Shown one piece after another: positions 1 to 64,000 of a DNA stretch of 64,000 nucleotides. The DNA is from a bacterium. GTDB lineage: Bacteria; Patescibacteriota; Doudnabacteria; UBA920. A program made the translations under genes and the position numbers. The notes under the pieces are model-generated. The model saw nothing but the letters and a program-made list of their open reading frames with translations, did no database searches and was not told the DNA's origin. Numbering within the stretch: the stretch's first letter is position 1; each line of letters starts with the position of its first letter. The DNA lies in the NCBI GenBank assembly GCA_016699995.1, contig CP064996.1, positions 528,584-592,583 of the forward strand. The letters are read 5' to 3'.

Positions 1-547
1 TCATATTGCTGCTATCCCCGCTTTCTAATTCGATGATAGAAGCCAACACCAGCACATCATACAAAGACAAGCCCGACTGCCCATCGCCACCTATCGGTTT
101 TAAATTCTCGTATCCAGGGATGATAAACTTATCATCACTAACTGTGACGCCTATAGAAGACATGCGCCTCACAAAATTCTTCAGCATGGTATCTATCACG
201 CTAGCGGGAGTGGCATCTTTGGCAAAGCGATAAGTATCCGGAAACAAGTAACCTTCCAATAAAGTTTTGCCTGGCTTTTGAATAATCGGAAAATTGGTAG
301 TGTCAAAGTTTTCCACCGCTTCCATAAACTGATCTTTGTTAAACATGCCTGCATCTTCCAGCTTTTCCGCAATCTCTTCGGTGTTAAGGCCTTCAATAAT
401 AGTAACCTTAACTTCTTCTGCTTTCTTTTGCATCTCGGCAACGCGCTGGGCCTGGTCGGAGCGATAATCTTTAAGCATCTTAAACATCCCCAGAAATATG
501 AGGATCATAAAAATGAGCAATAAAAACGGCCAGAACTTTCTGATCAT
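1..547 (-). CDS. mltG: endolytic murein transglycosylase MltG/YceG family, N-terminal ~182 aa (gene continues beyond window start)
   Basis: Minus-strand translation from ATG (rc of 545-547) gives MIRKFWPFLLLIFMILIF...LEGYLFPDTYRF, the hallmark MltG motif. TM helix at N-terminus. ORF runs off coordinate 1. Confidence 0.75.
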   Translation of the reverse strand, partial: MIRKFWPFLLLIFMILIFLGMFKMLKDYRSDQAQRVAEMQKKAEEVKVTIIEGLNTEEIAEKLEDAGMFNKDQFMEAVENFDTTNFPIIQKPGKTLLEGYLFPDTYRFAKDATPASVIDTMLKNFVRRMSSIGVTVSDDKFIIPGYENLKPIGGDGQSGLSLYDVLVLASIIELESGDSSNM

Positions 548-713
548 GGATTTATTATAGCATTTTTGATTAGACAGACTTGTCCACAAATTTATTTCAT
601 AATTTAAAAGGCTGCCCTGTTTTGGGTGCATAAGTGACCAGGCTAGAATCTATTTCGACAATCCCTAACTGAATTCCTCCCTGCGGGTAAGGTATATAGA
701 TAAGGATAAGCTA

Positions 714-807
714 GCTTGCACAAAGCCCAGTGTTGTGATAAAAGTATAGGATAAGAAATCCTGATGGATTTCTTAAAATTGCATATTTACAACCAAAAAG
801 GAGGTAA
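714..807. repeat. left arm of ~95-bp inverted repeat; carries 9-4-9 palindrome aagaaatcc-tgat-ggatttctt followed by aaaattgcatatttacaaccaaaaaggaggtaa (RBS) immediately upstream of the 811 start codon
   Basis: Reverse complement of 6645-6737 aligns to 714-807. The distal 57 bp are identical, including the flipped palindrome loop. The proximal part is ~85% identical. Confidence 0.85.
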
Positions 808-810
808 GTT

Positions 811-1347
811 ATGAAATCCAAGAATGAGTATTTTATGGCAGCCAATTCGGAGCCACGTGCAATAATCACAGGGATGACCACTGGCCGTGAATTTTCTGTT
901 CGTGAATATACGTACGGAGTCCTTGTGCCAGACAGCAGTCACCCACTCTCGTGCGTCAGCGTGTCTAACAGCTCGTTGAGCATAGATCTATGGGTTGGAT
1001 GCTCTTGGCAGTGTAGATATTGCCACGTCCAAGACACGCATCAAGATCTCGCAGATCAGGGCACAATGCCCAAAAGACCGAGGCAACGCACTCAGTTCAC
1101 TGTTGATCAAATCATTGATGAACTGATTAAACATCCATTTTTTGTTGCTGATGAGACAATCATCAGCATTGGAACAGCAAGCACTGAACCGTTTGCACCC
1201 GGACCTGTTACTGACAGTACGTTTGAGATTATGGATGCATTCGTGCGTCGAGGTCTTCGAAACCCTTTCTGGATCGTCACTAAAGGCGGTGTTCCGAAAG
1301 GAAAAAAGAAGACATTGCCCGTATTACAAACGCAACACGGGGCCTGA
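811..1347 (+). CDS. radical SAM domain protein (CxxxCxxC; SplB/COG1533-like 'GCxxxCxYC' context), 178 aa
   Basis: WVGCSWQCRYCH motif is C-x3-C-x2-C preceded by G, as in SPL-like radical SAM enzymes. Strong RBS aaaggagg 8 nt upstream. Stop TGA overlaps next ATG (TGATG). Confidence 0.5.
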   Translation: MKSKNEYFMAANSEPRAIITGMTTGREFSVREYTYGVLVPDSSHPLSCVSVSNSSLSIDLWVGCSWQCRYCHVQDTHQDLADQGTMPKRPRQRTQFTVDQIIDELIKHPFFVADETIISIGTASTEPFAPGPVTDSTFEIMDAFVRRGLRNPFWIVTKGGVPKGKKKTLPVLQTQHGA

Positions 1348-2045
1348 TGTTGTCTCTATGTTGGGCAGATAATCCTAATACGATTGAGCCCGCTCGCAAC
1401 AATCGCTTCCTTAACGCAGAAGAGGCAAAAGAGGCTGGCGCTACTATCGCATGGTACATGCGGCCGATAGTTCCTGAATGGAGCGGGAACAGGAATCGCA
1501 TCGAAATGATGATGCTCTGGGCCAAGAAGCACTACGGCAACGTCATTGATATGATCATACCCGGAGGATTGCGTTGGACTGAAGGTATTGAGAATGGACT
1601 GGTGGGAATTCATAAACTCCCCATGCCAAACATTCCACGGGATGACAATGTAAAGATGCTACCTCAAGATCTGATAGACTTTACCTTTTCCTTGAGCGCC
1701 GAACACTTCCCTGGAATTCCTGTATACCTCAAATCCTCTTGCGCACTTACTAGGATGCTCAAGATCCCAAGTATTACTTCGGTTCATGCATTTGCCAAAC
1801 ACGAATGCGAGGAGTCTCGTTGCCCTATTGCTCAGCGACAAATCTGCGCTAACGGAGCAGCATATTCCATGAGCACAGAACGAGCCCAGGCAATATTAGA
1901 TGATCTCGGGATTCCAGCTCATGTCCTGAGCTGGGATATTAACCACGGACTTGTCACTTACCCCGAGATGAACAAGTTCACCTACGCAGTCAGGCAGACT
2001 ATATTCAAACATTTGGCAATGGGAGATTCACATGAAGTTGTATAA
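1347..2045 (+). CDS. hypothetical protein, 232 aa; possibly C-terminal half of a split radical SAM enzyme (translationally coupled to 811..1347)
   Basis: ATG overlaps the upstream stop codon. No recognisable motif. Cys-rich (CPIAQRQIC). Confidence 0.35.
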   Translation: MLSLCWADNPNTIEPARNNRFLNAEEAKEAGATIAWYMRPIVPEWSGNRNRIEMMMLWAKKHYGNVIDMIIPGGLRWTEGIENGLVGIHKLPMPNIPRDDNVKMLPQDLIDFTFSLSAEHFPGIPVYLKSSCALTRMLKIPSITSVHAFAKHECEESRCPIAQRQICANGAAYSMSTERAQAILDDLGIPAHVLSWDINHGLVTYPEMNKFTYAVRQTIFKHLAMGDSHEVV

Positions 2046-3891
2046 TGAAATCAAAGATCACTTCAGAACCTACGGTTTCAACTGGCAAGACAGTGTTCCG
2101 ATCTTGAGTTCAAATCCTAAACTCCTGTTCAATATTTCAGGCGGTGTAATATTCGAAAGCACGATCTCTGATGGAGTGACCCCAGAGAAAGCCCGTGTCG
2201 TTTCGGTGCAAACCTGCCTCAGAACTGATGGCTGGGAAAAGATAGGATACTCAGGACGGCATCATCTGGCATTCGACATGCTAGGCCACTTTTCCCTATA
2301 CGAAGACAAAGAAGACAAGGTGAAAGGTGTGATGATAGAAAGTGCTTGGAACTATTTGACCCAACGTCTGGGCATTAATCCGGGCCTCTTATCGGCAACC
2401 GTTCATCCGCAAGACACAACATCGCAAAAATTTGGAAAAAATTTCGGTGTAAAGACTGCCGCTAACGATGGCAATGTCACTTACACTCCGACCAGAAACA
2501 GATGCGGCGTCCGCACGGGAGATTGTCTGGCAAAATCCGCATACGAATAAATCAATCGAACTCTGGAACTTGGTTTTTACCCAGTTTGAGGGAGATGCTC
2601 TATTCAAATCTCCGTTGGAAACAATCGCTGCCGATTCTGGAGCCAGTATTGATCGCATCGTCACTGCAATCGAATGTAGCCGAAGCGATTATGAAAACTC
2701 CAACTGGAAAGGCATAGTCGAATCAATCACTGAGCGATCCAAAGTTCAAGATCAAGCCATCATGTGTCGCTTAGCCGATCTAGGTAAAGCATCAACGCTG
2801 CTAGTATCTCAAGGGCTTAGACCTGGAAACAAAGCAGCTGAATACGTTCTTCGGAAACTCATCCGAGAGGCTTACATTCTCTGTCGGCAAACCTCGATTC
2901 AATTCGATGAGTTTGCTGCGATATCAGAAAGTCATTGGTCTCCGTCCGCTGCGGTTCAAACCGTACTTATCGAAGAAGTGTCAAAGTTCGAGAAAGGTCT
3001 CGAACGTGGGAAAAGAGAATATCAAAACTCATATCCCGCAAGACAATTCCCTTGTCGAATCGGATATAAAATATCTAGCATCTACGTTCGGCTTTCCAAA
3101 AGCTTTAATCGAACTCGAGGAATCGAAACGAAAGGAGGCGAAATGAAAAATCTCGTTTCCGAACTTGCTCGCATTCTGCGTGAACTACAAGGCTTACAAG
3201 TGCTAGTACATGTCGGATTGAAAAGAGATTCTTCTAAGGACAAAGTCGATCTCTTAGCGGGCTGTGATCAGGGAAGGATTGAAACATATTCCCCCTCATT
3301 GATTCCCTCCTAAGAAAACGATGGCCCGTTGGGAACTTCTCCGTTTGTGACGACAGTGTTCGCGGACCTATCATCAGGTACGGGCGGCATTGCAGTATGC
3401 GATGCTAGTCTGCTTATCGAGCAGGTTCAAGAATGGATAGAAGGCAAAAATTGGGCGGACAACACCGCTCCTGGGCAACTGGATATTGGTTGCCGGAGGC
3501 GTTATGTGGAGACTTGGCAACGGCAGAAACCCTATATGACAAGACTGGCATCAATGATAAATTAAAAAAACTACTTGTTCCCTATCCAGCTTCGCTCTCG
3601 AAATTTATCAGTGAGCTATGCATAGACGAGATCAGGCAAAAACAATCGACATTCAAAATGCTGCACGAAAATGCAACAATCGAACGTCAGCTATGCCTCT
3701 CGGATATCTCGGCTTCGTTGGTGAGACTTGCATTCGCTCGCAGCCACCAATACCTTCGCGGATTCCGCTCACTTGAGAAACAAGCGAAACTGCTTGAGTT
3801 TTCAGATCTGCCTATTTATGGGCTTGCCTTGGAGATTTCAAAGGGCACAAGAGTAAAATCGATGATGAAAAGAATTGAGGAACTACTCTAA
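2032..3891 (+). pseudogene. divergent alanyl-tRNA synthetase-like gene (catalytic + tRNA-recognition region), disrupted by >=2 frameshifts and with degenerate motif 2
   Basis: ORF 2032..2550 has AlaRS N-terminal signatures: LLF, VQTCLR (cf. SQRCVR) and GYSGRHHLAFDMLGHFS (cf. GYTARHHTFFEMLGNFS). ORF 2468..3313 has IELWNLVFTQF (cf. EIWNIVFMQF), a motif-3-like DSGASIDRIV, and RPGNKAAEYVLRKLIREA (cf. PSNEGRGYVLRRIIRRA). ORF 3433..3891 has AETLYDKTGI (cf. AFRLYDTYGFP). The frames are 1, 2, 1. The GPCGPC of motif 2 is replaced by LTLRPETD. Confidence 0.7.
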
Positions 3892-4530
3892 TTATAGAGG
3901 TATACGAAAGTGTGCCTCTTTTTTTATTCAACAAGGGTCTTTTTCCATTTTCAATAAAAATAGCCTGCGAGTTATTTATTCTCTCAACACAGACCTTGTA
4001 TTTTTCTTCAAAAGCTTTTGCTTGTTCCTCAATATCTGAAGAATAGTGCGGTAATACGATAAGGTTTGTGATCCCAAGCCCTGTATAATCTTCGAGACCA
4101 ACCTCGTTTTTATCTGCAGAAACTTCTCCGGCAATTTCGATTGATGGACCAACAATAATACTTCCTGCGCTGACGCCTATATATATCCCATTTCGATCTA
4201 GCAGGCTTTCGATTGATGTCTTAAAGTTTGATTTTCGAGCAAATTTAAGAAGTTTGAAAGTATTACCCCGCAAACATAGATAATAGCGTATTGAGTAAAA
4301 TCCCTATCGGGTTCGGTTTCAAGGTCTATAAAATCAATATGCGAGAACCCCATCTCCACAAATTGTTCCTTGGCGAGTTGAGCGTATTTATTATTTTCTT
4401 TTTCTTCTGCAGCTGTCGTGACTATAGCAACGGAATAATTAATATAATTTAAAAATGAGCCCTTAAACCTTTTGATAACCGGCTCGGAAGAAAATCCAGT
4501 TGATGTTAGAAATATAAAACCTTTAACCAT
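3812..4530 (-). pseudogene. pepE: peptidase S51 (dipeptidase E / PepE-like), frameshifted at a G-homopolymer
   Basis: N-terminal ORF 4198..4530 ends ...AIIYVCGV. C-terminal ORF 3812..4273 reads GNTFKLLK...IYIGVSAGSII (GxSAG serine nucleophile motif). The junction falls in the conserved GGGNT, where the sequence has tgcggggtaat. One more G would restore the frame. Confidence 0.65.
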
Positions 4531-4559
4531 GGCTTCATTTTACATGATTTTTGTAATTT

Positions 4560-4603
4560 TTAAAAAAAGACCTGCCTCGTGGTTTACACAAAGCAGGTCT
4601 GGG
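4560..4603 (-). terminator. rho-independent terminator downstream of the alaS-paralog
   Basis: Minus strand reads cagacctgc-(loop)-gcaggtct followed by ttttttt. Lies 8-50 nt after the stop at 4611. Confidence 0.6.
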
Positions 4604-4610
4604 TATTTTA

Positions 4611-5903
4611 TCACTTCTTAGGTCGGCGTGATACGTTCCGATGATCCTCGATAAGTTTAAGAAACTCCACCTTCGGAAAAGTTATGTCATGACGCTCACA
4701 AAATTCTTCCAGGAGGTCCTCGGGAATACCTATACCGGTTTTTAACGTGAATGCTTGATGTGCATCCAATTCTTTCGCCGCGACGATTTTGTCGAGATAC
4801 TTTCCACTGCGATTCATCAACTTTTCAAAACTGACCCGTTCTTCGCTGATCCAATGTGCGATAACAGATTTGTGACGAAAAGTTAAATCCTTGTTATCAA
4901 TCACTTGGCTAAGAGAATCCACCCACTCTTGGAGAATAGTCAGATCAATTCCTCGTAGAAAGATGCCTATCATCGCTCGCCGTAACGCGCGACGGAGAAG
5001 GTATCCCTCCCCAGTATTGCTCGGAATGATACCCTCGCGAATCATCAAAATCGAAGTTTTGACATGGTCAAGGATAATCCTCGTCCATGGCATGTCGCCA
5101 ATTCGCTGGTTAATAAGAAGGTAAGACGATTCATATTGGTCGATCTCATGAATCGAAGCGCGGTCTTGCAGGATCATGGCAAAACGCTCAAGACCTGCAC
5201 CTGTGTCTACACACTTCATCGGGAGCTGGGAGAAATTCTGTTGTTCATCCTTGAAGTATTGCATGAACACCCCGGCATTCCAGATTTCGATGTGTCGCCC
5301 AGGCACCAACATATCATCCGTCTCCTCCTCAGCAAATTCCTCGCCACGATCAAAGAAGACTTCCGTGCAAGGACCGCATGGGCCGCTGGTTCCCGCCGGA
5401 CCCCAAAAATTATCTACTGGTGGCCTACCAATGATTCGATCCCGCGGCAGGAATTTCTCCCAGATTCGAGCAGATTCTTCGTCGTCCGGAATACCTGGGA
5501 GACTGTCGTCAGCAACGAATACTGTGGCATAGAGACGGCCAGCTGGAATACCAAACCCTTCGGTAATGAGCTCAAAAGCAAATTCGATGGCTCGCTCTTT
5601 GAAGTAGTCCCCGAAAGACCAAGAACCCATCATACGGAAGCTAGTCCCGTGATAGGAATCACCAATGCTTTCGACATCGACAAATCGGATGCAATCCTGC
5701 ACATTGGTCAGACGTGGATAGGGCGGTTTAACTTGGCCAGTAAAATAAGGCTTAAGCGGGGCCATACCAGAGTTAATAAACATAAGGGTCGGGTCATTCT
5801 CGGGGATGATACCCGATTGCTTGATAAGCCGGTGATCACGCTTGAGAAAATAGTCCAGAAAAGTCTGGCGCACCTCCTCAGTGGTCTTAGATGGCAATTT
5901 CAT
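4611..5903 (-). CDS. alanyl-tRNA synthetase paralog, catalytic/aminoacylation domain only (430 aa; no editing or C-Ala domain)
   Basis: Full class-II AlaRS core: ENDPTLMFINSGM, VQDCIRFVDVESIGDSYHGTSFRMMGSWSFGDYF, motif 2 GPAGTSGPCGPCTEVFFD, IEIWNAGVFMQYF, motif 3 DTGAGLERFAMIL, YLLRRALRRA. Stops after the tRNA-recognition region. Own RBS (ggag) and own terminator. The start overlaps the AKR stop by 17 nt. Confidence 0.8.
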   Translation of the reverse strand: MKLPSKTTEEVRQTFLDYFLKRDHRLIKQSGIIPENDPTLMFINSGMAPLKPYFTGQVKPPYPRLTNVQDCIRFVDVESIGDSYHGTSFRMMGSWSFGDYFKERAIEFAFELITEGFGIPAGRLYATVFVADDSLPGIPDDEESARIWEKFLPRDRIIGRPPVDNFWGPAGTSGPCGPCTEVFFDRGEEFAEEETDDMLVPGRHIEIWNAGVFMQYFKDEQQNFSQLPMKCVDTGAGLERFAMILQDRASIHEIDQYESSYLLINQRIGDMPWTRIILDHVKTSILMIREGIIPSNTGEGYLLRRALRRAMIGIFLRGIDLTILQEWVDSLSQVIDNKDLTFRHKSVIAHWISEERVSFEKLMNRSGKYLDKIVAAKELDAHQAFTLKTGIGIPEDLLEEFCERHDITFPKVEFLKLIEDHRNVSRRPKK

Positions 5904-6673
5904 AATTCTTCTCCTTTAAGGTGCCAATATTTCGTGTGATTTGCTCCTCTGTTGTCATACCAATAACGACAGATGATCCAAGTGCTAACGCATTTTGTAT
6001 AATCATTTCAGCGGAGCGTGTACTAGTGAGCAATTTTCCTTGTTTGAACAAACTTCTCAGTAGAACCTCCTTCTTAGAATCCAGTAGATATGGAAGCTGT
6101 TGAAGGACCCAAGTCTGCTCAATATTAAAGGGAGCTTCCACTATGTCGATGTACGGCAAAACCGTTTCAGAGACAGGGTATAAAAAATTGTCAGGTAAAG
6201 AGATTCCTACACGCTTAACAACACCTTCATTCTTGAGTCCATTCAGGCATTCTAGGATTGCTTCCTGCTTTCTGATGACCATGTCGGCAACCAGTTATGC
6301 AAAAGCACTGCATCAATAGAAGATCGACGCAACCTTTCCAAGGATCCGTACAAACTTCGATGTATATTGCCTTGTGAGTAAAATCTTTCAATCGGTTCAG
6401 GTCTTCTAGATTCGGTTTGATTGCTGCGGGAATTTTAGTCACAATGGTCACATCTTCGGGCAGACATGCGCCGAGCATTGCTTCGACTTTGCCTCCCCCA
6501 TAGACGGCCGCCGTGTCAAAACGGCGAATGCCAGACCTAACAGCGAAAAGCAAAAGCGATTCGATGTACTCAGTAGACAAATTTTTGAATTGCCCACCAA
6601 GTTGCCACGTACCGAAGTAGAAGCCGATTAGACCAATCCATAAATTACCTCCTTTTTGGTTGTAAATATGCAA
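5887..6673 (-). pseudogene. aldo/keto reductase, split into two overlapping ORFs (frameshift near 6282)
   Basis: 6227..6673 has LIGFYFGTWQLGG...FDTAAVYGGG, the AKR N-terminal signature. 5887..6282 has ILECLNGLKNEGVVKRVGISLPDN, the AKR 'GkirylGvSN' region. The two reading frames overlap by 56 nt. Confidence 0.6.
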
Positions 6674-6737
6674 TTTTAAGAAATCCTGATGGATTTCTTA
6701 TCCTATACTTTACCACAATACTGAGCCTCGTGCAAGC
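6645..6737. repeat. right arm of the ~95-bp inverted repeat (inverted copy of 714-807), supplying RBS/start context for the minus-strand AKR gene
   Basis: See left arm. The palindrome plus aaaaaggagg module faces inward on both sides. Confidence 0.85.
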
Positions 6738-6757
6738 CCGCCCACCCTCATCGCAAT

Positions 6758-6789
6758 AATTTAAGGGCTGCCCTGTTTTGGGGCAGCCC
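6758..6789 (+). terminator. hairpin gggctgccc-tgttttg-gggcagccc; terminator-like; a direct-repeat copy of 601-626
   Basis: Perfect 9-bp stem, then gtgtttgttttt. Similar sequence aatttaaaaggctgccctgttttggg at 601-626. Confidence 0.45.
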
Positions 6790-6820
6790 GTGTTTGTTTT
6801 TGTATATTAGTTAGCGAATG

Positions 6821-7513
6821 CTAAGCCTTGCGAGAAATTCCGTCTTCGACATGGTCCAGCACTTTTCGCGCATGGTCCTTGCCCCCGAGGCCAAACGCCA
6901 AACCGCCGGCAATTGCAATCATGGCGATTACAGCACGGAACAGGTCGAGCAAGAAAGCTTTGGCAATTTGCAATTCGGACAGCGCAGCTATTAAAGCAAA
7001 AATGATAACTGCCCAGCGAGTGATAGAACCAAGCATATGGCCAGATTCAAAACCGCCTGCTTTAACGGTGCCTTTTACAACATCGCCTAAGAAGTTAGCG
7101 GCAATAATACCGAGCAACATAATTGCCATAGCAATCACTACATGGCCGGCATAGCCCAAAACGTCTGCATAGAAGAAGTTGGTAATATCGGAGAGTCCCA
7201 AAATATCTGCAGCTGCGATGATGCTAGCCAAGATGAAGAACCACTTAATTACAAACTGAACGATGCTAGAAATTTTGATAGTGCGGCCGCTGCGTTCGGA
7301 TAAACGCTTTAAGCCGAGCTGATCCCCGAGCCCGTCGATACCGACAGACACCAATGCTCTGCGAAGAACATTGCCTAAGAAGATACCAATAATCCAACCG
7401 AGCAACAAAACAATTGCAGCAGCTAAGATGTTTGGCAAAAACTGAATTACCCGATCGTACAGGTTATATACAGAATCCTGAACTACGGTTGGATAATCGT
7501 TATAATAATTCAT
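6821..7513 (-). CDS. integral membrane protein with repeated conserved-TM-helix motifs (MscS-associated TM_helix-like), 230 aa
   Basis: Multiple hydrophobic helices with repeated ILGLSDITNFF / AIIFALIAALSELQIA patterns. Confidence 0.4.
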   Translation of the reverse strand: MNYYNDYPTVVQDSVYNLYDRVIQFLPNILAAAIVLLLGWIIGIFLGNVLRRALVSVGIDGLGDQLGLKRLSERSGRTIKISSIVQFVIKWFFILASIIAAADILGLSDITNFFYADVLGYAGHVVIAMAIMLLGIIAANFLGDVVKGTVKAGGFESGHMLGSITRWAVIIFALIAALSELQIAKAFLLDLFRAVIAMIAIAGGLAFGLGGKDHARKVLDHVEDGISRKA

Positions 7514-7627
7514 TGATTGTTCCTTTCTTGCATTATGCAGCCGTACGAACTGCGCAATGCGATTTTTTAGCCTCCGGTAATCGACCTATGCCGGAAAATT
7601 AAACATAAAAAAACAACAGGAAAATAC

Positions 7628-8071
7628 CTATTGTTCGCCGTAAATAAGAATAGAAAAATCTCGATTGCGACCCCCATCGCATTCCACAAAGAAAATGCTC
7701 TGCTTAGCGCCTAAAGCCAATTCGCCATTTAAGATCGGCACAGTCTCGGACGTACCCAGCAAAAACGACTTCACATGAGCATGGCCATTAGAGCGTTCGT
7801 TTACGTCTACTTCGCTGCGCATCTCGAACACGTCGTGGCCGTAGTTGTCTTCTATCGGCACCAAACGATACAACATCTTCATGATGTCCTGCTGCAACAT
7901 AGCTTCGTTGTGAGTTAAGCGAATGCTAGCCGTGGTGTGAGGATTATAAACCAGCGCCATCCCGCTTTTTACGCCGCTATCAACAACGGCCGCTTTAGCG
8001 TGGCTGGTTATGTCTATAAGCTCAAATTGTTTTTTTGACATCACTTCAACGGTTTTGTGAAAGATGGCCAT
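7628..8071 (-). CDS. yjbQ: YjbQ/UPF0047 family protein (secondary thiamine-phosphate synthase-like), 147 aa
   Basis: Conserved HTTASIRLTHNE, NGHAHVKSFLLG, LALGAKQSIFFVECDGGRNR blocks typical of UPF0047. Confidence 0.75.
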   Translation of the reverse strand: MAIFHKTVEVMSKKQFELIDITSHAKAAVVDSGVKSGMALVYNPHTTASIRLTHNEAMLQQDIMKMLYRLVPIEDNYGHDVFEMRSEVDVNERSNGHAHVKSFLLGTSETVPILNGELALGAKQSIFFVECDGGRNRDFSILIYGEQ

Positions 8072-8129
8072 AGAGATTTTTACAGCAAGGCTTTATGCCT
8101 GCCTGTATATATTATACCACGGACAAGCC

Positions 8130-9842
8130 TTATTTTTGGGCTTCGACCGGCGGTGCAGGGGTTTCGACGGGTGCGGTGGCTGACTGAGGAGCCAATTCTT
8201 GAGCTAAATCGAGCGTAGAGGCCTTTAAATCGCTCTTAATTGGGAGGGAAAAGGCAAAGGTGGAACCCAAGCCTGGCCCGTCGCTTTCGGCCCAAATTTT
8301 GCCATTGTGCTGCTCGATGATAACTTTTGCCACATACATGCCCAAGCCCAGCCCGGTAGCATGGGTGGCCGAGTCTTTCCCGCGGGAATATTTGTTAAAG
8401 ACGTTTTCGAGCTCGCTCTTTTCGATGCCTTTGCCGGTATCCTTAACGCGTACGGTAATATTTTTGTCATCGGCTTCGATACCGATTTGAATATCCCCTA
8501 CTTTGGAATATTTAATGGCGTTGTCTATCATGTTATTCACAACCTGCCGAACTTTTTCGTGATCCACGATTATATCGGGAATAGGCATCTTTGGCGGAGT
8601 GTAAACCAAGTGCTGCTTCTTCATTTGAGCAAGCGGTTCGAGCTGCTCTACCAACACCTTCACCATCGGCTCCAGATTGAAGTTCTCAAAGAAGAATTCT
8701 AACTTGCCGCGCTCGATGCGAGAAGCATTAAGAAGATCGTCGATGGTAGAGATCTGTGCTTCGTTGGTAACGTTGGTACGGCTAAGGGCGGCTTTAAGTT
8801 CTTCGCTGAGCGGGCCGAAATCGCCATTAAGTACCGCTCCTAAATACCACTTAATGGTTGCAGGAGGCGTGCGCAACTGATGACTAGCGATGGAGATGAA
8901 CTCTGCACGAGCTTTGTCCAGCGCTTTGAGCTGTTCATTAGCGGCAGCGAGCTCTTTAGATAATACTTCTAACTCTTCGCGCTGTTTGACTTCGCGGATG
9001 ACGGAACGGACCAGGAGGATGCCAACACTAAGCACCAATAAAAAGATGCTCGAACGAACAATGATCGCTAAAATATCATCGGAAACAATTACTTCGAACA
9101 GAGTTGCAATAGCTAGTACGAATACCAATACTTCTGTAGATACAACTTTTACATTTAGCAAATGATGTTTGAATATCGCATAAGCGGCTGCAAACGCGAA
9201 GGGAAAAACAAAGACCGCGCTTAACGGAATGAAAGATGTATTGTTAAGCACGGTAGGAAAAATAAAATTGAGCACGATAATACAGGCGAACATTACGATA
9301 ATGCCGCCCATGAGATTCCATAACGGTTTTCTTTCTACTGATGTCGCTCTATTTATTTTCTTTGCCAGGCTAACAATTCCGCCGATCACCATAGCCACAG
9401 CAAAAGCGCCAAAGAACATTATTCCAGGCTCTACCACTGGCTGAGCAACACTTCCAGGAGTAAAAATAATGGAAGAAAATACAAAGGGTGTTAACGTAAA
9501 CATCGCCACCACAAATGCGACGATTAAAAGAATATAGTACCTCTTAGGGCTTATTTGTAATTTTTCACTCGGAAAATTGTATAGCAGCAACAAAAGTGTT
9601 AGAGATTGAAACACAGCAAAAAACAAAACCAGCCTAATAATCCATAGGGCCAATACTGGATTACTGACTTGATAATTTAAGTAATTAACGATACTCCAAG
9701 CGCTGCTGGTAAGACTAAAAAGCAAAAAGAAAATATTGGTAGCGCTCCTTGTGTTTTGGAAAAAGACAATAAATCCCAAAATGGTCACTGCTGCAACAGA
9801 AACGCCAACGGATATTAAATCTGCGTTTAAAAAAATATTCAT
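8130..9842 (-). CDS. sensor histidine kinase with N-terminal multi-TM sensor domain, 570 aa
   Basis: H-box SIASHQLRTPPATI. HATPase_c blocks DNAIKYS, VKDTGKGIEKSELENVF, GLGLGMYVAKVI. About 8 TM helices at the N-terminus. Confidence 0.85.
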   Translation of the reverse strand: MNIFLNADLISVGVSVAAVTILGFIVFFQNTRSATNIFFLLFSLTSSAWSIVNYLNYQVSNPVLALWIIRLVLFFAVFQSLTLLLLLYNFPSEKLQISPKRYYILLIVAFVVAMFTLTPFVFSSIIFTPGSVAQPVVEPGIMFFGAFAVAMVIGGIVSLAKKINRATSVERKPLWNLMGGIIVMFACIIVLNFIFPTVLNNTSFIPLSAVFVFPFAFAAAYAIFKHHLLNVKVVSTEVLVFVLAIATLFEVIVSDDILAIIVRSSIFLLVLSVGILLVRSVIREVKQREELEVLSKELAAANEQLKALDKARAEFISIASHQLRTPPATIKWYLGAVLNGDFGPLSEELKAALSRTNVTNEAQISTIDDLLNASRIERGKLEFFFENFNLEPMVKVLVEQLEPLAQMKKQHLVYTPPKMPIPDIIVDHEKVRQVVNNMIDNAIKYSKVGDIQIGIEADDKNITVRVKDTGKGIEKSELENVFNKYSRGKDSATHATGLGLGMYVAKVIIEQHNGKIWAESDGPGLGSTFAFSLPIKSDLKASTLDLAQELAPQSATAPVETPAPPVEAQK

Positions 9843-10855
9843 ACCCTAACTATAACCTTATCCAAATCTATTCTAGGACTAAAATGAGGCATATCTGGAC
9901 CATAACCGATTCTAAAAAACATTTGAGGTCTCGTACTGATGCCTAAAGCTTGTTTAACCAATTTATAATTATCTCCTATTTCGATAGGTGCGCCCATTAT
10001 TCCAATTCTTAAACCTAAACCCTCCGCTTTTAAAGCTATTTTCTCGAAAGACATACCTGCCTTAACCCAAGCGCTTTCGTTATCTTCTACAGTACTGATA
10101 ACACCATACACTGGTGCATTCTTAAGCCACTCTTCGTGCATCTTGGCTTGAAAGTTTTGCAAGTTAAAATTTCTAATTGCAAATGGTAATAGGTAAGAAA
10201 TTAATTTTGGCACGCCGATCGTGTAGCCAGGCATACCGTCCCGATACTTAACAGAACTTGGCTTTACCCAAGCTGATAATTCGGTAGTAAACTTCTTATC
10301 TGCAAAAGCTTCTTTAACCGATTTAGAAACAATATCTCTAATGGACTGTTTCTGATTTTCTTGGCTCACAAAAGTTGAAACTATTCCCTCTAAGCACTCA
10401 GCAGCCATTTCATCCAATATGGATTGGTCTATTCGTCTGTCTTCAAGAGGCAGTCGGTTAGTTTTACGGTTTACCAGATTATCAAAAGCTTTCTGATCGA
10501 TTGAAGATGATGCTAGAGATTGATAATAAATTGTAAAAATAGTGTTCTTATCAAAATCGAAATTATACTCTGCATCATACTTCAAGCCTAAAGAATCTGA
10601 TCCGTGCAGTAAATTCTGGATCGCTGCGCCGATGCTCAGAAAAAGCTGGCGGTTATTTTCGTCGGAATAAGGTAATTTTCGATCGAAGTTTGCTTTGACA
10701 GTTATTGTTTTATCTCGAATCTCAAAAAGCCATGGTTGAGTATTATGGCTCGAGGGTGCTAAAGATGCTAATAGAACCAAAAAATCCAATCTTGCAGAAT
10801 CTGTTTGTAATTGGTCGTATTTTTCTATTTTTATTTCTGTACGAGGATTGTACAT
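9839..10855 (-). CDS. nitroreductase-family protein (tandem/extended nitroreductase fold), 338 aa
   Basis: SSHNTQPW (SxHNxQPW nitroreductase signature) near the N-terminus. Start overlaps the HK stop (ATGA-type coupling). Confidence 0.6.
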   Translation of the reverse strand: MYNPRTEIKIEKYDQLQTDSARLDFLVLLASLAPSSHNTQPWLFEIRDKTITVKANFDRKLPYSDENNRQLFLSIGAAIQNLLHGSDSLGLKYDAEYNFDFDKNTIFTIYYQSLASSSIDQKAFDNLVNRKTNRLPLEDRRIDQSILDEMAAECLEGIVSTFVSQENQKQSIRDIVSKSVKEAFADKKFTTELSAWVKPSSVKYRDGMPGYTIGVPKLISYLLPFAIRNFNLQNFQAKMHEEWLKNAPVYGVISTVEDNESAWVKAGMSFEKIALKAEGLGLRIGIMGAPIEIGDNYKLVKQALGISTRPQMFFRIGYGPDMPHFSPRIDLDKVIVRV

Positions 10856-10880
10856 TTAATTTATTATACCACAAAATTGG

Positions 10881-10904
10881 AAAAACCGGCCGGGCCGGTT
10901 TTGT
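10881..10904 (-). terminator. rho-independent terminator right after the ammonia-lyase remnant stop
   Basis: Minus strand: aaaaccggcccggccggttttt plus T-run. Confidence 0.6.
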
Positions 10905-11180
10905 TTAATTCTGAATTAAATCCTTTTTTAGTTTTTCAATCTCTTTGTATATCAAAGCGTCGTCAGCATAGAAAGGAACCTTTGATCTCACATATTCATA
11001 AGTTTCAGCATTGCCTTTACCAGCCTTTAATGGACTTCGCAATTCAACAGCCTGGGCAGCTGCCGCTAACTCGACTACCAAAATTTCAAATGCCATGTTT
11101 ATAATGTCTCTGCATTTTCGAGCAGCGGTCGTCGCGAAGCTTACGTAGTCTTCCTGGTTAGCAGAAGTAGGGATAGAAAC
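10905..11180 (-). pseudogene. hutH: C-terminal remnant (~90 codons) of an aromatic amino-acid (histidine/phenylalanine) ammonia-lyase; 5' part missing
   Basis: Minus-strand frame reads IPTSANQEDYVSFATTAARKCRDIINMAFEILVVELAAAAQAVELR..., matching the HAL/PAL C-terminus (SIPTSANQEDHVSMG..AARK; AIELLAAAQALD). The frame opens at a stop immediately adjacent to the res gene end at 11180. Confidence 0.6.
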
Positions 11181-13780
11181 TATTCAAGATCATCCAATTC
11201 TTCTAATAAATTTTCTAATTCACACCTAAATTTTTCTTGGCCTTTTAATATTCTCCCATCCTTCAAATACTCAAAAAATGTAGAATATCCTTCTGGACTC
11301 AAGAAATGAAAAATGTATTTTTGTTTAATTTTATTTTCCTCTAATTTATTGTTCAACCTCTCAAAATGTTCTTTCGCATATTTGTATTTTGCCTTGTTTT
11401 CATCGCTGTCGTCTTTGTCCGCTTTTATCTCAACAACAACAAAATAATCTACATTATCTTTTGTGATCTTGATAAAGAAGTCAGGATTAAACATCCCAAT
11501 CTTTTGGTGATTTGATGGTCTCCATGAATACTCAATGCCATAAAATCCACGATCCCGAGATTTTAACCACGCATCAATTTTCTCCGCAATATCCTTTTTG
11601 CAAAGGTTCTCGATGAATCTTCGTTCTGGTTCTGCGTTAGAAAAAACAACATTGACGGGGGTCTTAAACAAAAACTCATTTTGTTCCTTGTCGGCACTCT
11701 TGGGGAAACTCTCATCTTCTTTGAGCTTCTGCATTATGTTTCGTTGTTCATCGTCAAAGATCTCATTCTCCCAGTTGTTTGTGTAGAATAATGAATATCC
11801 ACGCCTAAAATTACCAACACCAGAACTTTCGCGGATGATATTTTTTGTAGAAATAACAACGGGTTCATTTACTTTTAATTGTGGCACAACTGTCTTGCTC
11901 TTTTTTCGCAGAAGTGTAGCAAAGGTATTGAGAATCTTATTGACATTTTTTTCGATGATTTGATCACCCTTAATACCAACGTTTTTCATGGATTTGAGAA
12001 TGATCTCTCGGATTTTTTCTTTCGGTGGGAGGTTATTTTGTGTGTACTGCTCTTCCCCGAGTTTCAATATTCTTCCTTCCCAATCTCTAATCTCAAATTC
12101 CTCATAGATTCTGTCCACCACTTCTTGAACAGTCCAAGTTCCGTATTCAATAACATAATTCTTCTCCCGAATATCTTTCGCAGTTATTGATTCATAAGAG
12201 GTGCCTTTTTCTGTTTGTATCACTTGAGAATCCAATTTGATACCTTCTTTTTCAATACGAGAATAATTAACAACTGGATTGGGTTTGTGTTCTACTTCCA
12301 CTTCTTCTTTGGTGTAATCAAGATTGTAAACATCAAAATGATATTTTGATCGGTCATCATTCTTAACAATCTCACTGATTATTCGAGTTTCGATTTCCAA
12401 CACTTCATCAACAAGAGCTTTTATACCTCTGCTCCATGCGTCATGGTTAAAAACAATGATTTTTGGTTGAGGAGTTGTATATGCCTCTGGTAAACGCAAA
12501 CCGCGCCCCAATACTTGTGCGATAAGAAGTTTAGAATTAAACGCCTTATCTTCCCATGGAACGATTTGAAAAACGTTTTTAACATCCCAACCTTCTGTAA
12601 GCATCGAGACAGAAACAATCCATTCAGTCGGATTTTCTCTATGATCAACTGTTTTCAATTTTGATAAATTGCCTTTATGATCCTTATGAGAAGTAACAAT
12701 CAAAACTTTTTCTTCAATACTTTCACGAGGTCGCCCCTCTCTCTTTTCAAGGAAATCAAGCAAATCTTCCATTAAACTTTTTGCCTTGGAAATATCTTTA
12801 GTGATCAAAATTGAAAGAGGTTTGATTTTTGGGTACTTATCAATATTCTCCTTGTGGTTTTGATATATTTTTTGGAACTTTTCATCAGTCCCCGAACTGT
12901 CATCTTTTTGTACATATTCAATATTCTTTACTATTCTATCTTCAATGGCTTCGCGCAAAGAATAGCGATAAATAACATCGTTAAAGTACTCGTTGTCATG
13001 ATACGCTGTACCAGTAAAACCAAGAATGTAACGAAAGTTGAAATCTAGATTTAATAAAAACTCCTTCCACCGCTTCAAACCTTGCGCTTCTGTTGTATTG
13101 CCAGATATTTTATTAAAAATATGGTGAGATTCATCATTAAGCACTAAAACGCGCTCGCCTTGTCTTTGGAAACTATCCTTAATCGATGACCCAGTTGTTT
13201 CATAAACTGCATGGATATTTTCAACACAAATACTTCCGTTTTTGACAGTGATATTTGCATCAACAATGCTTGGGTTTTTATAAAGAGCATTCGCTGGTAT
13301 CGATTTTTTGATTCGTGCATTCCCACTCAAATCCTCAAACTTCTCCAACAGTCCGTCTTCAATCGTCAAAGATGGGCAGAGTACCAAAACTTTATCTACC
13401 AAGCCTAACCCAAGCATGATTTGTGCCACACCATAAATTACATACGATTTTCCTGTACCAGTCGCTAAATCAATGTTTGCAAAAAGTTTATTAGGTAGCT
13501 GTAAATGGTGATGGTAATCGCTAAGGGTCGGATACTTTTCTTGCAGTTCGGGATTTTTATTGTAATTCTCATGTACTAAATCCTCAGTAGTAACATAACG
13601 CCCAGATGCAAGAAAGATAACCGCGTGTTTTATTGCTTCCTTTTGGTATTCTCTGTCTACACACAAGGTATCCAAAAAAGAATCCCATGCGCCCAAATCT
13701 AACTTTGTCGGATCATAGTTTTGATTCACTTTTAGAACCAAGTCTTTTTGTTTGTAAGTTTTAATATCCTGCATAGTCAT
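11180..13780 (-). CDS. res: Type III restriction endonuclease Res subunit (SF2 helicase + C-terminal PD-(D/E)xK nuclease), 866 aa
   Basis: Walker A LATGTGKSYVIYGV. DEAH-like VLNDESHHI. Helicase C motifs. C-terminal DFFIKITKDNVDYFVVVEIKADKDD nuclease-like motif. About 33% GC. Confidence 0.85.
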   Translation of the reverse strand: MTMQDIKTYKQKDLVLKVNQNYDPTKLDLGAWDSFLDTLCVDREYQKEAIKHAVIFLASGRYVTTEDLVHENYNKNPELQEKYPTLSDYHHHLQLPNKLFANIDLATGTGKSYVIYGVAQIMLGLGLVDKVLVLCPSLTIEDGLLEKFEDLSGNARIKKSIPANALYKNPSIVDANITVKNGSICVENIHAVYETTGSSIKDSFQRQGERVLVLNDESHHIFNKISGNTTEAQGLKRWKEFLLNLDFNFRYILGFTGTAYHDNEYFNDVIYRYSLREAIEDRIVKNIEYVQKDDSSGTDEKFQKIYQNHKENIDKYPKIKPLSILITKDISKAKSLMEDLLDFLEKREGRPRESIEEKVLIVTSHKDHKGNLSKLKTVDHRENPTEWIVSVSMLTEGWDVKNVFQIVPWEDKAFNSKLLIAQVLGRGLRLPEAYTTPQPKIIVFNHDAWSRGIKALVDEVLEIETRIISEIVKNDDRSKYHFDVYNLDYTKEEVEVEHKPNPVVNYSRIEKEGIKLDSQVIQTEKGTSYESITAKDIREKNYVIEYGTWTVQEVVDRIYEEFEIRDWEGRILKLGEEQYTQNNLPPKEKIREIILKSMKNVGIKGDQIIEKNVNKILNTFATLLRKKSKTVVPQLKVNEPVVISTKNIIRESSGVGNFRRGYSLFYTNNWENEIFDDEQRNIMQKLKEDESFPKSADKEQNEFLFKTPVNVVFSNAEPERRFIENLCKKDIAEKIDAWLKSRDRGFYGIEYSWRPSNHQKIGMFNPDFFIKITKDNVDYFVVVEIKADKDDSDENKAKYKYAKEHFERLNNKLEENKIKQKYIFHFLSPEGYSTFFEYLKDGRILKGQEKFRCELENLLEELDDLE

Positions 13781-13783
13781 ATT

Positions 13784-15748
13784 TTATACGGTGAAAATTT
13801 CAGCAAAGTCATTACCGTAAACATCAGTATAAATCACCATTATTTGCTTTCCCAATTCAGATTTTTTGAACGAAATTTCTAAACCCTTCTTCTCTATTTT
13901 CTTAAGTTCTGATTTTATATCCTCGTCATCGTCTTCTTTTTTATTTGCTTTCTTTGGCAAAAGTTCATCAGCAAAAAAAGCGTCATCCATTTCGAATGCT
14001 TTTCCATTGTAGCTTTTATCAACAAAGACAGCAGATAGGGTTTCGAAATTTTTCATCCCTTTCTCGTCTTGTGATTTGTCGGATTCAAGTTCTTGGCTAG
14101 TAAAACTCTTAATTAAGATTTTTACTCTATCCTTGTCTTTCTTTATTTCCGACTTTACTTCGGGATGTCGAATAAAGTGGAAACCAATCGCTTCTTCCAA
14201 ATCGTTCACATTCTTTTTACTTTGCGGTTGTCGCAATTTTAGGAATGGTGTTTTGTGGAGCTCTTTAATTACATGATATGGAATCTTGAGGAAGTAGTAT
14301 TTTACCCCGTCAATTTCATGGTAGTTAGAGAGAAAATCAACAAAGTTTGCTGGGGCAATAATATACACGCGACCACTTGCTTTCTTTCCGACAACTGCAT
14401 GTACATCTTTCAGATATTTTTCGTTAATTGTAGAGTTTTTGAAAGTTTGATAATCAAAAATCTTTACTGGGAAATCGCCTTTCATACCCTCAAATTCAAA
14501 CCCCGCAATTTTGTTTTTCTTGATTTCCACTTCAAAAAGCCCAGAGACAAACTCTTGATATTTTTGCCATTCCAAATCAAGTGCTCTTTTTAGATCATAG
14601 ATACCGAGTTGAGCAGTAACAAAACTTTTTGATTTCTTCCCGTACTTTTTATTTTGATCTTCTAAATCCTTTGAATTTTCAATTTGCAAAATGCGCTTTT
14701 GCATTGTGAAATAGGAAAGCTTACCTAGGTCACATGTAATCCATTTTCGTCCTAACTTTTCGGCTATATAAGCGGTTGCGCCAGAACCACCAAAAAAATC
14801 CATCACAATATCGCCTTCAACTGAAGCCGCTTTGATTATTCTCTCGATAAACTTATTTGGCTTCTCTGTCGGGTATCCAGTTCTTTCAACACCGTCTACT
14901 CTCAAACGAGCGGCGACTGAAAACTCCCACCAATCTTCTGGAACTTTTCCCTTTTTTCTTAATTCCTCCAAATCTTCCTCATCCCATCCTTCACCATCAT
15001 CAAAAGCAGTACGAAATGATTGATTAGGGTCTTTGTAAGGAACCCTGATCTGATCTTTGTTAAAAGTCCATTTATCCGATTTTGAGTACCAAAAAATCGT
15101 ATCGTGTTTCCTATTAAATTGCTTCATTTTAGGCGATCCTGGGCCTGTATATACCCAAATAATTTCATTCACAAGATGAAGTTCGCCGAATATCTCATCC
15201 AGTGCCAATTTTATGTAATGAGATTTTTTGTAATCGAGGTGGACAAATATACTTCCATCATCTGCCAATATTTCTTGTGCTAAAATAAGTCTACGTCGCA
15301 AAAACTCAACAAATTCTGCACCTTTCTTTTTGTCATTGTAAGCTTTTGCTCCTTCTTTGTTTAAGAAATCATCGGTAGTCGCAAAAGGTGGATCTATATA
15401 AATAAGCTTTACTTTTCCTTTCACCTTATCTTTTATCAGAGGGTCCTTATTTTCGTAAATGGTTTTAAGGAATTGCAGATTATCACCGAACACGATCATA
15501 TTTTTCCATCCATCCTTAAACGATTCGTATTCATTGCCATTGAAAACTTTTTCAGTTTGAAGAGGGACAGGGAAAACACCATCCTCATTTGCAAGCAAAT
15601 CTTCTTTTCGCATCTTCCCAGCATATACCAACTCATACTCTTTTTGAGTTGTTGGGAAAAGCAAGTATTTAAAATCGAATGGAATTTCTCTCCCGTCTTG
15701 TAGTGTTTTAACTAAAAATTCTGTATCAAATTTAGTGAGTTTTTTCAT
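13784..15748 (-). CDS. mod: Type III RM Mod subunit, N6-adenine (beta-class) DNA methyltransferase, 654 aa
   Basis: Motif IV IYIDPPFAT (DPPF/Y). Motif I VMDFFGGSGATAYIAEKLGRKWI. Immediately upstream of res, on the same strand. AT-rich. Confidence 0.85.
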   Translation of the reverse strand: MKKLTKFDTEFLVKTLQDGREIPFDFKYLLFPTTQKEYELVYAGKMRKEDLLANEDGVFPVPLQTEKVFNGNEYESFKDGWKNMIVFGDNLQFLKTIYENKDPLIKDKVKGKVKLIYIDPPFATTDDFLNKEGAKAYNDKKKGAEFVEFLRRRLILAQEILADDGSIFVHLDYKKSHYIKLALDEIFGELHLVNEIIWVYTGPGSPKMKQFNRKHDTIFWYSKSDKWTFNKDQIRVPYKDPNQSFRTAFDDGEGWDEEDLEELRKKGKVPEDWWEFSVAARLRVDGVERTGYPTEKPNKFIERIIKAASVEGDIVMDFFGGSGATAYIAEKLGRKWITCDLGKLSYFTMQKRILQIENSKDLEDQNKKYGKKSKSFVTAQLGIYDLKRALDLEWQKYQEFVSGLFEVEIKKNKIAGFEFEGMKGDFPVKIFDYQTFKNSTINEKYLKDVHAVVGKKASGRVYIIAPANFVDFLSNYHEIDGVKYYFLKIPYHVIKELHKTPFLKLRQPQSKKNVNDLEEAIGFHFIRHPEVKSEIKKDKDRVKILIKSFTSQELESDKSQDEKGMKNFETLSAVFVDKSYNGKAFEMDDAFFADELLPKKANKKEDDDEDIKSELKKIEKKGLEISFKKSELGKQIMVIYTDVYGNDFAEIFTV

Positions 15749-16279
15749 ATAAATTCTATTTGAGTCCCAAAAAAGTTAATCGAGATAAGTGAAACCATTT
15801 TACCATAAATCACACCTTAAATAAAGGGTTTTAGAGTGACCAAACCATCATTCGGCGTCATTAATCCGTTGCTCGCAAATGCAGAACATACTAAACTGAC
15901 ACCTGACGAGTTTAAAACAACTAAGAAAGTGAGATGCTGTTCTCTGCTCCCCCTAAATCGACAGAACAAGATGAACCGGAAGCTTTTTCTATCTATTCCG
16001 AAATAAGGGAAATGATGAATATGACATATAGGAAAAGCCTACATACCGAGAGATTGTAGAGAATTCATTCAGCAAAGAACTCCCGTGCCATTGAATATTA
16101 TCTGTTTCGCAGGAAGAAGCCCCAAAAACAGCTCGGCAACCTTGGGATTACTTTAGCTTCCACACACCGAATCCTTCTTTTAATTTATGATAATAGCACG
16201 TATATTAATACAGTGAAATTTGGCTCTCACGAGGAATAGCTTGTACAAACCATTTTTAATATAATTTTAATTTAATTTC

Positions 16280-17494
16280 CTACATCCCCATCATCTTAAT
16301 CAGACCATCCCGCTTCTTAGTCTCTGCCTTACTTGGCGGCAAAAAGGCACTATCTAGGTTAAAGTCCGTTCTGCCCGACTTTACGTTTTCCCCTAAAATA
16401 ATCTTGCGCGCTAAATATGTAAGCACGCTGCCGCACAAGTTAGCGGCATTACCCAGTTGCGGCCAAGAATAAATAGTCTTCCCTACCTGCATTACCGACT
16501 CTATCATGCGCACTGTGCTCATTTCTGCACCGGCCATCTTGGCAATTACCCGAGGCAAGTCTTGCGGGTGCACTTTGCTAAATTCCTGCGCCGTCATCTT
16601 GCCTAATATACCGTGCAGAATAGGATACTTTTTGTTTTGGTCGTAACGCTCGACGTCTACGATAATGCTGTCGGCGTTATCGGCGGCCATAATTACGGGA
16701 ATACCAAGTGGACGAGCTAATTCGCGGGCGCGCATCTTAAAGTACGGCTGATCCATTTCTTCTACCAACACATCCAGCTTTGCGGTACCTTTTAAGAACT
16801 TTGGCAAATTTTCTTTGGTTAAGCCATCAGCAAACAACTCTACTTTAGCATACGGATTCATTTCGTAAATCTGCCTAGCTACTGCTACAACCTTGGGTAC
16901 TTCTATATTTACAAACCCGGTACGAATGCGGTTCATGTTAGAGGCCGAAAGCACGTCTAAATCGGCCAACTTAATGTGCCTAGCGCCGCCCGTCATGGCG
17001 ATGGTTAGCGCCACATGGCTGCCTACACTCATGCCTAAAATACCGATTACCGAGTTGTAAAACTTCTTTTGTTCGCTGGCAGTAATTAAATTGCGGTTGC
17101 GGCCGGTGCGCACCTCTTGGTGCATAGCGTCCGGTAAAAAATGAATCACAGTGTGGAGCCAAGGATAGTAAAACCAATTGCCGCTAGTCACGTACTTGTC
17201 GCCCGAGCCGTTTTTGGCGGCAAACTGCTTAAACTCGCCGTGATAGTCTTTGTCGAACCTGTACTTAGGGTTGCGCAGCAAAAACACTTCTTCCAACTGG
17301 ATGGCATACTGGTCGATAACTTTTACCGGACGACGATCTGGCTTTACTCCGTTAGGCAGTTTAAGGCGGCGAATTTGCGCTTCGAAGTTCTTCCGCGCGT
17401 CTAGCTTTACCGGCTTAAACGAACTGCGGTCGAAATTGTCTTTGATTATGATTTTTTTTGCCATAGTTTTATAAACGGCGCCGCAACAGCGCAA
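16280..17494 (-). CDS. ThiF/MoeB/E1-like adenylyltransferase-fold protein with ~130-aa N-terminal extension, 404 aa
   Basis: GILGMSVGSHVALTIAMTGGARHIKLADLDVLSASNMNRI is the classic E1 Rossmann GxGxxG plus the D.D.V..SNLNRQ-like block. Confidence 0.7.
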   Translation of the reverse strand: MRCCGAVYKTMAKKIIIKDNFDRSSFKPVKLDARKNFEAQIRRLKLPNGVKPDRRPVKVIDQYAIQLEEVFLLRNPKYRFDKDYHGEFKQFAAKNGSGDKYVTSGNWFYYPWLHTVIHFLPDAMHQEVRTGRNRNLITASEQKKFYNSVIGILGMSVGSHVALTIAMTGGARHIKLADLDVLSASNMNRIRTGFVNIEVPKVVAVARQIYEMNPYAKVELFADGLTKENLPKFLKGTAKLDVLVEEMDQPYFKMRARELARPLGIPVIMAADNADSIIVDVERYDQNKKYPILHGILGKMTAQEFSKVHPQDLPRVIAKMAGAEMSTVRMIESVMQVGKTIYSWPQLGNAANLCGSVLTYLARKIILGENVKSGRTDFNLDSAFLPPSKAETKKRDGLIKMMGM

Positions 17495-17499
17495 ATTAA

Positions 17500-19047
17500 T
17501 TATTTAATAGTCCACTTTTGCTTGCCGCCCCCTGCAAAGTGAGGCGCGCTTTGGTGTTGCCACAGCTTTACCACCGGCACCATCTTCTTGCTAAAGTTAG
17601 AGTGCAGCACGCGATACTCAGAATTCTTTTTTAACAGCACCTTTATTAACGTATCGCGCAGTGTAGCAATAAACTTCTTAGACAGCTTCGCTCCGGGCTT
17701 AAGTTCGGTATTAACCTCTAATACCGGATTATGCTTTTTGTCGTAAGTGATGCGCATGGCAAACTTGCCAGTCGTATGTTTATTTGTTGCTTTTGTTAAA
17801 TGCGCCTCGCGCACATGCTCCGGGTAAATATTGCCGCCGTACCAGCTCACCACCATATCGCTGCGCTCGTATACGTACACAAACGGCAAATTCCAAACGG
17901 TGTCTTTCAATTTTGCCGTCCTAATCTCTTTATCCAAATCAATGCCGCAGTCTTTAGCTTTGGCCATCACCTCCTTGGCGCTCATTATTCCGCCGCGGTC
18001 CTTGAGGTCATACCTAAACAAGGGCAGGCCGCTAAAAGCCGAGCAGTACAAATTTCCATTGTCGTTTTCGAAATAAAACAGCTCCGGCAAGTATTGCGTT
18101 AGTGTGGGTTGCCTTTCCAAAGCAGCGTCATTTTCGGCAATGCCAGAGAATAACTTAGCTTTAAACTTTTTATTCTTATTGCTTAGTCTGCGCACCAAAA
18201 TCGACAGCGGGGTTTCGTGAGAGTGAGTCCCCTGGTCCACAGTGCCGTAATGATTAAGCGTGGAAGTATAGATATTTTTTAGGCCAGCTTGTTTGGCCAC
18301 ATAGTCGCGAAATGCTTCGGTAAAACCTTCGGCCGAAAAAATTATTCCTAAATTATATTTCTTCCAGTTCAAGCCTTCGCTTAACCCTTGGTCGATGGTG
18401 TCTTTAACAAAGGGAGGATAGCCACCCAAAATAACCTGGTCGTATTTATCGCCTAACTGGCGCATAGCCTTAATGATCTCCTTGCTATTTACGCCTGGAG
18501 TAATAATGCTGATGTCGTAGCCTTTTTGCTGCAAAATCTGTACGGCTTCGTAAGTGAACAGGCCGCCGATCCACGCGCCCATAGCAAACCCGTCAATGTA
18601 TAAAGTGGACTTCTTGTGGATCTGAAAGTTGTTGCGCAAGTACAGCTCAGCGGTTAACGCATACTGCCGGCTCTGCTCATGCGTGCGCGGAAAATAAAAC
18701 GGTTCGCCGGTGGTGCCGGAAGTGGCGGCATAAACGCTCTGCTGTTTGCTTAACACGCCGTCCCAGCACAGCTGCTTAAGCGGATACTTGCGCAGGTAGT
18801 TGTTCTTGTCGATGGTCGGAACCAAAGCAAAATCCGCCGCGCTCTTTATCTTTGCAGGGTTCACTTTGTGCTTTTTTAAAAAGTCCTTGTACGCCGGAAC
18901 CCTCTTGGCCATTTCGTGGAACAGCTTGAGAGCGCGCTGCTCTCCCCGCTTCTGCCAGAAACTTTCCGGCTTGGTCTTTAAGTTCTTTTCTAAGGATGTA
19001 ATATTAGCGGTCTGCAATGATTTGGGAAATGAAAGCTCGTTCTTCAT
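17500..19047 (-). CDS. adenylate-forming ligase of the phenylacetate-CoA ligase (PaaK)/CapK/coenzyme F390 synthetase family, 515 aa
   Basis: P-loop-like YAATSGTTGEPFYFPRT (SGTTGxP). The size and N-terminal motif arrangement are typical of PaaK-like ANL enzymes. Confidence 0.65.
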   Translation of the reverse strand: MKNELSFPKSLQTANITSLEKNLKTKPESFWQKRGEQRALKLFHEMAKRVPAYKDFLKKHKVNPAKIKSAADFALVPTIDKNNYLRKYPLKQLCWDGVLSKQQSVYAATSGTTGEPFYFPRTHEQSRQYALTAELYLRNNFQIHKKSTLYIDGFAMGAWIGGLFTYEAVQILQQKGYDISIITPGVNSKEIIKAMRQLGDKYDQVILGGYPPFVKDTIDQGLSEGLNWKKYNLGIIFSAEGFTEAFRDYVAKQAGLKNIYTSTLNHYGTVDQGTHSHETPLSILVRRLSNKNKKFKAKLFSGIAENDAALERQPTLTQYLPELFYFENDNGNLYCSAFSGLPLFRYDLKDRGGIMSAKEVMAKAKDCGIDLDKEIRTAKLKDTVWNLPFVYVYERSDMVVSWYGGNIYPEHVREAHLTKATNKHTTGKFAMRITYDKKHNPVLEVNTELKPGAKLSKKFIATLRDTLIKVLLKKNSEYRVLHSNFSKKMVPVVKLWQHQSAPHFAGGGKQKWTIK

Positions 19048-19049
19048 AA

Positions 19050-20096
19050 CTAGCGGCCGTTAAAGATTTCTTCTGCCATTTCGTCGGCAATAATATTGGT
19101 GGCGCGGTTCATAGTCTGGCTGCGGCTAAAAATCTCTTTAAGGATCACGACAATGTTGTTTAAGCGGGTCTTAACGCGGGCGCTGTTAAACTGCTTATGC
19201 TCGTACTCATCCACTACAGAAATTAAGCCGCCCGAATTAACCACGTAATCCGGCGCATACATAATGCCCAACGAGTGCAGCAATTCGCCCACAGAACGGT
19301 CCTGCAGCTGGTTGTTGGCGCCGCCGCAAATAATCGGCGCCTTAAGCTTGGTAATAGTCTGCGAAGTCAAAGAGTTACTCAATGCGCAGGGAGAGAATAC
19401 ATCTACATCCGCTTTATAAATAGCGGTCGGCGAAACGACTTCGACCTTTGGGTACTTCTTTTTTATCTCTTTTAAACGAACGCTATCTACATCCGTAATA
19501 ACAATGCGGCCGGCTTTTTTATACAAAATATGCAGCAAGGCTTCGCCGATCTTGCCCACGCCCTGAATAGCAAACGAGCGCTTCTTTAAATCTTTGTTGC
19601 CAAAGCGGGCTTGCACGCAAAACTCAATAGCCTTAAACAAGCCTTGGGCGGTGTACAGCACCGGATTGCTGCGTACTCCGACAATGAACTCGCTATTGGC
19701 GTGCATGATCTTTAAGTCGGAATTGGTTACGCCTACATCGGCTCCAGTTACAAAGTGGCCAGCAAAATAATTAACAGCTTCGGTATAGGAAGCAATGATC
19801 TTCTCCCTATCGGCTTTATTTACACCGGCCGGTAGCAAAATTACACCCTTGCCGCCGCCGTAGTCCAAGCCGGCCATAGCGGCTTTATAAGACATCAAGC
19901 GAGATAAGCGCAAGGCGTCGCGCAAGGCGTCCTCTTTATTGGCATATCTGGCAATACGGGTCGCGCCAAAGCTAGGGCTAGTTAAGCTGCCCCGGTGCAA
20001 GGCGATATAAGCTTCTAATTTGGTTTTTTTGTCGACAGCGAAAGATACCAGCTTATGATTATCAAACTCTTCTAAAATCTCGATATTTACGCTCAT
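19050..20096 (-). CDS. Glu/Leu/Phe/Val-type amino-acid dehydrogenase (leucine/phenylalanine dehydrogenase-like), 348 aa
   Basis: Catalytic GLDYGGGKGVI motif. NAD-binding GVGKIGEALLHIL. Stop is 3 nt from the ligase start. Confidence 0.8.
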   Translation of the reverse strand: MSVNIEILEEFDNHKLVSFAVDKKTKLEAYIALHRGSLTSPSFGATRIARYANKEDALRDALRLSRLMSYKAAMAGLDYGGGKGVILLPAGVNKADREKIIASYTEAVNYFAGHFVTGADVGVTNSDLKIMHANSEFIVGVRSNPVLYTAQGLFKAIEFCVQARFGNKDLKKRSFAIQGVGKIGEALLHILYKKAGRIVITDVDSVRLKEIKKKYPKVEVVSPTAIYKADVDVFSPCALSNSLTSQTITKLKAPIICGGANNQLQDRSVGELLHSLGIMYAPDYVVNSGGLISVVDEYEHKQFNSARVKTRLNNIVVILKEIFSRSQTMNRATNIIADEMAEEIFNGR

Positions 20097-20183
20097 GGAT
20101 ACTTTTTATATAAATATTATAGAGTCGGTGCAGAACCCTTTAAACTTTTTAAATAGGCTCATATATGGTATAGTAAAGGCACT

Positions 20184-20642
20184 ATGGAATCTACTTCATC
20201 AGAAACAAAGAAAAAAATTGTCATTGTCGAGGATGATGTCGCGATGCGCGAAATCGTCGCTCACAAGCTGGTAACCAGTGGCTACGACGTAAAAGAAGCA
20301 GAAGATGGCCAGCAAGGAATCGACGCCATAATCGCCGATAAGCCCAATTTGGTCCTGTTGGACCTAATGCTTCCAGAAGTAGATGGCTTCAAAGTTTTAG
20401 AAACTATCCGCAAGCATTCCGATCCTGTGGTAGCCAAAACCCCGGTCATCATTCTCAGTAACCTCTGGAGCAATAAAGACATCCTCAAGACTAAGGCACT
20501 CAATGTGCAAGCTTATCTTGTGAAGGCCTACTTTACCACAGAAGAAATTCTTAAAAAAGTACAAGAGGTGATGGCTAATCCCAATAAATCGGCCGAACTT
20601 TCGGTTAGCAACCAAGCCGGCGCTCCGGCCATTAATCAGTAA
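20184..20642 (+). CDS. single-domain CheY-like response regulator receiver, 152 aa
   Basis: IVIVEDD...LVLLDLMLPEVDG...VIILS: the acidic pocket, phospho-acceptor Asp and conserved Thr/Lys positions are all present. Confidence 0.8.
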   Translation: MESTSSETKKKIVIVEDDVAMREIVAHKLVTSGYDVKEAEDGQQGIDAIIADKPNLVLLDLMLPEVDGFKVLETIRKHSDPVVAKTPVIILSNLWSNKDILKTKALNVQAYLVKAYFTTEEILKKVQEVMANPNKSAELSVSNQAGAPAINQ

Positions 20643-20701
20643 TTGCAATTTTGCGCATTACCGTCTGCAATCCGCTGATATAATTTTTTCTAAAGAACAA
20701 T

Positions 20702-20747
20702 AAAGGGTCACCCCGTCCGCGTGCCGGACAGAAAGGTGACCCTTTAA
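20702..20747. terminator. long GC-rich hairpin between the convergent response regulator and hup; bidirectional terminator
   Basis: aagggtcacc...ggtgaccctt outer stem with an inner ccgtccg/cggacag stem. Confidence 0.55.
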
Positions 20748-20754
20748 TATTGGA

Positions 20755-21027
20755 TTAAAGAATTGCGTCTTTTGCAGCCTTTGCAACTGTAAACTTCACT
20801 ACAGTCTTAGCTGGGATCTGGATGGTTTCGCCGGTTGCAGGATTGCGGCCCTGGCGAGCATCGCGATGCTTCTTCTTAAGCTTACCCAAACCTGGGATAG
20901 AAAATTCACCGCTGCTCTTGGTTTCCTTGTAAGCCAAGGCGACCATTGCTTCCATGAATTCTACTACTTCTTTTTTGGTCTTGCCGGTCTTTTCGGCAAG
21001 GTGCTGCAAGATTTCTGACTTAGTCAT
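20755..21027 (-). CDS. hup: HU/IHF-family nucleoid-associated DNA-binding protein, 90 aa
   Basis: MTKSEILQHLAEKTGKTKKEV...RQGRNPATGETIQIPAKTVVKF is the canonical HU arm motif. Confidence 0.9.
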   Translation of the reverse strand: MTKSEILQHLAEKTGKTKKEVVEFMEAMVALAYKETKSSGEFSIPGLGKLKKKHRDARQGRNPATGETIQIPAKTVVKFTVAKAAKDAIL

Positions 21028-21204
21028 TCTTGTTTTCCTTTTATCTTTCTGGATGACTAGGCGGTTAGCTTCGCTGAATACCGAAAGATAATTATTTGAT
21101 TTATGAATTAATACTAACCAAAAACCCGCTGTTTTACAAGGATTTTTTAAACCGCGTCAAGGGTTTTTGGGGAAAACTTCAATAAAAATTAAGTTTTTTG
21201 ATTT

Positions 21205-21240
21205 TGGAAACAAAAATAGCGCTTATCTAAGCGCTATTTA
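21205..21240 (-). terminator. rho-independent terminator after the sortase gene
   Basis: aaatagcgcttagataagcgctattttt on the minus strand. Confidence 0.55.
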
Positions 21241-21252
21241 TAAGGTTAAAAT

Positions 21253-21885
21253 TTAGTCCTTAACTAATTCAGCCTTCACAATATATCTTTTGAGGGCCGT
21301 GCCAATCGGGTATGAAGTCTGCAGGGTCAAGATGCGCTTGCCTCTGGTGTTTTGCTCGAGCTGTTTGACGTCGTTGCTTTCTACTACGAACTTATCATAA
21401 ACTCTATAGACGTACTTCTCGCCCTCTTTGTTAGTAACGCTCACTTCGGCGCCGATTTGGATTTTAGGCAGCAACGCAAACACAGTTTTGTAATCACCCT
21501 TGCTAAAAGCAAAGTCGGACGAGTGGCCAAAGATGTAGCTATTGCCTTCGGCGCCAAACTCCGCGGTGCCGGGATAATGAACAACGCCGTTGGCTAGCGC
21601 GGCTTGAAACACCGGTTCGTTAGATTCGGTCACATACTGAATCGGTGCAACTACATCCAACGAAGGAATTTGAAGCTGGCTCGGCTCTTCTACAACTGGT
21701 CGCTCGCGGCGAATGTTCTCGCGCTGCTGTTCTGTTACAAATACCTGACTGGTGTAATAGCGAAGCTGCTTGAAGAAATATTCGTTGTTTAAGAGCGCGA
21801 AGATTGCTGCTGCCACGAGGACTGCGATCACTGCCCATTTTATAATTTTACCTAGCATAAATTGAATGTGCGCCGAAATGCGCAT
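21253..21885 (-). CDS. sortase-family transpeptidase homologue with Ser in place of the catalytic Cys (protein contains no Cys), 210 aa
   Basis: N-terminal TM anchor. His-motif IFGHSSD. The TLxTC block reads RILTLQTSYPIG (DNA acc ctg cag act tca tac). Arg follows in LKRYIV. Adjacent to an LPRTG-bearing substrate. Confidence 0.65.
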   Translation of the reverse strand: MRISAHIQFMLGKIIKWAVIAVLVAAAIFALLNNEYFFKQLRYYTSQVFVTEQQRENIRRERPVVEEPSQLQIPSLDVVAPIQYVTESNEPVFQAALANGVVHYPGTAEFGAEGNSYIFGHSSDFAFSKGDYKTVFALLPKIQIGAEVSVTNKEGEKYVYRVYDKFVVESNDVKQLEQNTRGKRILTLQTSYPIGTALKRYIVKAELVKD

Positions 21886-21894
21886 TAGTTGTTA

Positions 21895-21930
21895 AAAGAA
21901 AAAACTACCTTATTGCTAAGGTAGTTTTAT
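21895..21930 (-). terminator. rho-independent terminator after the giant surface-protein gene
   Basis: aaaactaccttagcaataaggtagttttttc on the minus strand. Confidence 0.6.
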
Positions 21931-21938
21931 TATATCAC

Positions 21939-24900
21939 TTATTTTTGTTTGCTTGCCTTAACCTCTACGGTCGCATATTTGGGCAATAACACGATGGTTA
22001 ATAATCCCAAAATAGTGAATACAATAGAAGCTGGGGTTCCGGTACGAGGCAATGTTGTAGCGCCTAATACAGAACCAGTAGGAGCGGGAGTTTCTTGGTC
22101 GCTAGGGGTATTAGTAGAATCTCCCAGGACTCGTCCTGTTGGTGGAGGTGGAGTTTGGCCACCGCCGCCTCCGCCCGAGCTTCCGCCAGAGCCGCCATTG
22201 CCGCCGTTGCCGCCGCGGCCATTGTCGAAGTTACCGAAGTTGACCCCTACAGCATCCCCTGCTGAAGTAATTAGCAAAGGTCCTGCTGCAGCATGAGCAG
22301 TTTTAATGAATAGTGAAGCAAAGAATCCTTGGCCAGAGTCGGTAAATAACTCGTTACAGTTATTAACTCCGCCCACGGCTACGTGATATGAATCAGAATC
22401 CACGTCTGGTTCTGTAACGATCCAGCCGCCCGGAGTGCTTTCTGTTACTAAATAGCAACCGGCTACTAGACCAGTAAACTGATAATTACCATTTTCGTCC
22501 GAGGTAGTACTGTCGGTAAAGGCTTCTTCTTCACCTAATTTTTCGATATTAATCTGCCAGCCTGGCAAACCAGACTCGCCTTCGTCTTTTGTGTTGTTAG
22601 CATTGGAATCTTCGTAAACTATTCCGCTAATTTTGTATCCGGAACCGCCGTTGCCGCCACCATTACAATCAAAGGTAACATCGTCCAGCTTGTAAATGAG
22701 CCCCGTTGGGTTATTAGGCTGGTCAAAAGCGTCGTTCTTTACTACAAATTTTAAGGTGTGAGTGCCAGCGGTTAACGCTAACGCGCCAGTCGTAGAAACT
22801 GTAGTAAAACCGCTGTTTGGAGCTGTACTGCCAACCAAAACATCGTCTAGATAAGCTTCTACAGAGTTGTCACCGGCGAAGCTCAATACAGGAGAATTAA
22901 TATTAATTGCCCCCGCAGGAATGGTAAAGGTATGAGAGAATAATCGGTAAGATTCTACGCCGCCGTTATAGCCGGCCGCGCCGCCAAATGTCGGCTGAGT
23001 AGAATCATTGCTTACGTAGCTGGCTCCAGCAATGGCCGAACCGCTCCAAGCTCCAGGATATCCGGTAGAATCCGCTGATTGTGCAAATCCCCAGCTTCCC
23101 AATGGATAATTGCCAATGTTAGTTGGAATTGGAGGTACAGAACCCTCACGAACACCCCAAGACAGAGTTACGCCTGCGGCGCTGGCTACAGAAATCGGCT
23201 CATCTACGCATGGGGCAATCTTTTCTATGTTGTACGCAATACAGTAAATATTCTCTGGGGTTGCTCCGTTAAGATTGATGAATTCTAGGTTGTCTCCGTT
23301 GAAGGCGTCGTCGTAACATCGCAGTGCAGCAAAATCATAACCGCCTTGAGTAACTTCGCTCACCCAGAAGTTGCCATTCTGAATGCCAGCCTGCAATTCT
23401 GCAGACAAAGCCGAGCCCGGACCATACGCAGCGGTGGTATAAGTACCATTAACGGTAGCTACGGTTTGGTTATCGTCATTTTGGTCTTGATCCGTAGACA
23501 GCAAGAACTGCCAGTTATGAGCCATGGCACAGCCATCCGGAATTTCCTCAGGATCGACGAAGCCGCCTACCAAAGGACTAGGTGAAAATGCGCCATTTGC
23601 ATAGTTATTGAAATAGACATAATTGCCGCCGGTAGCATCGTACGCGTCGCTCATTGCATTTCCTGCAACATCGCTAAAGCTGTCGCAAACTACTTTGATC
23701 AAATGCAGGTTTGGAACAACCGGTTCCGGCTGATTGCAGATTTCGTCTACTACACAAGCGTTAACTAGAGTGAAGCCAGGATTGCCGTCGAGCAATGGAT
23801 TCGGGCCTTCGACTGGACCATTCACAACTACGATATCGCCTTCCCCATCTTCATTCATCCAGCCATCCTGCATAATCTCACCCAAGCTGTATGTGCCGTA
23901 AGGAACATCATTCAAAGTTACACAGCCGTCTTCTTCTGTTACGCCAGAATAGACTTCGTAAATCTTCACAGTTAGCGGGCCGACGTTGTCGCCGAACCAT
24001 GCGGAGCTGCTATTATCAGCATCATTCTGGTTGGCAAAATCATAAACACGGAATTTAGCGGTAGAGCCGCTGCCGGTCATCAGATAGTTATAGGTATGAG
24101 ATGTATTGTAAGGGCCCCATTCTACAAAGCCGTCATCAACCTGAAGCTCAAGCAATTCATCTTGATACCCGCCCTGAGGAGCGTCTAAAACTGTGCTCCA
24201 ACCGTCCGGAGTAGTAAACTTGGCATCTACAGTTTCGAAACTGCGATTGCCCCACGTGCCACTGGCAACGGCCAAGTATTGCTTGCCGTTTTGCAATGTT
24301 GCAGAAGTAGTAGCCCCTAAAGGATTATTAGAGTTTACAGAAACAGTTTCTACTAGCTTGCCTTTTAGGAATACAGTCCAGCCAGATAATGGTTGATCAT
24401 TAGCATCGTTTACCTTACAAACAGTTACTTGAGATTCACAGCCAGTGTCACACTTGTTTACGAGGGTAAAGGTATCGCTGACACCGTCTACATTAGCGGT
24501 TTGGCCTTGGCCAGAAACGTTGGACCAGCCCTGCTGCATAACTTCGTCAACAGTGTAAGTTCCAAAAGGTACGTCTTTGAGGGTAATACAGCCGTTGTCC
24601 CCTGTTGTTCCTTTTAGCACTTTATAAATATCCACAGTTAAGCTGCCGGAGTTATCGGAATAGTTATCGTCCAAAATTCGGAAGTCCATTGCATCAGGAC
24701 CGCCAAGAGTACGGAAAGTAGAGTATTGGTGTGCCGGGTTAAAAGTAGAGCCCCAATCGGTGAACCCTTGATCAATCTGAATACCCAGCCAGCCAGTGTG
24801 AGGGTTTGGAAAATCGTTCACTCTCACCCATGGAGCAAAAGCCCCACCGTAAACAGGATCAGAAGGCAAGCGCTTAGAATACGCTGCATCAGAAGTAGAC

Positions 24901-26837
24901 GCGGCAGGATCGCCAGGGCGATATACGTAAGTACCGCTAGCTTCTACAACATATTGGCCAGCAGGCAAAGTTCCTGCGGTAGAATAGTCCGCGCCATCAG
25001 GATATACAGTCACTGTTTCAATTTTTGGACCCTTCAAATAAACTTCCCAGCCGGACAACGGATTCTGGTTGTTATCTAACTTACAAATAGTAACGTCGGA
25101 CAGACATTCCTGCTTAACGCTAACATCATCTACGAACGCTCCAAAAGAATCGCCCACCCCTTGGTCGCTGATTTCCAAACGAGTGACGCCGCTTGTAGCA
25201 GTAAATGTGTAAACATGTTCGGTCCAGACAGTATTAAGATTGCCAGTACCATCTTCTATAATTGTATCTAGGACAACTGCACCGGCCTTAACCTGGGTAA
25301 CATTCTGAGAAGAATTCTGCCCTGGACGAGGAGAAGTCCATAGTTTAACGGTATACTTGCCGCCGGGAACAGTGATTAAGTCTTGGAAAAGTTTAACAGA
25401 TCCATTTTCACCGTTAGTCGGGTCAGACGGGCCGCCCCAATCAGAATCTAGCTCAGTATGTTGAGAACCACTCTTAGGGTCCCAACCATTTACACCGCGA
25501 TGCAATTCGGCCTTTGCAATTGCAGGAGCACCGGTTGGATTAACCCAGTCTACACTCCAGCCTAGGCCAGGTGTACCAGAATCACGAACATCCCAGCTAT
25601 TAGAGAGTACAGGAGCTTCGAATCCACCATTAGCTACTAGCTCTGCACTACAAGGCTGTGGTGTTTTTAATTTATTAATAACTGTGTGAGTACATGGTTC
25701 TTGAGAATCTACGTCACAAACAACGTCAACACTTCCAACTGTTTGATCATCAACTTCCCAACCTGCTGGTAAGCCAGTTTCTGTAACGGTAATTTCTTGA
25801 CCATTATTAACGATTATTGCGTCGTGATTACAAACTAAAGTATCACCTTCATACTTACATGTAGCAGGTGCATTGCCGCCGTAGTTTACTGTAATGGTAA
25901 TATCATCTTTATTATCCGGAGCAGGAATTGGATTTCCTTGAGCATCCTGCCAAATTTTTTCAATTTCAATATCTACTGGAGTAGGTGTAGGAACAGGTTC
26001 AAAGTCATAGGTTGTAATCAATGAAGCAGTAGAAACCACCACTTTATCCAAATAACCATCTAATCCAGCGTCAGAAGCGGAAGTATCGCCAACATTCAAA
26101 GCAAACATGCGGATATTTGATCCTGAGCTAAAATTATTCATATCTGCCGGCACAGAAGGGCAAGTGTGAGGCGAAGGGTCTCCACCAGCTCTAGTTGTAA
26201 CTGGATAAGACTGTGTGGGATCAAATGTTACAGTTGTAAAACTACCTGTAGAACCAAAAGTTGGTACAACATTATATCTACAATCATAAAACTTGGTTGG
26301 GCTAGACGAACCAAAGTTTGCATAAACGTTCATGTAGAATTGCTCTTCATCAGTATTGTCACCGCCGCTGCCAATTTTAAAGTCATAGCTAATGCTATTT
26401 ATATCTACTATTAACTTGTTAATAAAATTTTCAGCGACCATCTTGTCTGCTGGTGTAGCTCCAATAGGTAAGACATTTAAGCTCCCCGACCCAATACTTG
26501 CCGCGTTTGTATTAAATGCAAAAGGAGTATCTGTGGAAGTATCACGGTTAAACATCCAGCCAGGTTGGTTTTCTCCAGCAGCTGTGTCGCCAGTAATAAT
26601 TATAGTATTACTTGGAATTGCTGGTGTATCTAAACTCTCACAACCACCCTGAGGCACAGGGTATACATCACCATGATTAATATGGGTCTGCAATGAATTT
26701 GAGTTTACACTTAAGCTATTGTATCCATTGCCAGTTTTGTGGCAAACATCAACAAAAGTTGTTGCCGCATAAGTGGTGGAGAGAGGTGCAAGCACTGTGC
26801 TTACCAAAGCAAAGCGCGATACGCCTTGATATGCCAA
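21939..26837 (-). CDS. giant (1632 aa) secreted cell-surface protein with LPXTG-type (LPRTG) C-terminal sorting signal, repeated SpaA/SdrD-B/prealbumin-like Ig domains, DUF642-like jelly-roll region and Gly-rich linker
   Basis: Signal peptide MAYQGVSRFALVSTVLAPLSTTYAA. Internal repeats (NPLSGWEVYLKG / QPLSGWTVFLKG; GTYTVDEVMQQGW / GTYSLGEIMQDGW). SdrD-B-like block SGIVYEDSNANNTKDEGESGLPGW...NGNYQFTGL. C-terminal LPRTG, then a hydrophobic stretch, then a KYATVEVKASKQK basic tail. Confidence 0.85.
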   Translation of the reverse strand: MAYQGVSRFALVSTVLAPLSTTYAATTFVDVCHKTGNGYNSLSVNSNSLQTHINHGDVYPVPQGGCESLDTPAIPSNTIIITGDTAAGENQPGWMFNRDTSTDTPFAFNTNAASIGSGSLNVLPIGATPADKMVAENFINKLIVDINSISYDFKIGSGGDNTDEEQFYMNVYANFGSSSPTKFYDCRYNVVPTFGSTGSFTTVTFDPTQSYPVTTRAGGDPSPHTCPSVPADMNNFSSGSNIRMFALNVGDTSASDAGLDGYLDKVVVSTASLITTYDFEPVPTPTPVDIEIEKIWQDAQGNPIPAPDNKDDITITVNYGGNAPATCKYEGDTLVCNHDAIIVNNGQEITVTETGLPAGWEVDDQTVGSVDVVCDVDSQEPCTHTVINKLKTPQPCSAELVANGGFEAPVLSNSWDVRDSGTPGLGWSVDWVNPTGAPAIAKAELHRGVNGWDPKSGSQHTELDSDWGGPSDPTNGENGSVKLFQDLITVPGGKYTVKLWTSPRPGQNSSQNVTQVKAGAVVLDTIIEDGTGNLNTVWTEHVYTFTATSGVTRLEISDQGVGDSFGAFVDDVSVKQECLSDVTICKLDNNQNPLSGWEVYLKGPKIETVTVYPDGADYSTAGTLPAGQYVVEASGTYVYRPGDPAASTSDAAYSKRLPSDPVYGGAFAPWVRVNDFPNPHTGWLGIQIDQGFTDWGSTFNPAHQYSTFRTLGGPDAMDFRILDDNYSDNSGSLTVDIYKVLKGTTGDNGCITLKDVPFGTYTVDEVMQQGWSNVSGQGQTANVDGVSDTFTLVNKCDTGCESQVTVCKVNDANDQPLSGWTVFLKGKLVETVSVNSNNPLGATTSATLQNGKQYLAVASGTWGNRSFETVDAKFTTPDGWSTVLDAPQGGYQDELLELQVDDGFVEWGPYNTSHTYNYLMTGSGSTAKFRVYDFANQNDADNSSSAWFGDNVGPLTVKIYEVYSGVTEEDGCVTLNDVPYGTYSLGEIMQDGWMNEDGEGDIVVVNGPVEGPNPLLDGNPGFTLVNACVVDEICNQPEPVVPNLHLIKVVCDSFSDVAGNAMSDAYDATGGNYVYFNNYANGAFSPSPLVGGFVDPEEIPDGCAMAHNWQFLLSTDQDQNDDNQTVATVNGTYTTAAYGPGSALSAELQAGIQNGNFWVSEVTQGGYDFAALRCYDDAFNGDNLEFINLNGATPENIYCIAYNIEKIAPCVDEPISVASAAGVTLSWGVREGSVPPIPTNIGNYPLGSWGFAQSADSTGYPGAWSGSAIAGASYVSNDSTQPTFGGAAGYNGGVESYRLFSHTFTIPAGAININSPVLSFAGDNSVEAYLDDVLVGSTAPNSGFTTVSTTGALALTAGTHTLKFVVKNDAFDQPNNPTGLIYKLDDVTFDCNGGGNGGSGYKISGIVYEDSNANNTKDEGESGLPGWQINIEKLGEEEAFTDSTTSDENGNYQFTGLVAGCYLVTESTPGGWIVTEPDVDSDSYHVAVGGVNNCNELFTDSGQGFFASLFIKTAHAAAGPLLITSAGDAVGVNFGNFDNGRGGNGGNGGSGGSSGGGGGGQTPPPPTGRVLGDSTNTPSDQETPAPTGSVLGATTLPRTGTPASIVFTILGLLTIVLLPKYATVEVKASKQK

Positions 26838-27191
26838 GCATCTTGTACACCCGAGATACTTTTCTTAGACATAGTTTATTCTCTTAATTACTTATTTATT
26901 AAGCTGAGGAAGTTGATCCAGAGGCTAGCAGATCAATACCTGTATATCACCACTATCGCAACTCCAGCTCTTTTTGTCAATATTCTTTTTATTTATGCGA
27001 TATTTTAAGAAGTATGTCAAACACTGAAGGAATATTAGGGTAAAAAACCCGAAAACCTCTACCCGTGTAAAGTCAGCCCATTGAGCCTTTATAATAGTTC
27101 GATCGTGCCATTGCATCCTAATGTTTCAAAAACATCTCACACACCATGCTAAAATTAAGACATAAACAAATAACTAAAAATTCCAACAAAT

Positions 27192-28091
27192 ATGAAAAAA
27201 CACGCCCATCGGCAAGTCTGCGCGGTACTTCCCCCGCATGTGAACGAAAACGACCTCGCCTGGTCCACTGGCCAGCTGGAATCGCTGTTTAATATCCGCA
27301 AGGGGGGGTTTTCCAGCCGCCGCTTGATTAAAATCATGAACGAATTCATAAGCGGCTACAGATTTATCCGCCACTACAAAAAAGCGGTCAGCGTGTTCGG
27401 CTCGGCCCGTTCTGGCTTTGGCGACAAAGTCTACCAGGATGCGGCCAAACTCGGCTTTGAGCTGGCCTCAGACGGATTCGCAGTCATCACCGGCGGCGGT
27501 CCCGGCATCATGGAAGCCGCCAACGCCGGCGCCCTCAAAGCAGGCGGCGAAAGCGTCGGCCTCAACATCCAGCTGCCGACCGAACAACGCATCAACAAGT
27601 TCGTTAACGAATCATCCTCATTTCATTATTTCTTTACCCGCAAGGTAATGCTCGCTTCGGCTTCTCAGATCTATGTATTCTTCCCCGGCGGATACGGCAC
27701 CATGGACGAATTGTTCGAAATGCTCACCCTCATTCAAACTAAAAAAGTCGACCCTATTTTAATCATTCTGGTAAACAAAACATTCTGGAAGCCCATGTTG
27801 AAGTGGGTAGAGCAATCCATGTACGAAAAAAACCGAGCCATCTCCAAGTCGGATCTTAGCCTATTCAAAGTTGTGGCCGATGCCGACGAAGCGGTAGATT
27901 TAATCCGCCATTTGGTTGCCCGCAAAAAAATTGCCAAACACCCGCGCGAACTGGTCGGCAGCTATGGCAAAACTCCGGGAGGCATTCGCATGCCCAAGCG
28001 CCGCGGAAAAGTAGCTCCGAAGGTAAGCGAGATCAAAATAACCAGCCAGGTAATAAAGAGCGGCAAAAAAACCTCCAAGCGCAGCAGATAA
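27192..28091 (+). CDS. LOG-family protein (TIGR00730; cytokinin riboside 5'-monophosphate phosphoribohydrolase / 'lysine decarboxylase-like') with Lys-rich C-terminal tail, 299 aa
   Basis: VITGGGPGIMEAANAGA and the PGGxGTxxE motif (FFPGGYGTMDELFE). About 58% GC, which differs from the flanks. Confidence 0.8.
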   Translation: MKKHAHRQVCAVLPPHVNENDLAWSTGQLESLFNIRKGGFSSRRLIKIMNEFISGYRFIRHYKKAVSVFGSARSGFGDKVYQDAAKLGFELASDGFAVITGGGPGIMEAANAGALKAGGESVGLNIQLPTEQRINKFVNESSSFHYFFTRKVMLASASQIYVFFPGGYGTMDELFEMLTLIQTKKVDPILIILVNKTFWKPMLKWVEQSMYEKNRAISKSDLSLFKVVADADEAVDLIRHLVARKKIAKHPRELVGSYGKTPGGIRMPKRRGKVAPKVSEIKITSQVIKSGKKTSKRSR

Positions 28092-28108
28092 ATTTTTAAG
28101 CTTGATTC

Positions 28109-28615
28109 ATGGACTTCCTAAATACCAAAAAAAATTCTGAGTACGTATGGGCCTCCACTTTTGTGAACTATATTAACCAAAAGCACGGCACCAATTACCA
28201 AATCGACCCGGAGCTAGGCGAAAACTCCCCTATCGACATGCACCTGCAATGCGCCCGCTGCACAGAGCAGCATCTCGACCTGCAGCTCACCCACGCGATC
28301 GAAGTGCCCTTTATCGCCCTGCAGGAACATATGCCTATCGACTACAGCAAACAGCCTACCATCGACGCGATCGACCGCAAGCAGCAAAAGCTCCAGTCGC
28401 AGGGCGCCGACCTCTCGCAGATTATTCTCATCATTCAAGGTTACATGAACAGCACCCAAGCGGAGAAGGTGTTTAACGATGACGACTTTAACAAATACGC
28501 CGACTCGCCGTTTGCAGGAATCTATTACGTCTCCCCGCCAATGATCTCCGGAGAAACCGACGAATACATGCAAGACGGCCTGGTCGTTCCTATAAAAGAT
28601 TTTTTTAAAGAATAG
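28109..28615 (+). CDS. hypothetical protein, 168 aa (GC-rich)
   Basis: Long ORF with good coding periodicity. No recognisable motifs. The high GC produces spurious ORFs on the opposite strand (28214..28633). Confidence 0.45.
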   Translation: MDFLNTKKNSEYVWASTFVNYINQKHGTNYQIDPELGENSPIDMHLQCARCTEQHLDLQLTHAIEVPFIALQEHMPIDYSKQPTIDAIDRKQQKLQSQGADLSQIILIIQGYMNSTQAEKVFNDDDFNKYADSPFAGIYYVSPPMISGETDEYMQDGLVVPIKDFFKE

Positions 28616-28634
28616 CCGAGACAGCAGTGGCAAA

Positions 28635-28675
28635 ATAAAAAAAGGCAGTTCTAATCGAACTGCCTTGTATTAATT
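28635..28675. terminator. hairpin aaggcagttc-taatc-gaactgcctt between convergent genes (bidirectional terminator)
   Basis: 10-bp perfect stem flanked by A/T runs. Confidence 0.55.
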
Positions 28676-28695
28676 TTGGGTTATACCCGTTTAGG

Positions 28696-29217
28696 CTAGT
28701 CGCCCTTTTCGCCTGCGTCTTTGGCGAACTCAACGCTGTCTCCGCCGTAAACGACATAGTCATTGTTGACTTCCTGGCCATTAACGTAGGCTTTAGCCGC
28801 CGGAGAAATACTCAAAGCATCTCCCAGCTTGCCGCGCAGAGCGCGAATGGTCATGCCGCTCACGTTAAGCGACTTCTGGTGAGCGCCGCTGACAACTTGG
28901 ACAGCGGTGGCACCCGTGGCTTCGGCCAAACCGGTAGACTCGAACGCGATGCGGTCGCCGGCCTGGATCGTGTAATTATCACCGATCTGCTCGCCCGAAA
29001 CAAACGCTTTGTGGTGCTTGCCCAGGCTGAGGCTGGCGCCGTACTGGTCGCGAATGAAAAAGATCGATTTACCGACTGCGTCGGACTCAGGGATGTTGAT
29101 CACATTCCCGTCACACGACACCTCGATAACGTTATCCCTCGTTTCATCAAACAGATCCGCAAACATGTTACCGCCTGCTTCCGTAGTTTCCATATCAAAT
29201 TCGTTTTCATTTGCCAT
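28696..29217 (-). CDS. tandem ThiS/MoaD-like beta-grasp (ubiquitin-like) protein, two ~65-aa Ubl repeats after a ~30-aa leader, 173 aa
   Basis: Repeats ...ASLSLGKHHKAFVSGEQIGDNYTIQAGDRIAFESTG and ...DALSISPAAKAYVNGQEVNNDYVVYGGDSVEFAKDAG match the ThiS consensus (vavNGe.v.....l.dGD.vei). Preferred start ATG at 29217 (MANENEF) with GGAGG ~15 nt upstream, 8 nt after the E1 stop. The track ORF extends to 29343 but overlaps E1. Confidence 0.6.
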   Translation of the reverse strand: MANENEFDMETTEAGGNMFADLFDETRDNVIEVSCDGNVINIPESDAVGKSIFFIRDQYGASLSLGKHHKAFVSGEQIGDNYTIQAGDRIAFESTGLAEATGATAVQVVSGAHQKSLNVSGMTIRALRGKLGDALSISPAAKAYVNGQEVNNDYVVYGGDSVEFAKDAGEKGD

Positions 29218-29224
29218 AGTTCTT

Positions 29225-29968
29225 TTATAGTTCCTCCATACTTTTTGACGAGACCGCTCTTTGAGCAAGCCCCTTGATACTACAATATACAATATCCGGG
29301 AAAAAAGGCTTCTCGGTATAGTACACATTGTAGAAAACTTCACCCATTAGTGCCGCCACCCGCCAGTTGGTGAAAATCAGTTGGGGGGCTCCTGCGACAG
29401 CCAGTTCTTCACAACCGGCTTCGCCTGGATTCTTATCCTTTGGATCACCGATCGAAGGCGAGCTTTCGACTAGGGATTTAGTGAAATTTTCACCATCTTT
29501 CCTAATGTACAGCTGTACGCTTCCGTCGTCAAACTCATTTCCGCCGCAGATCATCACCGCATCGGCGAGATCTTCGAACCGTTCGGAAAAGAGCTTTCGT
29601 GAAGCATTATTATCCACTCCCATGAACACCAGATCATTTTCCCGGACATGCCGGTTGATGTTAGCCTTGGTTACGTACTCCATGACTGTCGATATTCTGA
29701 GATTGGTAAAATGCGCGACTTGATCTCTCAGAAGCTCGGCCTTATAGCCAAGCCCGTTGAAATTTTGTCTGGTAAAATTCCGTTCTTCTACTTTGTCGCC
29801 ATCGATGAGGACGATCTCCGTCTTTTCTCCACCTTCCTTATGGGCAAAGTGCAGAAATCGGCATAGGGGCGGGACAAGCCAGCCCCCAATGCCGCCACAT
29901 CCAACCACGACAATGCGGTTGAATTTATTGATCATTAGTTCCCTCCTTAACTGCCGTTTCAGTTGCAA
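29225..29968 (-). CDS. minimal E1-like (ThiF/MoeB superfamily) adenylyltransferase, 247 aa
   Basis: NRIVVVGCGGIGGWLVPPL...IVLIDGDKVEERNFTRQNF is the E1 nucleotide-binding signature. No rhodanese or Cys-rich C-terminal domain. 5' end overlaps JAB gene by ~44 nt. Confidence 0.75.
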   Translation of the reverse strand: MQLKRQLRRELMINKFNRIVVVGCGGIGGWLVPPLCRFLHFAHKEGGEKTEIVLIDGDKVEERNFTRQNFNGLGYKAELLRDQVAHFTNLRISTVMEYVTKANINRHVRENDLVFMGVDNNASRKLFSERFEDLADAVMICGGNEFDDGSVQLYIRKDGENFTKSLVESSPSIGDPKDKNPGEAGCEELAVAGAPQLIFTNWRVAALMGEVFYNVYYTEKPFFPDIVYCSIKGLAQRAVSSKSMEEL

Positions 29969-31667
29969 CCTCTACTATCACGGCATCCGCTTCCGGAGCC
30001 GTTGGAGCAACAATGACCGGCTCCAAAGGTGTCGGAACAGGCACATAGGGTGTTGTCAAACTTAACGGGTTTACAGCACTGTGCGGTATCTTCGAATTGC
30101 CGCTGACCGAAACTTCAGCCTTCGCCGGAGCATTTGCTTCGGGCAGGGCTGGAGGTTTCGGAGGCGGTCCTTCCCCTGGGAGGTACGGTGTCGTTCTCGA
30201 ACCGCTTCTCGAAAAGGCTCCGGGATTTTGATTCATCCCGGATTTTTGGGCCATCGGTTTATAAGGTGGCCTAAAAAAGGATCTTTCTCTCACCATATCG
30301 AACCAGGATGTTGGGAAGTTGATCTGTTTTGCAGAAGTTATTTGCTCCGGCAAAATCAAATCATATTCCTTTCCAGTTCTAGACACGCCGCCAAACCAGC
30401 CGCCGTCATTGCTGCTTTCGGATACATACCCCTTAACCGACGGCCTCGGATTGACATCCTTGACAGGTTCCGGTTTTGGGGCAGCACCTCCGATCGGAAC
30501 AATAGGCACGGTATATTTCCACAACCGATGCCATGCGCGATAGGTATAGTAGCGACAAACGCCAAGCTGATGGTCTTCTCCGATCTTGTTCTGAGCTACT
30601 TCCGGTCCATCGAGTTCCTGCCATGTCCTCCACTTAAGGGAGATACACAGCATGATAAAGAATGAAATCGGCAAAAACAGCCAGAACACCAACCGGTCTT
30701 CGAACTTCACTCGTTCCGGGTACTTAAGCGTCGGTCGGTAAGACACGCTTCTTCGTACCTGGTCTGCGATCGCCGGACTTGCTTTTCCATGACCAGGCAC
30801 TACCGGGGTTGGATCCCCAGGAATAACCTGGATCTTTGTTGCGATTACAGCAGGCGGTCCGTCTAACGGCTGCTCTTGCGGCTGCTCCACAGCCACAGGC
30901 TGGGTTTCGACAGCCGGTTCCGGAGTCTCGACCGGTTTTGGCTCTTCCGCCTCCTTGGCAGCTTTTTTGATGTTATAAAGAAGCTTGCCTAAGGTATTGC
31001 CTTGATAAGCACTGCCGTAACTTGTAAGGACAAGCCCGTCGATCACATCTTCCGGTTTAACTTTAAACCGGCTTGCGTTGACCGACAGTTCGGAGCTGAC
31101 GGAGAATCCGCCCCAATCCATATTCCCCAAAGTTACGTGCAGACCGTCGAAGTTGATCTCATCGTGAGTATCGGTACCAGAATGATAGGCCGCGAAACCT
31201 GCGTGGGAATGGATAGAACCAACCAGCAGGTAGCCCGGTTTGCGGGGCGGCGGCTTGTAAGAGATGCCTCCGCCCGAAACATCCTGTTCCGGACATCCGA
31301 AGAAATACTTTTGGTCGTGCAGCGAGTAATAGATTAAGACCATCGCTTCGGCCTTGCGGGCTTCATACACCATCTTAAAAAAGTAAGCGGTATGAATCAT
31401 CTCCTTCAGCGGCAGTTTAGGCAAAAGCCATTCTGCCGATTCGCGATGAGGCGCAAGGTCACCAATTGCCTTCACTTTCACCGTGGCGTCCAGCACGCTA
31501 GTTCTCTTATGAACGAACGGGCCGTTGGAAGCCAAGATGTAGTGATAATCAGGCGGCTGAAATCCTGGTGCAAATAGCGGAGCCCCCGTCCTTTTGATAA
31601 AGACCGGGATATCCCCATTATTGTTTGCAGTCGGCACAGCCGGAGTAACGTTTATCTTTTCTGTCAT
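29925..31667 (-). CDS. JAB/MPN+ (JAMM) metallopeptidase domain protein with Pro-rich linker, single TM helix and large C-terminal region, 580 aa
   Basis: JAMM motif GSIHSHAGFAAYHSGTDTHDE (HxHx7Sx2D) with upstream Glu. PEPAVETQPVAVEQPQEQP linker. TM LVFWLFLPISFFIMLCISL. Start overlaps upstream gene stop (ATGA). Confidence 0.8.
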   Translation of the reverse strand: MTEKINVTPAVPTANNNGDIPVFIKRTGAPLFAPGFQPPDYHYILASNGPFVHKRTSVLDATVKVKAIGDLAPHRESAEWLLPKLPLKEMIHTAYFFKMVYEARKAEAMVLIYYSLHDQKYFFGCPEQDVSGGGISYKPPPRKPGYLLVGSIHSHAGFAAYHSGTDTHDEINFDGLHVTLGNMDWGGFSVSSELSVNASRFKVKPEDVIDGLVLTSYGSAYQGNTLGKLLYNIKKAAKEAEEPKPVETPEPAVETQPVAVEQPQEQPLDGPPAVIATKIQVIPGDPTPVVPGHGKASPAIADQVRRSVSYRPTLKYPERVKFEDRLVFWLFLPISFFIMLCISLKWRTWQELDGPEVAQNKIGEDHQLGVCRYYTYRAWHRLWKYTVPIVPIGGAAPKPEPVKDVNPRPSVKGYVSESSNDGGWFGGVSRTGKEYDLILPEQITSAKQINFPTSWFDMVRERSFFRPPYKPMAQKSGMNQNPGAFSRSGSRTTPYLPGEGPPPKPPALPEANAPAKAEVSVSGNSKIPHSAVNPLSLTTPYVPVPTPLEPVIVAPTAPEADAVIVEVATETAVKEGTNDQ

Positions 31668-33271
31668 GCCTTCAATTTTCTCCTTAACATATTCTCAGAC
31701 AGCGTGAGCGGCGTAGCTTGTAGCCTTATAGGCACTTCTTCGCTTAGCTCCTCAAAATGATTTTGAACCGTTTCGTGAAAGCGCTCCACGATAGTATCGT
31801 GAAACCTGGCCACTAGCGCCGGATTCAAAGAGTCGGGGAATGCCTGGAAAAAATCTTCTCCAAACATCGACCACGCAGCCTTAATCTGCCTCCGCAAGTG
31901 TTCTTCTAATTTCTGAACAGTTACTTTGCCAAACTTGTTCTTTGTAGTCAGGTTCTCTTTGAGCTTTTTAGCGATTCGCTTGCCAACTCCGAGGCGGAAT
32001 TCCTCGCCAAAAGCGCGGATCACCTCTTCGGTGTTGCGGTCAACAGCTTTGCCGCCTTTGGTGGCTGCAATGCCGCTGCCGTAGTGATTGATGTAGTCCT
32101 CAAGCGTATAGCCCTTTCGCCAGGTTTCTGGCTCCAAGGCGAACGTATGATCTCGGATCGACAGGTCTTCCCACTTTTTAAAGCCTACTGCCGCGCCGCC
32201 GGAACCAGTATTGATTCCCGCCGGGAAGTAGACGTTGCCAGTCCAATGGCTATTAAACCGGCTTTCCCAAAAATGGCTGATGCCTCTCTGGATTTCGCGG
32301 TAAACATCCCGATTGGAACTACCTGGCAACTGCGTGCAGATTCTGTACATGTTGGCCGCGCTATCAAAGTTGGGTAGATTCGGCAGGTACAGCTGGTCGG
32401 TTCTTGACTCGATAGGTTTTAAACTATAGGCCATGGTCATGTTTTGGATCTGACCGCCAATCAACCGTATAAAGAAGACCGTGTAAGGGAAAGCCAGACG
32501 CATACGCGTCATTCCCCTTTCGGTTCGGCCCGCGATGGTGAAGTAGCTCTGATCGATTACAATCGTCCGAACGCGAGGTTCTTCTTCCACAACAACCAAA
32601 GCCTGGTCGCCGCTAGCAAAGAAGTACTTCACATTTTTCGGAAACACGTTTTGCGTGCCAATGGCAGCGTACTGTTTGGAAACGTCGATAATGTTTTTGA
32701 CGACTTTATCAAACGCTCCCTTCCACAAGCTCTCGATCTCCTGGACCAATTCGTCTTCCAGATAACCTGTAACTTCGTCTTTATAACTTGCCAATGCCTG
32801 GTCAACGATTTCTTGCGCCGTAGCCTTAACCGCCTTAAAGTCGGTGAACTCTTTTTCCATGGCCATCTTCGCTGCTACTTCCCTTGCTTTAGGGGCGAGG
32901 GACTTAACAATATGAGAGGCCAAGTCCATTGCAACATGGTTATCCATTTCTGTAAGCCCAGATAGCTGCCTCGAAGCGATCTTTAAACCAAGTTCGCGGA
33001 ATGCTCGAGTTTTGCTATCACCCAAAATCATGCCTTTGAACATGTCAAAGCTGACCTTTGCGATAGTAACTTCTGAATATATAGGTGTGGGCAAAAGCCT
33101 CCACCGGACATCAACACGACCTTTTATTAAGCTGGCAGAGCCATCTTCGTCCATCATAATGCGAGCGGGACGGTCGATCATGTCGAGATATTCAGGAGCA
33201 ACCTGCTCTACAAACCATTGCTTGATAACGCCGCTAAGCGTGTCATCAAAAGATTCGTACATTGCTGACAT
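31664..33271 (-). CDS. uncharacterised 535-aa protein, first gene of the Ubl operon; central segment resembles an E2/UBC-like active-site arrangement (hypothesis)
   Basis: AFPYTVFFIRL...LYLPNLPNFDSAANMYRICTQLPG resembles the E2 pattern (fP..Pf...F....HPN....G.ICL.iL), with LPN in place of HPN and one candidate Cys. The rest is unassigned. Confidence 0.4.
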   Translation of the reverse strand: MSAMYESFDDTLSGVIKQWFVEQVAPEYLDMIDRPARIMMDEDGSASLIKGRVDVRWRLLPTPIYSEVTIAKVSFDMFKGMILGDSKTRAFRELGLKIASRQLSGLTEMDNHVAMDLASHIVKSLAPKAREVAAKMAMEKEFTDFKAVKATAQEIVDQALASYKDEVTGYLEDELVQEIESLWKGAFDKVVKNIIDVSKQYAAIGTQNVFPKNVKYFFASGDQALVVVEEEPRVRTIVIDQSYFTIAGRTERGMTRMRLAFPYTVFFIRLIGGQIQNMTMAYSLKPIESRTDQLYLPNLPNFDSAANMYRICTQLPGSSNRDVYREIQRGISHFWESRFNSHWTGNVYFPAGINTGSGGAAVGFKKWEDLSIRDHTFALEPETWRKGYTLEDYINHYGSGIAATKGGKAVDRNTEEVIRAFGEEFRLGVGKRIAKKLKENLTTKNKFGKVTVQKLEEHLRRQIKAAWSMFGEDFFQAFPDSLNPALVARFHDTIVERFHETVQNHFEELSEEVPIRLQATPLTLSENMLRRKLKA

Positions 33272-33382
33272 AATATCCTCCTAAATGTATGAAAAGTACC
33301 CTTTGCCGGTAATTCGGCAAAGACTTGTAAGAGTAACATATGAAGCAGAAAAAGTCAATTCCCTTTCAACTAAGAATAAAAA

Positions 33383-33412
33383 CAAAAAATCCCTTAAATA
33401 TAAGGGATTTTT
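33383..33412 (-). terminator. rho-independent terminator of the rplM-rpsI transcription unit
   Basis: aaaatcccttatatttaagggatttttt on the minus strand, 15 nt after the rpsI stop. Confidence 0.65.
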
Positions 33413-33426
33413 GAGTATAAAAGGGA

Positions 33427-33987
33427 TTAACGCTTTGCCCACTGTGGCGAACGGCGCGCACCGCGGAGACCTGGCTTTTTTCGTTCCTTTTTACGGTCGT
33501 CTCGGGTCAAGAAACCGTTCTTCTTGAGCACGCTTTGAAGGTCGTTGTTAAGCTTAGACAAGGCCTGAGCTACGCCATGACGCACTGCTTCCACCTGGGA
33601 ATTGCGTCCGCCGCCGGCAACGTGGCTAGTAAAATAATACTCGCCCATCAAGCCGGTTACCGCCAAAGGACGGAGTGCAGTGTCTTGCTGCGGCTTGTTA
33701 GGAAAATAAGCTTCGAAAGCTTTCTTGTTAACAATATTGTCACCACTGCCTGCAAATAATCGCACGTTGGCAATCGCCGTCTTGCGTCGGCCGGTGGCAA
33801 AGATATATTTGCCGGAAGCAGGCTTGGCATGATCTGCAGTCTTCGCGCTAGAGGACTTTGCAACTACTGCCTTAACCTCCGCCTTTGGAGCTGCTTCCTT
33901 TTTTGGAGCAACTTTTTTAGCGACGGCCTTTGCAGGGGCCTTCTTGGCTACAGTTTTTTTAGCTGGAGTTTTCTTTGGAGTTACCAT
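33427..33987 (-). CDS. rpsI: 30S ribosomal protein S9 with ~60-aa Lys/Ala-rich (histone H1-like) N-terminal extension
   Basis: C-terminal ...GGGRNSQVEAVRHGVAQAL...KKPGLRGARRSPQWAKR matches the S9 end (..RRAPQFSKR). N-terminal PKKTPAKKTVAKKAPAKAVAKK low-complexity region. Confidence 0.9.
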   Translation of the reverse strand: MVTPKKTPAKKTVAKKAPAKAVAKKVAPKKEAAPKAEVKAVVAKSSSAKTADHAKPASGKYIFATGRRKTAIANVRLFAGSGDNIVNKKAFEAYFPNKPQQDTALRPLAVTGLMGEYYFTSHVAGGGRNSQVEAVRHGVAQALSKLNNDLQSVLKKNGFLTRDDRKKERKKPGLRGARRSPQWAKR

Positions 33988-33989
33988 AA

Positions 33990-34421
33990 TTATTTAATCT
34001 CTTTATCAATCTTATAAGTGTGCTTATCGCCTTTTACAAGCTTGAGGCGAGAAACCATTGTCTTACGAAATTTAACTTCATCAAGCATAGAAAATACTGC
34101 GCGCTGCAAAACCTTTTCCGGGTTGCGTACGATTTCATCTTTCAAAGTCTTAGTCTTGAGTCCGCCCAAGTAGCCGGAGTGATGATAATACTTCTTCTGC
34201 TCAACCTTGCGGCCGGTAAACTTTAGCTTATCCACGTTGATAGCGACTACAAAATCACCCATATCCATATGAGGAGTAAAGTTGCGCTTGTGCTTGCCGC
34301 GAAGAACGTTAGCAATCTTGGTAGCTACGCGTCCCATAGTCTGGCCGCTTGCATCGACAACGAACCATTGGCGGGAAATTTCTGATACTTTTGGTAGAGT
34401 AATTTTTTGAGTCTTTAACAT
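33990..34421 (-). CDS. rplM: 50S ribosomal protein L13
   Basis: QWFVVDASGQTMGRVATKIANVLRGKHK...YHHSGYLGGLK is the canonical L13. Confidence 0.9.
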   Translation of the reverse strand: MLKTQKITLPKVSEISRQWFVVDASGQTMGRVATKIANVLRGKHKRNFTPHMDMGDFVVAINVDKLKFTGRKVEQKKYYHHSGYLGGLKTKTLKDEIVRNPEKVLQRAVFSMLDEVKFRKTMVSRLKLVKGDKHTYKIDKEIK

Positions 34422-34436
34422 ATATTTATCTAAACC

Positions 34437-34781
34437 TTATTCTACAAATTCCAACACTGCTTTAGAAAGACCAGCTTTTGGATTATTCAACTTAGTTAAT
34501 CTTAAATAGCCACCATTGCGAGCGCTATAGCGAGGGCCGTAAACTTCCAATGCTTTTGCAGTTGCATTGCGGGACAGCTTAGACAACAGCATGCGGCGGT
34601 TGTGCAAAGTGTTTTCTTTCGAACGGGTAATCAGCTTTTCTAAGTAAGGCTTAACGGCGCGGGCATTAGCGTAAGAAGTTTCGATTCTTTCGTATAGGAT
34701 CGCTGAAGAAGCCAAAGTACGCAACAATTTGCGGCGATGGTCCATGCCTTTTCCAAATTTTTTCTTCTTCTGGTGTCTCAT
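34437..34781 (-). CDS. rplQ: 50S ribosomal protein L17 (start chosen at MRHQKKKK; the ORF extends to 34823 with a GTG start)
   Basis: MRHQKKKKFGKGMDHRRKLLRTLASS...GGYLRLTK matches L17. Confidence 0.8.
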   Translation of the reverse strand: MRHQKKKKFGKGMDHRRKLLRTLASSAILYERIETSYANARAVKPYLEKLITRSKENTLHNRRMLLSKLSRNATAKALEVYGPRYSARNGGYLRLTKLNNPKAGLSKAVLEFVE

Positions 34782-34831
34782 AAAATAATAATTATCTTTA
34801 ATTGTCGGCGCTAAGGCTAGCACCCGGGAGA

Positions 34832-35803
34832 TTACTGCTGGGTACGGCCCAACATTTCCATAATTTCATTAATAGTCTTTTCGCCTAGTCCGGAAATATT
34901 ATTAATATCATCGTCAGACATTGCAGTCAATGCTTCCATGGTGTTAATGCCGGATTTCTGCAAAGCATTCTTAGCGCGGTTAGACAAAGTAGTATCGTCA
35001 ATCGGAGTGCCGGTTTCTGCCGGTTCTGCCAATTCGCTAGGAACTTCCTGAGGAGCTTCTTCCATAGCTGCTTCTTCTAGCGCTGCCTGGCTCATCATTT
35101 CGAGGCGTTCTGCACCCTCATTGTTGAACAGCATGCTAAAGTGATCTACTAAGATGTGGGAAGCAATGTCGATTGCTTCGCCGCCAGTAATAGTGCCGTC
35201 GGTTTCCATGCGCACAACCAGCTTATCGAAGTTAGTCATGCCGCCAACGCGGACGTTTGATACGTCAAAGTATACGGAACGAACCGGGGTGTAAATTGCG
35301 TCGATCGCCAGCATGCCTGCTTCTAAATTAGCGGCACTTGGTCGAACCTCTACCGGCTCATAACCGCGGCCCTGTTCGACAATCAGTTCCATTTCCAGGT
35401 CAGAATTCTTGTTATCCAAAGTGCAGATGTAAAGATCCTTGTTCACTACTTCTACCTGGTCGGTTTCGCCAATCATGTCTGCGGTAATAACGCCTTCGCC
35501 CTTGGCGGTAAGCTTCAAGCGAACCGGTTCGGTCGAGAAGCTGCGCAAGCGAAGCTGTTTAAGGTTCAGAATAATCTGAATCACATCTTCCTTTACGTTT
35601 GGAATCGCAGAGAACTCGTGGTCAACATATTTAATTTTAACCGCAGTTACTGCTGCACCAGGCATGGAAGACAGCAAGACGCGGCGAAGCGTATTGCCGA
35701 TAGTCACGCCGTAGCCAGGGTAAAGTGGCTCGAGGACTGCTTCGTAAGAGTTGCCACCTAAGTGGGAAATCTTCGCCTGATTTGGTAATGGGATTGGTTG
35801 CAT
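34832..35803 (-). CDS. rpoA: DNA-directed RNA polymerase subunit alpha
   Basis: N-terminal domain GYGVTIGNTLRRVLLSSMPGAAVTAVKI. C-terminal domain with NISGLGEKTINEI helix-hairpin-helix. Confidence 0.9.
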   Translation of the reverse strand: MQPIPLPNQAKISHLGGNSYEAVLEPLYPGYGVTIGNTLRRVLLSSMPGAAVTAVKIKYVDHEFSAIPNVKEDVIQIILNLKQLRLRSFSTEPVRLKLTAKGEGVITADMIGETDQVEVVNKDLYICTLDNKNSDLEMELIVEQGRGYEPVEVRPSAANLEAGMLAIDAIYTPVRSVYFDVSNVRVGGMTNFDKLVVRMETDGTITGGEAIDIASHILVDHFSMLFNNEGAERLEMMSQAALEEAAMEEAPQEVPSELAEPAETGTPIDDTTLSNRAKNALQKSGINTMEALTAMSDDDINNISGLGEKTINEIMEMLGRTQQ

Positions 35804-35927
35804 AAATGCCCCTTAGTTACTGCACGCTTTGGCCAATGATCGTGTGTCTGCGAAAAGTAACTTATTAATGATTGATTGAAGGCCGAGCGATAACGCTCTG
35901 GCAATAAAACTAAATTTAGATACGGCC

Positions 35928-36536
35928 CTAGATTCTGCTGTAGTGTTCGACGATAAGCTGAGTGTCGATGAGGTTGCCGATTTGTTCTGGTGTCGGTGTC
36001 GATAGAACTTTACCGGAAAAATCCGCTGCCTTAAGCTCTACCCAGTCCTGGCTCTTAAAATTCTTCAACACTTCGCGCATAGACTGCATGTACTTAGATT
36101 CTTTCTTGTTAGCGCGAACGGAGATAACATCTCCCGGCTTAGTAGCGTAAGAAGGAATATCAACTTTCTTGCCGTTAACTTCGAAGAAACCATGGTTCAC
36201 CAGCTGGCGAGACTGCGCCCGGGTAGCAGCAAATCCTAAGCGGAATACTACGTTGTCCAAGCGAAGCTCTAAAGCTGCCAGCAAATGATCACCGGTTACA
36301 CCAGCGCCTTTTTGGGCCTTTTCGAAGTAGCGCAAGAACTGGCGTTCGGTTACCCCGTAATTGATCTTAGCCTTCTGCTTTTCGCGCAACTGGGTGCCGT
36401 ATTCAGAAATACGAACGCGGTTTTGGCCGTGCTGGCCAGGTGCGAAGTTGCGCTTCTGCAAGATCTTGGCGTCCTTATCGGTAAAGGCAAACCCTAACCG
36501 ACGGGCTCTTTTAACTTTTGGTCCTGTATATCGCAT
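35928..36536 (-). CDS. rpsD: 30S ribosomal protein S4
   Basis: MRYTGPKVKRARRLG...LRLDNVVFRLGFAATRAQSRQLVNHG (S4 domain). Confidence 0.9.
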   Translation of the reverse strand: MRYTGPKVKRARRLGFAFTDKDAKILQKRNFAPGQHGQNRVRISEYGTQLREKQKAKINYGVTERQFLRYFEKAQKGAGVTGDHLLAALELRLDNVVFRLGFAATRAQSRQLVNHGFFEVNGKKVDIPSYATKPGDVISVRANKKESKYMQSMREVLKNFKSQDWVELKAADFSGKVLSTPTPEQIGNLIDTQLIVEHYSRI

Positions 36537-36537
36537 G

Positions 36538-37053
36538 TTATACCCTTCTCACTTTCTTCGGACGCACGCCGCCATGTGGGGTTGGGGTTCGATCTTTAAT
36601 GGTTAAAACAGTCAAGCCGGCACCGAGCAAAGCGCGAATGGCTTGTTCGCGGCCGCTGCCGATTCCTTTAATAAAAATATCAACTTCCTGCAAGCCGCGG
36701 TCTTTAACGCGGGACAATACATCTTCCATAGTTTTACCGCCGGCGTAAGGAGTAGATTTCTTAGAGCCTTTGAAGCCAGCTTTGCCGGCGCTACCCCAAG
36801 CAATCACGTTGCCGATCGGATCAGTTACAGAAATGATGGTGTTGTTGTAAGTGGAGTTAATAAAGATCTTGCCCTTTGGAACTTTGATCTTGTTCTTCTT
36901 TTTCTTACCGCCCTTGATCTTAGTGGCAATGTCGTCGCCGCTAGATGCTGCATTCAACTCGGCACTGACCTGTTCGGCTGCGCTCATTTCGGTAGCAGGA
37001 GTTTCGGCTACGGGAGTATCTTGTTTAATTGTTGTGTCGTTAGTATCAGACAT
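36538..37053 (-). CDS. rpsK: 30S ribosomal protein S11 (with acidic/Lys-rich N-terminal extension)
   Basis: GKIFINSTYNNTIISVTD...AWGSAGKAGFKGSKKSTPYAG...GIGSGREQAIRAL. Confidence 0.9.
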   Translation of the reverse strand: MSDTNDTTIKQDTPVAETPATEMSAAEQVSAELNAASSGDDIATKIKGGKKKKNKIKVPKGKIFINSTYNNTIISVTDPIGNVIAWGSAGKAGFKGSKKSTPYAGGKTMEDVLSRVKDRGLQEVDIFIKGIGSGREQAIRALLGAGLTVLTIKDRTPTPHGGVRPKKVRRV

Positions 37054-37120
37054 AATAGTTTATATAGTTATGGCTTTTACGAAGTTTAGTGCTTCGTAAT
37101 CGCTATGCGCGAGCTGCGCT

Positions 37121-37510
37121 TTAGGTCTTATCGGATGCTTTCTTACGGCCGCTGCCTGCAGTGCGACGAACGTTGCCGTGTCGGGTGCGGGAATTGGTCT
37201 TGGTGCGCTGTCCGCGAACCGGCAAACTCTTTTTGTGGCGAGTGCCTCGGTAAGAACCGATTTCCTTAAGGCGCTTGATGTTAAGCAGAACTTGCTGCTT
37301 AAGGTTGCCTTCGGTCTTAAAGTTCTTATCGATGTAATCGCGCAGCTTGGTTAAGTCTGCTTCGGACAAATCTTTAGTGCGAATGTCAGGGCTTACGCCT
37401 GTTTCAGACAGTGCTTTCTTTGCTAAGGTCGCCCCTACTCCGTAGATATACTGCAGAGAGGCTTCGATTCTTTTTTCGGTAGGAATATTTACTCCAGCGA
37501 TACGTGCCAT
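37121..37510 (-). CDS. rpsM: 30S ribosomal protein S13
   Basis: [26 protein letters not shown]...[22 protein letters not shown]. Confidence 0.9.
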
Positions 37511-37550
37511 ACTTTACAAATTAATTACAATTTAGAGAACAACAAAAACG

Positions 37551-37664
37551 TCAGAGTTAATTAACCCTGGCGTTGCTTGTGCTTTGGTACTTCACAAATA
37601 ACAAAGACTCGACCAAATCTTTTGACGATTTTGCATTTCTTGCAAATTGGTTTTGCGCTTGCGC
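37551..37664 (-). CDS. rpmJ: 50S ribosomal protein L36 (37 aa; below the ORF-track size cutoff)
   Basis: rc of 37551-37664 translates to [37 protein letters not shown], the canonical L36 with a C-x2-C...C-x4-H zinc ribbon. Sits between rpsM and infA as expected. Confidence 0.85.
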
Positions 37665-37822
37665 GTACTTTCATAAAATGTATCCTTGAATTTTTGTTCT
37701 GCTTGCAGAGACAAAAATCAATTTAGGGAAATAACATCGCCTCAAATGGCTTTGTCGGGTTCCCACAGCCTGAGCGAATCGCCGGCCGGTTCCATAAATT
37801 TATTAATAACTACTTATCTTTC

Positions 37823-38050
37823 CTATTTTAGGCGGCGCGTAATGCGTCCCTTAGAAAGATCGTAGGGCGTAACCTCGAGCAACACCTTATCGCCTGGCAG
37901 AACGCGAATGCGATGCAAGCGCATTTTGCCGGATAAGTGGCCGATAATTACTTGACCAGAGTCCAATTGAACGCGAAAAACAGTGTTAGGTAAACTCTCA
38001 ATGACTTTACCCTCGAGTTCTATGGTCTGATTTTGTTCGGAACTTCCCAA
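37823..38050 (-). CDS. infA: translation initiation factor IF-1
   Basis: [47 protein letters not shown] is the canonical IF-1 OB-fold. Confidence 0.9.
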
Positions 38051-38227
38051 ATTCTTGTGTTTCCTTACGGATTAACTAAATAACGAATTTCTCTAATTTT
38101 AACACACATTTTAGGTTTGTCAACTTATTTTCTAAGTTTTTGGCCTATATTGCCTATTTCTTGACAATTTCTCCATTTTATGGTAAAATGCGAATAAAGT
38201 TTAGATCACAATTTTTGAGGAGGAATT

Positions 38228-38842
38228 ATGACAACAGATTTCGATTTAGATAAATATCTTGAGGAAAGCGAAATGGGGCTTAAATCCAATTCGGTCCATA
38301 TCCGAAATTTTATGGACAAGCTCAGGGCTAGCTACGGTACCGGTTATTGGCTCCTGATGGAACGTGAGGAATTTACCGAGAGCGAGCAAAGCTACGGCAA
38401 ACGCCTGGTAAAAATGGCCCTTTACGATATTCGGCGCGGCCTCGAAACCGGCTCGCCCAGGAACGCCAAACTGCAAAATTTCCATGTCATCAGACTCTTC
38501 GGATGCCCGGAGCATGTTCGCGAGGTTCTTAACCTTCGCGGGTTCACCGCGCTATGGGATCACCACGATCGCAGTTACCGCTCGAGTATCTTCAAGTTTC
38601 TGGAAAAGAACGCGACAAAGGCCGATCTTCCACAATTGGAGGAGTTTCACGCGCGGCTCAACCAGATCGACTATGCCGCCAACGAGCGCGTCGACCCGGA
38701 GCTCGAAGGCGAATTCGAAAACGAATTCGACTTTGCTCTATCGTTTGATGACCCGTATGAGCGCAGAACAACCCCCAATGAGCTTTCTGGGTTCGACCAG
38801 CAAGATATGCGTCGCGTGCTGGATGCCATTTCCGGGTATTAG
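38228..38842 (+). CDS. hypothetical protein, 204 aa (GC-rich, ~54%)
   Basis: RBS ggagg 7 nt upstream. No motif recognised. Opposite-strand ORFs inside it are composition artefacts. Confidence 0.45.
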   Translation: MTTDFDLDKYLEESEMGLKSNSVHIRNFMDKLRASYGTGYWLLMEREEFTESEQSYGKRLVKMALYDIRRGLETGSPRNAKLQNFHVIRLFGCPEHVREVLNLRGFTALWDHHDRSYRSSIFKFLEKNATKADLPQLEEFHARLNQIDYAANERVDPELEGEFENEFDFALSFDDPYERRTTPNELSGFDQQDMRRVLDAISGY

Positions 38843-38935
38843 CCCACGGCCCTGCTCAGCTATTTGGGACATTAAGCCGAAATTTCAATTTATCGTATAG
38901 GCGAAAACCACCGGCAATTCGTCGGTGGTTCTTTA

Positions 38936-39625
38936 TTGGAGGGAGCCATGAAGATAAAACCAATCAACGTTGTTTTTGATAGCAACGTCCCCAATTCTCT
39001 GAAGAATGCAACCAGCATGGCTGTTTCTCAGCTCGTCAATCTTGCTGGCCTCACCTATCAGATGTCGATAAATAACTACGGCGTTTGGAGGCAGGAAGAC
39101 TGGCAAGACGAGCAGGGAAATCTGTTGCCATTCCACAGCGTGGATTGGTAAGTAAAGCGCGGCCGAGAAGATAGCCAGCGCAGCAGCCAGCTTGATGCGG
39201 ACACTCTGTTCAGCTGCCTGTATGTCGAGCCTTGGCGTGACTACCAAGACCACTACGACCTGCTTGTAGTCTCGGAGGATATCTACTCCAAGAATACTAA
39301 CTATGTCTTAGGTCTGGGCGCGCCCGGAGTGGGGACTGTGATCTCGGTTAACAGATTTTCGCCATTACCGGAAAAGTCTGCAATCGACATCTGTCAGACG
39401 TTGGTTTTCCACGAAATGGGTCACGCCTTTGGTATTGTCTCCGAAGGTCGCACTCTCAAAGTGGTCGACAGTCTCGGCCGACACTGTACAAGCTTTGGCT
39501 GCTCGATGCAGCAAGGTCTGACGTTTCCTGCCGATTGGCAAGAGATCACTCGGCAACGTTTGCAAGTTAAAGAAATTTACTGCAAGCACTGCCGCGATGA
39601 TCTGCGCCAATGGTTCCGGAATTAG
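38936..39625 (+). pseudogene. amzA: archaemetzincin-like zinc metallopeptidase interrupted by a single in-frame TAA (39149-39151)
   Basis: The 71-aa ORF, the 177-nt gap and the 98-aa ORF are all in the same frame. Downstream part has HEMGHAFG-x16-HCTSFGCSM-x32-CKHC, which is the archaemetzincin signature HExxHxxGx3CxxxxCxM...CxxC. RBS tggaggga upstream of 38936. Confidence 0.6.
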
Positions 39626-39682
39626 CATCGCATTACGCGAAAGCCGCCAACATTACGTTGGCGGCTCTTTTTATTTCTAAAT

Positions 39683-41485
39683 TTATTCTTCAATTTTTAT
39701 ATGAATCTTAGTTCCTAATCTTGGGAAAGATTTTTGCCAGCTTGGAGCTAAAGTGATGTCTGCCCGCTCGATATTTTGATTTGTTAATAAAATATCATTA
39801 GCTTGCTCCTTAGACTTCCCTGCTAGCTGAGCAACCAAATCCTGCTGGTCAATTTTAGCCTTTGCCTGGCTTTCATAATGAATAGACAGCTGCATCAAAC
39901 CAGCGGCGAGATCCAAATTCTTGATCTTATAAACCACCTGGTCCAAATCGGCTTCCTGCAAAGCCTTATCGCTGCCCAGGGTCTGGGTTAAGCGGCCACG
40001 TACCATTTGACGCAAATCATTTTCGTTAAATGCTAAACCAGTAATTTTAATATTGGCGCTGGCTACAAAAGTAGTGCTTTCGGTTCCTTCGGGCTTATCG
40101 GAAGTAAAATTACTAACTTCTACGTTATACGCCCCTTCTACCAACTTGCGGCCGTCAGATAAGCCATTGTTAACTTCCTCCACGGCTTTGCTAATCAGTT
40201 CCTTTTGTGCCCTGTCTAAATCTTCTTTGCTCACCACAGATACAAAGCGGGACGATCCGCCAATAACCTGGGTGACAGTTTTTGCGTACAGTCTCTGAGG
40301 CTGGCTGCCGAATGCCTGATTTGTAATTTCCACGCGTGTACCAGCCGGTAGATTAAAGTCCTCTCCCCCATCTGCGGCAATTATATCTGCTGTGGTTGCG
40401 TTACTGTCCTTGGATGGATTTTCTAAAGCAACAATTCCGTTTTGATCGCTTACGAAATAATATGACTTTGTGCCGACTGTTAATACTGTGGTACTGGTTC
40501 GCAAATTCATAGCGCTGCCAGTTAAGTTATAGATCGCTACGCGACCTTGCGCCTTGCTGCCGACTTCCTTTTTGCCATTTGTTGTAAAAGAATTGGAAGG
40601 AGCTTTAGTTTCATCTACCTTAGTGGCTGGCAAGGTTAGCCGGCTAGCGTCTACTGTCTCTAAATTAGTATCAATCGTTAAGTCTAGATCCCTGGCTACT
40701 GTCTGCGAACGGGCATACACCGTTACATTAGCGCTTGGCAGTACCATCACTACTAATGCCACAACAGCAATTAGAGCCAAAGCTACAAACGCCAAAGAGA
40801 ACTTTTTATACGAACGACGGCGCGGCGCCTTACTGCTCTTGCTGCTTGGTGGCATAAACATATTGTCAGCCTTTGTTCGCAACCCGCCAGTGGTTGGGGT
40901 AAGCCAATCATTATTCTCTAACGGACTTTGTCTAGCTGCGGCAACTTTTGCGCCGCGGTGTTCCAAAATTTTTCCGGCGGCGATGCCTGCTCCTACCATG
41001 GAACTTTTCGCTACTGGCTGGGCAGATCGGGATGCAACGCGCTCTGCTGATTTAGCTGCAACTTTGCGAACAACTTTTTTGGGCTTAGCCGCTGGTCTAA
41101 CTGCAGGGGCGATAAACTCATCTTGCATGTCTGATACAGGAGAAGGATTCACTTCATATCGGGCTTTACCAAATGTCATAACAGATTTAGAACCAGACTG
41201 AGGACGAATGTCGGAAAAGGTTTTGCTGCGAGAAATTTTTGGCAGGTTTTTTAAAGTGAAGCCGGCTTCGCGGGCATAAATCTGACCGGTTTCATCCATG
41301 GTTAAAATAGATACTTTAGAGCCTAAAATATCTGTCTGCTTTTTAAGCAATCGCAAATTTATGCTGTCGGCCAAAACATAAGCATCTTTAGGAATGACCA
41401 AAACCGCATCTTCGCCTTTCAGAGCCTTTACCTTGGCGACGATCCTGGCTACATCATCTTCTAAATTTAAATAAATCGTTTTCAT
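39683..41485 (-). CDS. hypothetical single-pass membrane protein, 600 aa (cytoplasmic N-domain, Ala/Lys-rich linker, TM helix, large extracytoplasmic C-domain)
   Basis: TM FSLAFVALALIAVVALVVMVL near residue 235. No catalytic motif recognised. Confidence 0.45.
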   Translation of the reverse strand: MKTIYLNLEDDVARIVAKVKALKGEDAVLVIPKDAYVLADSINLRLLKKQTDILGSKVSILTMDETGQIYAREAGFTLKNLPKISRSKTFSDIRPQSGSKSVMTFGKARYEVNPSPVSDMQDEFIAPAVRPAAKPKKVVRKVAAKSAERVASRSAQPVAKSSMVGAGIAAGKILEHRGAKVAAARQSPLENNDWLTPTTGGLRTKADNMFMPPSSKSSKAPRRRSYKKFSLAFVALALIAVVALVVMVLPSANVTVYARSQTVARDLDLTIDTNLETVDASRLTLPATKVDETKAPSNSFTTNGKKEVGSKAQGRVAIYNLTGSAMNLRTSTTVLTVGTKSYYFVSDQNGIVALENPSKDSNATTADIIAADGGEDFNLPAGTRVEITNQAFGSQPQRLYAKTVTQVIGGSSRFVSVVSKEDLDRAQKELISKAVEEVNNGLSDGRKLVEGAYNVEVSNFTSDKPEGTESTTFVASANIKITGLAFNENDLRQMVRGRLTQTLGSDKALQEADLDQVVYKIKNLDLAAGLMQLSIHYESQAKAKIDQQDLVAQLAGKSKEQANDILLTNQNIERADITLAPSWQKSFPRLGTKIHIKIEE

Positions 41486-41582
41486 TTCAAGTAGTTTTTC
41501 CTAAGAAATTTGGGTAAAAATAAAAAACCTCTACCGGTATTGTAGGGGTTTTTTGCACGGTGAGCAAACGGGATATTTAGAG

Positions 41583-42749
41583 TTATAAAGAGCCTTTAAA
41601 TTGCTGGCGTTTGGCAAAACTGATCTTTTTACTAGCCTCTACCTGAGGCTGATTGTACGGATCCACCCCACGCATGCAAGAAGCGTATACAGCATAGAGC
41701 TGCCAGAAAGCCATAAACTCGCCGACATCCTTATGGTCAACTGTTTCGAGCATCATATCTACTACCGGAATGTTTTGCAGTTTAGCATCTTCCAGCGTTG
41801 CTTCGCGTTCGAACTGCATAGCGCTTTGCAACGGAATTCCGTCCAATAAATTTAAAGTAGAAGTTTTCAAAGGCACGTTAGACAAAGATTCAGGTATCTT
41901 AGTAACCAGCATATTATCGGAACGCATATCTCCTATGAACCACCCAGCAATATTTTTCTGTCCGCCAAAAAAGCGCTGGTTGGTATGATGCTGAGACTCC
42001 GGTGCCCGGTGGGCGAAATAAGTTTGGCCTTTGCCGTCTTTACCAAAGCTTTCATGACACAGCTGAATAATCAGATTAGAGTATGGAAAAAGTTCTTCGG
42101 AATAAATTGGCAAAAATACATCTGCAATCCCTTGCTGCTCTAGCTGGTACAGAATACTAGCGGCTTCGTAAGCGGGATTATTGGACTGAAATTGCTGCAA
42201 ATATTTTTGACCGGCGTCATAAATTTCTTTTGCGTTTATCCCAGCTAGTGCAATTGGCAACAAACCAACCTCGCTAAAACCGCTAAACCGTCCGCCGATT
42301 GGCGGATGAATAACCTGGGTTGAGTTTAGCTTGGCTGCAATTTCCGATAGAGGACCCGCAACACCGGTGACGATCAACATCGGATAATCTATAAACTGCA
42401 TCAGTGCTTCGATCTGCGTGACTGTTTCGCCGGATTTGCTGATCGCAATCACTAGACTATTATCTTTGGATGCAAAACTCTTTATAGCGGCAATGTAGTC
42501 CGGGTCGATGGTGGAAACAAAATGCATCTGCGTGCGTGCGGATGAACGCAGCGCGGAGTAAATCCCCACACTGGAAGTAATGCTCCCACCGTGACCTACG
42601 ACGATCACATGTTCTTTGTCCTCAAACTGCTTTGTTAAACGGTCCATCAAGGCAAAATCCGGCCGGTAATCTATAAAGTTCGGCTTATCTTTGATCAGCG
42701 CTGCATCAAACGCGGCAGGCTGAGGCGTATTGTAAAAGTTTATTTTCAT
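41583..42749 (-). CDS. pgi: glucose-6-phosphate isomerase, short form (388 aa)
   Basis: VVGHGGSITS, SKSGETVTQ and PIGGRFSGFSEVGLLPIALAG (PGI signatures 1 and 2). Confidence 0.8.
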   Translation of the reverse strand: MKINFYNTPQPAAFDAALIKDKPNFIDYRPDFALMDRLTKQFEDKEHVIVVGHGGSITSSVGIYSALRSSARTQMHFVSTIDPDYIAAIKSFASKDNSLVIAISKSGETVTQIEALMQFIDYPMLIVTGVAGPLSEIAAKLNSTQVIHPPIGGRFSGFSEVGLLPIALAGINAKEIYDAGQKYLQQFQSNNPAYEAASILYQLEQQGIADVFLPIYSEELFPYSNLIIQLCHESFGKDGKGQTYFAHRAPESQHHTNQRFFGGQKNIAGWFIGDMRSDNMLVTKIPESLSNVPLKTSTLNLLDGIPLQSAMQFEREATLEDAKLQNIPVVDMMLETVDHKDVGEFMAFWQLYAVYASCMRGVDPYNQPQVEASKKISFAKRQQFKGSL

Positions 42750-42844
42750 TTTTGTTTCGTCTTAACCGCTTAGCGATCATTTAGAGTTTTTACCGCAAGT
42801 AAAATTCTAATCTTATTTTATCAGGATCATCAAACCAAAGAAAA

Positions 42845-44626
42845 CTATTCAATCACAGCCTTAATGCGGCGCACTCCTGCAGAAACAGCTTCTTCTTTGG
42901 TAATTTTGAATTTGCCTACTAAGCCAGTATGCTCAACGTGCGGTCCTCCGCAGAATTCGCGAGAGATCACATTGCCGTCTTTATCTGTTGCAGTATAAAT
43001 AGATACAGTGTCGGCATACTTTTCTCCGAACAAGCCAATCGCACCAAGTTCGCGGGCTTTATCTAACGGCATCATTTCCTGTTCCATTTTGGCATCCATC
43101 ACAATCCACTTATTCACTAGCTCTTCGACCTGGGCAATCTGTTCCGGAGTCATCTTTTGCGGGTAAGTAAAATCAAAACGGGTACGTTCGGCGGTAATAT
43201 TACTCCCTTTTTGCCATACGTCATTGCCTAATACATCGCGCAAAGCTTTATGCATTAAGTGAGTAGCTGTGTGCAAGCGCACAACTTTTTCGCTATGATC
43301 CGCCAGACCTCCTTTAAATGTGCCGGCGCTGGCAGTACGGGACAAGTCCTGATGAGCCTTAAAGCCTGCTTCGAATTCTTCTTTATCTACTTCCTGTCCT
43401 GCAGCCTGGGCTAATTCTTCGGTTAACTCCAAAGGGAAACCGTAAGTTTGGTACAAGTTAAATGCGTCGGTACCGCTCAACGAGCCTTGCTTTTCGAACA
43501 GCTTGGCAAATTCCTTTAAACCTTTCTCCAAAGTCTTTTCGAACTTTTGCTGTTCGCCTTGCAGGCTTGCAAAAATCTTTTCGGAGTTAGCAATCAATTC
43601 CGGATAAGCATCGCCATATTCTTCCATTACCTTTCCAATCAGCGCTTTCATCCAGTGTTCGTTCAAATTCAAACGGCGGGCATAAACCATAGCTCGGCGC
43701 AGCAGGCGGCGCAAAATATAGCCGCGTTCTTTATTAGATGGCTCTACTCCATCGCCGCTAATAAATACCGAAGCGCGGATATGGTCTACAATAATTCGCG
43801 CTTGGCGAACCTCGTCGCCGGACAAAATTGCCTGGCTCTTGCCGATAACTTCGAACATCCCTGTGAAAAATTCAGAATCATATACAGACTTATGTCCGTT
43901 AAGAACCGCAATCACACGGTCTAAGCCCATACCAGTGTCTACATTCTGCTTTTCTAAAGGAACCAGGCTGCCATCAGCTTTCTTTTCGAACTGCATGAAC
44001 ACATCGTTCCAGATTTCTACCCAGCGCGGGTCGCTGGCTGTGTCCTGAAAATTTTCGGGCGCAGGAGTACCGTCATCTATCCAATAAAACATTTCTGTAT
44101 CCGGGCCGCATGGGCCAGTGGTGCCGGCAATCCACCAATTATCCTCTTTGCCAAGCTTAGCGATGCGCGATTCGGGTACGCCTAAGCGCTTCCAATGTTC
44201 GTAGCTTTCTTCATCAAATGGCGCATCGTCATCTCCGGCAAAAACTGAAAATGCTAAACGATCCAAAGGAATATTCAGCCATTTTTCTGATGTTAAAAAT
44301 TCGTAACTCCATTCGATTGCTTCCTTTTTAAAATAATCGCCGAAGCTCCAGTTGCCCATCATTTCGAAAAAAGTAAGGTGAGTATTATCGCCTACGTCAT
44401 CAATGTCGATGGTGCGAATACATTTTTGAACATTGGCAACGCGGGTGCCGCCCGGATGTTCCTGGCCCATCAGATATGGAACCAAAGGAAACATTCCGGC
44501 CATGGTAAACAATACGGACGGATCGTTTTCCGGCACCAAGGATGCGGACGGGATAATAGTATGATTCTTTTCTTTAAAAAATTCGAGCCACTTGCTGCGT
44601 AGCTCATTTGCTGTGATTCTAGACAT
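42845..44626 (-). CDS. alaS: alanyl-tRNA synthetase (catalytic + tRNA-recognition + editing domains; no C-Ala domain), 593 aa
   Basis: Motif 2 GPCGPDTEMFYW. Motif 3 DTGMGLDRVIAVL. Editing-domain HTATHLMHKALRDVLG (HxxxH) and CGGPHVEHTG. Confidence 0.9.
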   Translation of the reverse strand: MSRITANELRSKWLEFFKEKNHTIIPSASLVPENDPSVLFTMAGMFPLVPYLMGQEHPGGTRVANVQKCIRTIDIDDVGDNTHLTFFEMMGNWSFGDYFKKEAIEWSYEFLTSEKWLNIPLDRLAFSVFAGDDDAPFDEESYEHWKRLGVPESRIAKLGKEDNWWIAGTTGPCGPDTEMFYWIDDGTPAPENFQDTASDPRWVEIWNDVFMQFEKKADGSLVPLEKQNVDTGMGLDRVIAVLNGHKSVYDSEFFTGMFEVIGKSQAILSGDEVRQARIIVDHIRASVFISGDGVEPSNKERGYILRRLLRRAMVYARRLNLNEHWMKALIGKVMEEYGDAYPELIANSEKIFASLQGEQQKFEKTLEKGLKEFAKLFEKQGSLSGTDAFNLYQTYGFPLELTEELAQAAGQEVDKEEFEAGFKAHQDLSRTASAGTFKGGLADHSEKVVRLHTATHLMHKALRDVLGNDVWQKGSNITAERTRFDFTYPQKMTPEQIAQVEELVNKWIVMDAKMEQEMMPLDKARELGAIGLFGEKYADTVSIYTATDKDGNVISREFCGGPHVEHTGLVGKFKITKEEAVSAGVRRIKAVIE

Positions 44627-44723
44627 AATAGTAAATTTACTTTATAATTCTAGCGAAATTTGCAGATTACCGCAAAGGCTTCCCAAGCAGGCGAAGACCA
44701 TTGAATACCATGAAGGAGGGCGT

Positions 44724-44897
44724 ATGGAACAGCTGTTCTATGATACAGCCTATTATTTTCCCAGCCTGTTGGGTATATTCCTAATCTTGCTAACTATCGG
44801 ATCAGTATTTTTGATCATATATCTTGGCATCGGCGTAATGAATATTCCCGACATCATTCGTATAAGACGATCTAGAAAATCAAAACGGCCTCATTGA
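44724..44897 (+). CDS. small hydrophobic protein (57 aa) with basic C-terminal tail
   Basis: ATG at 44724 preceded by gaaggaggg. MEQLFYDTAYYFPSLLGIFLILLTIGSVFLIIYLGIG... single TM. The track ORF 44592..44897 starts further upstream without an RBS. Confidence 0.3.
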   Translation: MEQLFYDTAYYFPSLLGIFLILLTIGSVFLIIYLGIGVMNIPDIIRIRRSRKSKRPH

Positions 44898-44909
44898 GGC
44901 CGTTTTATT

Positions 44910-46175
44910 TTATTTTGCTGCTTCCGCAACTGCCCGGTCCAACTGAGGATCGAGGTTCTTCTCATAATCCTCTTCCGTCATCTTCACCTCTATATCCGGT
45001 ACCAACCCGTCTTTGTGCAAATTCTTTCCGCCTGGGGTAATCCATTTTGCCACTGTTACCTTCACAGCTGTATTTTGAGACAATGGCACCAGCTCCTGGA
45101 CACTGCCTTTTCCAAAGCTCTTCTCGCCAATGAGTATTGCTTTGCCATTATCCTTTAAAGCTCCCGATAATATTTCCGAGGCGCTAGCAGAACCGCCGTT
45201 AATGAGCACAACAGTTTTAATGTTCCCTAATCGGTTTAACCCCGAAGAAGTATAGTCTTTTACATCCTTTTCGCTATGAGCTTCTTTCACGATCAACTTG
45301 CCCCGCTCGAGCCAATCCGAAGCGACATCTACAGAAGTATCCAAGTATCCGCCCGGATTATTGCGCACATCCACCACAATACCTGCTACATTCTTGCTGC
45401 GGATATCCGAAACAGCTGCTTCGAAGAGTCTTTCGGTATCATCGCCAAACCGGGAGATCTTTAATATCGCAACTTGCTTGCTGCCCACCTGCTTATAAGA
45501 AACTTTTACGCTCTTCAATTCTATCTGCGCACGGGTAATGGTCACATCAAAAGTGCCATTGCCGCCTTCGCGGAATAATGTCAGCTTTACCTGAGTGCCA
45601 GATTCTCCTCGGATTATATCCACCACCTGGTCGACATTCTTGCCGCTAACAGATGCGTCATCTACGCGCACAATTATATCGTTAGCCTTTAAGCCGGCGC
45701 GCTGCGCAGGGCTGTCGTCTAATGGCGCCACAACAACTATGTTGCCTTCGCGCTTGCCTATTTCTGCACCAATGCCGCTAAACTTTCCTTCTAACTCTGT
45801 CTTAAACTGAGCCAAAGTTTCCGGGTCAAAAAATTCCGTGTACTCATCCCCAGCAGCCTGAACGGCGCCCTGGATTGCCCCGTACAAAACTTTGCGCTGG
45901 TCGATGTTGTCTTTTTCGATATATTTATTGCCGACTACATTCAAAGCTTCCCACAATAAGCCGTAATCCACTTCTGCGGTCGGACTAGTTTTATTTACAA
46001 CTTTGAATTCCCGCAAGGAAAAACTATATCCAGACTGCCCAAAGTTGTAGCCCAATCGAAAGACTATCCCCAGAATAATTACAACTAGCAGAATGCCGCC
46101 AATATATTTGCGCAGAGATCTTGTGCTTACAACAGCGCTGTTAGTTTGGTTTGAATTATTTGTTTCTGAATCCAT
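44910..46175 (-). CDS. ctpA: C-terminal processing peptidase, family S41 (PDZ + S41 catalytic domain), 421 aa
   Basis: PDZ GIGAEIGKREGNIVVVAPLDDSPAQRAGLKANDIIVRVD. S41 VLINGGSASASEILSGALKDNGKAILIGEKSFGKGSVQ. Confidence 0.85.
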   Translation of the reverse strand: MDSETNNSNQTNSAVVSTRSLRKYIGGILLVVIILGIVFRLGYNFGQSGYSFSLREFKVVNKTSPTAEVDYGLLWEALNVVGNKYIEKDNIDQRKVLYGAIQGAVQAAGDEYTEFFDPETLAQFKTELEGKFSGIGAEIGKREGNIVVVAPLDDSPAQRAGLKANDIIVRVDDASVSGKNVDQVVDIIRGESGTQVKLTLFREGGNGTFDVTITRAQIELKSVKVSYKQVGSKQVAILKISRFGDDTERLFEAAVSDIRSKNVAGIVVDVRNNPGGYLDTSVDVASDWLERGKLIVKEAHSEKDVKDYTSSGLNRLGNIKTVVLINGGSASASEILSGALKDNGKAILIGEKSFGKGSVQELVPLSQNTAVKVTVAKWITPGGKNLHKDGLVPDIEVKMTEEDYEKNLDPQLDRAVAEAAK

Positions 46176-46182
46176 AAATATT

Positions 46183-47748
46183 TTAATTTTCTTGCCCTTT
46201 CTTAAGCGACAGATTTACGATTGCCGCCAAGGCCATTAGATATAACAAAACACGTTCATTAAGAATAGTAACATCAAAGAACCCGTAAGCCAACAGCCAC
46301 ACCATAGCCAACCCGATATTTAAAAGCAGGGCTGTATGGGCGTTGAATTCAAATTGATAGCTCTTCAGCTTTAACCAAATATTTTTAAAGAAAGACAGCC
46401 ATACGATACCAAACAAAATCAAGCCAGCAACTCCCAATTCCACCAGCAGATGCAGATACAACGAATGGGCAGTGATAAATTTTTGGGGAAGATTATAGCG
46501 GAGATTTTTTTCTCCAGCCACCTCTTCAAAATTGCTGCTATTGCTGTGGGTAATTGACGAAATAAAATTGCCATAGCCGGTCCCTAGCGGGTGAGTGAAA
46601 GCATAGTTAATGCTGGATTTCCAAATCTCTAGTCGGCCAACGTTAGAGCTTTCATTTAAGTCGTATATGCTCGTAGCCCGGTCTAAAAAGTTGTCGTCTG
46701 TATTAATGGTCCGGATTAAATTCAACCCGGAAGAAATCAACGGAGAAAGCACGAATAAAACTACCACTATGCCATAGCTAACAAAGGGCAACAAAAGCAG
46801 TGATCGAGCTCTATGCCGGGCCAGCAAAAATAACCCTACCGCGACCGGGGCAAGCATGGCCAGCCATGCCCCGCGCGTACCGCTGGCGATGACAGCAAAA
46901 CATAAGCCAACCAATCCGACCCAAAAATACCAGGGTAAAGATTTTAGAGAGCGGCCGGCAAAACGAGCTATCCACAAAGCCAGGGCGAAAATAACGATAA
47001 CCGAAAATGCATGAGTGTCCTGCAAGATACCGAACATGCGCAGGCTTTGGCCGCCGCCGTTAGCGCTGAACCATGAATTGGAATAACTCAGCACTTCTCC
47101 CAAAGAATCTCCGTAATAACTGCTGGATACCAAAGTTGCCCAGTACTGCCAAAAATAATATGGTGTTGCAAGCAAGCTGGCTCCATATTGAACAAATCCC
47201 AAAATAACTGTAATCAGCAAAGAAAATTTTACATAATAAAGCAAACTAGAAAGAAACTCTTTCCCCGCAGCGGCAATTAAGCAAGTCACGTACAGCAAAT
47301 AAATATTAAACAGAAAAATAATTTGCTTCGCGCCATGAATCTTAAAGCGCGCAGCCAGCAAAGATAAAACTCCTATAATCAACAAACCGAACAGCCACTT
47401 ATCCCAGGGAGCGAACATTTTTAAAGACTTCAAAGTGAGTTCTTTTATACCCCCTAGGTTTTGCAGAAGATATTTGGCACAAACAACTAGAAACAGCCAT
47501 GCTACCAGTGGGCGCCACATAGGCAATTCTCCAATCGGCAGCACAATCATGAACGGCAATGAGAGCAGAAACAAGCCTACAGCGTCCAACTTCGGTAAAA
47601 TTACAAACAAAGCCGAAAGCAAAGCTAAATTAATCAACGCAACGGAATCCGGCCATACGTTGGTGGAGATTAATCCCACAGATATAAATTGCCAGGCGAT
47701 TGCGATCGCTAGAATGAGATTATTTTTTTGTAACAATTTTTTAAACAT
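46183..47748 (-). CDS. polytopic membrane protein of the O-antigen ligase/polymerase (Wzy_C/WaaL) family, 521 aa
   Basis: More than 10 TM helices. Periplasmic loop with SGTRGAWLAMLAPVAVGLFLLARHRAR, the Wzy_C-like Arg-containing motif. Confidence 0.5.
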   Translation of the reverse strand: MFKKLLQKNNLILAIAIAWQFISVGLISTNVWPDSVALINLALLSALFVILPKLDAVGLFLLSLPFMIVLPIGELPMWRPLVAWLFLVVCAKYLLQNLGGIKELTLKSLKMFAPWDKWLFGLLIIGVLSLLAARFKIHGAKQIIFLFNIYLLYVTCLIAAAGKEFLSSLLYYVKFSLLITVILGFVQYGASLLATPYYFWQYWATLVSSSYYGDSLGEVLSYSNSWFSANGGGQSLRMFGILQDTHAFSVIVIFALALWIARFAGRSLKSLPWYFWVGLVGLCFAVIASGTRGAWLAMLAPVAVGLFLLARHRARSLLLLPFVSYGIVVVLFVLSPLISSGLNLIRTINTDDNFLDRATSIYDLNESSNVGRLEIWKSSINYAFTHPLGTGYGNFISSITHSNSSNFEEVAGEKNLRYNLPQKFITAHSLYLHLLVELGVAGLILFGIVWLSFFKNIWLKLKSYQFEFNAHTALLLNIGLAMVWLLAYGFFDVTILNERVLLYLMALAAIVNLSLKKGQEN

Positions 47749-48844
47749 GTTTGTTCTTCCCTGCTTCTATTAATACCGCCAAAGTTTCTCTAGCGCATTT
47801 TTCCCAGCTAAAATCCTTTAGCCTATGGTACCCTTTCTGAACCATATCCGCTGCCAGGCCTTCCTGGGTTAAGACTTTTAATATAGTTTGCTTAATCTCC
47901 TCTTTGCTATTAGGGTCAAAATAGATCGCCGCATCCCCGCCGACTTCCGGCAAGCTAGAATTATTGGAAACAGCAACCGGCACTCCGCATTCAAAAGCTT
48001 CCAGAATCCACATGCCAAAGCCTTCGTAAAAACTCGGATGAATGAACAGTTCGGCCCGATGAAAAATTGGCCAGCGATCCTGATCATCTACCCTGCCCAG
48101 GTAAACGACAATATCCTTATTGGCTTCCATGGCCTCCAGGCTCTGTTCGTACTTCCAGCCGGGCTTGCCTACTACTACTAATTTATGAGGCAATTCTGGG
48201 CGCTCTGATTTTAATTCTTTAAATGCGTCAATCAAGCCGATTAAATTTTTTCGCGGCTGGATAGTAGAAAGAAAAAGTATATATTTCTCCGGCAGTTTGT
48301 CGGCTACCTGCGGAGAAAGATTATTAAAATCTCGCCCCGTTTCTTCGTAACCATGAGGTACGACACTAATCTTTTGCGGGTTAACTCTATAGTGCTTTAT
48401 TAGATCCTGTTTGGTATTTTCCGATATCGAAATAATCTTTGTCGAAAATGTTCGGGCTAGCCAGGAGAATATCCGATGAAACCAGCGCATGTAAAAGGTA
48501 AAAATCTCCGGATAATAAATCCAAGCCACATCATGTTCGGTGTAAACGCTTTTGGGATGGACAAAAGGCAATGTCGAAGCCGGAACAAACAGTACGTCCG
48601 GCGGATACCAGATCATTTCCCAGCTCAGCCGAAGCTGAGTCCAAAACACCGGAAACGGCATCACCTTAACCTTGAAGTTAGCCGGTAAAGATAAAAACCA
48701 GTCTTCTGGCTGGGTTTGTAAGTATAAAATATATTGATTGTCGGAGTCGATTTTTGCCAGATGCAAAATTAATTGCTTGGCATAATGCTCAACTCCGGTC
48801 TTAACGCGGTTATTCGCGCGTTCGGCTTCGATACCAATTACCAT
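47741..48844 (-). CDS. glycosyltransferase family 4 (GT-B, Glycos_transf_1), 367 aa
   Basis: C-terminal ELFIHPSFYEGFGMWILEAFECGVPVAVSNNSSLPEVGGDAAIYFDP (E-x7-E GT4 motif). Confidence 0.8.
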   Translation of the reverse strand: MVIGIEAERANNRVKTGVEHYAKQLILHLAKIDSDNQYILYLQTQPEDWFLSLPANFKVKVMPFPVFWTQLRLSWEMIWYPPDVLFVPASTLPFVHPKSVYTEHDVAWIYYPEIFTFYMRWFHRIFSWLARTFSTKIISISENTKQDLIKHYRVNPQKISVVPHGYEETGRDFNNLSPQVADKLPEKYILFLSTIQPRKNLIGLIDAFKELKSERPELPHKLVVVGKPGWKYEQSLEAMEANKDIVVYLGRVDDQDRWPIFHRAELFIHPSFYEGFGMWILEAFECGVPVAVSNNSSLPEVGGDAAIYFDPNSKEEIKQTILKVLTQEGLAADMVQKGYHRLKDFSWEKCARETLAVLIEAGKNKHV

Positions 48845-49242
48845 ACTTGAGAATCATTGTTTTCGTAAATAAAAGTTCCATTGCGATAGCCAATGATTTC
48901 ATCATCACCGGCAATCTTTTGCGCGATTTCTTGCTCAGCCGGATCTAGGGCCAAAAACTTAATGCTGCCATCACCGACCGTACGCCAAAATCCAAACACG
49001 TCGCGATTTTTCTCATCTTTATTCGGATAGATGTCTATTACGCCCAATTCTTTAGGCCGGTACTTGCCTTGCTCTTTATTCCGAACCAGAGTTCGAATAA
49101 GTCCCACCGTGATGGGTTCGTGCAATGGCTGCTCCCCTTCATTTGCGGCTTCGGTTGCTGCCAGCTCTGTTTCCGGCTTCGAATCGGCAACCTCATCTGG
49201 TTCCACGCCTGGCAAATAAGGATTTTCGTAATTTCTGTCCAT
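48838..49242 (-). CDS. hypothetical acidic protein, 134 aa
   Basis: ORF only. Overlaps the GT4 start by 7 nt (operon). Confidence 0.35.
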   Translation of the reverse strand: MDRNYENPYLPGVEPDEVADSKPETELAATEAANEGEQPLHEPITVGLIRTLVRNKEQGKYRPKELGVIDIYPNKDEKNRDVFGFWRTVGDGSIKFLALDPAEQEIAQKIAGDDEIIGYRNGTFIYENNDSQVW

Positions 49243-49308
49243 GCATTCATTATATAAAATTTAGCCCGAAAGTGCTATAATGGAACAAAAGCTCATTAAT
49301 CTAAATCA

Positions 49309-49824
49309 ATGAAACAAAAGACTAACAAACATTTAATTGAAGGCCTAATTGCGCTGGTGCTGATTATCGGCTTAGGCTGGCTAGTTTTGCGCAGCCGCAA
49401 TGCTTCTGCTCCCACAGAAACTACAAACACGCAAAATTCTCAACAACCAGCTACCCAGACTCCGGCACCGACTAACACCACTCCGGCTACGAATCAGTTG
49501 GCCAGCAACGACTCGGTTGCGGTGAGCACACAAAGCGACAATACTAAAGTTGTATATATAGACAATGTAAACTTGAGCAAACCGGGATTTGTTGTCATTA
49601 CAACAGAAGGGCCTGATGACGCAGTTAAAGTGATCGGTACAAGCAAACTAATCACTGCCGGCGAAAAGCAGGATTTGCAAATTACGCTCAGCAACCATAT
49701 TCTAGATTCAAGTATTAATTACAGCGTTTTACTCTATCAGGATAATGGCGACAAAGTCTTTAACATTAAAACCGATACACTACTCACCGGCAAAAACTCT
49801 TCCGCAACATTCATCGCTAAATAA
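49309..49824 (+). CDS. hypothetical membrane-anchored/secreted protein with Thr/Pro/Gln-rich linker, 171 aa
   Basis: N-terminal TM IEGLIALVLIIGLGWLVL, then TETTNTQNSQQPATQTPAPTNTTPATNQ low complexity. Confidence 0.45.
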   Translation: MKQKTNKHLIEGLIALVLIIGLGWLVLRSRNASAPTETTNTQNSQQPATQTPAPTNTTPATNQLASNDSVAVSTQSDNTKVVYIDNVNLSKPGFVVITTEGPDDAVKVIGTSKLITAGEKQDLQITLSNHILDSSINYSVLLYQDNGDKVFNIKTDTLLTGKNSSATFIAK

Positions 49825-49871
49825 TAATACCTCTAAATAACAAAAAAACCGCTCTGCTTATCAGGGCGGTT

Positions 49872-50285
49872 TTAAATTTTCATCAATCCGTAAAGCTTGA
49901 GCAAATAGTTGCGCTGCTTATAATCCACAAATTTTGCGGCCATGGCCAATTTAAATTCCGCACCATGGTTTAAGTAAATCAGATGCAGGCATTCATGAAA
50001 TACAACCAGTTCCACTAATGATTGCGGAAGCAACTTAAGCTTAGTATTAAAAGACAAAACCTTATGTTCGCTGCAGCTGCCCCAGCGGCTCTTCATAGTC
50101 CGAAACTTAAGCTGCTTGTAATCTGTCTGAAGTTCGGTCGTGTATTGCGCTACCAAATTAGCCACCCGCAGTCGAAACAAGTTTAAAGGCACATAAGGCA
50201 GTGGGTTTTGTTTATACTCAGCCTTAAGCTTTTTTAAATCTAACTGTAAAGACGGGTTCATATTTTTGATCGTTTTCATCGACAA
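49872..50285 (-). CDS. YgjP/DUF45-like (SprT/WLM-type) predicted zinc metallohydrolase, short form, 137 aa
   Basis: HECLHLIYLNHGAEF (HExxH) near the C-terminus, in the DUF45 context. Confidence 0.5.
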   Translation of the reverse strand: MSMKTIKNMNPSLQLDLKKLKAEYKQNPLPYVPLNLFRLRVANLVAQYTTELQTDYKQLKFRTMKSRWGSCSEHKVLSFNTKLKLLPQSLVELVVFHECLHLIYLNHGAEFKLAMAAKFVDYKQRNYLLKLYGLMKI

Positions 50286-50574
50286 GCTCCACTGTTTCGC
50301 CCGACATCAACTGATTAATCGCCAAGTCAGACATGAGTTCGTTGTCATTCTGAATATGCATTTTATAAGCTTCTAGTTTTTGAATCTCGCCCTGTAAATC
50401 CGATTTAATATCGGCTTCTATGCTCTTCTTGCGCGCTTTTAAATTCTCTAGCTTTTCTAATAGCTCCTGATATTCTTTATGCTGAGTTAATTCATCTTTA
50501 TATAGAGCGCGAATTTCCTTTTGCTTGCGCTTGGTTTCTTTTATTCTCGCAAAGACAGTCTGCAGGTCGTTCAT
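50224..50574 (-). CDS. hypothetical coiled-coil protein, 116 aa
   Basis: Heptad-rich KETKRKQKEIRALYKDELTQHKEYQELLEKLENLKARKKSIEADIKSDLQGEIQKLEAYK. Overlaps the downstream gene by 62 nt. Confidence 0.4.
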   Translation of the reverse strand: MNDLQTVFARIKETKRKQKEIRALYKDELTQHKEYQELLEKLENLKARKKSIEADIKSDLQGEIQKLEAYKMHIQNDNELMSDLAINQLMSGETVELVDENDQKYEPVFTVRFKKA

Positions 50575-50665
50575 TTTGTTTCTAAAATCTTAATGTTAAC
50601 TTATTGATTATATCACACAGGCAAGATAGAATAAGTAATACTAAAAGCATTCTGGAGGAATAATT

Positions 50666-51007
50666 ATGTTCGAGGAAATTGACCCAGATATAAGCTCCAT
50701 GCCTATTTATAAGCTGCAGCAGCTCGTCCAGAAACAGCGCAACGAGGCGAGAAAAGCCCTTAAAACCCTAGCGGCAAATGGGAATGACAACTGCTGGGAT
50801 GACTTGCTCAAAGCTTTGGAAAGCATTTTGCCGCCGGAGGAAAGAAAGCTATTCAAGCTGGGTAAATTTAATATGTGCCCGACGGATATATTAAAGCATT
50901 GCGAGGCATGGATACGATATCAGGCCAGCCAAGGAAATATTTTAATAAAACCCTCAGATGATGATTCAAAATTTGCCAGGCTTAACAAATTTATCCTTAT
51001 AGTATAA
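50666..51007 (+). CDS. hypothetical protein, 113 aa
   Basis: RBS ggagga 6 nt upstream. No motif. Confidence 0.4.
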   Translation: MFEEIDPDISSMPIYKLQQLVQKQRNEARKALKTLAANGNDNCWDDLLKALESILPPEERKLFKLGKFNMCPTDILKHCEAWIRYQASQGNILIKPSDDDSKFARLNKFILIV

Positions 51008-51030
51008 AACGAGCTTAAGCTCGTTTTTAT

Positions 51031-51432
51031 TTATTCTTTCTTCTCAAAATTTAAAGCGCACGAATTTATGCAATAGCGCTTGCCACCTCTATCCCGCGGA
51101 CCATCGTCATAAACATGGCCTAGGTGGGAACCGCAGCGCTTGCAAGTTACTTCCAACTGATGAATACCCATATAGCTATAATCATCTTGAAGCTCAATGT
51201 TCTCTAAGTTCGCGGGATCTGTAAACGACGGCCAGCCGGTGCCAGAATCAAACTTAGCACCAGAATCAAACAGCTGCAAACCGCAAGCTGCGCAAGCGTA
51301 CATGCCGTCTTCGTGGTTATCTACATACTTACCGGTAAAAGGAGCCTCGGTTCCTCTCTCTCGCAAGATTTTATATTGTTCCGGAGTTAAATTCTTTTTC
51401 CACTCTTCTTCGGTTTTTATCAATTTGTCCAT
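51031..51432 (-). CDS. msrB: peptide methionine-R-sulfoxide reductase MsrB (SelR), zinc-containing, 133 aa
   Basis: GTEAPFTGKY...GMYACAACGLQLF...GWPSF...CKRCGSHLGHVYDDGP...RYCINS: both CxxC pairs and the catalytic RYCINS are present. Confidence 0.9.
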   Translation of the reverse strand: MDKLIKTEEEWKKNLTPEQYKILRERGTEAPFTGKYVDNHEDGMYACAACGLQLFDSGAKFDSGTGWPSFTDPANLENIELQDDYSYMGIHQLEVTCKRCGSHLGHVYDDGPRDRGGKRYCINSCALNFEKKE

Positions 51433-51547
51433 TTAGTCATTAATTAATATTAAACACCCTCCACCAAAAACTTCTTCTGCAACGCTTTTCATACCACAAT
51501 AGTAACATATCCCACTTGAAAATAATCGCACAATATGCTAAAATGTT

Positions 51548-51874
51548 ATGGTTGTTATAGAAAGAGTGACAGCACAATGCCAAGGGGGTTCCATGAGAAG
51601 ACCAGACGAAATTTTTGAAGTCACCGGAGTATTCGCCGGTTTTACAAACACAACATACAACTGTATGTTTGTGGAACATAATTTCAATTCAGCTAATAGC
51701 TCCGCTATACAAATGCCTGCCGTATTCGAAATTATCGACCCCGCCCTGATTGCTAGAGCAAAAGAATTACCAGTGCGGTCAAAACTTAAGCTCACAGTCA
51801 CCCGCAAGACAACCGCTACCGGTCTCGCGGCCATCATTCATAATTTCGAACACATTACAAAGCCTGTCAGTTAA
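51548..51874 (+). CDS. hypothetical protein, 108 aa
   Basis: ORF followed directly by a strong terminator. Confidence 0.35.
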   Translation: MVVIERVTAQCQGGSMRRPDEIFEVTGVFAGFTNTTYNCMFVEHNFNSANSSAIQMPAVFEIIDPALIARAKELPVRSKLKLTVTRKTTATGLAAIIHNFEHITKPVS

Positions 51875-51927
51875 TCCTGGACAGGCTTTTTTATAACAAA
51901 ACCCGCTCAATATTCTGAGCGGGTTAT
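51862..51927. terminator. two tandem hairpins (agcctgtc..gacaggct+T6; acccgctc..gagcgggt+T7) between convergent genes
   Basis: Perfect 8-bp stems, each followed by a T-run. Confidence 0.65.
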
Positions 51928-51934
51928 TATTTTT

Positions 51935-52753
51935 TTAAAAGCCTACGGTGACATCGCTGACCCGTTTAGGATTGGCGGTTTTCCAAAAACCTATTTCATC
52001 ATAACGAATCATCAGCAAATGAGCGATCATCTCATCGCTGGGACAAAGAAAACCGGTGTAAGTGTTGGCGTAGTAACCGGTGGGGTGTGAACATAATCCA
52101 GACACAAAGTGGAACGAACCATCTTCCTGGGCACGAAATGCCAAGGTTGGCCTGTTGCGCCGGATGATGTAGTGCAAACCGCTCCGGGTCTTTGGCTCGC
52201 AGAAAGCATCAGTCAATTCTAATGCACGAACCTGAGCCGGCCGAAGCAAGCTAAGCAATTTTTCGCGGGCAATTTTTTCGGCATCAGCATTTTGCCAAAT
52301 GAAAGCTTTTTTTAGGCTTCGGCAAGTTAGCATCATGCGTTCATTGTCAGAAGATAAAAGCTCCTCTATCTCATGGCGGCGTTCCTTAGTTAAAGCATGC
52401 TCGTAAATGATAACCTCGTAGCGCTTCTTGGAACCAGCTTTGCAAGTAGTCCAATTGTTCAGCACTCCCCAATTCTCATTTGCCTTGCACTGCTTTTTGA
52501 ACTCCCTGTTCTTTTTGGCTTCTTCGCGCTTTTCTTTGGGGGTCATAAAGGCAGCCCGGAGTTTTCGGCGCAGTGTTATTAAAGCTGCGTCATCGGTCAT
52601 TATATCGTCCCAAATAAATCCGGCCGGCAAGCCATAAGGAAACAGGTCTGTTAGATTATGCTCTTCCAAAAGTTGCTCTTCCAGGAGAATATCTTCCTGG
52701 CCCCGCAACGTCCTTTCCAGAAAGCCATCTTCATCATCTGCAAGAGCAAACAT
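51935..52753 (-). CDS. hypothetical protein, 272 aa
   Basis: ORF. Start overlaps the upstream 98-aa gene stop. No motif recognised. Confidence 0.4.
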   Translation of the reverse strand: MFALADDEDGFLERTLRGQEDILLEEQLLEEHNLTDLFPYGLPAGFIWDDIMTDDAALITLRRKLRAAFMTPKEKREEAKKNREFKKQCKANENWGVLNNWTTCKAGSKKRYEVIIYEHALTKERRHEIEELLSSDNERMMLTCRSLKKAFIWQNADAEKIAREKLLSLLRPAQVRALELTDAFCEPKTRSGLHYIIRRNRPTLAFRAQEDGSFHFVSGLCSHPTGYYANTYTGFLCPSDEMIAHLLMIRYDEIGFWKTANPKRVSDVTVGF

Positions 52754-52754
52754 A

Positions 52755-53051
52755 TTAACCTCCAGCCATTGGGGACACTACGAGCACGTCAGTGTTTCGG
52801 CTGGGTGCGCGTTTGGTGGGTCCAACCAAAATCCACTCGTTGGTTTCCTGGTCGTATCCTGTGATCTTGAAGTGCTCTTTGCCTACCTCCAAAAAGCAGG
52901 TGGCCTTTTCTTTGATAAGCCTGGTAATTTCCTCTGCAACCTGCGCACGCCCCTCGGGCGTATCCTCATAGATCTTTTCCTTGTCGCCGGCACTGGCATG
53001 AAGGTTTGAAATCCGTATCTGTCCAACTTCTTCTTTGTTAGTCTTAGCCAT
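52755..53051 (-). CDS. hypothetical protein, 98 aa
   Basis: ORF with RBS-like aggagga upstream. Confidence 0.35.
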   Translation of the reverse strand: MAKTNKEEVGQIRISNLHASAGDKEKIYEDTPEGRAQVAEEITRLIKEKATCFLEVGKEHFKITGYDQETNEWILVGPTKRAPSRNTDVLVVSPMAGG

Positions 53052-53131
53052 CGTATATTCCTCCTAACATATAATGTCGATAAATCGACTTACTATTTAA
53101 CCATAAATACGGAGCAAAGTCAATGGTAAAC

Positions 53132-53166
53132 AAAAAAGACCTCACTAGTCTGAGGTCTTTTTTTAT
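53132..53166. terminator. hairpin aagacctca-ctagt-ctgaggtctt with T/A runs on both sides; terminator of the ECF sigma/anti-sigma operon
   Basis: Immediately 3' of the 53171 stop. Confidence 0.6.
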
Positions 53167-53170
53167 TTGC

Positions 53171-54775
53171 TTATTCCCCGCTAGGAACAGTTGTTTCGGC
53201 TGGCAAAACAGCTGGTTCCGAATTGGTAGTCGCAGGCGGATCAACCAATGGAATTGGCTGGCCTGGATACTGAGGGTTTTCGTTGTCTAGAATGTCGCGC
53301 ACCAAAGGTACAATTACATTCTTGCGCCAGTAGTTATTCTGGGCAGCGTTATTAATCGGGAAAACTAAGGCTGGGATGTATAATTCTTCGCCTGGACCTT
53401 TGTTATCTTTGCTATACCACATCTTTACCAAGTTCACGGTCGGTGTGCCTAATTCTAGGGTCACAACTTTTCCCGGGTACTCGTAAACATAATTGCGGTA
53501 ACCGCCGCGCTCTGCGATTTCGATAATACGATTCTGATCGGTTTCGCCTTTGTAGTTAGACTTCTGGTACTGCTTAGTTTCTAAGCCATACATAGCGGAA
53601 ACACGCTTGCTGCGAATATCGATGGTGATGTTGATGCCAGAGTTCATGCCGCTTTCGTCATACACGTCCTTTTCTTCCAACACTAATGGATAGATTACGT
53701 TAAGCTGCTCTGGAATATATATGCTGCTCTTATCCGGCGCTTGGTCGTACAAGACGCGCCAGTTGCTATAGTCATAAACAAATGGCTTGCCGAGTCCTTC
53801 TCGAGAAATCTGGTAATCATTCATGAATTGAGCGGCAATCCTGATGAGCTCATCATCGCCAGGAATGTCGGACGGGGTTAGGCGCGGTTGAGTGCCGCAC
53901 GAGTAGCCATAACATCCGTATTGGTACTGGGGCCACTTCTCCCAGTTCTGGTTCATGTTGATGGTGCCGTAATTGAGGTTGATGTATGCCGCTAAGCCGT
54001 ATTCCTTGTCCTCAAGAAAAGAAACGGACTCCATGCGAGGATTTTCGAACTTGCCTAAATCGACCAAGCCAAAGCTGAACATGCGAATCAAGCGGCTGAT
54101 CAAAGTCGGCGGCTGAACCGGTTTAGAACGCTTTAATACTGATTCTGTCTCAGATAAGTTGGCCAGATCGCTGCCTACATACTTAAATTTATAAGAAACC
54201 GCTTCTGGGTAAGGGTAATAACCGCCGCCAGTACCGCCGCCTGGTTCTACTGGCATAGCAGCGCGTTCGCCCTCTGCACCAGGAGCCGCCATGTCTGCAG
54301 CAGTATTATTACCGCCCTGATTGTTGCGGCTTGGGTCAGCGATAATGCTGACTTTGTTTAAGTCGCCGAAAGAATTTTCGTCCACTTCGGTAACGGCATA
54401 TTTTCCGGAAAGCAGTTCATTGCCTTCTACTCCAAGCAAAGCAGGATCATTTTTACTGGCAAACCAGTAACCGGTTCCGGATGCAATCACTGCAACCGCA
54501 ACCAATGGAATAATAATCTTATTCATAAAACTAAAAAGTGTTAATGGTGGTTTATTGTTTGAGCTGGCAGAATTAGCATAATGTGCCGCAGCCTGCTGAT
54601 TCGCTTTATCGGCGATTTCTGCGCGCAGCATAGTGCTAAAATTGCGGTCAGGACTAATTTGATTAGCCTGTGACTTTAGCTGTGCCAGCTTGGCCAGCGT
54701 AGCCTTATCGCTATCGCTTAGCCCGTTCTCGAAACTGTCGTTATCGAGATTGAATTTTCGGTTATCTAAATTCAT
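53171..54775 (-). CDS. putative anti-sigma factor: single-pass membrane protein (cytoplasmic N-domain, TM, large extracytoplasmic domain), 534 aa
   Basis: Translationally coupled (ATGA overlap) to the ECF sigma gene. TM IIIPLVAVAVIASGTGYWF near residue 95. Gly-rich linker. Confidence 0.5.
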   Translation of the reverse strand: MNLDNRKFNLDNDSFENGLSDSDKATLAKLAQLKSQANQISPDRNFSTMLRAEIADKANQQAAAHYANSASSNNKPPLTLFSFMNKIIIPLVAVAVIASGTGYWFASKNDPALLGVEGNELLSGKYAVTEVDENSFGDLNKVSIIADPSRNNQGGNNTAADMAAPGAEGERAAMPVEPGGGTGGGYYPYPEAVSYKFKYVGSDLANLSETESVLKRSKPVQPPTLISRLIRMFSFGLVDLGKFENPRMESVSFLEDKEYGLAAYINLNYGTINMNQNWEKWPQYQYGCYGYSCGTQPRLTPSDIPGDDELIRIAAQFMNDYQISREGLGKPFVYDYSNWRVLYDQAPDKSSIYIPEQLNVIYPLVLEEKDVYDESGMNSGINITIDIRSKRVSAMYGLETKQYQKSNYKGETDQNRIIEIAERGGYRNYVYEYPGKVVTLELGTPTVNLVKMWYSKDNKGPGEELYIPALVFPINNAAQNNYWRKNVIVPLVRDILDNENPQYPGQPIPLVDPPATTNSEPAVLPAETTVPSGE

Positions 54776-55422
54776 AGGTTGGTCCCTCCAATCACAAAGA
54801 CAATAAATAAAAGTAATTGAGGATTCTCCCGCAAGCCGGCGATGATGCGAGAAAACTGCATCTTCAAACTTGCTTCGCTTTTATCCATAATCTTGGCGAT
54901 TTCAGCATATGGAAGTTCTTCCCATATCCTTAAGATAATTAATTCCTGAGCCTGTTCCGGCAAAGTACCCATTAAAGTCTGTACTTGCGCGATAGTTAGC
55001 TCCCGTTCCGTATCTTGTTCCGGAGAGCTGTCGGAAGCTACGTTCTCTGCAGCTTCTAAATCGACATTGCGTCTTGGAATTCGATAATGGTCTATTAATA
55101 AATTATGAGCAATGCGGTACAGCCAGCTTTGGAAAGTACCTTTGCTGCTGTCGAAACTGTTTATTTTATCCAAAGCTTTCAAAAATGTCTGGCTAGTCAA
55201 GTCTTCGGCGGTTTCCTGATGATTGGTGCGGAAGTATAAAAATCGGTAAATTTTGTCCAAATAAGAATCATAAAGCAACACAAAGTTTTCACTCATGCCT
55301 GCCTGAACTTTTGCAACTAAAACCCTATCTCTTTCGGTTTGGGTTGCGATGTCTGCCTGATTGTTTAAGTCCATATCTACCACAGCCGTAAATCCGGCCA
55401 AGTTACTTGTCTCTAGCATCAT
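54772..55422 (-). CDS. ECF-type sigma-70 family RNA polymerase sigma factor, 216 aa
   Basis: Region 2 FQSWLYRIAHNLLIDHYR. Region 4 LPEQAQELIILRIWEELPYAEIAKIM. Confidence 0.8.
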   Translation of the reverse strand: MMLETSNLAGFTAVVDMDLNNQADIATQTERDRVLVAKVQAGMSENFVLLYDSYLDKIYRFLYFRTNHQETAEDLTSQTFLKALDKINSFDSSKGTFQSWLYRIAHNLLIDHYRIPRRNVDLEAAENVASDSSPEQDTERELTIAQVQTLMGTLPEQAQELIILRIWEELPYAEIAKIMDKSEASLKMQFSRIIAGLRENPQLLLFIVFVIGGTNL

Positions 55423-55502
55423 TTTATCTTATTTTAGGCATATCTTAAAGCGCTTCTGACTACTATTACGCATTTCGGACATAAAGGTAACAATAGGAAA
55501 AT

Positions 55503-55529
55503 AAAAAAGCGAGCCGTTTCTGACTCGCT
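55503..55529 (-). terminator. rho-independent terminator after the 55566..56453 gene
   Basis: agcgagtcagaaacggctcgcttttttat on the minus strand. Confidence 0.55.
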
Positions 55530-55565
55530 AAACTTAACAATTCGTTTTTTCAACGCAAGGCCGGG

Positions 55566-56453
55566 CTACTTAGCGGCTGCGGCAGTTTTCTCGTGCCAGG
55601 CTTCGATGATCTTGAAGCTCTCAGGCAGCGGAAGATCGTCGATAAGCATCTGATATTCTTTCCCTTGAAACACTTGCACTACCGAGTAGTTCTGGTAATG
55701 CTTGTTTATCTCCAAGGGCTGAATAGTGGATCCAGAAACCTTTCTGCCGCCAGGACCACGCAGGTATTTAACCAGCACTAGATCTTTGCCGTCGCGACGA
55801 GCATTTTTCCAGCATTCCGGCCGGGAATGGAAATAGGCTTCAGTTGCTTCCAGCGACCGCATACTGCCTTGGTATATCTTGGGAAAGAGATACAGAGAAC
55901 CTGTGCTCGGGGACCAACGATAGGCGTACATGCGTACATCGCAAAAGTGAGGATCTTTATCGTGCAAAAAGGGAGCAAACTGAAACCGAATCATGGATCC
56001 CTGCGTAATCTCATAGTGCAGGACCCTGCCGCAATTTTGGCATACGCGACCGTGAAAGATGACCTTGTTACTCTGGTAAGCGCCGCAGGAATCGCACTTC
56101 TTATGCGTCTCAACTTTAAGCCGCGCATCCCACATATGGGCGCCTTGTTCGATAAGAGTCCCGCGGCTGACCGGTATGCCGTTAGGCCGGCCAACTTTGC
56201 CGATCCAGTTACGGTCGTTGGTGACGTTTCTATTCGCTTCGAGGAATTTATCCACTATGCGGTAACCGGCATTTTGCAGAAGCCTCTTGAGCGGCTTTAG
56301 CGCCGCCTCGTCATCGACGAGAAAAGAATTGTCTGCGAAGCGGACACCAGGAACATCCAATGCGGACTGCAGAGCCTCGGGCAAAGTTTTGCCCGAACCC
56401 ACAATCTGTACCGAATCACCTTCGTCCATATCTGCGAAGAATGAATTGTTCAT
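55566..56453 (-). CDS. hypothetical protein with CxxC...CxxC zinc-ribbon, 295 aa
   Basis: CDSCGAYQSNKVIFHGRVCQNCG. Otherwise unassigned. Confidence 0.4.
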   Translation of the reverse strand: MNNSFFADMDEGDSVQIVGSGKTLPEALQSALDVPGVRFADNSFLVDDEAALKPLKRLLQNAGYRIVDKFLEANRNVTNDRNWIGKVGRPNGIPVSRGTLIEQGAHMWDARLKVETHKKCDSCGAYQSNKVIFHGRVCQNCGRVLHYEITQGSMIRFQFAPFLHDKDPHFCDVRMYAYRWSPSTGSLYLFPKIYQGSMRSLEATEAYFHSRPECWKNARRDGKDLVLVKYLRGPGGRKVSGSTIQPLEINKHYQNYSVVQVFQGKEYQMLIDDLPLPESFKIIEAWHEKTAAAAK

Positions 56454-56538
56454 TATTAAACCTCCAAAATGATTTTCCTAATTCTATCATATTTATGAGG
56501 TTTTGTCAATATTTAGCTCAAGTAACAAAAGAACAGGC

Positions 56539-57081
56539 CTATCGCCTGCTCTTGCTAGGGGCGCTTTTGATCTTTTCGCTTGCCGCCTGTCTTTTGGAAA
56601 TTATAGAGGTTTTGTACAAATGCGGTTTATAAGCTTTTAGCTTAACTATTCTCACTTTTAAGCCCTTGCTTGCCAGCAATGTTTTCAAGCCTTTTACATA
56701 AGCAACCTGGTCGTACCCTATGGCTATGATTTGGGGACTTTCTTTTAAGATGTGAGGAATATGATCTCTGTAACCGCCCACCACGGCCTTATCCACTTCA
56801 GGTGCAGACTGTACCAAAATGCGGCGCTCAAACTGGTTCTTAGAAGGACGGCGGCCTTTGATGCGGAGCACATTTTTATCCCTCGCTATAGAAACAATTA
56901 AGAAAGGCTTTTTAGCTAGCTTGCGGGCCTGGCTAAAAAAATCCCGGTGCCCTGGATGAACGATGTCAAAAGTACCGAAAACCATAATCCGCGTTAAGTC
57001 GCTATTATTGGAAGAAAATTTTGCTGAATCTTGCGCGCCTAGATTGCGTCCTAACGCAACATCCTTGCTAAGAAGCGTCAT
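56539..57081 (-). CDS. cytidylyltransferase-like nucleotidyltransferase (HxGH family; RibL/FAD synthetase-like or glycerol-3-phosphate cytidylyltransferase-like), 180 aa
   Basis: IMVFGTFDIVHPGHRDFF is the (T/H)xGH nucleotidyltransferase motif. Overlaps the flippase gene's 3' end by 14 nt. Confidence 0.6.
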   Translation of the reverse strand: MTLLSKDVALGRNLGAQDSAKFSSNNSDLTRIMVFGTFDIVHPGHRDFFSQARKLAKKPFLIVSIARDKNVLRIKGRRPSKNQFERRILVQSAPEVDKAVVGGYRDHIPHILKESPQIIAIGYDQVAYVKGLKTLLASKGLKVRIVKLKAYKPHLYKTSIISKRQAASEKIKSAPSKSRR

Positions 57082-58513
57082 AACTTTTGCGCATTAATTT
57101 TTTGAAAAAAATTAAATCATCCTTCCTGAAGAATCCCAGAGCCAAAAGTATGCCTACGTACACCACCGCGCCGGCCGCGATAGGTACCAGTAAGAACTGA
57201 TCACGGACCAAATAAACCATCAGACCCATTATGCTGCTGGCAATAAGCGGCTGCCACAAATTAGAAAGAAATTCGAATTTTGTAATTTTATTGCGGACGA
57301 AATAGAAATAGAATAGCCCCTGAAGACCCTCGGAAACTAGAGTCATGATGGCAGCACCCATAATGCCGATGCGCGGCAATAATATAAGGTTGCCGATAAT
57401 ATTAATGGCTACATTGGCGCCGGTGATGAAAGTGGCAAATTTTGTGAGCTGAGACACCACCAAAGAATTTACCACGACGTACATAAACAGCACGGCCGGC
57501 GCCCAAGCCAAAATTGCCAAGGTAGTTGCAGCTGGCGCGAACTCCTCACCAGCCAGCAGACGGATAATAGGACCAGCCAACAGCATCGCTCCAGTTGCCA
57601 TAGGCAAAGCTACAGCAGCCATAAAACGCAAATAGCGCTCGAGCATGCCGCGGACTTCGGCCAATTTGTTCTCGGCCATCAATGTGGCAAACAACGGATA
57701 TAGAGAATGGGAGACCACTGCCGGGAAGAACGCCATCAAATCGAAGAATTTATAAGCGGCAGTATACAAGCCTGTTTGAGTGTAGCCCAAGATTTTAGTA
57801 ATGAGTACTACATCGAGGCGATTATACAAAGTACTGAACCCGACTAGGATCGCGAAAGGCAAGGCAGCGCGGAACATGCGTCTCATTAACTTAAAGTCCA
57901 GCGATTTAATCCCCTTCATCACCTCCGGCGGTCCGATATAGGCTTTTACGAACTGATAATACAAAGTTATAGCCAGCAATGCATAGATTATCTGCTGCGA
58001 AGTAAGCAGGACAATCCCGCGATTTAACCAGATCACTGCAAAAATAATCGCGACGTTAATTACCGAGGATATAAAGTTCAGTAGCGCCGCTTTCTTCAAA
58101 TCGTAAAAAGCAGTGATTACTGCCAAGAACGGATAGGTCAAGCCGTGGAGCGCCGCGCCAAGGCCGGCAACCATGATGGCTTTGATTACCACAGGCTCAT
58201 AGCCATTGTAAAAAGCGATGCCAACCAGAGCGCCGTACACCATTGCCGCCAAAGCAACTTCTACGGCTAAAAAATTGTGGAAGTAAAGCTTAGCCTTGCT
58301 GCGATCTTCGCTGATCTTTTTAATAATATATTGCTGTATGCCGAAATCAATGACAACCCCGAAGAGCGCCACGTACGAAAGCACGAACTGAAACTTGCCA
58401 GTCGTCTCCGGGCCCAGATATCGGAATAGCTGCGTGTAGGCCAAAAATAAAAGGACCAGCGAAATGACCCTAGAAACAGATAACCATAAAATGTTTTTGG
58501 ACGGCGTAGACAT
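57068..58513 (-). CDS. wzx: polysaccharide biosynthesis protein / oligosaccharide flippase (Wzx, MOP superfamily), 481 aa
   Basis: About 12-14 TM helices. N-terminal LWLSVSRVISLVLLFLAYTQLFRYLGPETTGKFQFVLSYVALF is typical of Wzx/PST family. Confidence 0.7.
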   Translation of the reverse strand: MSTPSKNILWLSVSRVISLVLLFLAYTQLFRYLGPETTGKFQFVLSYVALFGVVIDFGIQQYIIKKISEDRSKAKLYFHNFLAVEVALAAMVYGALVGIAFYNGYEPVVIKAIMVAGLGAALHGLTYPFLAVITAFYDLKKAALLNFISSVINVAIIFAVIWLNRGIVLLTSQQIIYALLAITLYYQFVKAYIGPPEVMKGIKSLDFKLMRRMFRAALPFAILVGFSTLYNRLDVVLITKILGYTQTGLYTAAYKFFDLMAFFPAVVSHSLYPLFATLMAENKLAEVRGMLERYLRFMAAVALPMATGAMLLAGPIIRLLAGEEFAPAATTLAILAWAPAVLFMYVVVNSLVVSQLTKFATFITGANVAINIIGNLILLPRIGIMGAAIMTLVSEGLQGLFYFYFVRNKITKFEFLSNLWQPLIASSIMGLMVYLVRDQFLLVPIAAGAVVYVGILLALGFFRKDDLIFFKKLMRKSYDAS

Positions 58514-58545
58514 TCAGTAATATAAAATCTATCTTATTCTACCAT

Positions 58546-58575
58546 AGCATTGACAAAGGTGCTATAATGTGATAG
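58546..58575 (+). promoter_or_regulatory. extended -10 promoter (tgcTATAAT) for the 58611 gene
   Basis: gtgctataatgtgatagaat, 35-45 nt upstream of RBS aggaggg / ATG 58611. Confidence 0.4.
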
Positions 58576-58610
58576 AATCTGATGTTAGAAATACAATCAT
58601 AGGAGGGAAA

Positions 58611-58916
58611 ATGGGAAAACAATTTTTAGGCATCCCAAAAGCAATCGGCACCTACGCCACTGCAAGCGGCCATTTCAAGCAGAGCCTGATAGAATGGTCT
58701 GCTCAGGGCAACGACACGTCGACGATTAACGCCGAGCATCTCGCCAAGTGCGAAGATTGCCAAGAGAGGGTCGCGAAAGCGCGGGATGAGTTCATACTAA
58801 TGGAAGCGTCATCGCCTCCTAACAGAGATGGCGTGCCAGCCGATAAAAACCGGGTGAATAAGACCGGCAGATCCAGCCCCCGCTACGTGGCGATGATCAG
58901 CACCAGCATTGGCTAA
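58611..58916 (+). CDS. hypothetical small protein, ~101 aa (start at MGKQFLG with strong RBS)
   Basis: aggagggaaaATG. Contains CEDCQERVAKAR. The track ORF starts at 58569 without an RBS. Confidence 0.35.
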   Translation: MGKQFLGIPKAIGTYATASGHFKQSLIEWSAQGNDTSTINAEHLAKCEDCQERVAKARDEFILMEASSPPNRDGVPADKNRVNKTGRSSPRYVAMISTSIG

Positions 58917-58971
58917 CAATAAGCAAAAGCTCGAGAAGTTTCTCGAGCTTTTTTATTTTTATATAGAGAAT

Positions 58972-60828
58972 CTAGCGTTCTCCGGCACCCTTGCCTAAAT
59001 ACCGCGCAACTTCTGCTGCAGGCAAAGTCACTACATTCTTGAAACTCAACTTTCGAGCCGCAAAATCTGCGCCGCTAAGGGCGACCGGCTGGCTCTTCTC
59101 GATAATATACACCGCCGGACTGTTATCTGCCTTGATCAAGGTTCCGTCTCTAGGAAAGATCGGATCGCCTTCCGGCCAATTCTTAACTTCATCTGCACTA
59201 AAGGTAACATCCGGTGTTATGCCGCGCTGCTTGGCGACAAAGCTAGATAAGAAGTGCCGGCTGGAGTTTTTATATATATACAATTCCCCGCTGCCCGCAA
59301 CCTGATAGTAAGTCGGATCCTTCGGTTCTGCCAAATTCCCGATCGGCATCGCCAGCATCTCGTCATCGCTGATAGTTTGTACGTCCGAAAACTTAAAATT
59401 ATAAGTACGGAAGACTAAGTAAGTCATTGGGCGCTTGATACGGTCGACAACAAGGAATACAGTCTGTACCGAAGGAGATTTTATAAGTGTGCCATTCGCA
59501 GGAGCTAGAAAGCCGCCCTTCGGCAAAGTTGCCAATTCGCTATCCGGCATCAGCTGAATCTTGCTAGCCAGGTTGCGCTGAGCGAATACTAACGCAGAAA
59601 CCAAACGAAGCTGTCCATTCTCCACCACGTATACCGCAGGGCCGTTATAACCGCGTAGTACAGATCCCTCGGCCGGAGTCAGCTGAGGGCCGTCCGGGTA
59701 CGGTGCCAGATCTGCTACCGAAGCAGTAATAGCGTTATTCAAACTTAAACCGCGCTGCTTGAGGATAAATTCAGAAGCCGGGTGTTTCTTGTTATTAAGA
59801 AAAACATGCACCTTTCCCTCTGCTATGGCTACTGTATTGTCCGCTAAACCCAGCAGTCCGCCGTCCGGATAGCTTTCCAGCTCGTTAAAGCTCAGCAGAA
59901 CCGGGCTGGCAGTATTGACGTTGCGCACGCGGGCTATAAAATCATTGATTTGCATGCGGCTGCCATTTTGGATCATGAATTTTTGCCCGTTTGGAGAAGC
60001 GATGATGGTACCGCTAGGATAACGGAACCACTGGTTCATGTAGCGCCAAAAGTTATAATTGCCATTAAAAACATGGGGAGTATATCTGTACAATGCAGCA
60101 GTAGCGGAGTTTTCCAATGTAACGCTTTGCTGAGCCTGAACTCCGCTGTAACCACCCAGGGTATTGCCAAGGACAATGGTCTCGCCCACCTTGGACACCG
60201 CTCCATTATATAGTGGTCCGCGTCCGCCCGGGGTAGTAAATGACCGCATCAAGGATTTAGCCGCACCTAAATAACGGTTATTTTCCGAATCTACATTACC
60301 GAAAATCTGAAAGTAAAAGCCTTTATATAATCCCGCGCAACCGCCAGAATCCGGACAGCCAAAGCCCATCGCATAATCCAATGCGGTTTGGAGCCGTTCT
60401 GGGGATGAGCCTTGATGGCCTGTGGTTAAGCTCTGCTCCTTTTGCAAAGTCACAATTATGACTTGGGGATTAATGCCGCTGGATTGGCTAGCATCCCAGA
60501 TTAATTCTGCAGCAGTGCGCAAGCGATCCATGCTGGGACGAGGATCTTCTAACGTAACTTTTAAAGTCGAATTGGTTGGTTCGCGCAGCTTGGCAACAAA
60601 ATCGCTGCTAGTGTTAGCTAAGATGCTATTTTTGCTTTCTAAAAATTTCTGAATCCCCTCCGCGCTTCCCATCGCAGTTTTATCGCTGAATACAGAATCT
60701 TCCACCAGACGGTTTGGATTGAATCCTGGCAAAGGGGCTTCTTGGGCCTGAGCTGTATTAACTAAATTTAAAGACGTTACAAATAACGTAAAGATAAATA
60801 TTGAAAGTAGAATTTTTGTTTTGTGCAT
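58972..60828 (-). CDS. secreted hypothetical protein with three C-terminal ~70-aa repeats shared with the adjacent S8 protease, 618 aa
   Basis: Signal peptide MHKTKILLSIFIFTLFVTSLNLVNTAQA. Repeats GSVLRGYNGPAVYVVENGQLRLVS.., GTLIKSPSVQTVFLVVDRIKRPMT.., GTLIKADNSPAVYIIEKSQPVALS.. Confidence 0.5.
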   Translation of the reverse strand: MHKTKILLSIFIFTLFVTSLNLVNTAQAQEAPLPGFNPNRLVEDSVFSDKTAMGSAEGIQKFLESKNSILANTSSDFVAKLREPTNSTLKVTLEDPRPSMDRLRTAAELIWDASQSSGINPQVIIVTLQKEQSLTTGHQGSSPERLQTALDYAMGFGCPDSGGCAGLYKGFYFQIFGNVDSENNRYLGAAKSLMRSFTTPGGRGPLYNGAVSKVGETIVLGNTLGGYSGVQAQQSVTLENSATAALYRYTPHVFNGNYNFWRYMNQWFRYPSGTIIASPNGQKFMIQNGSRMQINDFIARVRNVNTASPVLLSFNELESYPDGGLLGLADNTVAIAEGKVHVFLNNKKHPASEFILKQRGLSLNNAITASVADLAPYPDGPQLTPAEGSVLRGYNGPAVYVVENGQLRLVSALVFAQRNLASKIQLMPDSELATLPKGGFLAPANGTLIKSPSVQTVFLVVDRIKRPMTYLVFRTYNFKFSDVQTISDDEMLAMPIGNLAEPKDPTYYQVAGSGELYIYKNSSRHFLSSFVAKQRGITPDVTFSADEVKNWPEGDPIFPRDGTLIKADNSPAVYIIEKSQPVALSGADFAARKLSFKNVVTLPAAEVARYLGKGAGER

Positions 60829-60915
60829 ATTCTTATCTTAATTCATAGGGTTAATTAACTCAAATTTTGTGCAGGAAAAAATTTAATTGGGCATATTCAG
60901 GATAAAAACCGAACA

Positions 60916-62817
60916 TTAATCCAAAACGTAACTTGCCCCTGTTGGCAGTTTTGTCAGATCATTGTCCGAAATGTAAACCACCGGAAAGATGCTTAAGCCT
61001 CGATCCTGGTAAAACTTGAAGTTTATCGGATGAAGAACCTCGCCTACTACCCAATACACTGTCGGGTTTTTCCCGGTCCTCACTAAGGTGCCTTCCGGCG
61101 GGGTTAGAAAACTGCCGGCGACCCAGGAATTAACTTCCGATGACGATAGAGTGTAAACGTTTTTAAAATCAAAATTGCGCATCAGGAAAATCTGATAAGT
61201 CACAGGAAGGCGCAGGCCCTTATTCATATAATATACAGTGCCGCTATCGGGAGTTTTGATTAAAGTTCCATCGCTAGGCTCTGCATACGAACCCTCGGGA
61301 AAGCGTTCTAGCTCGGACATGAACACTTGCTTTGGAACAGCCGTACTGTAACGCTGATTCCTTACAAATGCAGAAATCAGCTGGCGCTTGCCCCCGTTAA
61401 TATAGTACCAATCGCTGGTACCGATTACCTGAACGATATCGCCGTCGGTAATAGAAATGATTGCATCCTGCAAACTCTTGGCCACGTTAATGCGCCCGCT
61501 TCCCATTAGCCCTTTACAAGATTTGCCACCGCACTGATAAAGATTGAGGTTATCAATGTTATCCGCGGTAGAAATAATGCGGTCCCGAATTTGGCGATTA
61601 GAAGCCAATGGGAACAAAGATTTTAACAAGGCAGCTTGTGCGCTAACATATGGGGTCGCCAAAGAAGTGCCCGAAGCGTAAGCATAGCTGTCTGGGGCAT
61701 CCAACCCCGTTGCAGGATCGTGGTTAATAGTAGAGAGAATGCGTCGTCCGGGCGCCGCTACGTCTACGCACGCTTTTCCGTAGTTTGCAAAACTGGGCTT
61801 GAGGTCGTTCACATCCGTAGCGGTAACTCCGATCACCATGTTCTTTCCGTTGTCGTTGCAAATCGGAAACACCGGTTCAATATCCAAATTGCCGCCGGTA
61901 ATGGCTACATCGTTCCCGGCCGCCGCTACTACCACCACGTTTTTATCAAACGCGTAAGTAATAGCATTTGCCAAGGTAGTGTCGTGCGAAAATCCGATGC
62001 CACCCAATGATAAATTGATAATATTAGCACCGTTGTCGGCTGCCCATACAATTCCTTCGGAAAGATTGCTGGCAGAACCGCTGCCACTGGTATTAAGCGC
62101 CTTTATCGGCATTAAGGTCACGCTCCAATTGGCCCCGCTGATACCAGTAGCATTATTTGTGACAGCCCCTATTACTCCAGAAACCAAAGTACCGTGGCCG
62201 TTATCATCTGAGTTTGTATAATTGATAATTTTCTTTCCAGTCATCACATTATACCCGTCGATAAAACGAGTCGCGCGAATATCTTCGTGAGTACGGTCGA
62301 TGCCGGTATCGATTACGGCAACAACGGTTGCAGTATTGCCTTTAGTTTTATCCCAGCCTTCGATAAATTTAGCTTTGGCTAACCCCCACTGCTTATCTAT
62401 ATTGAATTCATTTGTGCTGAAGCCTGGGTCGTTAGGCAGCTGAGTAACCGTGAGCTGCTCAGCCTGTACAGCCTGGTTGTATTCAACATATGCGGCGCTG
62501 GCTGGCGACTGCCCTACCAGTTTCTGACGCACTGCATTTGCAGGCAAAGAAGACTGGAATGTATAAATATTCTTAAACTGTGCGGCGGAACTGAATTCAA
62601 ATTCTTTATTGATATTTACCGCCACCTCTCGAAGCAGTGAAGTGTCTGCAGAATTGAGTTTTGTTATATATGAAAAGTTAACCGCGAAGGCCGATGGACT
62701 TTCCGTCTGCGCCGCTGCGGAAGCGAACGGCTTGCCGGCGCCGAAAACACCCATGAACAAAATTGCCGCAATTATCGGCAATATTGTATTTCGGCAAATT
62801 TTATATTTCAAAAACAT
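60916..62817 (-). CDS. secreted subtilisin-like serine protease (peptidase S8) with C-terminal tandem repeat module, 633 aa
   Basis: Signal peptide. Asp VAVIDTGID. His DNGHGTLVSGVIGA. Ser ASGTSLATPYVSA. C-terminal repeats GTLIKTPDSGTVYYMNKGLRLPVTYQIF... and GTLVRTGKNPTVYWVVGEVLHPINFKFY... Confidence 0.85.
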   Translation of the reverse strand: MFLKYKICRNTILPIIAAILFMGVFGAGKPFASAAAQTESPSAFAVNFSYITKLNSADTSLLREVAVNINKEFEFSSAAQFKNIYTFQSSLPANAVRQKLVGQSPASAAYVEYNQAVQAEQLTVTQLPNDPGFSTNEFNIDKQWGLAKAKFIEGWDKTKGNTATVVAVIDTGIDRTHEDIRATRFIDGYNVMTGKKIINYTNSDDNGHGTLVSGVIGAVTNNATGISGANWSVTLMPIKALNTSGSGSASNLSEGIVWAADNGANIINLSLGGIGFSHDTTLANAITYAFDKNVVVVAAAGNDVAITGGNLDIEPVFPICNDNGKNMVIGVTATDVNDLKPSFANYGKACVDVAAPGRRILSTINHDPATGLDAPDSYAYASGTSLATPYVSAQAALLKSLFPLASNRQIRDRIISTADNIDNLNLYQCGGKSCKGLMGSGRINVAKSLQDAIISITDGDIVQVIGTSDWYYINGGKRQLISAFVRNQRYSTAVPKQVFMSELERFPEGSYAEPSDGTLIKTPDSGTVYYMNKGLRLPVTYQIFLMRNFDFKNVYTLSSSEVNSWVAGSFLTPPEGTLVRTGKNPTVYWVVGEVLHPINFKFYQDRGLSIFPVVYISDNDLTKLPTGASYVLD

Positions 62818-62874
62818 GAATTTGGTTGGGGTTCTCTACCTTATTTAGACGCAATTGCAGCCAAAAAGTTTCAG

Positions 62875-63600
62875 CTATTTATTATATTGACCGCTGAGAG
62901 AACGGAGTTTGATTTTAAACAAGTCGATAAGAGACTCGATATACGCGCTTAACGGTACATGCCCGCCGCCGTGCTCGGTCCAGGATACGCCGATCTCTTT
63001 GATCTTATAGCCCTTGGCTAAGGCTATGGTAAGCACCTCCATATCGAACCCCCAGCGCAATACTCTTACCTTGGGGAAGATATCTTTGGCAGCCTTGGCT
63101 GTAAAAGCTTTAAAACCTAATTGAGTGTCTTTGATTCCAGGAACAGCTAAAAATTGGATTAGCAAATTGCTCATGCGGGACAATAAAATACGGTAAAATG
63201 GCTGGTGCACTTTTACCAAATCGGGATTGGTGTAGCGGGAACCGATCACTACGTCGAAACCCTGGTCAAAGTAAGGCAGGAACTTTTCGATCTCAGAAAT
63301 TGGAGTAGCATTATCGGCATCCATGAACATGACGATGTCGCCGGTGGCCTTTTCTAAAATGCCACGGCGTACCGCGTTGCCCTTGCCGCCCTCTTTTAAA
63401 TTCATAGCAACTGCCTTTTGGACAGTGGTCTTTTCCAGCTCTTGAACAACTTCAAAGGTGCGATCCTTGGTATTATTGACGACCACGACGATTTCGTAGT
63501 CATAAGATTGCTTCTCTAGATAGCTGTCTATGTTCTGCAGAGTCTCGGTAATGCGCTTTTCTTCGTTATACGCCGGTATAACAACGGAAAGTTTTTTCAT
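62875..63600 (-). CDS. glycosyltransferase family 2 (dolichyl-phosphate mannose/glucose synthase-like), 241 aa
   Basis: LSVVIPAYNEE...EIVVVVNNTKDRT...FMDADNATP (DxD). Confidence 0.8.
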   Translation of the reverse strand: MKKLSVVIPAYNEEKRITETLQNIDSYLEKQSYDYEIVVVVNNTKDRTFEVVQELEKTTVQKAVAMNLKEGGKGNAVRRGILEKATGDIVMFMDADNATPISEIEKFLPYFDQGFDVVIGSRYTNPDLVKVHQPFYRILLSRMSNLLIQFLAVPGIKDTQLGFKAFTAKAAKDIFPKVRVLRWGFDMEVLTIALAKGYKIKEIGVSWTEHGGGHVPLSAYIESLIDLFKIKLRSLSGQYNK

Positions 63601-63792
63601 ATGTATTTCTTTAAAAATGCTTTATTTTCCTTATTATATCATTAAATTCGGTTATTCCGAACTAGTGATTAGCTTCCGTGCCCGCTTAACTGGAAGGTGA
63701 ATAAAAGAGTTAAAAACTAATAATATATGCGCGGCAAAAAAAAAGACGGCCCAAGTATTACCTTGAACCGTCGAATATAGAACAAATTATTG

Positions 63793-64000
63793 TCATGGCC
63801 TCCGCGGCCTAGTAGGAACTGTCCCTAAGCCGCTTCCGCTGCCCGTGGGGTTTCCATCGGAACCAGTGGAACCACCGGTAAAGGTGGTGCCGCGCGGAGG
63901 CTGCTGCACAGTGTTGGTTTTCCTTGCCTTGTCGCTTCTTTTTATGAAGTAGACAACAGCAGCGCCAACTGCAGTGCCGACCAGGAACGAAACCCAGTTC
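63793..64000 (-). CDS. 3' end of an unassigned gene continuing beyond the window (TM helix + Gly/Thr-rich tail)
   Basis: Minus frame reads ...NWVSFLVGTAVGAAVVYFIKRSDKARKTNTVQQPPRGTTFTGGSTGSDGNPTGSGSGLGTVPTRPRRP*. Confidence 0.3.
   Translation of the reverse strand, partial: NWVSFLVGTAVGAAVVYFIKRSDKARKTNTVQQPPRGTTFTGGSTGSDGNPTGSGSGLGTVPTRPRRP

Follow-up and report, generated by a model that had tools for sequence, protein, structure and literature searches.

A candidate ubiquitin-like conjugation cassette in a Doudnabacteria genome with its closest relatives in large bacteriophages

Introduction

Operons on mobile elements that bring together genes for an E2, a JAB peptidase, an E1 and a ubiquitin-like protein (Ubl) have been catalogued bioinformatically since 2006 (Iyer et al. 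2006, PMC1779556). The PRTRC genes (ParB-related, ThiF-related cassette; TIGR03734-03741) are carried by plasmids and ICEs, and encode a separate small ThiF-type E1, a JAB protein with an extra N-terminal domain, a non-canonical Cys-bearing E2 and a small Ubl that has a Gly at its C-terminus. In BilABCD, a host-encoded defence system made up of a Ubl, an E2, a JAB DUB and an E1, the JAB removes a short tail that follows a conserved Gly of the Ubl, and target selection, for want of an E3, is attributed to the E2 (PMC10557695, PMC11601596). The Ubls of Type I Bil consist of two beta-grasp domains, and those of Type II Bil and Bub of one to three (PMC10557695, PMC11601596). Bub works through oxyesters on Ser/Tyr and employs a DUF6527 protease (PMC11601596).

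Here we describe a four-gene locus in a 64,000-nucleotide stretch (the window) of contig CP064996.1 from a Doudnabacteria genome (GCA_016699995.1). The locus probably encodes a self-contained cassette for Ubl conjugation and deconjugation, in which the predicted E2 is of the Prok-E2_D type, the E1 and JAB proteins are nearest to the PRTRC families, and the closest relatives reside in large bacteriophages. Systems of this kind are already known; what is new is the phage-borne branch, the conserved tail of its Ubls and the Rho_N/SAP heads that many of them carry. We found no published experimental work on this branch.

Results

The four genes lie on the minus strand and form a single operon (28696-33271) enclosed by two terminators. 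In the order of transcription they encode an E2-like protein of 535 aa (31664-33271), a JAB/JAMM peptidase of 580 aa (29925-31667), a ThiF-type E1 of 236 aa (29225-29935) and a Ubl of 173 aa (28696-29217). Upstream, a terminator-like hairpin of the rplM-rpsI operon, with a 12-bp stem and a T-run, lies just past the rpsI stop (33385-33412, minus strand). It is followed by a leader (33272-33384, minus strand) that contains another hairpin (33300-33323) and an AGGAGG ribosome-binding site (33277-33282) before the ATG at 33271. At the other end, the operon is closed by a strong bidirectional intrinsic terminator (28642-28666, both strands) with a 10-bp stem, five G-C pairs and T-runs on each strand. 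The reading frames of the E1 and the Ubl, first called at 29225-29968 and 28696-29343, were both shortened. The E1 most likely starts at the ATG at 29935, because AAGGAGG lies 6 nt upstream of it, the resulting protein is as long as P0002 of NCBI, and the N-termini of homologues agree with this start; the Ubl starts at the ATG at 29217, 7 nt past the E1 stop. A minus-strand operon of four genes just past the rplM-rpsI terminator had been proposed in the first-pass annotation, and all of its reading frames, as well as the hairpin, are present. Of the junctions proposed there, the ATGA overlap between the E2-like and JAB genes stands, the overlap of about 44 nt between the JAB and E1 genes becomes 11 nt with the corrected E1 start, and the gap of 8 nt before the Ubl becomes 7 nt. 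Translational coupling and the terminators mark the limits of the operon.

The operon is flanked by rpsI on one side, and by a LOG-family gene and an ORF of 168 aa that matched no family. At a distance of about 13 kb from the cassette there is a Type III-like restriction-modification island. As noted in the first annotation, the usual sulfur-carrier partners are missing: no gene for a rhodanese, a desulfurase, ThiG, MoaE or CysM was found in the operon or among the adjoining genes. The operon also has no CD-NTase or effector gene, and no defence gene or CapW/CapH-type regulator was found beside it. No other gene in the window is common to the phages that bear the cassette, and the cassette is therefore not a prophage. 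It stands alone as an island of 4.6 kb, has ribosome-binding sites and a terminator of its own, and is slightly richer in G+C (0.50 vs ~0.45).

The E1 is a minimal ThiF-like protein, as had been recognized, and contains GCGGIGG, DGDKVEERNFTRQ, D108-N109 and a candidate catalytic Cys175 (codon 29411-29413). It carries the Rossmann GxGxxG, Arg finger and Mg-binding Asp of the ThiF/MoeB/E1 superfamily, and G12, G14, G15, R56, D108 and C175 are invariant in the family alignment (A2). Pfam ThiF matched it above the cut-off of 28.1 bits (47.4 bits, 1.7e-12). Its best NCBIfam match, nearly full length, was PRTRC_ThiF (TIGR03736; 5e-15, 55.4 bits), below that model's cut-off of 144.75, and ThiF and MoeB models matched at 1e-9 to 1e-5. 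In PADLOC, the E1 gave generic matches only: "E1-E2" models reached 1.8e-10, confined to the E1 part, and BilD matched 92 residues at E=0.011. The E2-like, JAB and Ubl proteins gave no match there.

Residues 1-235 of the JAB protein (30963-31667, minus strand) make up a JAB-N and a JAMM catalytic domain, beyond which the protein carries a long Pro/Glu-rich C-terminal extension. The JAMM motif HxHx7Sx2D had been read as intact, and the zinc-site residues E107, H153-S-H155, S163 and D166 are indeed all kept in an alignment of 76 sequences. PRTRC_A (TIGR03735) matched over profile positions 28-186 of 192 (1.6e-8, 34.4 bits; cut-off 101.8), and Pfam Prok-JAB matched at 5.5e-4 (20.2 bits), under its cut-off of 25. 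The JAB gene is directly upstream of the E1 gene in 85 of 86 loci. A hydrophobic segment, DRLVFWLFLPISFFIMLCI (residues 324-342; 30642-30698, minus strand; Kyte-Doolittle mean 1.96), is a possible membrane anchor. The segment is lacking in all 75 phage homologues and in both homologues from a cellular context (L110, L111), and is unique to the window copy among the homologues compared; the description of this JAB as membrane-tethered thus comes down to one 19-mer in one protein and does not hold for the family.

The Ubl (minus strand) has an acidic N-terminal tail, a first beta-grasp repeat (28927-29136), a second (28702-28908) and the C-terminus AGEKG-D. The two repeats, which had been discerned at the outset, align with one another at E=2e-9, and the second matched ThiS, TGS and Ub-Mut7C weakly. 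Among the 38 members of the family, TGS matched 11, ThiS matched 7 and PRTRC_C matched none. The best-conserved part of the protein is its C-terminus, ...AG.KG, which reads ...KPAG(K/R)KG in the family, with K171 and G172 invariant in 38 sequences. In the window copy, a single residue, Asp173, follows Gly172 (codon 28702-28704); 48 of the 71 distinct homologues stop exactly at the Gly and 16 have, like the window copy, one extra residue. The beta-grasp matches and the conserved, reactive-type C-terminal Gly are the traits of a beta-grasp modifier, as which the protein is predicted to act. Most phage Ubls (22/38) have a Rho_N/SAP nucleic-acid-binding head in place of the first beta-grasp. One phage Ubl is a head-to-tail di-Ubl precursor, and the Ubl of the relative L111 has no terminal Gly.

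A phmmer search of 1.84 billion cluster representatives found 467 relatives of the 535-aa protein. Its architecture consists of an N-terminal alpha/beta domain, long helices, a Prok-E2_D-type core and a C-terminal helical bundle. The predicted catalytic core (residues ~205-400; 32072-32659, minus strand) contains a beta-meander, an LPNLPN loop with a PN motif at residues 300-301 (N301), Cys312 (codon 32336-32338) and a helix with W335. In an alignment of 150 homologues, P262 is invariant and N301, C312 and W335 are kept in at least 90%; residues ~230-330, which had been singled out as a possible E2 fold, fall within this conserved core. No Pfam or NCBIfam E2 model matched the window protein itself. 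Among 42 of its homologues, Prok-E2_D matched 14 (E<0.01) and PRTRC_B weakly matched 3, and one homologue (P0136), which matched the window protein at E=2.7e-10, scored 27.2 bits against the Prok-E2_D gathering score of 25. With hhalign, the core aligned over 106 columns (P=2.9e-4) with a 93-bit Prok-E2_D member, the gene of which adjoins JAB and ThiF genes. The PN...Cys stretch aligned with the HPN...Cys of human UBE2D2, UBC9 and UBE2N (P=0.0026). An AlphaFold2 model, built with the alignment, had a pLDDT of 79 overall and 85-97 in the core, where a helix, the beta-meander, the loop bearing the PN and the Cys, and further helices follow in this order. At the level of sequence, the family overlaps Prok-E2_D and PRTRC_B, and the window protein looks like an E2 with a Prok-E2_D-type core. 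In alignments of all four proteins, the catalytic signatures are intact and conserved throughout the family.

The E1 clade is encoded on 360 IMG/VR contigs. All four genes, in the order E2>JAB>E1>Ubl, are present in 68 of the 80 viral loci fetched, and because the identical order recurs so often, the four-gene module is far beyond chance; the co-occurrence check that the first-pass annotation had called for thus came out in its favour. Nine loci are without an E2 gene, eight of which end upstream at a contig boundary. The same order was found on two contigs of cellular context, and a search of 185,579 species genomes returned only partial matches, 25-35% identical. The closest relatives sit in large phage genomes beside genes for multisubunit RNA polymerase beta/beta-prime, SbcC-like and radical-SAM proteins, and a distant version is present in Bacillus jumbo phages. 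The family is predominantly phage-encoded, and the nearest relatives of the window cassette are phage-borne. In the tree, the window E1 forms a branch with L001 that lies outside the main phage clade and is not nested within it.

Discussion

It had been suggested that the cassette matches no described system. This is only partly so, since PRTRC_ThiF, PRTRC_A and Prok-E2_D/PRTRC_B are the best matches and therefore point to the mobile-element E2+JAB+E1+Ubl operons. All the PRTRC features listed in the Introduction have counterparts here, and the PRTRC_ThiF and PRTRC_A matches are nearly full-length. However, the E1 and the JAB score far under the curated equivalog cut-offs (55 vs 145 and 34 vs 102 bits, respectively), the E2-like and Ubl proteins of the window match neither PRTRC_B nor PRTRC_C, and the four genes between the terminators include none for ParB-related or PRTRC D/E proteins. 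The E2-like proteins are also larger (535-880 aa, with large helical additions), the gene order is E2-JAB-E1-Ubl, and the carriers are chiefly phages. With Prok-E2_D (PF14460), the family shares the active-site region ...LPN(I/V)....(I/V)C.G...F..S.F, and the 93-bit member, from a Leptolyngbya plasmid, lies in the same E2-JAB-ThiF layout with a Ubl that has a GTKG motif; the window core nevertheless has extra strands and is set in a protein of two to three times the length. We infer that the window cassette and PRTRC possibly correspond to class 6d in the 2006 catalogue (PMC1779556).

The same four functions are found in BilABCD, as are a Ubl with more than one beta-grasp domain and a conserved Gly followed by a short tail (PMC10557695, PMC11601596). 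The tandem Ubl, once taken as a distinguishing trait, accordingly loses that status, as multi-beta-grasp Ubls are known in both Bil and Bub (PMC10557695, PMC11601596). The assignment to a specifically Bil- or CBASS-like family also has to be given up. BilD has about 450 aa, with two adenylation domains and a CYS domain, whereas the window E1 is a 236-aa single-domain ThiF protein with a crossover-loop Cys; the E2 lineage is distinct, PADLOC yielded no BilA, BilB or BilC match, and most of the window clade is encoded by phages. Type II CBASS Cap2/Cap3 and Bub (class 6E) resemble the cassette in their homodimeric adenylation chemistry of the ThiF type, in having a JAB as partner and in their association with mobile elements. 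However, Cap2 is an E2-E1 fusion that acts on a CD-NTase, whereas the E2-like protein and E1 are separate here and are not accompanied by a CD-NTase, and in contrast to Bub, a Cys is conserved in both proteins and DUF6527 is absent.

By analogy with the biochemistry of Bil, Bub and CBASS, the JAMM peptidase would remove Asp173 after Gly172 of the Ubl, for which both the motif and the tail are in place. A homodimeric E1 would then adenylate Gly172 and form a Ubl thioester on its crossover-loop Cys175, from which the Ubl would be handed to Cys312 of the E2-like protein, with the Asn301 PN loop serving as the HPN motif. Without an E3, the choice of target would probably fall to the E2-like protein, through its large helical and N-terminal domains; the Ubl would be joined to a lysine, and the same JAB may be able to take the tag off again. 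The cassette has probably been exchanged horizontally with phages, and its putative role most likely lies in phage-host conflict.

Conjugation and deconjugation had been favoured over a cofactor pathway from the start, and the sequences support this preference. In a sulfur-carrier, cofactor or peptide biosynthesis module of the ThiS/MoaD/CysO type, the E1 would only adenylate and thiocarboxylate the beta-grasp protein and the JAB would merely mature it. The ThiF and MoeB matches of the E1 and the weak ThiS match of the C-terminal beta-grasp are consistent with such a module, and CysO/Mec+ provides a known case of a JAB paired with a sulfur carrier. We nonetheless regard it as highly improbable, given that the best match of the E1 is PRTRC_ThiF and not a biosynthetic equivalog, that the Ubl ends in KG (AG(K/R)KG in the family) and not GG, that the module always includes an E2-like protein whose Cys is conserved, that the required partner genes are absent from the operon and its surroundings, and that the phage copies adjoin transcription and replication genes.

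Two alternative readings may be considered, each tentatively. One is anti-phage defence as in Bil, where the host links the Ubl to an incoming phage protein and so blocks assembly or infectivity, with the JAB maturing or regulating the Ubl. The match to the BilABCD component list, down to the multi-beta-grasp Ubl and the one-residue tail past the Gly (PMC10557695), the compact, horizontally mobile nature of the island with its raised G+C, the stand-alone copies on other cellular contigs and the restriction-modification island ~13 kb off would all suit defence. This reading is doubtful, however, as the E1 architecture is unlike BilD, PADLOC recognized nothing beyond a generic E1, no defence genes or regulators are neighbours, and the clade is overwhelmingly phage-encoded, with 360 viral contigs set against partial matches in cellular genomes. 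That distribution would instead suit a module by which phages take over the host, counter its defences or regulate phage replication and transcription; the bacterial copy would then be a captured and possibly decaying or repurposed remnant. This, too, is possible at best. The RNA polymerase, SbcC-like and radical-SAM neighbours, the Rho_N/SAP heads and the version in Bacillus jumbo phages speak for it. Against a remnant, no further phage gene lies near the cassette, and the window E1 and L001 branch outside the main phage clade, so that transfer may have gone either way. Decay of the window copy is disfavoured, because its catalytic residues, ribosome-binding sites and terminator are all intact.

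Organization of the cassette

The four genes of the cassette lie on the minus strand in the order E2-like protein (535 amino acids (aa); 31664-33271), JAB protein (580 aa; 29925-31667), E1 and ubiquitin-like protein (Ubl). Reading of the first junction confirmed the ATGA overlap reported in the first-pass annotation, with AAGGAG upstream, and the other two junctions were revised. The start of the E1 open reading frame (ORF; 29225-29968) was refined to the ATG at 29935, which has AAGGAGG 6 nt before it. The resulting 236-aa protein is of the same length as the NCBI protein P0002, and the N-termini of all homologues agree with this start; the JAB and E1 genes therefore overlap by 11 nt, not by ~44 nt as previously given. 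The Ubl ORF (28696-29343) was refined to start at the ATG at 29217 (173 aa), 7 nt past the E1 stop.

Two terminator-like hairpins delimit the operon, one at 33385-33412 after rpsI and the other, strong and bidirectional, at 28642-28666 after the Ubl gene. In the leader, 18 nt ahead of the ribosome-binding site that serves the first gene, a 9-bp, G+C-rich hairpin (33300-33323, minus strand) might have a regulatory role or act as a weak terminator. The G+C content of the cassette (0.495-0.508) is slightly raised relative to that of its flanks (~0.45), and no tRNA gene was found within the 64-kb window.

The cassette in phages and in cells

Phage-like metagenome contigs encode relatives of the E1 at 30-45% identity, preceded directly by a JAB gene, and a scan of IMG/VR yielded 360 contigs encoding this E1 clade, 80 of which were fetched. 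Together with six metagenome contigs, these made up 86 loci, in which HMM scans detected the JAB gene in 85, the Ubl gene in 81 and the E2-like gene in 76. The order E2-like, JAB, E1, Ubl on one strand was observed in 68 of the 80 viral loci, so the co-occurrence of the four genes across genomes is well borne out; nine viral loci lacked the E2-like gene, and in eight of these a contig end cuts the locus upstream. The viral contigs reach 572 kb, which points to large phages. The lineage is itself large, carried mainly by such phages and essentially phage-borne. GenBank phages and plasmids contained distant versions only. Those in Bacillus jumbo phages (vB_BauM_KLEB27-3, gp194-gp196, is one case) are annotated as "PRTRC_A domain" and ThiF and are preceded by a Prok-E2_D-like gene; the others lie on plasmids larger than 200 kb in Bacillus and its relatives.

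The phage E2-like protein is usually ~850 aa long, and the phage JAB protein ranges from 300 to 620 aa with variable tails. Neighboring phage genes encode the beta-prime and beta subunits of a multisubunit RNA polymerase and SbcC-like, radical-SAM and WYL_2 proteins. The beta-prime gene lies ~3 kb downstream of the cassette in 68 loci and is followed by the beta gene in 12 (loci L007-L086, ~+3 to +8 kb from the E1 gene; for example, L025:11496-14201 and L083:10287-13286). The cassette in the window adjoins rpoA-rplQ-rplM-rpsI.

A single-protein scan of 185,579 species genomes, among the matches of which the source genome did not appear, returned only partial E1 matches of 25-35% identity, from distant ThiF relatives. 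The four genes also occur, in the order of the window, on two contigs whose gene context is cellular (L110 and L111), and L111 also shares the two-beta-grasp Ubl and the Pro-rich JAB tail. In a neighbor-joining tree, the window E1 pairs with that of locus L001, outside the main phage clade. The possibility that the window holds a prophage was rejected: beyond the cassette, translation initiation factor IF-1 was the only window gene with homologues in the phage loci, and the cassette is thus a stand-alone island. The window copy is a bacterial variant in which the Ubl has two beta-grasps and the JAB protein may have a membrane anchor. The IF-1 gene itself (37823-38050, minus strand) has 53% identical homologues in three phage loci (for example, L081:3437-3661), which indicates that some of these large phages encode their own IF-1.

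The E1 and JAB proteins

Sequence searches of PDB with all four proteins gave nothing meaningful, PADLOC gave generic E1 matches only, and a PHROGs search was uninformative. The E1 matched Pfam ThiF above the cut-off (47.4 bits); its top NCBIfam match was PRTRC_ThiF (5e-15, near full length, 55 bits versus a cut-off of 145). An alignment with 12 relatives showed invariant GxGG, DGD..E..N..R, K-A and DN...R motifs and an invariant Cys, C175. The latter lies 67 residues C-terminal of the Mg-binding Asp, which we take to be the expected site of the crossover-loop catalytic Cys, as in ThiF/MoeB.

At least 11 phage loci (L011, L012, L013, L014, L015, L017, L020, L024, L033, L072 and L082) have a second ThiF-family paralogue of ~280-320 aa after the Ubl gene, ~0.6-2.2 kb past the main E1 gene (for example, L013:9280-10191). 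Its Pfam ThiF match (4.5e-11) covers the N-terminal half only. This paralogue, which is absent from the window, might be a partner with an inactive adenylation domain, making a heterodimeric E1.

The JAB protein gave a sub-threshold match to Pfam Prok-JAB and a match to PRTRC_A (1.6e-8, profile positions 28-186 of 192), and E107, H153, H155, S163 and D166 were all conserved in a 76-sequence alignment. Residues 236-580 are Pro/Glu-rich, and HMM scans found no homologue of this region among phage proteins. A C-terminal motif, Y[DE][LI]x[LV]P[ED]...P..W, is common to the three JAB proteins from cellular contexts; its Y[DE][LI]x[LV]P[ED] part was not found in phage JAB proteins. Membrane tethering of the JAB protein, earlier presented as a feature of the system, was ruled out as a family trait, because the hydrophobic 19-mer (residues 324-342) is confined to the window copy.

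The E2-like protein

The 535-aa protein had no direct family match in scans of Pfam, NCBIfam, PADLOC and PHROGs. Because a word-indexed (k-mer) homology search returned this protein alone, an exhaustive phmmer search was needed, which recovered 467 relatives (clusters at 50% identity) sharing a core of approximately residues 205-400. In alignments of 42 and 150 sequences, P262 was invariant and N301, C312 and W335 were conserved in at least 90%, with the consensus LAFPY...PNLPN(I/F)....(V/I)C.G...FW.S.FN. Fourteen of 42 members matched Pfam Prok-E2_D and three of 42 matched PRTRC_B; one relative, P0136, exceeded the Prok-E2_D gathering score with a match spanning the Cys region. When the core alignment was compared by hhalign with a canonical Prok-E2_D protein (a Leptolyngbya plasmid protein scoring 93 bits, whose gene adjoins JAB and ThiF genes), the two aligned over 106 columns (P=2.9e-4), and their LPN...C.G motifs were superposed. 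Alignment with three human E2s was confined to the active-site stretch HPN...C (P=0.0026).

AlphaFold2 with the 150-sequence alignment modelled the 535-aa protein at a pLDDT of 79 overall and 85-97 in the core (40 from the single sequence), the core consisting of a long helix, a beta-meander, the PN/Cys312 loop and helices, in that order. Foldseek found nothing in PDB at E<=0.001, and a search of BFVD matched uncharacterised phage proteins only. On these profile and motif results, the protein can be called E2-like, a putative assignment based on profiles and motifs rather than on a structural match. To that extent the first-pass annotation, which had proposed this protein as an E2 candidate, is supported.

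The ubiquitin-like protein

The two halves of the window Ubl align to each other (E=2e-9), and the C-terminal half has weak matches to ThiS, TGS and Ub-Mut7C. PRTRC_C and PRTRC_E were rejected as identities of this protein. The C-terminus of the family is strikingly conserved (...GD.LEF(L/I)KPAG(K/R)KG): of 71 distinct proteins, 48 stop exactly at the Gly, 16 carry one extra residue (often Cys) and six carry more. The window Ubl, which ends in AGEKG-D, fits the class with one extra residue, and its AG.KG end is carried by the second beta-grasp only. The phage Ubl (~155 aa) has a Rho_N/SAP-type helix-hairpin at its N-terminus, joined by a linker to one beta-grasp, and Pfam Rho_N was detected in 22 of 38 family members. 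The first beta-grasp repeat of the window Ubl is probably a non-reactive adaptor standing in for the phage Rho_N head.

Variants of this arrangement were also observed. In one phage locus, the Ubl gene (L068:8707-9666) encodes a head-to-tail pair of whole Rho_N-linker-beta-grasp units, both with KPAGRKG at the end, which would be a polyubiquitin-like precursor needing processing by the JAB protein. The nearest tandem-beta-grasp relative of the window Ubl (L111:4878-5360) ends in ...APDEKADVK, has no Gly at the expected position, and may be degenerate or have a different reactive end. A Leptolyngbya sp. BL0902 plasmid (L088:3234-3650) encodes a 138-aa protein whose first ~57 aa resemble a Ubl and end in ARKGTKG, the remainder being a tail of 80 aa. 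Its gene lies two genes upstream of the strong Prok-E2_D gene, after which the JAB and ThiF genes follow. A G.KG end may therefore be common to the wider family.

Relation to known systems

Three bacterial ubiquitination-like lineages, CBASS Cap2/3, Bil and Bub, were recently shown to conjugate proteins. To our knowledge, all of them stand on the host side of the phage-host conflict. The cassette is not CBASS, since it has neither a CD-NTase nor an E2-E1 fusion; nor is it Bil, given its different E1 architecture and the negative PADLOC result; nor Bub, as its two enzymes, the E1 and the E2-like protein, each have a conserved Cys and DUF6527 is absent. Every PRTRC equivalog test fell below its cut-off, the Ubl had no PRTRC_C match, and neither ParB nor the D/E proteins are present, so the cassette is related to PRTRC without being a member. 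By sequence, it would belong to a fourth lineage, which has PRTRC and Prok-E2_D as its relatives.

The claim of novelty had been overstated. Operons of the PRTRC/Prok-E2_D type, with E2, JAB, E1 and Ubl genes on mobile elements, have been catalogued bioinformatically since 2006 (PMC1779556), and tandem Ubls had been described before, in Bil and Bub (PMC10557695, PMC11601596). The component families point to this operon type, which may correspond to class 6d of the 2006 survey (PMC1779556). The literature searches turned up no experimental study of PRTRC, of class 6d or of phage-borne versions. The new elements are a large, essentially phage-borne lineage, its distinctive Ubl with an AG.KG end and a Rho_N head, and a bacterial double-beta-grasp variant.

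Proposed mechanism and reach

The JAMM site and the adenylation site are intact, the E1 and the E2-like protein each have a conserved Cys, and the presumably reactive Gly, which has a one-residue tail, is conserved too. These features support the earlier reading of the cassette as a conjugation module; it is real and intact, and very probably functional. In Bil, Bub and CBASS, JAB peptidases expose a Gly, and E1 and E2 proteins form conjugates (PMC10557695, PMC11601596, PMC10097602). By analogy, the JAB protein would cleave off Asp173, the E1 would adenylate Gly172 and form a thioester at Cys175, and Cys312 of the E2-like protein would receive the Ubl. As there is no E3, the target would be chosen by the extra domains of the E2-like protein, and the JAB protein might also reverse the modification.

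It is conceivable, at somewhat below an even chance, that large bacteriophages, together with a few small-genome bacteria with which they exchanged genes, carry a complete ubiquitination machinery whose lineage is separate from CBASS-Cap2, Bil and Bub. The tag would in most cases have a nucleic-acid-binding Rho_N/SAP head and would be ligated by a giant, substrate-selecting E2, in a virus-encoded system that rewires host or viral proteins; in this view, the window holds a host-side variant whose tag has two beta-grasps and whose protease is possibly membrane-anchored. The linkage to phage RNA polymerase genes suggests that the targets are perhaps in the transcription or nucleoid machinery; this adjacency may also be a coincidence, or merely reflect the relatedness of the phages. 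If the cassette does conjugate, phages deploy a ubiquitin-like tagging of their own, and a minimal four-protein system (236-aa E1, no E3) becomes available for the study of target selection by E2. The ...AG(K/R)KG end and the one-residue tail provide directly testable predictions.

Other features of the window

A low-GC island (10000-16000; 0.36 versus ~0.45) contains a 654-aa ORF (13784-15748) and an 866-aa ORF (11180-13780), both on the minus strand. The former matches N6-adenine DNA methyltransferases (M.RsrI, 5e-23; EcoP15I Mod, 1e-15), and the latter had no sequence match in PDB; the island probably encodes Type III-like restriction-modification. The C-terminal LPRTG and hydrophobic tail of a repetitive surface protein of 1632 aa (21939-26837, minus strand) resemble a sortase sorting signal.

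Follow-up and report, generated by a model that had tools for sequence, protein, structure and literature searches.

The window, the whole stretch of 64,000 nucleotides analysed here, carries on its minus strand the gene Ubl2, which encodes a 173-aa ubiquitin-like protein. On the ORF map, Ubl2 is the final gene of a four-gene operon, in which the three upstream same-strand genes overlap or nearly abut (in the order E2-like protein, JAB protease, E1, Ubl2). The ORF runs from an ATG at 29217 to a stop codon at 28696–28698 (product MANENEF...AGEKGD, ending …FAKDAGEKGD), an exact match to the coordinates given in a first-pass annotation of this DNA. That annotation had also invoked a JAB protein; Ubl2 does lie next to a JAB protease gene and an E1 gene, but the E2-like gene that would complete the cascade had been missed. 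A GTG start, which would give 215 aa, was considered and set aside, as it overlaps the upstream gene. The ATG start was preferred because it yields the length of the closest homolog (P0002) and is preceded by a GGAGGA Shine–Dalgarno-like element, which falls in the final codons of the E1 gene before it. The features of the locus are as follows.

28642..28666, minus strand: intrinsic-terminator-like hairpin, 10-bp stem followed by TTTTTTATTTT (terminator scan, sequence)
28696..29217, minus strand: Ubl2 gene, 173-aa tandem beta-grasp ubiquitin-like protein (ORF, AlphaFold2, Foldseek, HMMER)
28699-28701, minus strand: Asp173 codon, predicted one-residue propeptide
28702-28713, minus strand: codons 169–172 of Ubl2
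28702..28908, minus strand: unit 2, residues 104–172, canonical family unit ending G169-x-K171-G172 (55-sequence alignment)
28930..29133, minus strand: unit 1, residues 29–96, diverged beta-grasp without the GxKG tail (hhalign, phmmer, pLDDT >90)
29225..29968, minus strand: E1-like adenylating enzyme, 247 aa, ThiF fold (Pfam ThiF 1.7e-12)
29411-29413, minus strand: codon of the conserved E1 Cys186
29925..31667, minus strand: JAB/JAMM metalloprotease, 580 aa (Pfam Prok-JAB 5.5e-4)
31170-31211, minus strand: JAB motif H153-S-H155-x7-S163-x2-D166, plus Glu107
31664..33271, minus strand: E2-like protein X, 535 aa
32003-32701, minus strand: conserved core of X, residues ~191–423
32336-32371, minus strand: invariant Asn301…Cys312 of X, pattern L-P-N-x10-[VI]-C
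33300..33412, minus strand: rpsI/E2-like intergenic region with two hairpin + T-run sites (terminator/promoter scan, ORF map)

The hairpin lies 30 nt past the Ubl2 stop codon, with a T-run after the stem, and marks the end of the operon, in common with a convergent plus-strand gene. At the other end, the two hairpin + T-run sites at 33300..33412 suggest that the cassette is a transcription unit separate from the ribosomal operon, rpsM-rpsK-rpsD-rpoA-rplQ-rplM-rpsI (33427–37510), immediately downstream of which it is located. In a Buchananbacteria MAG (L004:9776-13894), which holds the cassette closest to that of the window among the matches listed, the orthologous genes sit immediately upstream of infA-rpmJ-rpsM…rpsI, at the opposite end of the cluster. 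Adjacency to the ribosomal operon was considered as a family trait and rejected; among the matches listed, the window and a single Buchananbacteria genome were the sole cases. Neither a tRNA gene (20–40 kb searched) nor an integrase flanks the cassette, and its shift in GC content is slight (~0.50 versus 0.42–0.49 in the flanks).

Elsewhere in the window, a second, unrelated ThiF-family gene (16280–17494) resembles the Rv1355c family (E = 8.6e-93) and is adjoined by a PaaK-like adenylating enzyme (17500–19047). The same region (8130–19047) holds an Acg-family FMN oxidoreductase (9839–10855) and a histidine kinase, with a Type III restriction-modification pair (11180–15748) in between. The stretch 21253–26837 encodes a 1632-aa surface protein with a C-terminal sortase sorting signal (LPRTG, hydrophobic helix, basic tail), and the adjoining gene encodes a sortase (Pfam Sortase 3.8e-24).

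Two beta-grasp units and the Lys-Gly terminus of Ubl2

The first-pass annotation had read the protein as two tandem ThiS/MoaD-like beta-grasp repeats, quoting one peptide from each. Both peptides are present, and the two halves of the protein align with each other by BLASTP (E = 5e-9, 32% identity over 44 aa). In the profile–profile comparison that the annotation had named as a test of the repeat, a unit 1 profile built from P0002 and the window protein matched the family unit profile by hhalign (98.1%, E = 8.5e-14, 60 columns); the alignment stops at F92-E93, before the tail. Within the N-terminal 100 residues, residues 28–93 match other family Ubl units by phmmer (E = 2e-8 to 1e-5). The AlphaFold2 model, computed from a 55-sequence alignment (mean pLDDT 86.9, ~95 inside both units), contains two beta-grasp units of beta-beta-alpha-beta-beta-beta order (residues 30–94 and 106–165), with an acidic, low-confidence N-terminal tail (residues 1–28) ahead of unit 1 and a linker predicted to be disordered at residues 98–100. 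The repeat in Ubl2 is real, on four independent lines of evidence, and the protein is a tandem di-Ubl in the sense of two beta-grasp domains in one chain. The best Foldseek matches of the model in the PDB were linear di-ubiquitin, ISG15, FAT10, polyubiquitin, and Citrobacter multi-ubiquitin (E ~1e-6), with sequence identities to the ISG15, FAT10, and polyubiquitin matches of only 7–18%.

By sequence, the units of Ubl2 belong on the ThiS/MoaD/SAMP side of the fold, in keeping with the ThiS/MoaD-like reading of the first-pass annotation. Pfam ThiS is matched by 27 of the 55 family members (E < 0.01), and SAMP2 and ThiS are the nearest solved sequences (E ≥ 0.012). The window protein scores 18.7 bits against PF02597 (threshold 22.5) and ends in KG-D rather than Gly-Gly; its relation to ThiS/MoaD is one at superfamily level only. 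A near-match of unit 1 to Pfam FHA (20.3 versus a cut-off of 20.7) was rejected, being attributable to a common 'NG..v....l..GD.i.f' strand motif, with fold and profile both indicating a beta-grasp. Matches to TGS, Ub-Mut7C, and Poly_export were likewise put down to generic beta-grasp similarity.

Word-indexed homology searches with Ubl2 and with the 535-aa E2-like protein returned nothing beyond each query, and querying the contig index for sequences identical to Ubl2 gave no record. An exhaustive HMMER search yielded 426 Ubl relatives at E ≤ 1e-3, with units of ~68 aa that end in 'GDxLEFVKxAGxKG', of which EFVKxAGxKG is the conserved part. In the 55-sequence alignment, G121, G169, K171, and G172 (window numbering) are invariant. 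About 45 of the best 150 of the 426 relatives stop exactly at KG, and many others carry 1–3 further residues; across the genome loci listed, the Ubls have 0 (n = 20), 1 (n = 10), or 3 (n = 45) residues after KG. Public sources label the family Ubl proteins 'hypothetical' or 'MoaD/ThiS family', and our literature search, of incomplete coverage, found no description of them. The GxKG Ubls are a large family of uncultured bacteria, some archaea, and viruses. A tblastn search with the poly-Ubl P0003 gave no match among GenBank phages.

Most Ubls end in Gly-Gly, and a Lys-Gly end, with its penultimate Lys, is unusual for E1 substrates. The window protein ends G169-E-K171-G172-D173, as expected from the earlier description of its C-terminus as non-GG. 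That description had each repeat ending in a single Gly; this applies to unit 2, with its GxKG, but the two ends are not equivalent, as the invariant GxKG has no aligned counterpart at the end of unit 1 (…AFESTGLAEATG). Because many relatives terminate at the residue aligned to position 172, Gly172 is almost certainly the reactive end of the mature protein, with Asp173 as a one-residue propeptide, as judged from the alignment. The proposed need for C-terminal processing is therefore probable, but trimming would be limited to Asp173.

A second cut, between the repeats, had been suggested as well. In that case the JAB protease would cleave between the units and at the C-terminus, releasing two modifiers in the manner of polyubiquitin. 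Genuine poly-Ubls of two, three, and four units do exist in the family (P0003, P0004, P0006–P0013, L098/L190, L183, L205), and disorder is predicted for the linker of the window protein. In those head-to-tail arrays, however, every unit ends in AGxKG with the next unit directly after it, as in polyubiquitin, whereas the GxKG tail is absent from unit 1 of both the window protein and P0002 (37% identity to the window protein; its unit 1 ends '…SFDSNGIGGGSS'). Unit 1, if released, would have no family-type reactive end, and Asp173 is all that lies beyond the family KG end, which makes a poly-Ubl precursor unlikely here. Since unit 1 is without the tail, it is most likely a permanent accessory domain and not a second releasable modifier, and the window protein is probably a single uncleaved di-Ubl of the ISG15/FAT10/BilA kind with one reactive end. 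Ubl2 is among only a few members found in which a second beta-grasp is fixed in this way. In one further relative (L163), the whole Rho_N–Ubl module is doubled in tandem.

Partner proteins and a candidate conjugation cascade

The E1-like protein carries GxGGxG at residues 23–28, and in 105 homologs this loop and the Arg/Lys/Asp adenylation residues are kept, with C186 conserved in 99%. Its best NCBIfam match is PRTRC_ThiF (5.2e-15), at 55.4 bits under a cut-off of 144.75. The JAB protein is a JAB/JAMM protease by its active-site residues: E107, H153, H155, S163, and D166 are 100% conserved in 94 homologs. It best matches PRTRC_A in NCBIfam (1.6e-8), at 34.4 bits under a cut-off of 101.8, and its translation has a long C-terminal extension comprising a hydrophobic stretch (LVFWLFLPISFFIMLCISL) and a Pro-rich tail.

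Protein X itself had no match in the libraries run, Pfam, NCBIfam, and PADLOC among them. A profile search with the X alignment returned just 6 proteins, and structure prediction with a 10-sequence alignment reached moderate confidence only. Its core is, however, homologous to three sets of proteins: the domain that follows 'GEKG' in P0119, P0127, and P0137, natural fusion proteins that each combine a single GEKG-terminated Ubl unit with an X domain; the 783-aa neighbour of the Buchananbacteria Ubl (Prok-E2_D 9.8e-5, PRTRC_B 0.017); and a ~880-aa viral protein (Prok-E2_D 0.0049). At the P0137 locus (L003:130-1203), one gene separates the Ubl–X fusion from a downstream JAB gene, which is cut off by the contig end. 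Across 65 diverse sequences, the only invariant columns of X are P, P, N, C, and W, with the Asn 11 residues before the Cys, a layout that appears to match the 'HPN…C' active site of E2 enzymes. Were X instead a UEV/RWD-like or unrelated fold serving as a non-conjugating scaffold, the Ubl would be only adenylated and processed, with no E2 step, and might serve, for instance, as a non-covalently bound regulator. This is very unlikely, as an invariant Cys and Asn in so diverse a set are hard to explain without catalysis, and orthologs of X match Prok-E2_D across the Cys region.

The fold, repeat, conserved terminus, four-gene synteny, and conserved catalytic residues are observed; whatever is said here of chemistry, targets, and biological role is inferred, the chemistry from the conserved residues and by analogy with established Ubl cascades. 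Ubl2 is likely to be a two-domain modifier on which the products of the three upstream genes act as a self-contained conjugation cascade. The JAB metalloprotease would remove Asp173 and so expose Gly172 of the invariant G-x-K-G. The short E1 would then adenylate Gly172 and, as its conserved residues suggest, probably form a thioester on Cys186. The Ubl would be handed on to Cys312 of X, where Asn301 may act as the Asn of the E2 'HPN' motif, and finally be joined by an isopeptide bond to a target lysine, an attachment that the JAB protease could reverse. No E3 or target gene was recognisable in the four-gene cassette.

A different use of the same parts would be sulfur transfer: Ubl2 would be a ThiS/MoaD-type carrier, made into a thiocarboxylate by the ThiF-like enzyme, and would serve the thiolation of cofactors or tRNA without being conjugated to protein. 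The weak similarity of the Ubl to Pfam ThiS and to NCBIfam MoaD/ThiS/SAMP2, the ThiF/MoeB-like character of the E1, and the name 'MoaD/ThiS family protein' given to a relative by one source all agree with such a role. We nonetheless regard it as most unlikely: the Ubl terminus is KG, not GG, the operon has no ThiG, MoaE, or rhodanese partner, and the cassette is strictly tied to a JAB protein and a Cys-bearing E2-like protein; in addition, family Ubls form polyubiquitin-like arrays and occur on viral contigs.

Spread of the cassette in genomes and viruses

To locate cassettes, the C-terminal motif was written as a degenerate DNA pattern (~39 bits), for which few chance matches are expected by calculation. 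The pattern was found at more than 120 places in species-representative genomes, a lower bound, and at 81 places on IMG/VR viral contigs. The genome places listed are mainly in Chloroflexota, Planctomycetota, Saccharibacteria and other CPR, and Victivallales, with some in archaea. Component HMMs, derived from two other loci together with the window, detected all four components in at least 58 of ~95 informative genome loci listed, most of the rest being on incomplete stretches. Among the viral loci, 20 have all four components and 44 have two or three on incomplete stretches. The gene order is U-X-J-E in Chloroflexota; the viruses and the CPR genomes, that of the window included, have X-J-E-U. 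With few exceptions, the Ubl genes of the loci listed encode one unit.

The viral loci share a block of genes, in the order radical-SAM, small ORF, X (~880 aa), JAB (~600 aa, with a Zn-ribbon-like C-terminus), E1, Ubl, p190, second ThiF-family gene, p155, Rpb1-like (903 aa), and Rpb2-like (1006 aa); it is found in L160:441-13905 (IMG/VR UViG_3300031539_003894), L171, L128, L130, L201, and others. Of these genes, the Rpb1-like RNA polymerase gene was present at 46 loci and the second ThiF gene at 70. In viral and some CPR Ubls, a Rho_N/SAP-like helix-extended-helix module lies N-terminal to the single GxKG unit (e.g. L128:7264-7773, L147:6484-7023, L159:645-1133, L030:4429-4863), with Pfam Rho_N at 8e-18 in family members.

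Several Chloroflexota MAGs hold three or four separate U-X-J-E copies on different contigs (L008, L052, L055, and L078 in MGR_bin130; L084, L094, L108, and L127 in SKS1.bin7; L029, L116, and L123 in MnB_4), suggesting a multi-copy or mobile element; the Ubls of these copies almost always have a 3-residue tail past KG, e.g. LAA or QQA. A Melioribacteraceae MAG locus (L098) and an IMG/VR UViG (L190) have an identical Ubl2, with KG at both unit ends, on contigs that are both 177,804 bp, and look like one large phage contig binned into a bacterial MAG. Viral-looking contigs inside MAGs were also seen at L044 and L049. On a 9-kb metagenomic scaffold (L002:7188-8366), a cassette with a 4-unit poly-Ubl is accompanied by numerous small ORFs and a gene for a reverse transcriptase (Pfam RVT_1), a context that looks phage- or mobile-element-like. 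Two plasmids, from Leptolyngbya (L006, NZ_CP046156.1) and C. perfringens (L007, linear, NZ_CP075935.1), carry weak ThiF relatives among phage-like genes that include siphovirus Gp157, with a JAB gene adjacent to ThiF in the former. Plasmid matches to the E1 are weak overall (26–31% identity; 29–31% for these two ThiF genes), and the component HMMs found no family-type Ubl or X in either plasmid.

The abundance of the cassette on viral contigs and its multiple copies in some MAGs point to a probable role in virus–host or mobile-element conflict.

Relation to known ubiquitination-like systems

Work on bacterial Ubl conjugation (CBASS Cap2/Cap3, Bil, Bub) is recent, and few families have been characterised. 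The window operon is a probable bacterial ubiquitin-like conjugation operon, of a kind already known, in a variant for which no description was found. The cassette is compact and complete (E2-like, JAB, E1, Ubl), with conserved catalytic residues and an unusual Lys-Gly end, and it is abundant in almost unstudied lineages (CPR, Chloroflexota, DPANN) and on viral contigs. Should the cassette prove active, it would count as a further, independent ubiquitination system of the thioester type. Genes with di-Ubl and poly-Ubl architectures would then have arisen repeatedly outside eukaryotes, and the question would follow of what use viruses have for such a system. Tentatively, and with somewhat more doubt than confidence, we propose that E2-like/JAB/E1/'GxKG' Ubl cassettes make up a major class of their own among the ubiquitination-like systems of prokaryotes and viruses, not described before and no more than remotely related to PRTRC. 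Such a class would span CPR, Chloroflexota, Planctomycetota, DPANN-type archaea, and viruses with their own multisubunit RNA polymerase, and would be the source of true polyubiquitin-like precursor genes and, in the window, of an ISG15-like di-Ubl.

The closest described relatives of the cassette are the PRTRC or '6d' operons, which encode a Ubl, a JAB (with JAB-N), an E1-like protein, an E2-like protein (Prok-E2_D), and an alpha-helical protein, and usually occur with ParB on mobile elements (Iyer, Burroughs & Aravind 2006, PMC1779556). The four enzymatic parts recur in the window cassette; the best library matches are PRTRC_ThiF for E1, PRTRC_A for JAB, and PRTRC_B/Prok-E2_D for orthologs of X; and both have a small Ubl whose C-terminal Gly is conserved, PRTRC_C being matched by one relative (4.6e-4). 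The PRTRC cut-offs are, however, far from reached (55.4 versus 144.75, 34.4 versus 101.8, and 14.5 versus 131.45 for an ortholog in the case of B), and PRTRC membership, defined by TIGR03735–03738 each above cut-off, does not extend to the window proteins, which have no B or C match. The E2-like protein of 6d has an absolutely conserved His after the catalytic Cys (PMC1779556), whereas the X proteins of the window family have, across 65 sequences, an invariant Asn before the Cys and no invariant His after it. Unlike in 6d, the conserved Arg and Trp of JAB-N were not seen in the N-terminal region of the window-family JAB, and the cassette, bounded by rpsI and the terminator, contains no alpha-helical-protein or ParB-related gene. 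The window family also differs from PRTRC in ranging over CPR, Chloroflexota, Planctomycetota, DPANN-type archaea, and viruses.

Bil, Bub, and the 6e polyUbl systems are more distant from the window cassette than PRTRC/6d. In Type I Bil, BilA is a di-beta-grasp, ISG15-like Ubl encoded with an E2, a JAB, and an E1, and the system acts in anti-phage defence (PMC11601603). Together with 7% of Bub Ubls, Type I BilA puts bacterial di-Ubls already on record (PMC11601603), and the statement of the first-pass annotation that a di-Ubl modifier is rare in bacteria was overstated. Type I Bil shares with the window cassette a di-beta-grasp modifier with one reactive C-terminus encoded alongside E1, E2, and JAB, but the units of the window family carry a GxKG tail, belong to a different sequence family, and mostly occur singly. 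Against PADLOC BilA–D, the E1 matches BilD at E = 0.011 and the Ubl, JAB, and X match none; the PADLOC defence models as a whole gave no match to the four proteins beyond generic E1 similarity.

Bub operons consist of a BubAB Ubl–E2 fusion, a BubCD JAB–E1 fusion, and the serine protease BubE. They work through oxyester intermediates without catalytic cysteines, and BubAB is cut by its JAB (PMC11601596). The Ubl–X fusions P0119, P0127, and P0137 are analogous to BubAB, and the parallel between their GEKG junction and the JAB-cut BubAB supports the cascade reading. In the window family, unlike in Bub, a Cys is conserved in both E1 and X, and JAB and E1 are separate genes; a DUF6527/BubE gene or Pfam match was not found in the operon.

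Compared with the eukaryotic modifiers, the units of the window protein differ from those of ISG15, FAT10, and polyubiquitin in being ThiS/MoaD/SAMP-like and in ending in KG, not GG. The window protein nonetheless has the two-unit architecture of ISG15 and FAT10, and its multi-unit relatives mimic polyubiquitin precursors, including their short C-terminal propeptides.

Follow-up and report, generated by a model that had tools for sequence, protein, structure and literature searches.

A JAMM peptidase in a PRTRC-like ubiquitin-like cassette of a Doudnabacteria genome carries a hydrophobic helix that may hold it against the membrane

Ubiquitin-like (Ubl) systems of bacteria and phages are under active study, and their cellular site of action is largely unknown. 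In the Bil system, the JAB peptidase BilC trims residues beyond the conserved glycine of its Ubl (PMC10557695), and the corresponding E1 combines tandem adenylation domains with a Cys domain (PMC11601596). For BubE, the protease of a bacterial ubiquitination-like operon, a flexible hydrophobic extension was described, for which the authors suggest a peripheral membrane association (PMC11601596). Literature searches returned neither an experimental characterisation of PRTRC-type systems nor a membrane-anchored bacterial JAMM enzyme. Here we describe a four-gene Ubl cassette in a window of 64,000 nucleotides from the Doudnabacteria genome GCA_016699995.1 (contig CP064996.1, positions 528,584 to 592,583), for which a preliminary description had proposed a JAB/JAMM peptidase tethered to the membrane.

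As that description had implied, the JAB gene stands in a Ubl operon. Its neighbours encode a ThiF-type E1, a Ubl of the Gly-ending type and an E2-like protein (Table 1). The four genes form a tightly coupled unit, in which the stop codon of the E2-like gene overlaps the JAB start (ATGA) and there is an overlap of 11 nt between the JAB stop and the likely E1 start. Alignment of the E2-like family (A2) revealed P262, N301, C312 and W367 as invariant, and homologues at the same position exceeded the Pfam PF14460 threshold and matched TIGR03737 below its cut-off; no model matched the window's own protein. Comparison with a plasmid PRTRC_B-like protein by hhalign gave a probability of 77% (E 2e-5). 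Word-indexed searches for E2-like homologues with the single sequence and with a profile returned only the protein itself, the A2 profile gave nothing meaningful against PDB sequences, and the AlphaFold model calculated without an alignment (mean pLDDT 39.6) was unusable. The E1 matched Pfam ThiF (E 1.7e-12) and, below the cut-off, TIGR03736 PRTRC_ThiF (E 5e-15). The window Ubl showed weak matches to ThiS, Ub-Mut7C and TGS, probably consists of two beta-grasp domains, and is 41% identical over aa 107-172 to the 74-aa Ubl of locus L001. Ubls of this family are usually tandem, with the C-terminus LEF[LI]KPAG[KR]KG and a conserved terminal glycine, at which 46 of 65 distinct copies end exactly; in the window copy a single residue follows Gly172. 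No Pfam or family match suggesting export was found in the E1, the E2-like protein or the Ubl. Genes for a sortase and an LPxTG surface protein are present in the genome.

Table 1. Features of the cassette and of its JAB peptidase, in window coordinates
Feature	Coordinates	Strand	Basis or remark
Two-way terminator-like hairpin shortly downstream of the Ubl gene	28642..28666	.	closes the four-gene unit
Ubiquitin-like protein, 173 aa	28696..29217	minus	ends ...AGEKG-D
ThiF-type E1 adenylating enzyme, about 240 aa	29225..29935	minus	likely start ATG 29935
JAB/JAMM peptidase gene	29925..31667	minus	580 aa, ATG start
Variable Pro-rich tail, aa 467-580	29928..30269	minus	pLDDT mostly <55
Conserved family element GKEYDLILPEQITSAKQINFPTSWFDMVRERSFFR, aa 432-466	30270..30374	minus	profile match, conserved W455
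Aromatic and basic helix HQLGVCRYYTYRAWHRLWKYT, aa 366-386	30510..30572	minus	predicted helix, low pLDDT
Hydrophobic helix LVFWLFLPISFFIMLCISL, aa 326-344	30636..30692	minus	hydropathy; central Pro333; basic flanks
Pro/Glu/Val-rich linker, aa 246-322	30702..30932	minus	composition; low-confidence model
JAB catalytic core, aa about 20-245	30933..31610	minus	active site E107, H153, H155, S163, D166
E2-like protein, 535 aa, Prok-E2_D/PRTRC_B-like core	31664..33271	minus	'LPN......C.G' motif with N301, C312
Terminator-like hairpin after rpsI	33385..33412	minus	divides the ribosomal operon from the cassette

Sequence comparison places the PRTRC system, with PRTRC_A, PRTRC_B, PRTRC ThiF and PRTRC_C, among the distant relatives of this unit. 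Both have the JAB core, the gene order E2-like, JAB, ThiF and a small Ubl with a C-terminal glycine, and the closest JAB homologues are labelled 'PRTRC genetic system protein A' by JGI. The PRTRC order B-A-ThiF was found by distant matches throughout, however, with NCBIfam PRTRC scores below the cut-offs (34 vs 101.8 bits for TIGR03735 with the JAB protein, and 55 vs 144.75 bits), and the window unit differs in having no ParB-like gene, as Pfam gave no ParB-type match for any of the four proteins of the cassette or for the two ORFs downstream of it. The E2-like protein also differs in size (535 aa in the window, about 830-850 aa on contigs of the viral catalogue and about 250 aa at two plasmid loci matching PRTRC), and inspection by eye showed no long C-terminal region with the conserved Trp element described below in two plasmid PRTRC_A-like proteins. 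BilC (PDB 8tyx_B), likewise encoded in an operon with Ubl, E2 and E1, was the top structure match of the JAB protein, but the two are 20% identical and the solved chain of 162 aa has no linker, helix or tail. With its tandem adenylation and Cys domains the Bil E1 also differs from the window E1 of only about 240 aa. As the PADLOC Bil models did not match the JAB protein, BilD gave merely E 0.011 with the window E1, and this E1 is small, membership in Bil (BilABCD) was rejected. Type II CBASS (Cap3/Cap2) was rejected as well, since the E2-like gene is separate and the unit holds no CD-NTase; of the PADLOC E1-E2 models, the window E1 matched the E1 portion alone. Rpn11, AMSH/Sst2 and archaeal JAMM1 have the fold and the E...HxH...S..D zinc site in common with the JAB protein, but are 13-15% identical, carry other accessory elements and contain no hydrophobic segment. 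BubE resembles the window JAB as an operon protease with a hydrophobic extension, although it is a serine protease of unrelated fold, and no transmembrane helix is predicted in its extension.

The 580-aa JAB reading frame is a genuine gene with an intact JAMM site. The zinc-site motif E-x(n)-H-x-H-x(7)-S-x(2)-D is present, with HSHAGFAAYHSGTD at aa 153-166, and all five of its residues (E107, H153, H155, S163 and D166) are invariant among 119 aligned sequences. The motif had been described before as intact, which holds, and as including the glutamate of 'EWLLP', which does not: this residue, E79, is not conserved, and the catalytic glutamate is E107 in the context KAE107AMVL. The protein matched TIGR03735 PRTRC_A with 34.4 bits (E 1.6e-8, profile positions 28-186 of 192), and 1135 clusters of homologues were obtained at E<=1e-10. 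In the AlphaFold model the core showed block-mean pLDDT values >90 over aa 20-209 and of 76-86 over aa 210-249, and Foldseek recovered the MPN fold, with matches to BilC, Rpn11 and AMSH at a probability of 1.00 and the bacterial Ubl deubiquitinase 8tyx_B as best solved structure (E 1.8e-5). The assignment to the JAB family is well beyond chance, and a zinc-dependent peptidase or isopeptidase activity is predicted.

Judged by family membership, the E1 would adenylate the C-terminal glycine of the Ubl, the invariant Cys312 of the E2-like protein would pass the Ubl on to targets, and, by analogy with described systems, the JAB peptidase would remove the residue after Gly172 of the window Ubl, cut Ubl-target links, or both.

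Homologues also carry C-terminal regions, with total lengths of 217-588 aa, and their linkers and tails vary largely in length and composition. Compared with these, the C-terminal region of the window JAB does not read as a new domain and is the family's usual linker, followed by a Trp element of about 35 aa and a variable tail. A query-free family profile matched this element at E 1.2e-7, with W455 found in 119/119 and V459 in 108/119 of the aligned JAB sequences, and the AlphaFold model gave block-mean pLDDT values of 86-97 over aa 430-459, with strands at 434-438 and 459-461 and a helix at 453-457. As this short segment of high confidence lies amid low-confidence sequence, we infer that it folds back and packs on the JAB core. 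The tail after it comprises 114 aa, against a family median of 108. The region of about 270 aa and the low-complexity tail of the preliminary description need correction: 236 aa follow the hydrophobic helix, and a Pro-rich variable part does exist, but aa 432-466 are a conserved family element.

The Pro/Glu-rich linker and the one hydrophobic stretch noted earlier are both present, at aa 249-267 (PEPAVETQPVAVEQPQEQP) and aa 326-344 respectively. pLDDT in the linker is mostly <50 over aa 263-320, and the spacing between core and conserved element amounts to 209 aa, against a family median of 26 aa; among the relatives, P0073 shares this very long linker. The hydrophobic stretch has a mean Kyte-Doolittle value of 2.54 over 19 residues, far above the rest of the protein, and an additive value of about -2.2 kcal/mol on the scale of Hessa 2005; such length and hydrophobicity would suffice for spanning a bilayer. 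It lies inside a predicted helix at 323-361 (AlphaFold confidence 60-79) and is flanked on both sides by basic residues (R325 on one, K345 and R347 on the other), with five basic residues within 15 aa on the N-terminal side vs two on the C-terminal side. The aromatic and basic helix behind it is too weakly hydrophobic for membrane spanning (additive Hessa value +20.6). A hydrophobic moment of about 0.5 was calculated for windows overlapping its C-terminal half (aa 373-394), and the moments of the aromatic helices of the protein are moderate.

Among 217 members of the JAB family, only two contain a strongly hydrophobic segment, and none of eight bacterial MAG copies does, in line with the earlier statement that JAB proteins of Ubl operons are normally soluble. 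The second member, P0045, carries its helix after the conserved element; it is encoded on a contig of 1.5 kb. P0073 is collinear with the window JAB over aa 43-468 but shows a gap at the hydrophobic helix, and has the Pro-rich tail and the conserved element without the helix. As judged from these alignments, the helix is the sole unusual feature of the window JAB and a single-lineage variant, namely a local gain of a strongly hydrophobic stretch of 19 aa inside a long linker, with the aromatic and basic helix after it. The inserted part gave no Rfam match, no flanking repeats were found, and its composition shows no break (GC3 0.55, against 0.56 in the JAB core). Of the two features whose conservation in homologues had been named as a check, the C-terminal region with its Trp element is kept, and the hydrophobic helix at this position is carried by one sequence only.

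The reading we favour, with a probability of about 0.5, is that of a cytoplasmic JAMM peptidase of the cassette which is held at the inner face of the membrane by a non-spanning helix pair. The greasy helix may hold the enzyme against the membrane and probably does not cross it; it would be re-entrant or lie within one leaflet, and would act together with the aromatic and basic helix, so that the core and the conserved element would remain on one side. A plain spanning helix in this position would place the element outside the cell, apart from the cytoplasmic core, the E1, the E2-like protein and the Ubl, and would split two parts of the enzyme that appear to work together. The same-side topology is suggested by the putative docking of the element, the lack of export-type matches in the E1, the E2-like protein and the Ubl, and the soluble relative P0073, and also by the central Pro333 and the basic residues on both helix flanks. 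Re-entrant helices of monotopic enzymes such as PglC are likewise short and hydrophobic, with a proline in mid-helix and basic residues at the membrane surface, and leave both ends in the cytoplasm; there is no sequence relationship between the PglC-type helix and that of the JAB protein, and the analogy serves as a lead only. Against the non-spanning arrangement, hydropathy alone predicts a membrane-spanning helix by default, 19 residues are short for a helical hairpin, and the feature is present in one sequence only, which gives no sign of selection acting on it. Of the membrane tether proposed earlier, the association itself is plausible, but that the helix crosses the membrane and leaves the tail outside is the less likely arrangement.

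We consider it unlikely that the helix has nothing to do with membranes and is either a tolerated, possibly recent linker insertion or a helix for self-association or partner binding. The great variation of family linkers and tails, the occurrence in one lineage and the AlphaFold confidence of merely 60-79 would fit such an explanation, but 19 residues of such hydrophobicity, if exposed in a flexible linker, would tend to aggregate or to insert into a membrane, and the next helix is aromatic and basic, a kind common at membrane interfaces. Quite unlikely as well is a single-pass anchor, which would leave the core in the cytoplasm and put the C-terminal 236 aa, with both the conserved element and the Pro-rich tail, outside the cell. 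The hydropathy and the additive Hessa value point in this direction, as do the slightly more basic N-terminal flank and the sortase and LPxTG surface protein of the genome; Pro-rich tails spanning the wall are known in bacteria using the sortase/LPxTG system. The element that would be exported, however, is found in 119/119 aligned relatives, nearly all of which lack a hydrophobic segment, and in the window JAB its conserved residues are intact and the model shows it, like the core, at high confidence. P0073 carries the same Pro-rich tail without any such helix, and the position of the P0045 helix behind the element also speaks against this topology.

A different function for the whole cassette, as a sulfur carrier system of the ThiS/MoaD type in which the JAB peptidase only trims the carrier C-terminus, as Mec+ and QbsD do, appears highly improbable. 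The small ThiF-like E1 of about 240 aa and the radical SAM gene that often adjoins the cassette on contigs of the viral catalogue would agree with it. However, an E2-like protein with an invariant cysteine is encoded on 78 of 83 loci, none of the four proteins gave a Pfam match to a rhodanese or sulfurtransferase domain, and the usually tandem Ubl ends exactly at glycine in most distinct copies, which would make trimming mostly unnecessary. An assembly chimera or frameshift artefact, raised earlier as a possibility and conceivable for a unique insertion in a metagenome-assembled genome, is practically negligible, as the frame is uninterrupted, homology to the family is found in frame on both sides of the helix, P0073 is collinear, the insertion matches the core in GC3 without flanking repeats or Rfam match, and the reading frame shares an operon-like overlap with each of its neighbours.

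The cassette family is large, lies mostly on contigs catalogued as viral and is known from computational annotation only. In total, 124 IMG/VR contigs matched, and 83 loci (80 from this viral catalogue and three from metagenomes) were fetched, all of them with the same type of cassette. An E1 homologue lies downstream of JAB on 83/83 of these, directly adjacent on all but a few, a Ubl was found on 78/83 and an E2-like protein, by clustering, on 78/83; on contigs of the viral catalogue, radical SAM genes are often found nearby. In a contig look-up by exact sequence, the JAB of the window had no entry. Scanning a genome collection with the single JAB protein returned no relative, and with a degenerate DNA pattern eight MAG loci were detected. 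The JAB protein, the E2-like protein and the Ubl had no match in PHROGs, the GenBank phage collection gave a single weak match, and one BFVD match, from an Acinetobacter phage, is named PRTRC system protein A. That the bacterium took over a Ubl cassette of the type found on viral contigs and gave its JAMM peptidase a non-spanning membrane anchor is a possible but doubtful scenario.

If the JAB protein is bound to the membrane, the tagging carried out by this cassette would be spatially organised in part, and the protein would offer a natural construct for locating targets. A non-spanning anchor would mean that tag removal or maturation takes place only at the inner membrane face, and would make this enzyme the first peptidase from a prokaryotic Ubl system to be localised at a membrane. 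As the hydrophobic helix is present in one sequence only, its general importance is limited. Contigs catalogued as viral commonly carry the complete cassette of E2-like protein, JAB, E1 and Ubl, and the long 'tails' of its large JAB family hold a universally conserved Trp element, which is probably part of the enzyme and worth keeping in JAB constructs for biochemistry.

The JAB/JAMM peptidase of the window is encoded in a four-gene cassette together with an E2-like protein, a ThiF-type E1 and a ubiquitin-like protein (Ubl), and an exhaustive HMMER search with its sequence led to 2337 clusters at E <= 1e-3, 1135 of them at E <= 1e-10. All 150 matches listed align to the JAB core (query residues about 40-215) and have total lengths of 217-588 aa; it is therefore normal in the family to have a C-terminal extension of 50-400 aa. 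The core was matched weakly by Pfam Prok-JAB (E 5.5e-4, under the threshold) and by TIGR03735 'PRTRC system protein A' (E 1.6e-8; 34 bits, far from the cut-off of 101.8 bits), the latter also being the JGI annotation ('PRTRC genetic system protein A') of the closest word-index matches. The best fold matches in BFVD were 'JAB domain-containing protein [uncultured Caudovirales phage]' and 'PRTRC system protein A' of an Acinetobacter phage. When the IMG/VR catalogue of viral contigs was scanned, relatives were detected on 124 contigs, and 83 related loci were fetched (80 from this catalogue, 3 from metagenome contigs). E1 lies downstream of the JAB gene on 83/83, directly adjacent except on a few, and Ubl is present on 78/83, as is a large E2-like protein (median 829 aa) recognised by clustering. 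Three kinds of gene often lie close by, namely one for the beta-prime subunit of a multisubunit RNA polymerase (with PHROG matches), one for a radical SAM enzyme and one for an SbcC-like protein; within about 6 kb on each side of the JAB gene, the catalogue loci L004-L083 (contigs of 20-572 kb) share a conserved block with these genes on 56, 48 and 30 loci, respectively, plus several small unknown proteins. Family members were also observed on 8 bacterial MAG loci, among them genomes of Candidatus Moraniibacteriota and Candidatus Uhrbacteria, with the complete cassette visible on 4.

Positions of the JAB protein segments (aa of the query) and of the cassette features (nucleotides of the window)
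Feature	Position	Strand	Remarks
JAB/JAMM peptidase ORF	29925..31667	minus	580 aa
JAB core	aa about 20-245		Pfam Prok-JAB and TIGR03735 matches
Linker	aa 246-322		Pro, Glu and Val abundant
Hydrophobic stretch LVFWLFLPISFFIMLCISL	aa 326-344		Kyte-Doolittle mean 2.54
Region C-terminal to the hydrophobic stretch			remaining 236 aa of the query
E2-like protein gene	33271..31664	minus	535 aa; stop overlaps JAB start as ATGA
ThiF-type E1 gene	likely start 29935	minus	start overlaps JAB stop
Ubl gene	starts 8 nt past E1 stop	minus	173 aa
Terminator-like hairpin after rpsI	33412-33385		one boundary of the four-gene unit
Two-way hairpin	28642-28666		other boundary of the four-gene unit

The JAMM site of the query is E107...H153-x-H155...S163-x-x-D166, because these residues are invariant in an alignment of 119 members, as are G49, Q128, G175, H177, G181 and W455; the catalytic Glu is thus the invariant E107 and not that of 'EWLLP', where the preliminary description had placed it. 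Besides the JAMM residues, Q128, H162 and the stretch FDGLH177xTxG (aa 174-181) are also invariant or nearly so across the family, possibly because they bind a second metal or the substrate. Outside the core, W455 (119/119) and V459 (108/119) belong to a conserved element, which was detected when a tail profile of homologues, seeded by the family member P0002 and excluding the query, matched aa 432-466 (E 1.2e-7; consensus 'rYdlvlPeG.kdyedypFPkeWldkV'). An AlphaFold model calculated with the 119-sequence alignment gave block-mean pLDDT values above 90 at aa 20-209 and of 76-86 at aa 210-249, values mostly below 50 at residues 263-320 and 387-429, and 60-79 for a helix at 323-361. Over residues 430-459 the block means were 87, 86 and 97 (strand 434-438, helix 453-457, strand 459-461), and because this short high-confidence segment sits between low-confidence stretches, we infer that the element packs on the core. 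In the query, 209 aa separate the element from the core end, the longest spacing seen (family median 26 aa, 95th percentile 63), and the tail past the element is 114 aa compared to a median of 108. P0073, a family member of 512 aa, aligns collinearly along query residues 43-468 (29% identity, E 4e-37) and has the same long Pro-rich linker and Pro-rich tail, with a gap and a polar-aromatic segment at the site of the hydrophobic stretch. A long C-terminal region is present, as described previously, but it is mostly ordinary for the family, and a reading of it as a novel tail needs revision. The element KEYDLILPEQITSAKQINF (window 30270-30374) also resembles the core strand at Q128, QKYFFGCPEQDVSGGGISY (aa 118-138); in many homologues phmmer weakly matched it to this part of the core, and MAFFT placed an isolated C-terminal fragment there as well, a likeness that could be due to a duplicated strand or to chance.

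The hydrophobic stretch itself is rare. Among 217 distinct members with the JAMM motif, a 19-aa window outside the core with a Kyte-Doolittle mean of at least 1.8 was found only in the query (2.54) and in P0045 (2.32), preceding the conserved element in the former and following it in the latter, and the bacterial MAG copies carry no strongly hydrophobic segment. Nothing points to an artefact or a mobile element as its origin: the frame is unbroken, both ends show homology to the family, GC3 is alike (insertion 0.55, core 0.56), and the insertion shows neither meaningful repeats around it nor an Rfam match; an assembly chimera, the objection raised initially, is thus very unlikely. The query is a genuine variant, but one confined to a single lineage, in a family that only computational annotation has described. 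With an additive Hessa 2005 value of about -2.2 kcal/mol for aa 326-344, the helix is predicted to be strong enough for membrane entry, and that it is unrelated to membranes appears rather unlikely. Unlikely as well, and ranked just behind, is a single-pass topology: spanning would leave the element and tail outside the cell, apart from the core, E1, E2-like protein and Ubl. The two flanks of the helix can be argued to lie on one side of the membrane, since the element retains its conserved residues and was modelled jointly with the core, the same tail occurs in P0073 without the helix, and the P0045 helix follows the element, fitting a C-terminal tail-type anchor. From these four observations we therefore favour a reading in which the query would be attached to the membrane by the helix without spanning it. 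The central Pro333, basic residues on both flanks (R325; K345 and R347) and the following aromatic and basic segment CRYYTYRAWHRLWKYT (hydrophobic moment about 0.5) are compatible with such non-spanning attachment, but no proof of it. Of the membrane tether proposed in the preliminary description, the strongly hydrophobic helix is real, whereas the topology needs revision in view of the downstream element and the favoured same-side position of the flanks.

The four minus-strand cassette genes are translationally coupled. Ribosomal-protein genes border them on one side, an unknown ORF and a LOG-family gene on the other; no phage genes were seen nearby, and the cassette differs little in GC content from its neighbours. 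Ribosomal protein S9 (33427-33987, minus) carries an N-terminal Lys/Ala/Pro-rich extension of about 55 aa. E1 was matched by Pfam ThiF (E 1.7e-12) and TIGR03736 PRTRC_ThiF (E 5e-15, under that model's cut-off). The first cassette protein is predicted to be E2-like: P262, N301, C312 and W367 are invariant in 43 homologues from the equivalent gene position (consensus 'LPNIxxxxxxCxG'), several of which pass the Pfam Prok-E2_D threshold of 25 (L072 35.4 bits, L010 27.9 bits), some match TIGR03737 PRTRC_B under its cut-off, and when profiles were compared, a PRTRC_B-like protein of a plasmid aligned across the motif (probability 77%, E 2e-5). As the window copy gave no direct match to either model, the assignment rests on homology to these same-position proteins. 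Elsewhere in the window, a second ThiF-family protein (404 aa, 16280-17494, minus) has an adenylation domain similar to many PADLOC 'E1-E2' models (best E 1.1e-9); just upstream lies the gene of a 515-aa protein without family match (region 16280-19047, minus), and both adjoin a low-GC stretch (10001-16000, 36% GC) with a type III restriction-modification pair (11180-15748). The genes at 16280-19047 may belong to a defence island and form another E1-based system there. At 21253-26837 (minus), a sortase gene adjoins that of a 1632-aa surface protein with SpaA/SdrD-type domains, a C-terminal LPRTG sorting signal and a hydrophobic anchor. A 430-aa ORF (4611-5903, minus) covers just positions 1-430 of the catalytic-domain model of alanyl-tRNA synthetase, which has 552, and this synthetase may be split or shortened.

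PRTRC is the nearest named family, with the same gene order and domain types, but the window cassette misses the curated score cut-offs and has no ParB-like gene. The nearest solved structure to the JAB is the Bil deubiquitinase BilC (8tyx_B); the Bil family models did not match, and the window E1 is a small ThiF-type enzyme. In the literature we found neither an experimental study of PRTRC-type systems nor one of a membrane-anchored prokaryotic JAMM enzyme. On an Alicyclobacillus plasmid (NZ_CP044435.1) with phage-like genes, a PRTRC_A-like JAB (L084:4973-5914) adjoins a Prok-E2_D protein and a ThiF gene; its N-terminal region weakly matches the PRTRC_C (Ubl) model (E 0.0075, under cut-off), a likeness that would point to a fusion of Ubl and JAB.

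E1, E2, Ubl and JAB of the cassette would have their standard roles. In characterised bacterial systems, JABs cut precursors of the Ubl, its conjugates with targets, or both of these (PMC11601596, PMC10557695). The last cassette protein is a predicted Ubl, with weak beta-grasp matches (ThiS, Ub-Mut7C, TGS) and 41% identity of its C-terminal half to a 74-aa protein at the equivalent position on a related contig; an example gene among the related loci is L007:8435-8908. Across these loci the C-terminal consensus is LEF[LI]KPAG[KR]KG, and 46/65 distinct sequences end exactly at Gly, while 14 have one extra residue, usually Cys. The window copy ends in ...AGEKG-D and would need trimming, because one residue (Asp173) follows the conserved Gly. 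Judged from these termini, most viral-catalogue copies end at Gly and should require no trimming, which suggests that deconjugation is the main role of the JAB family.
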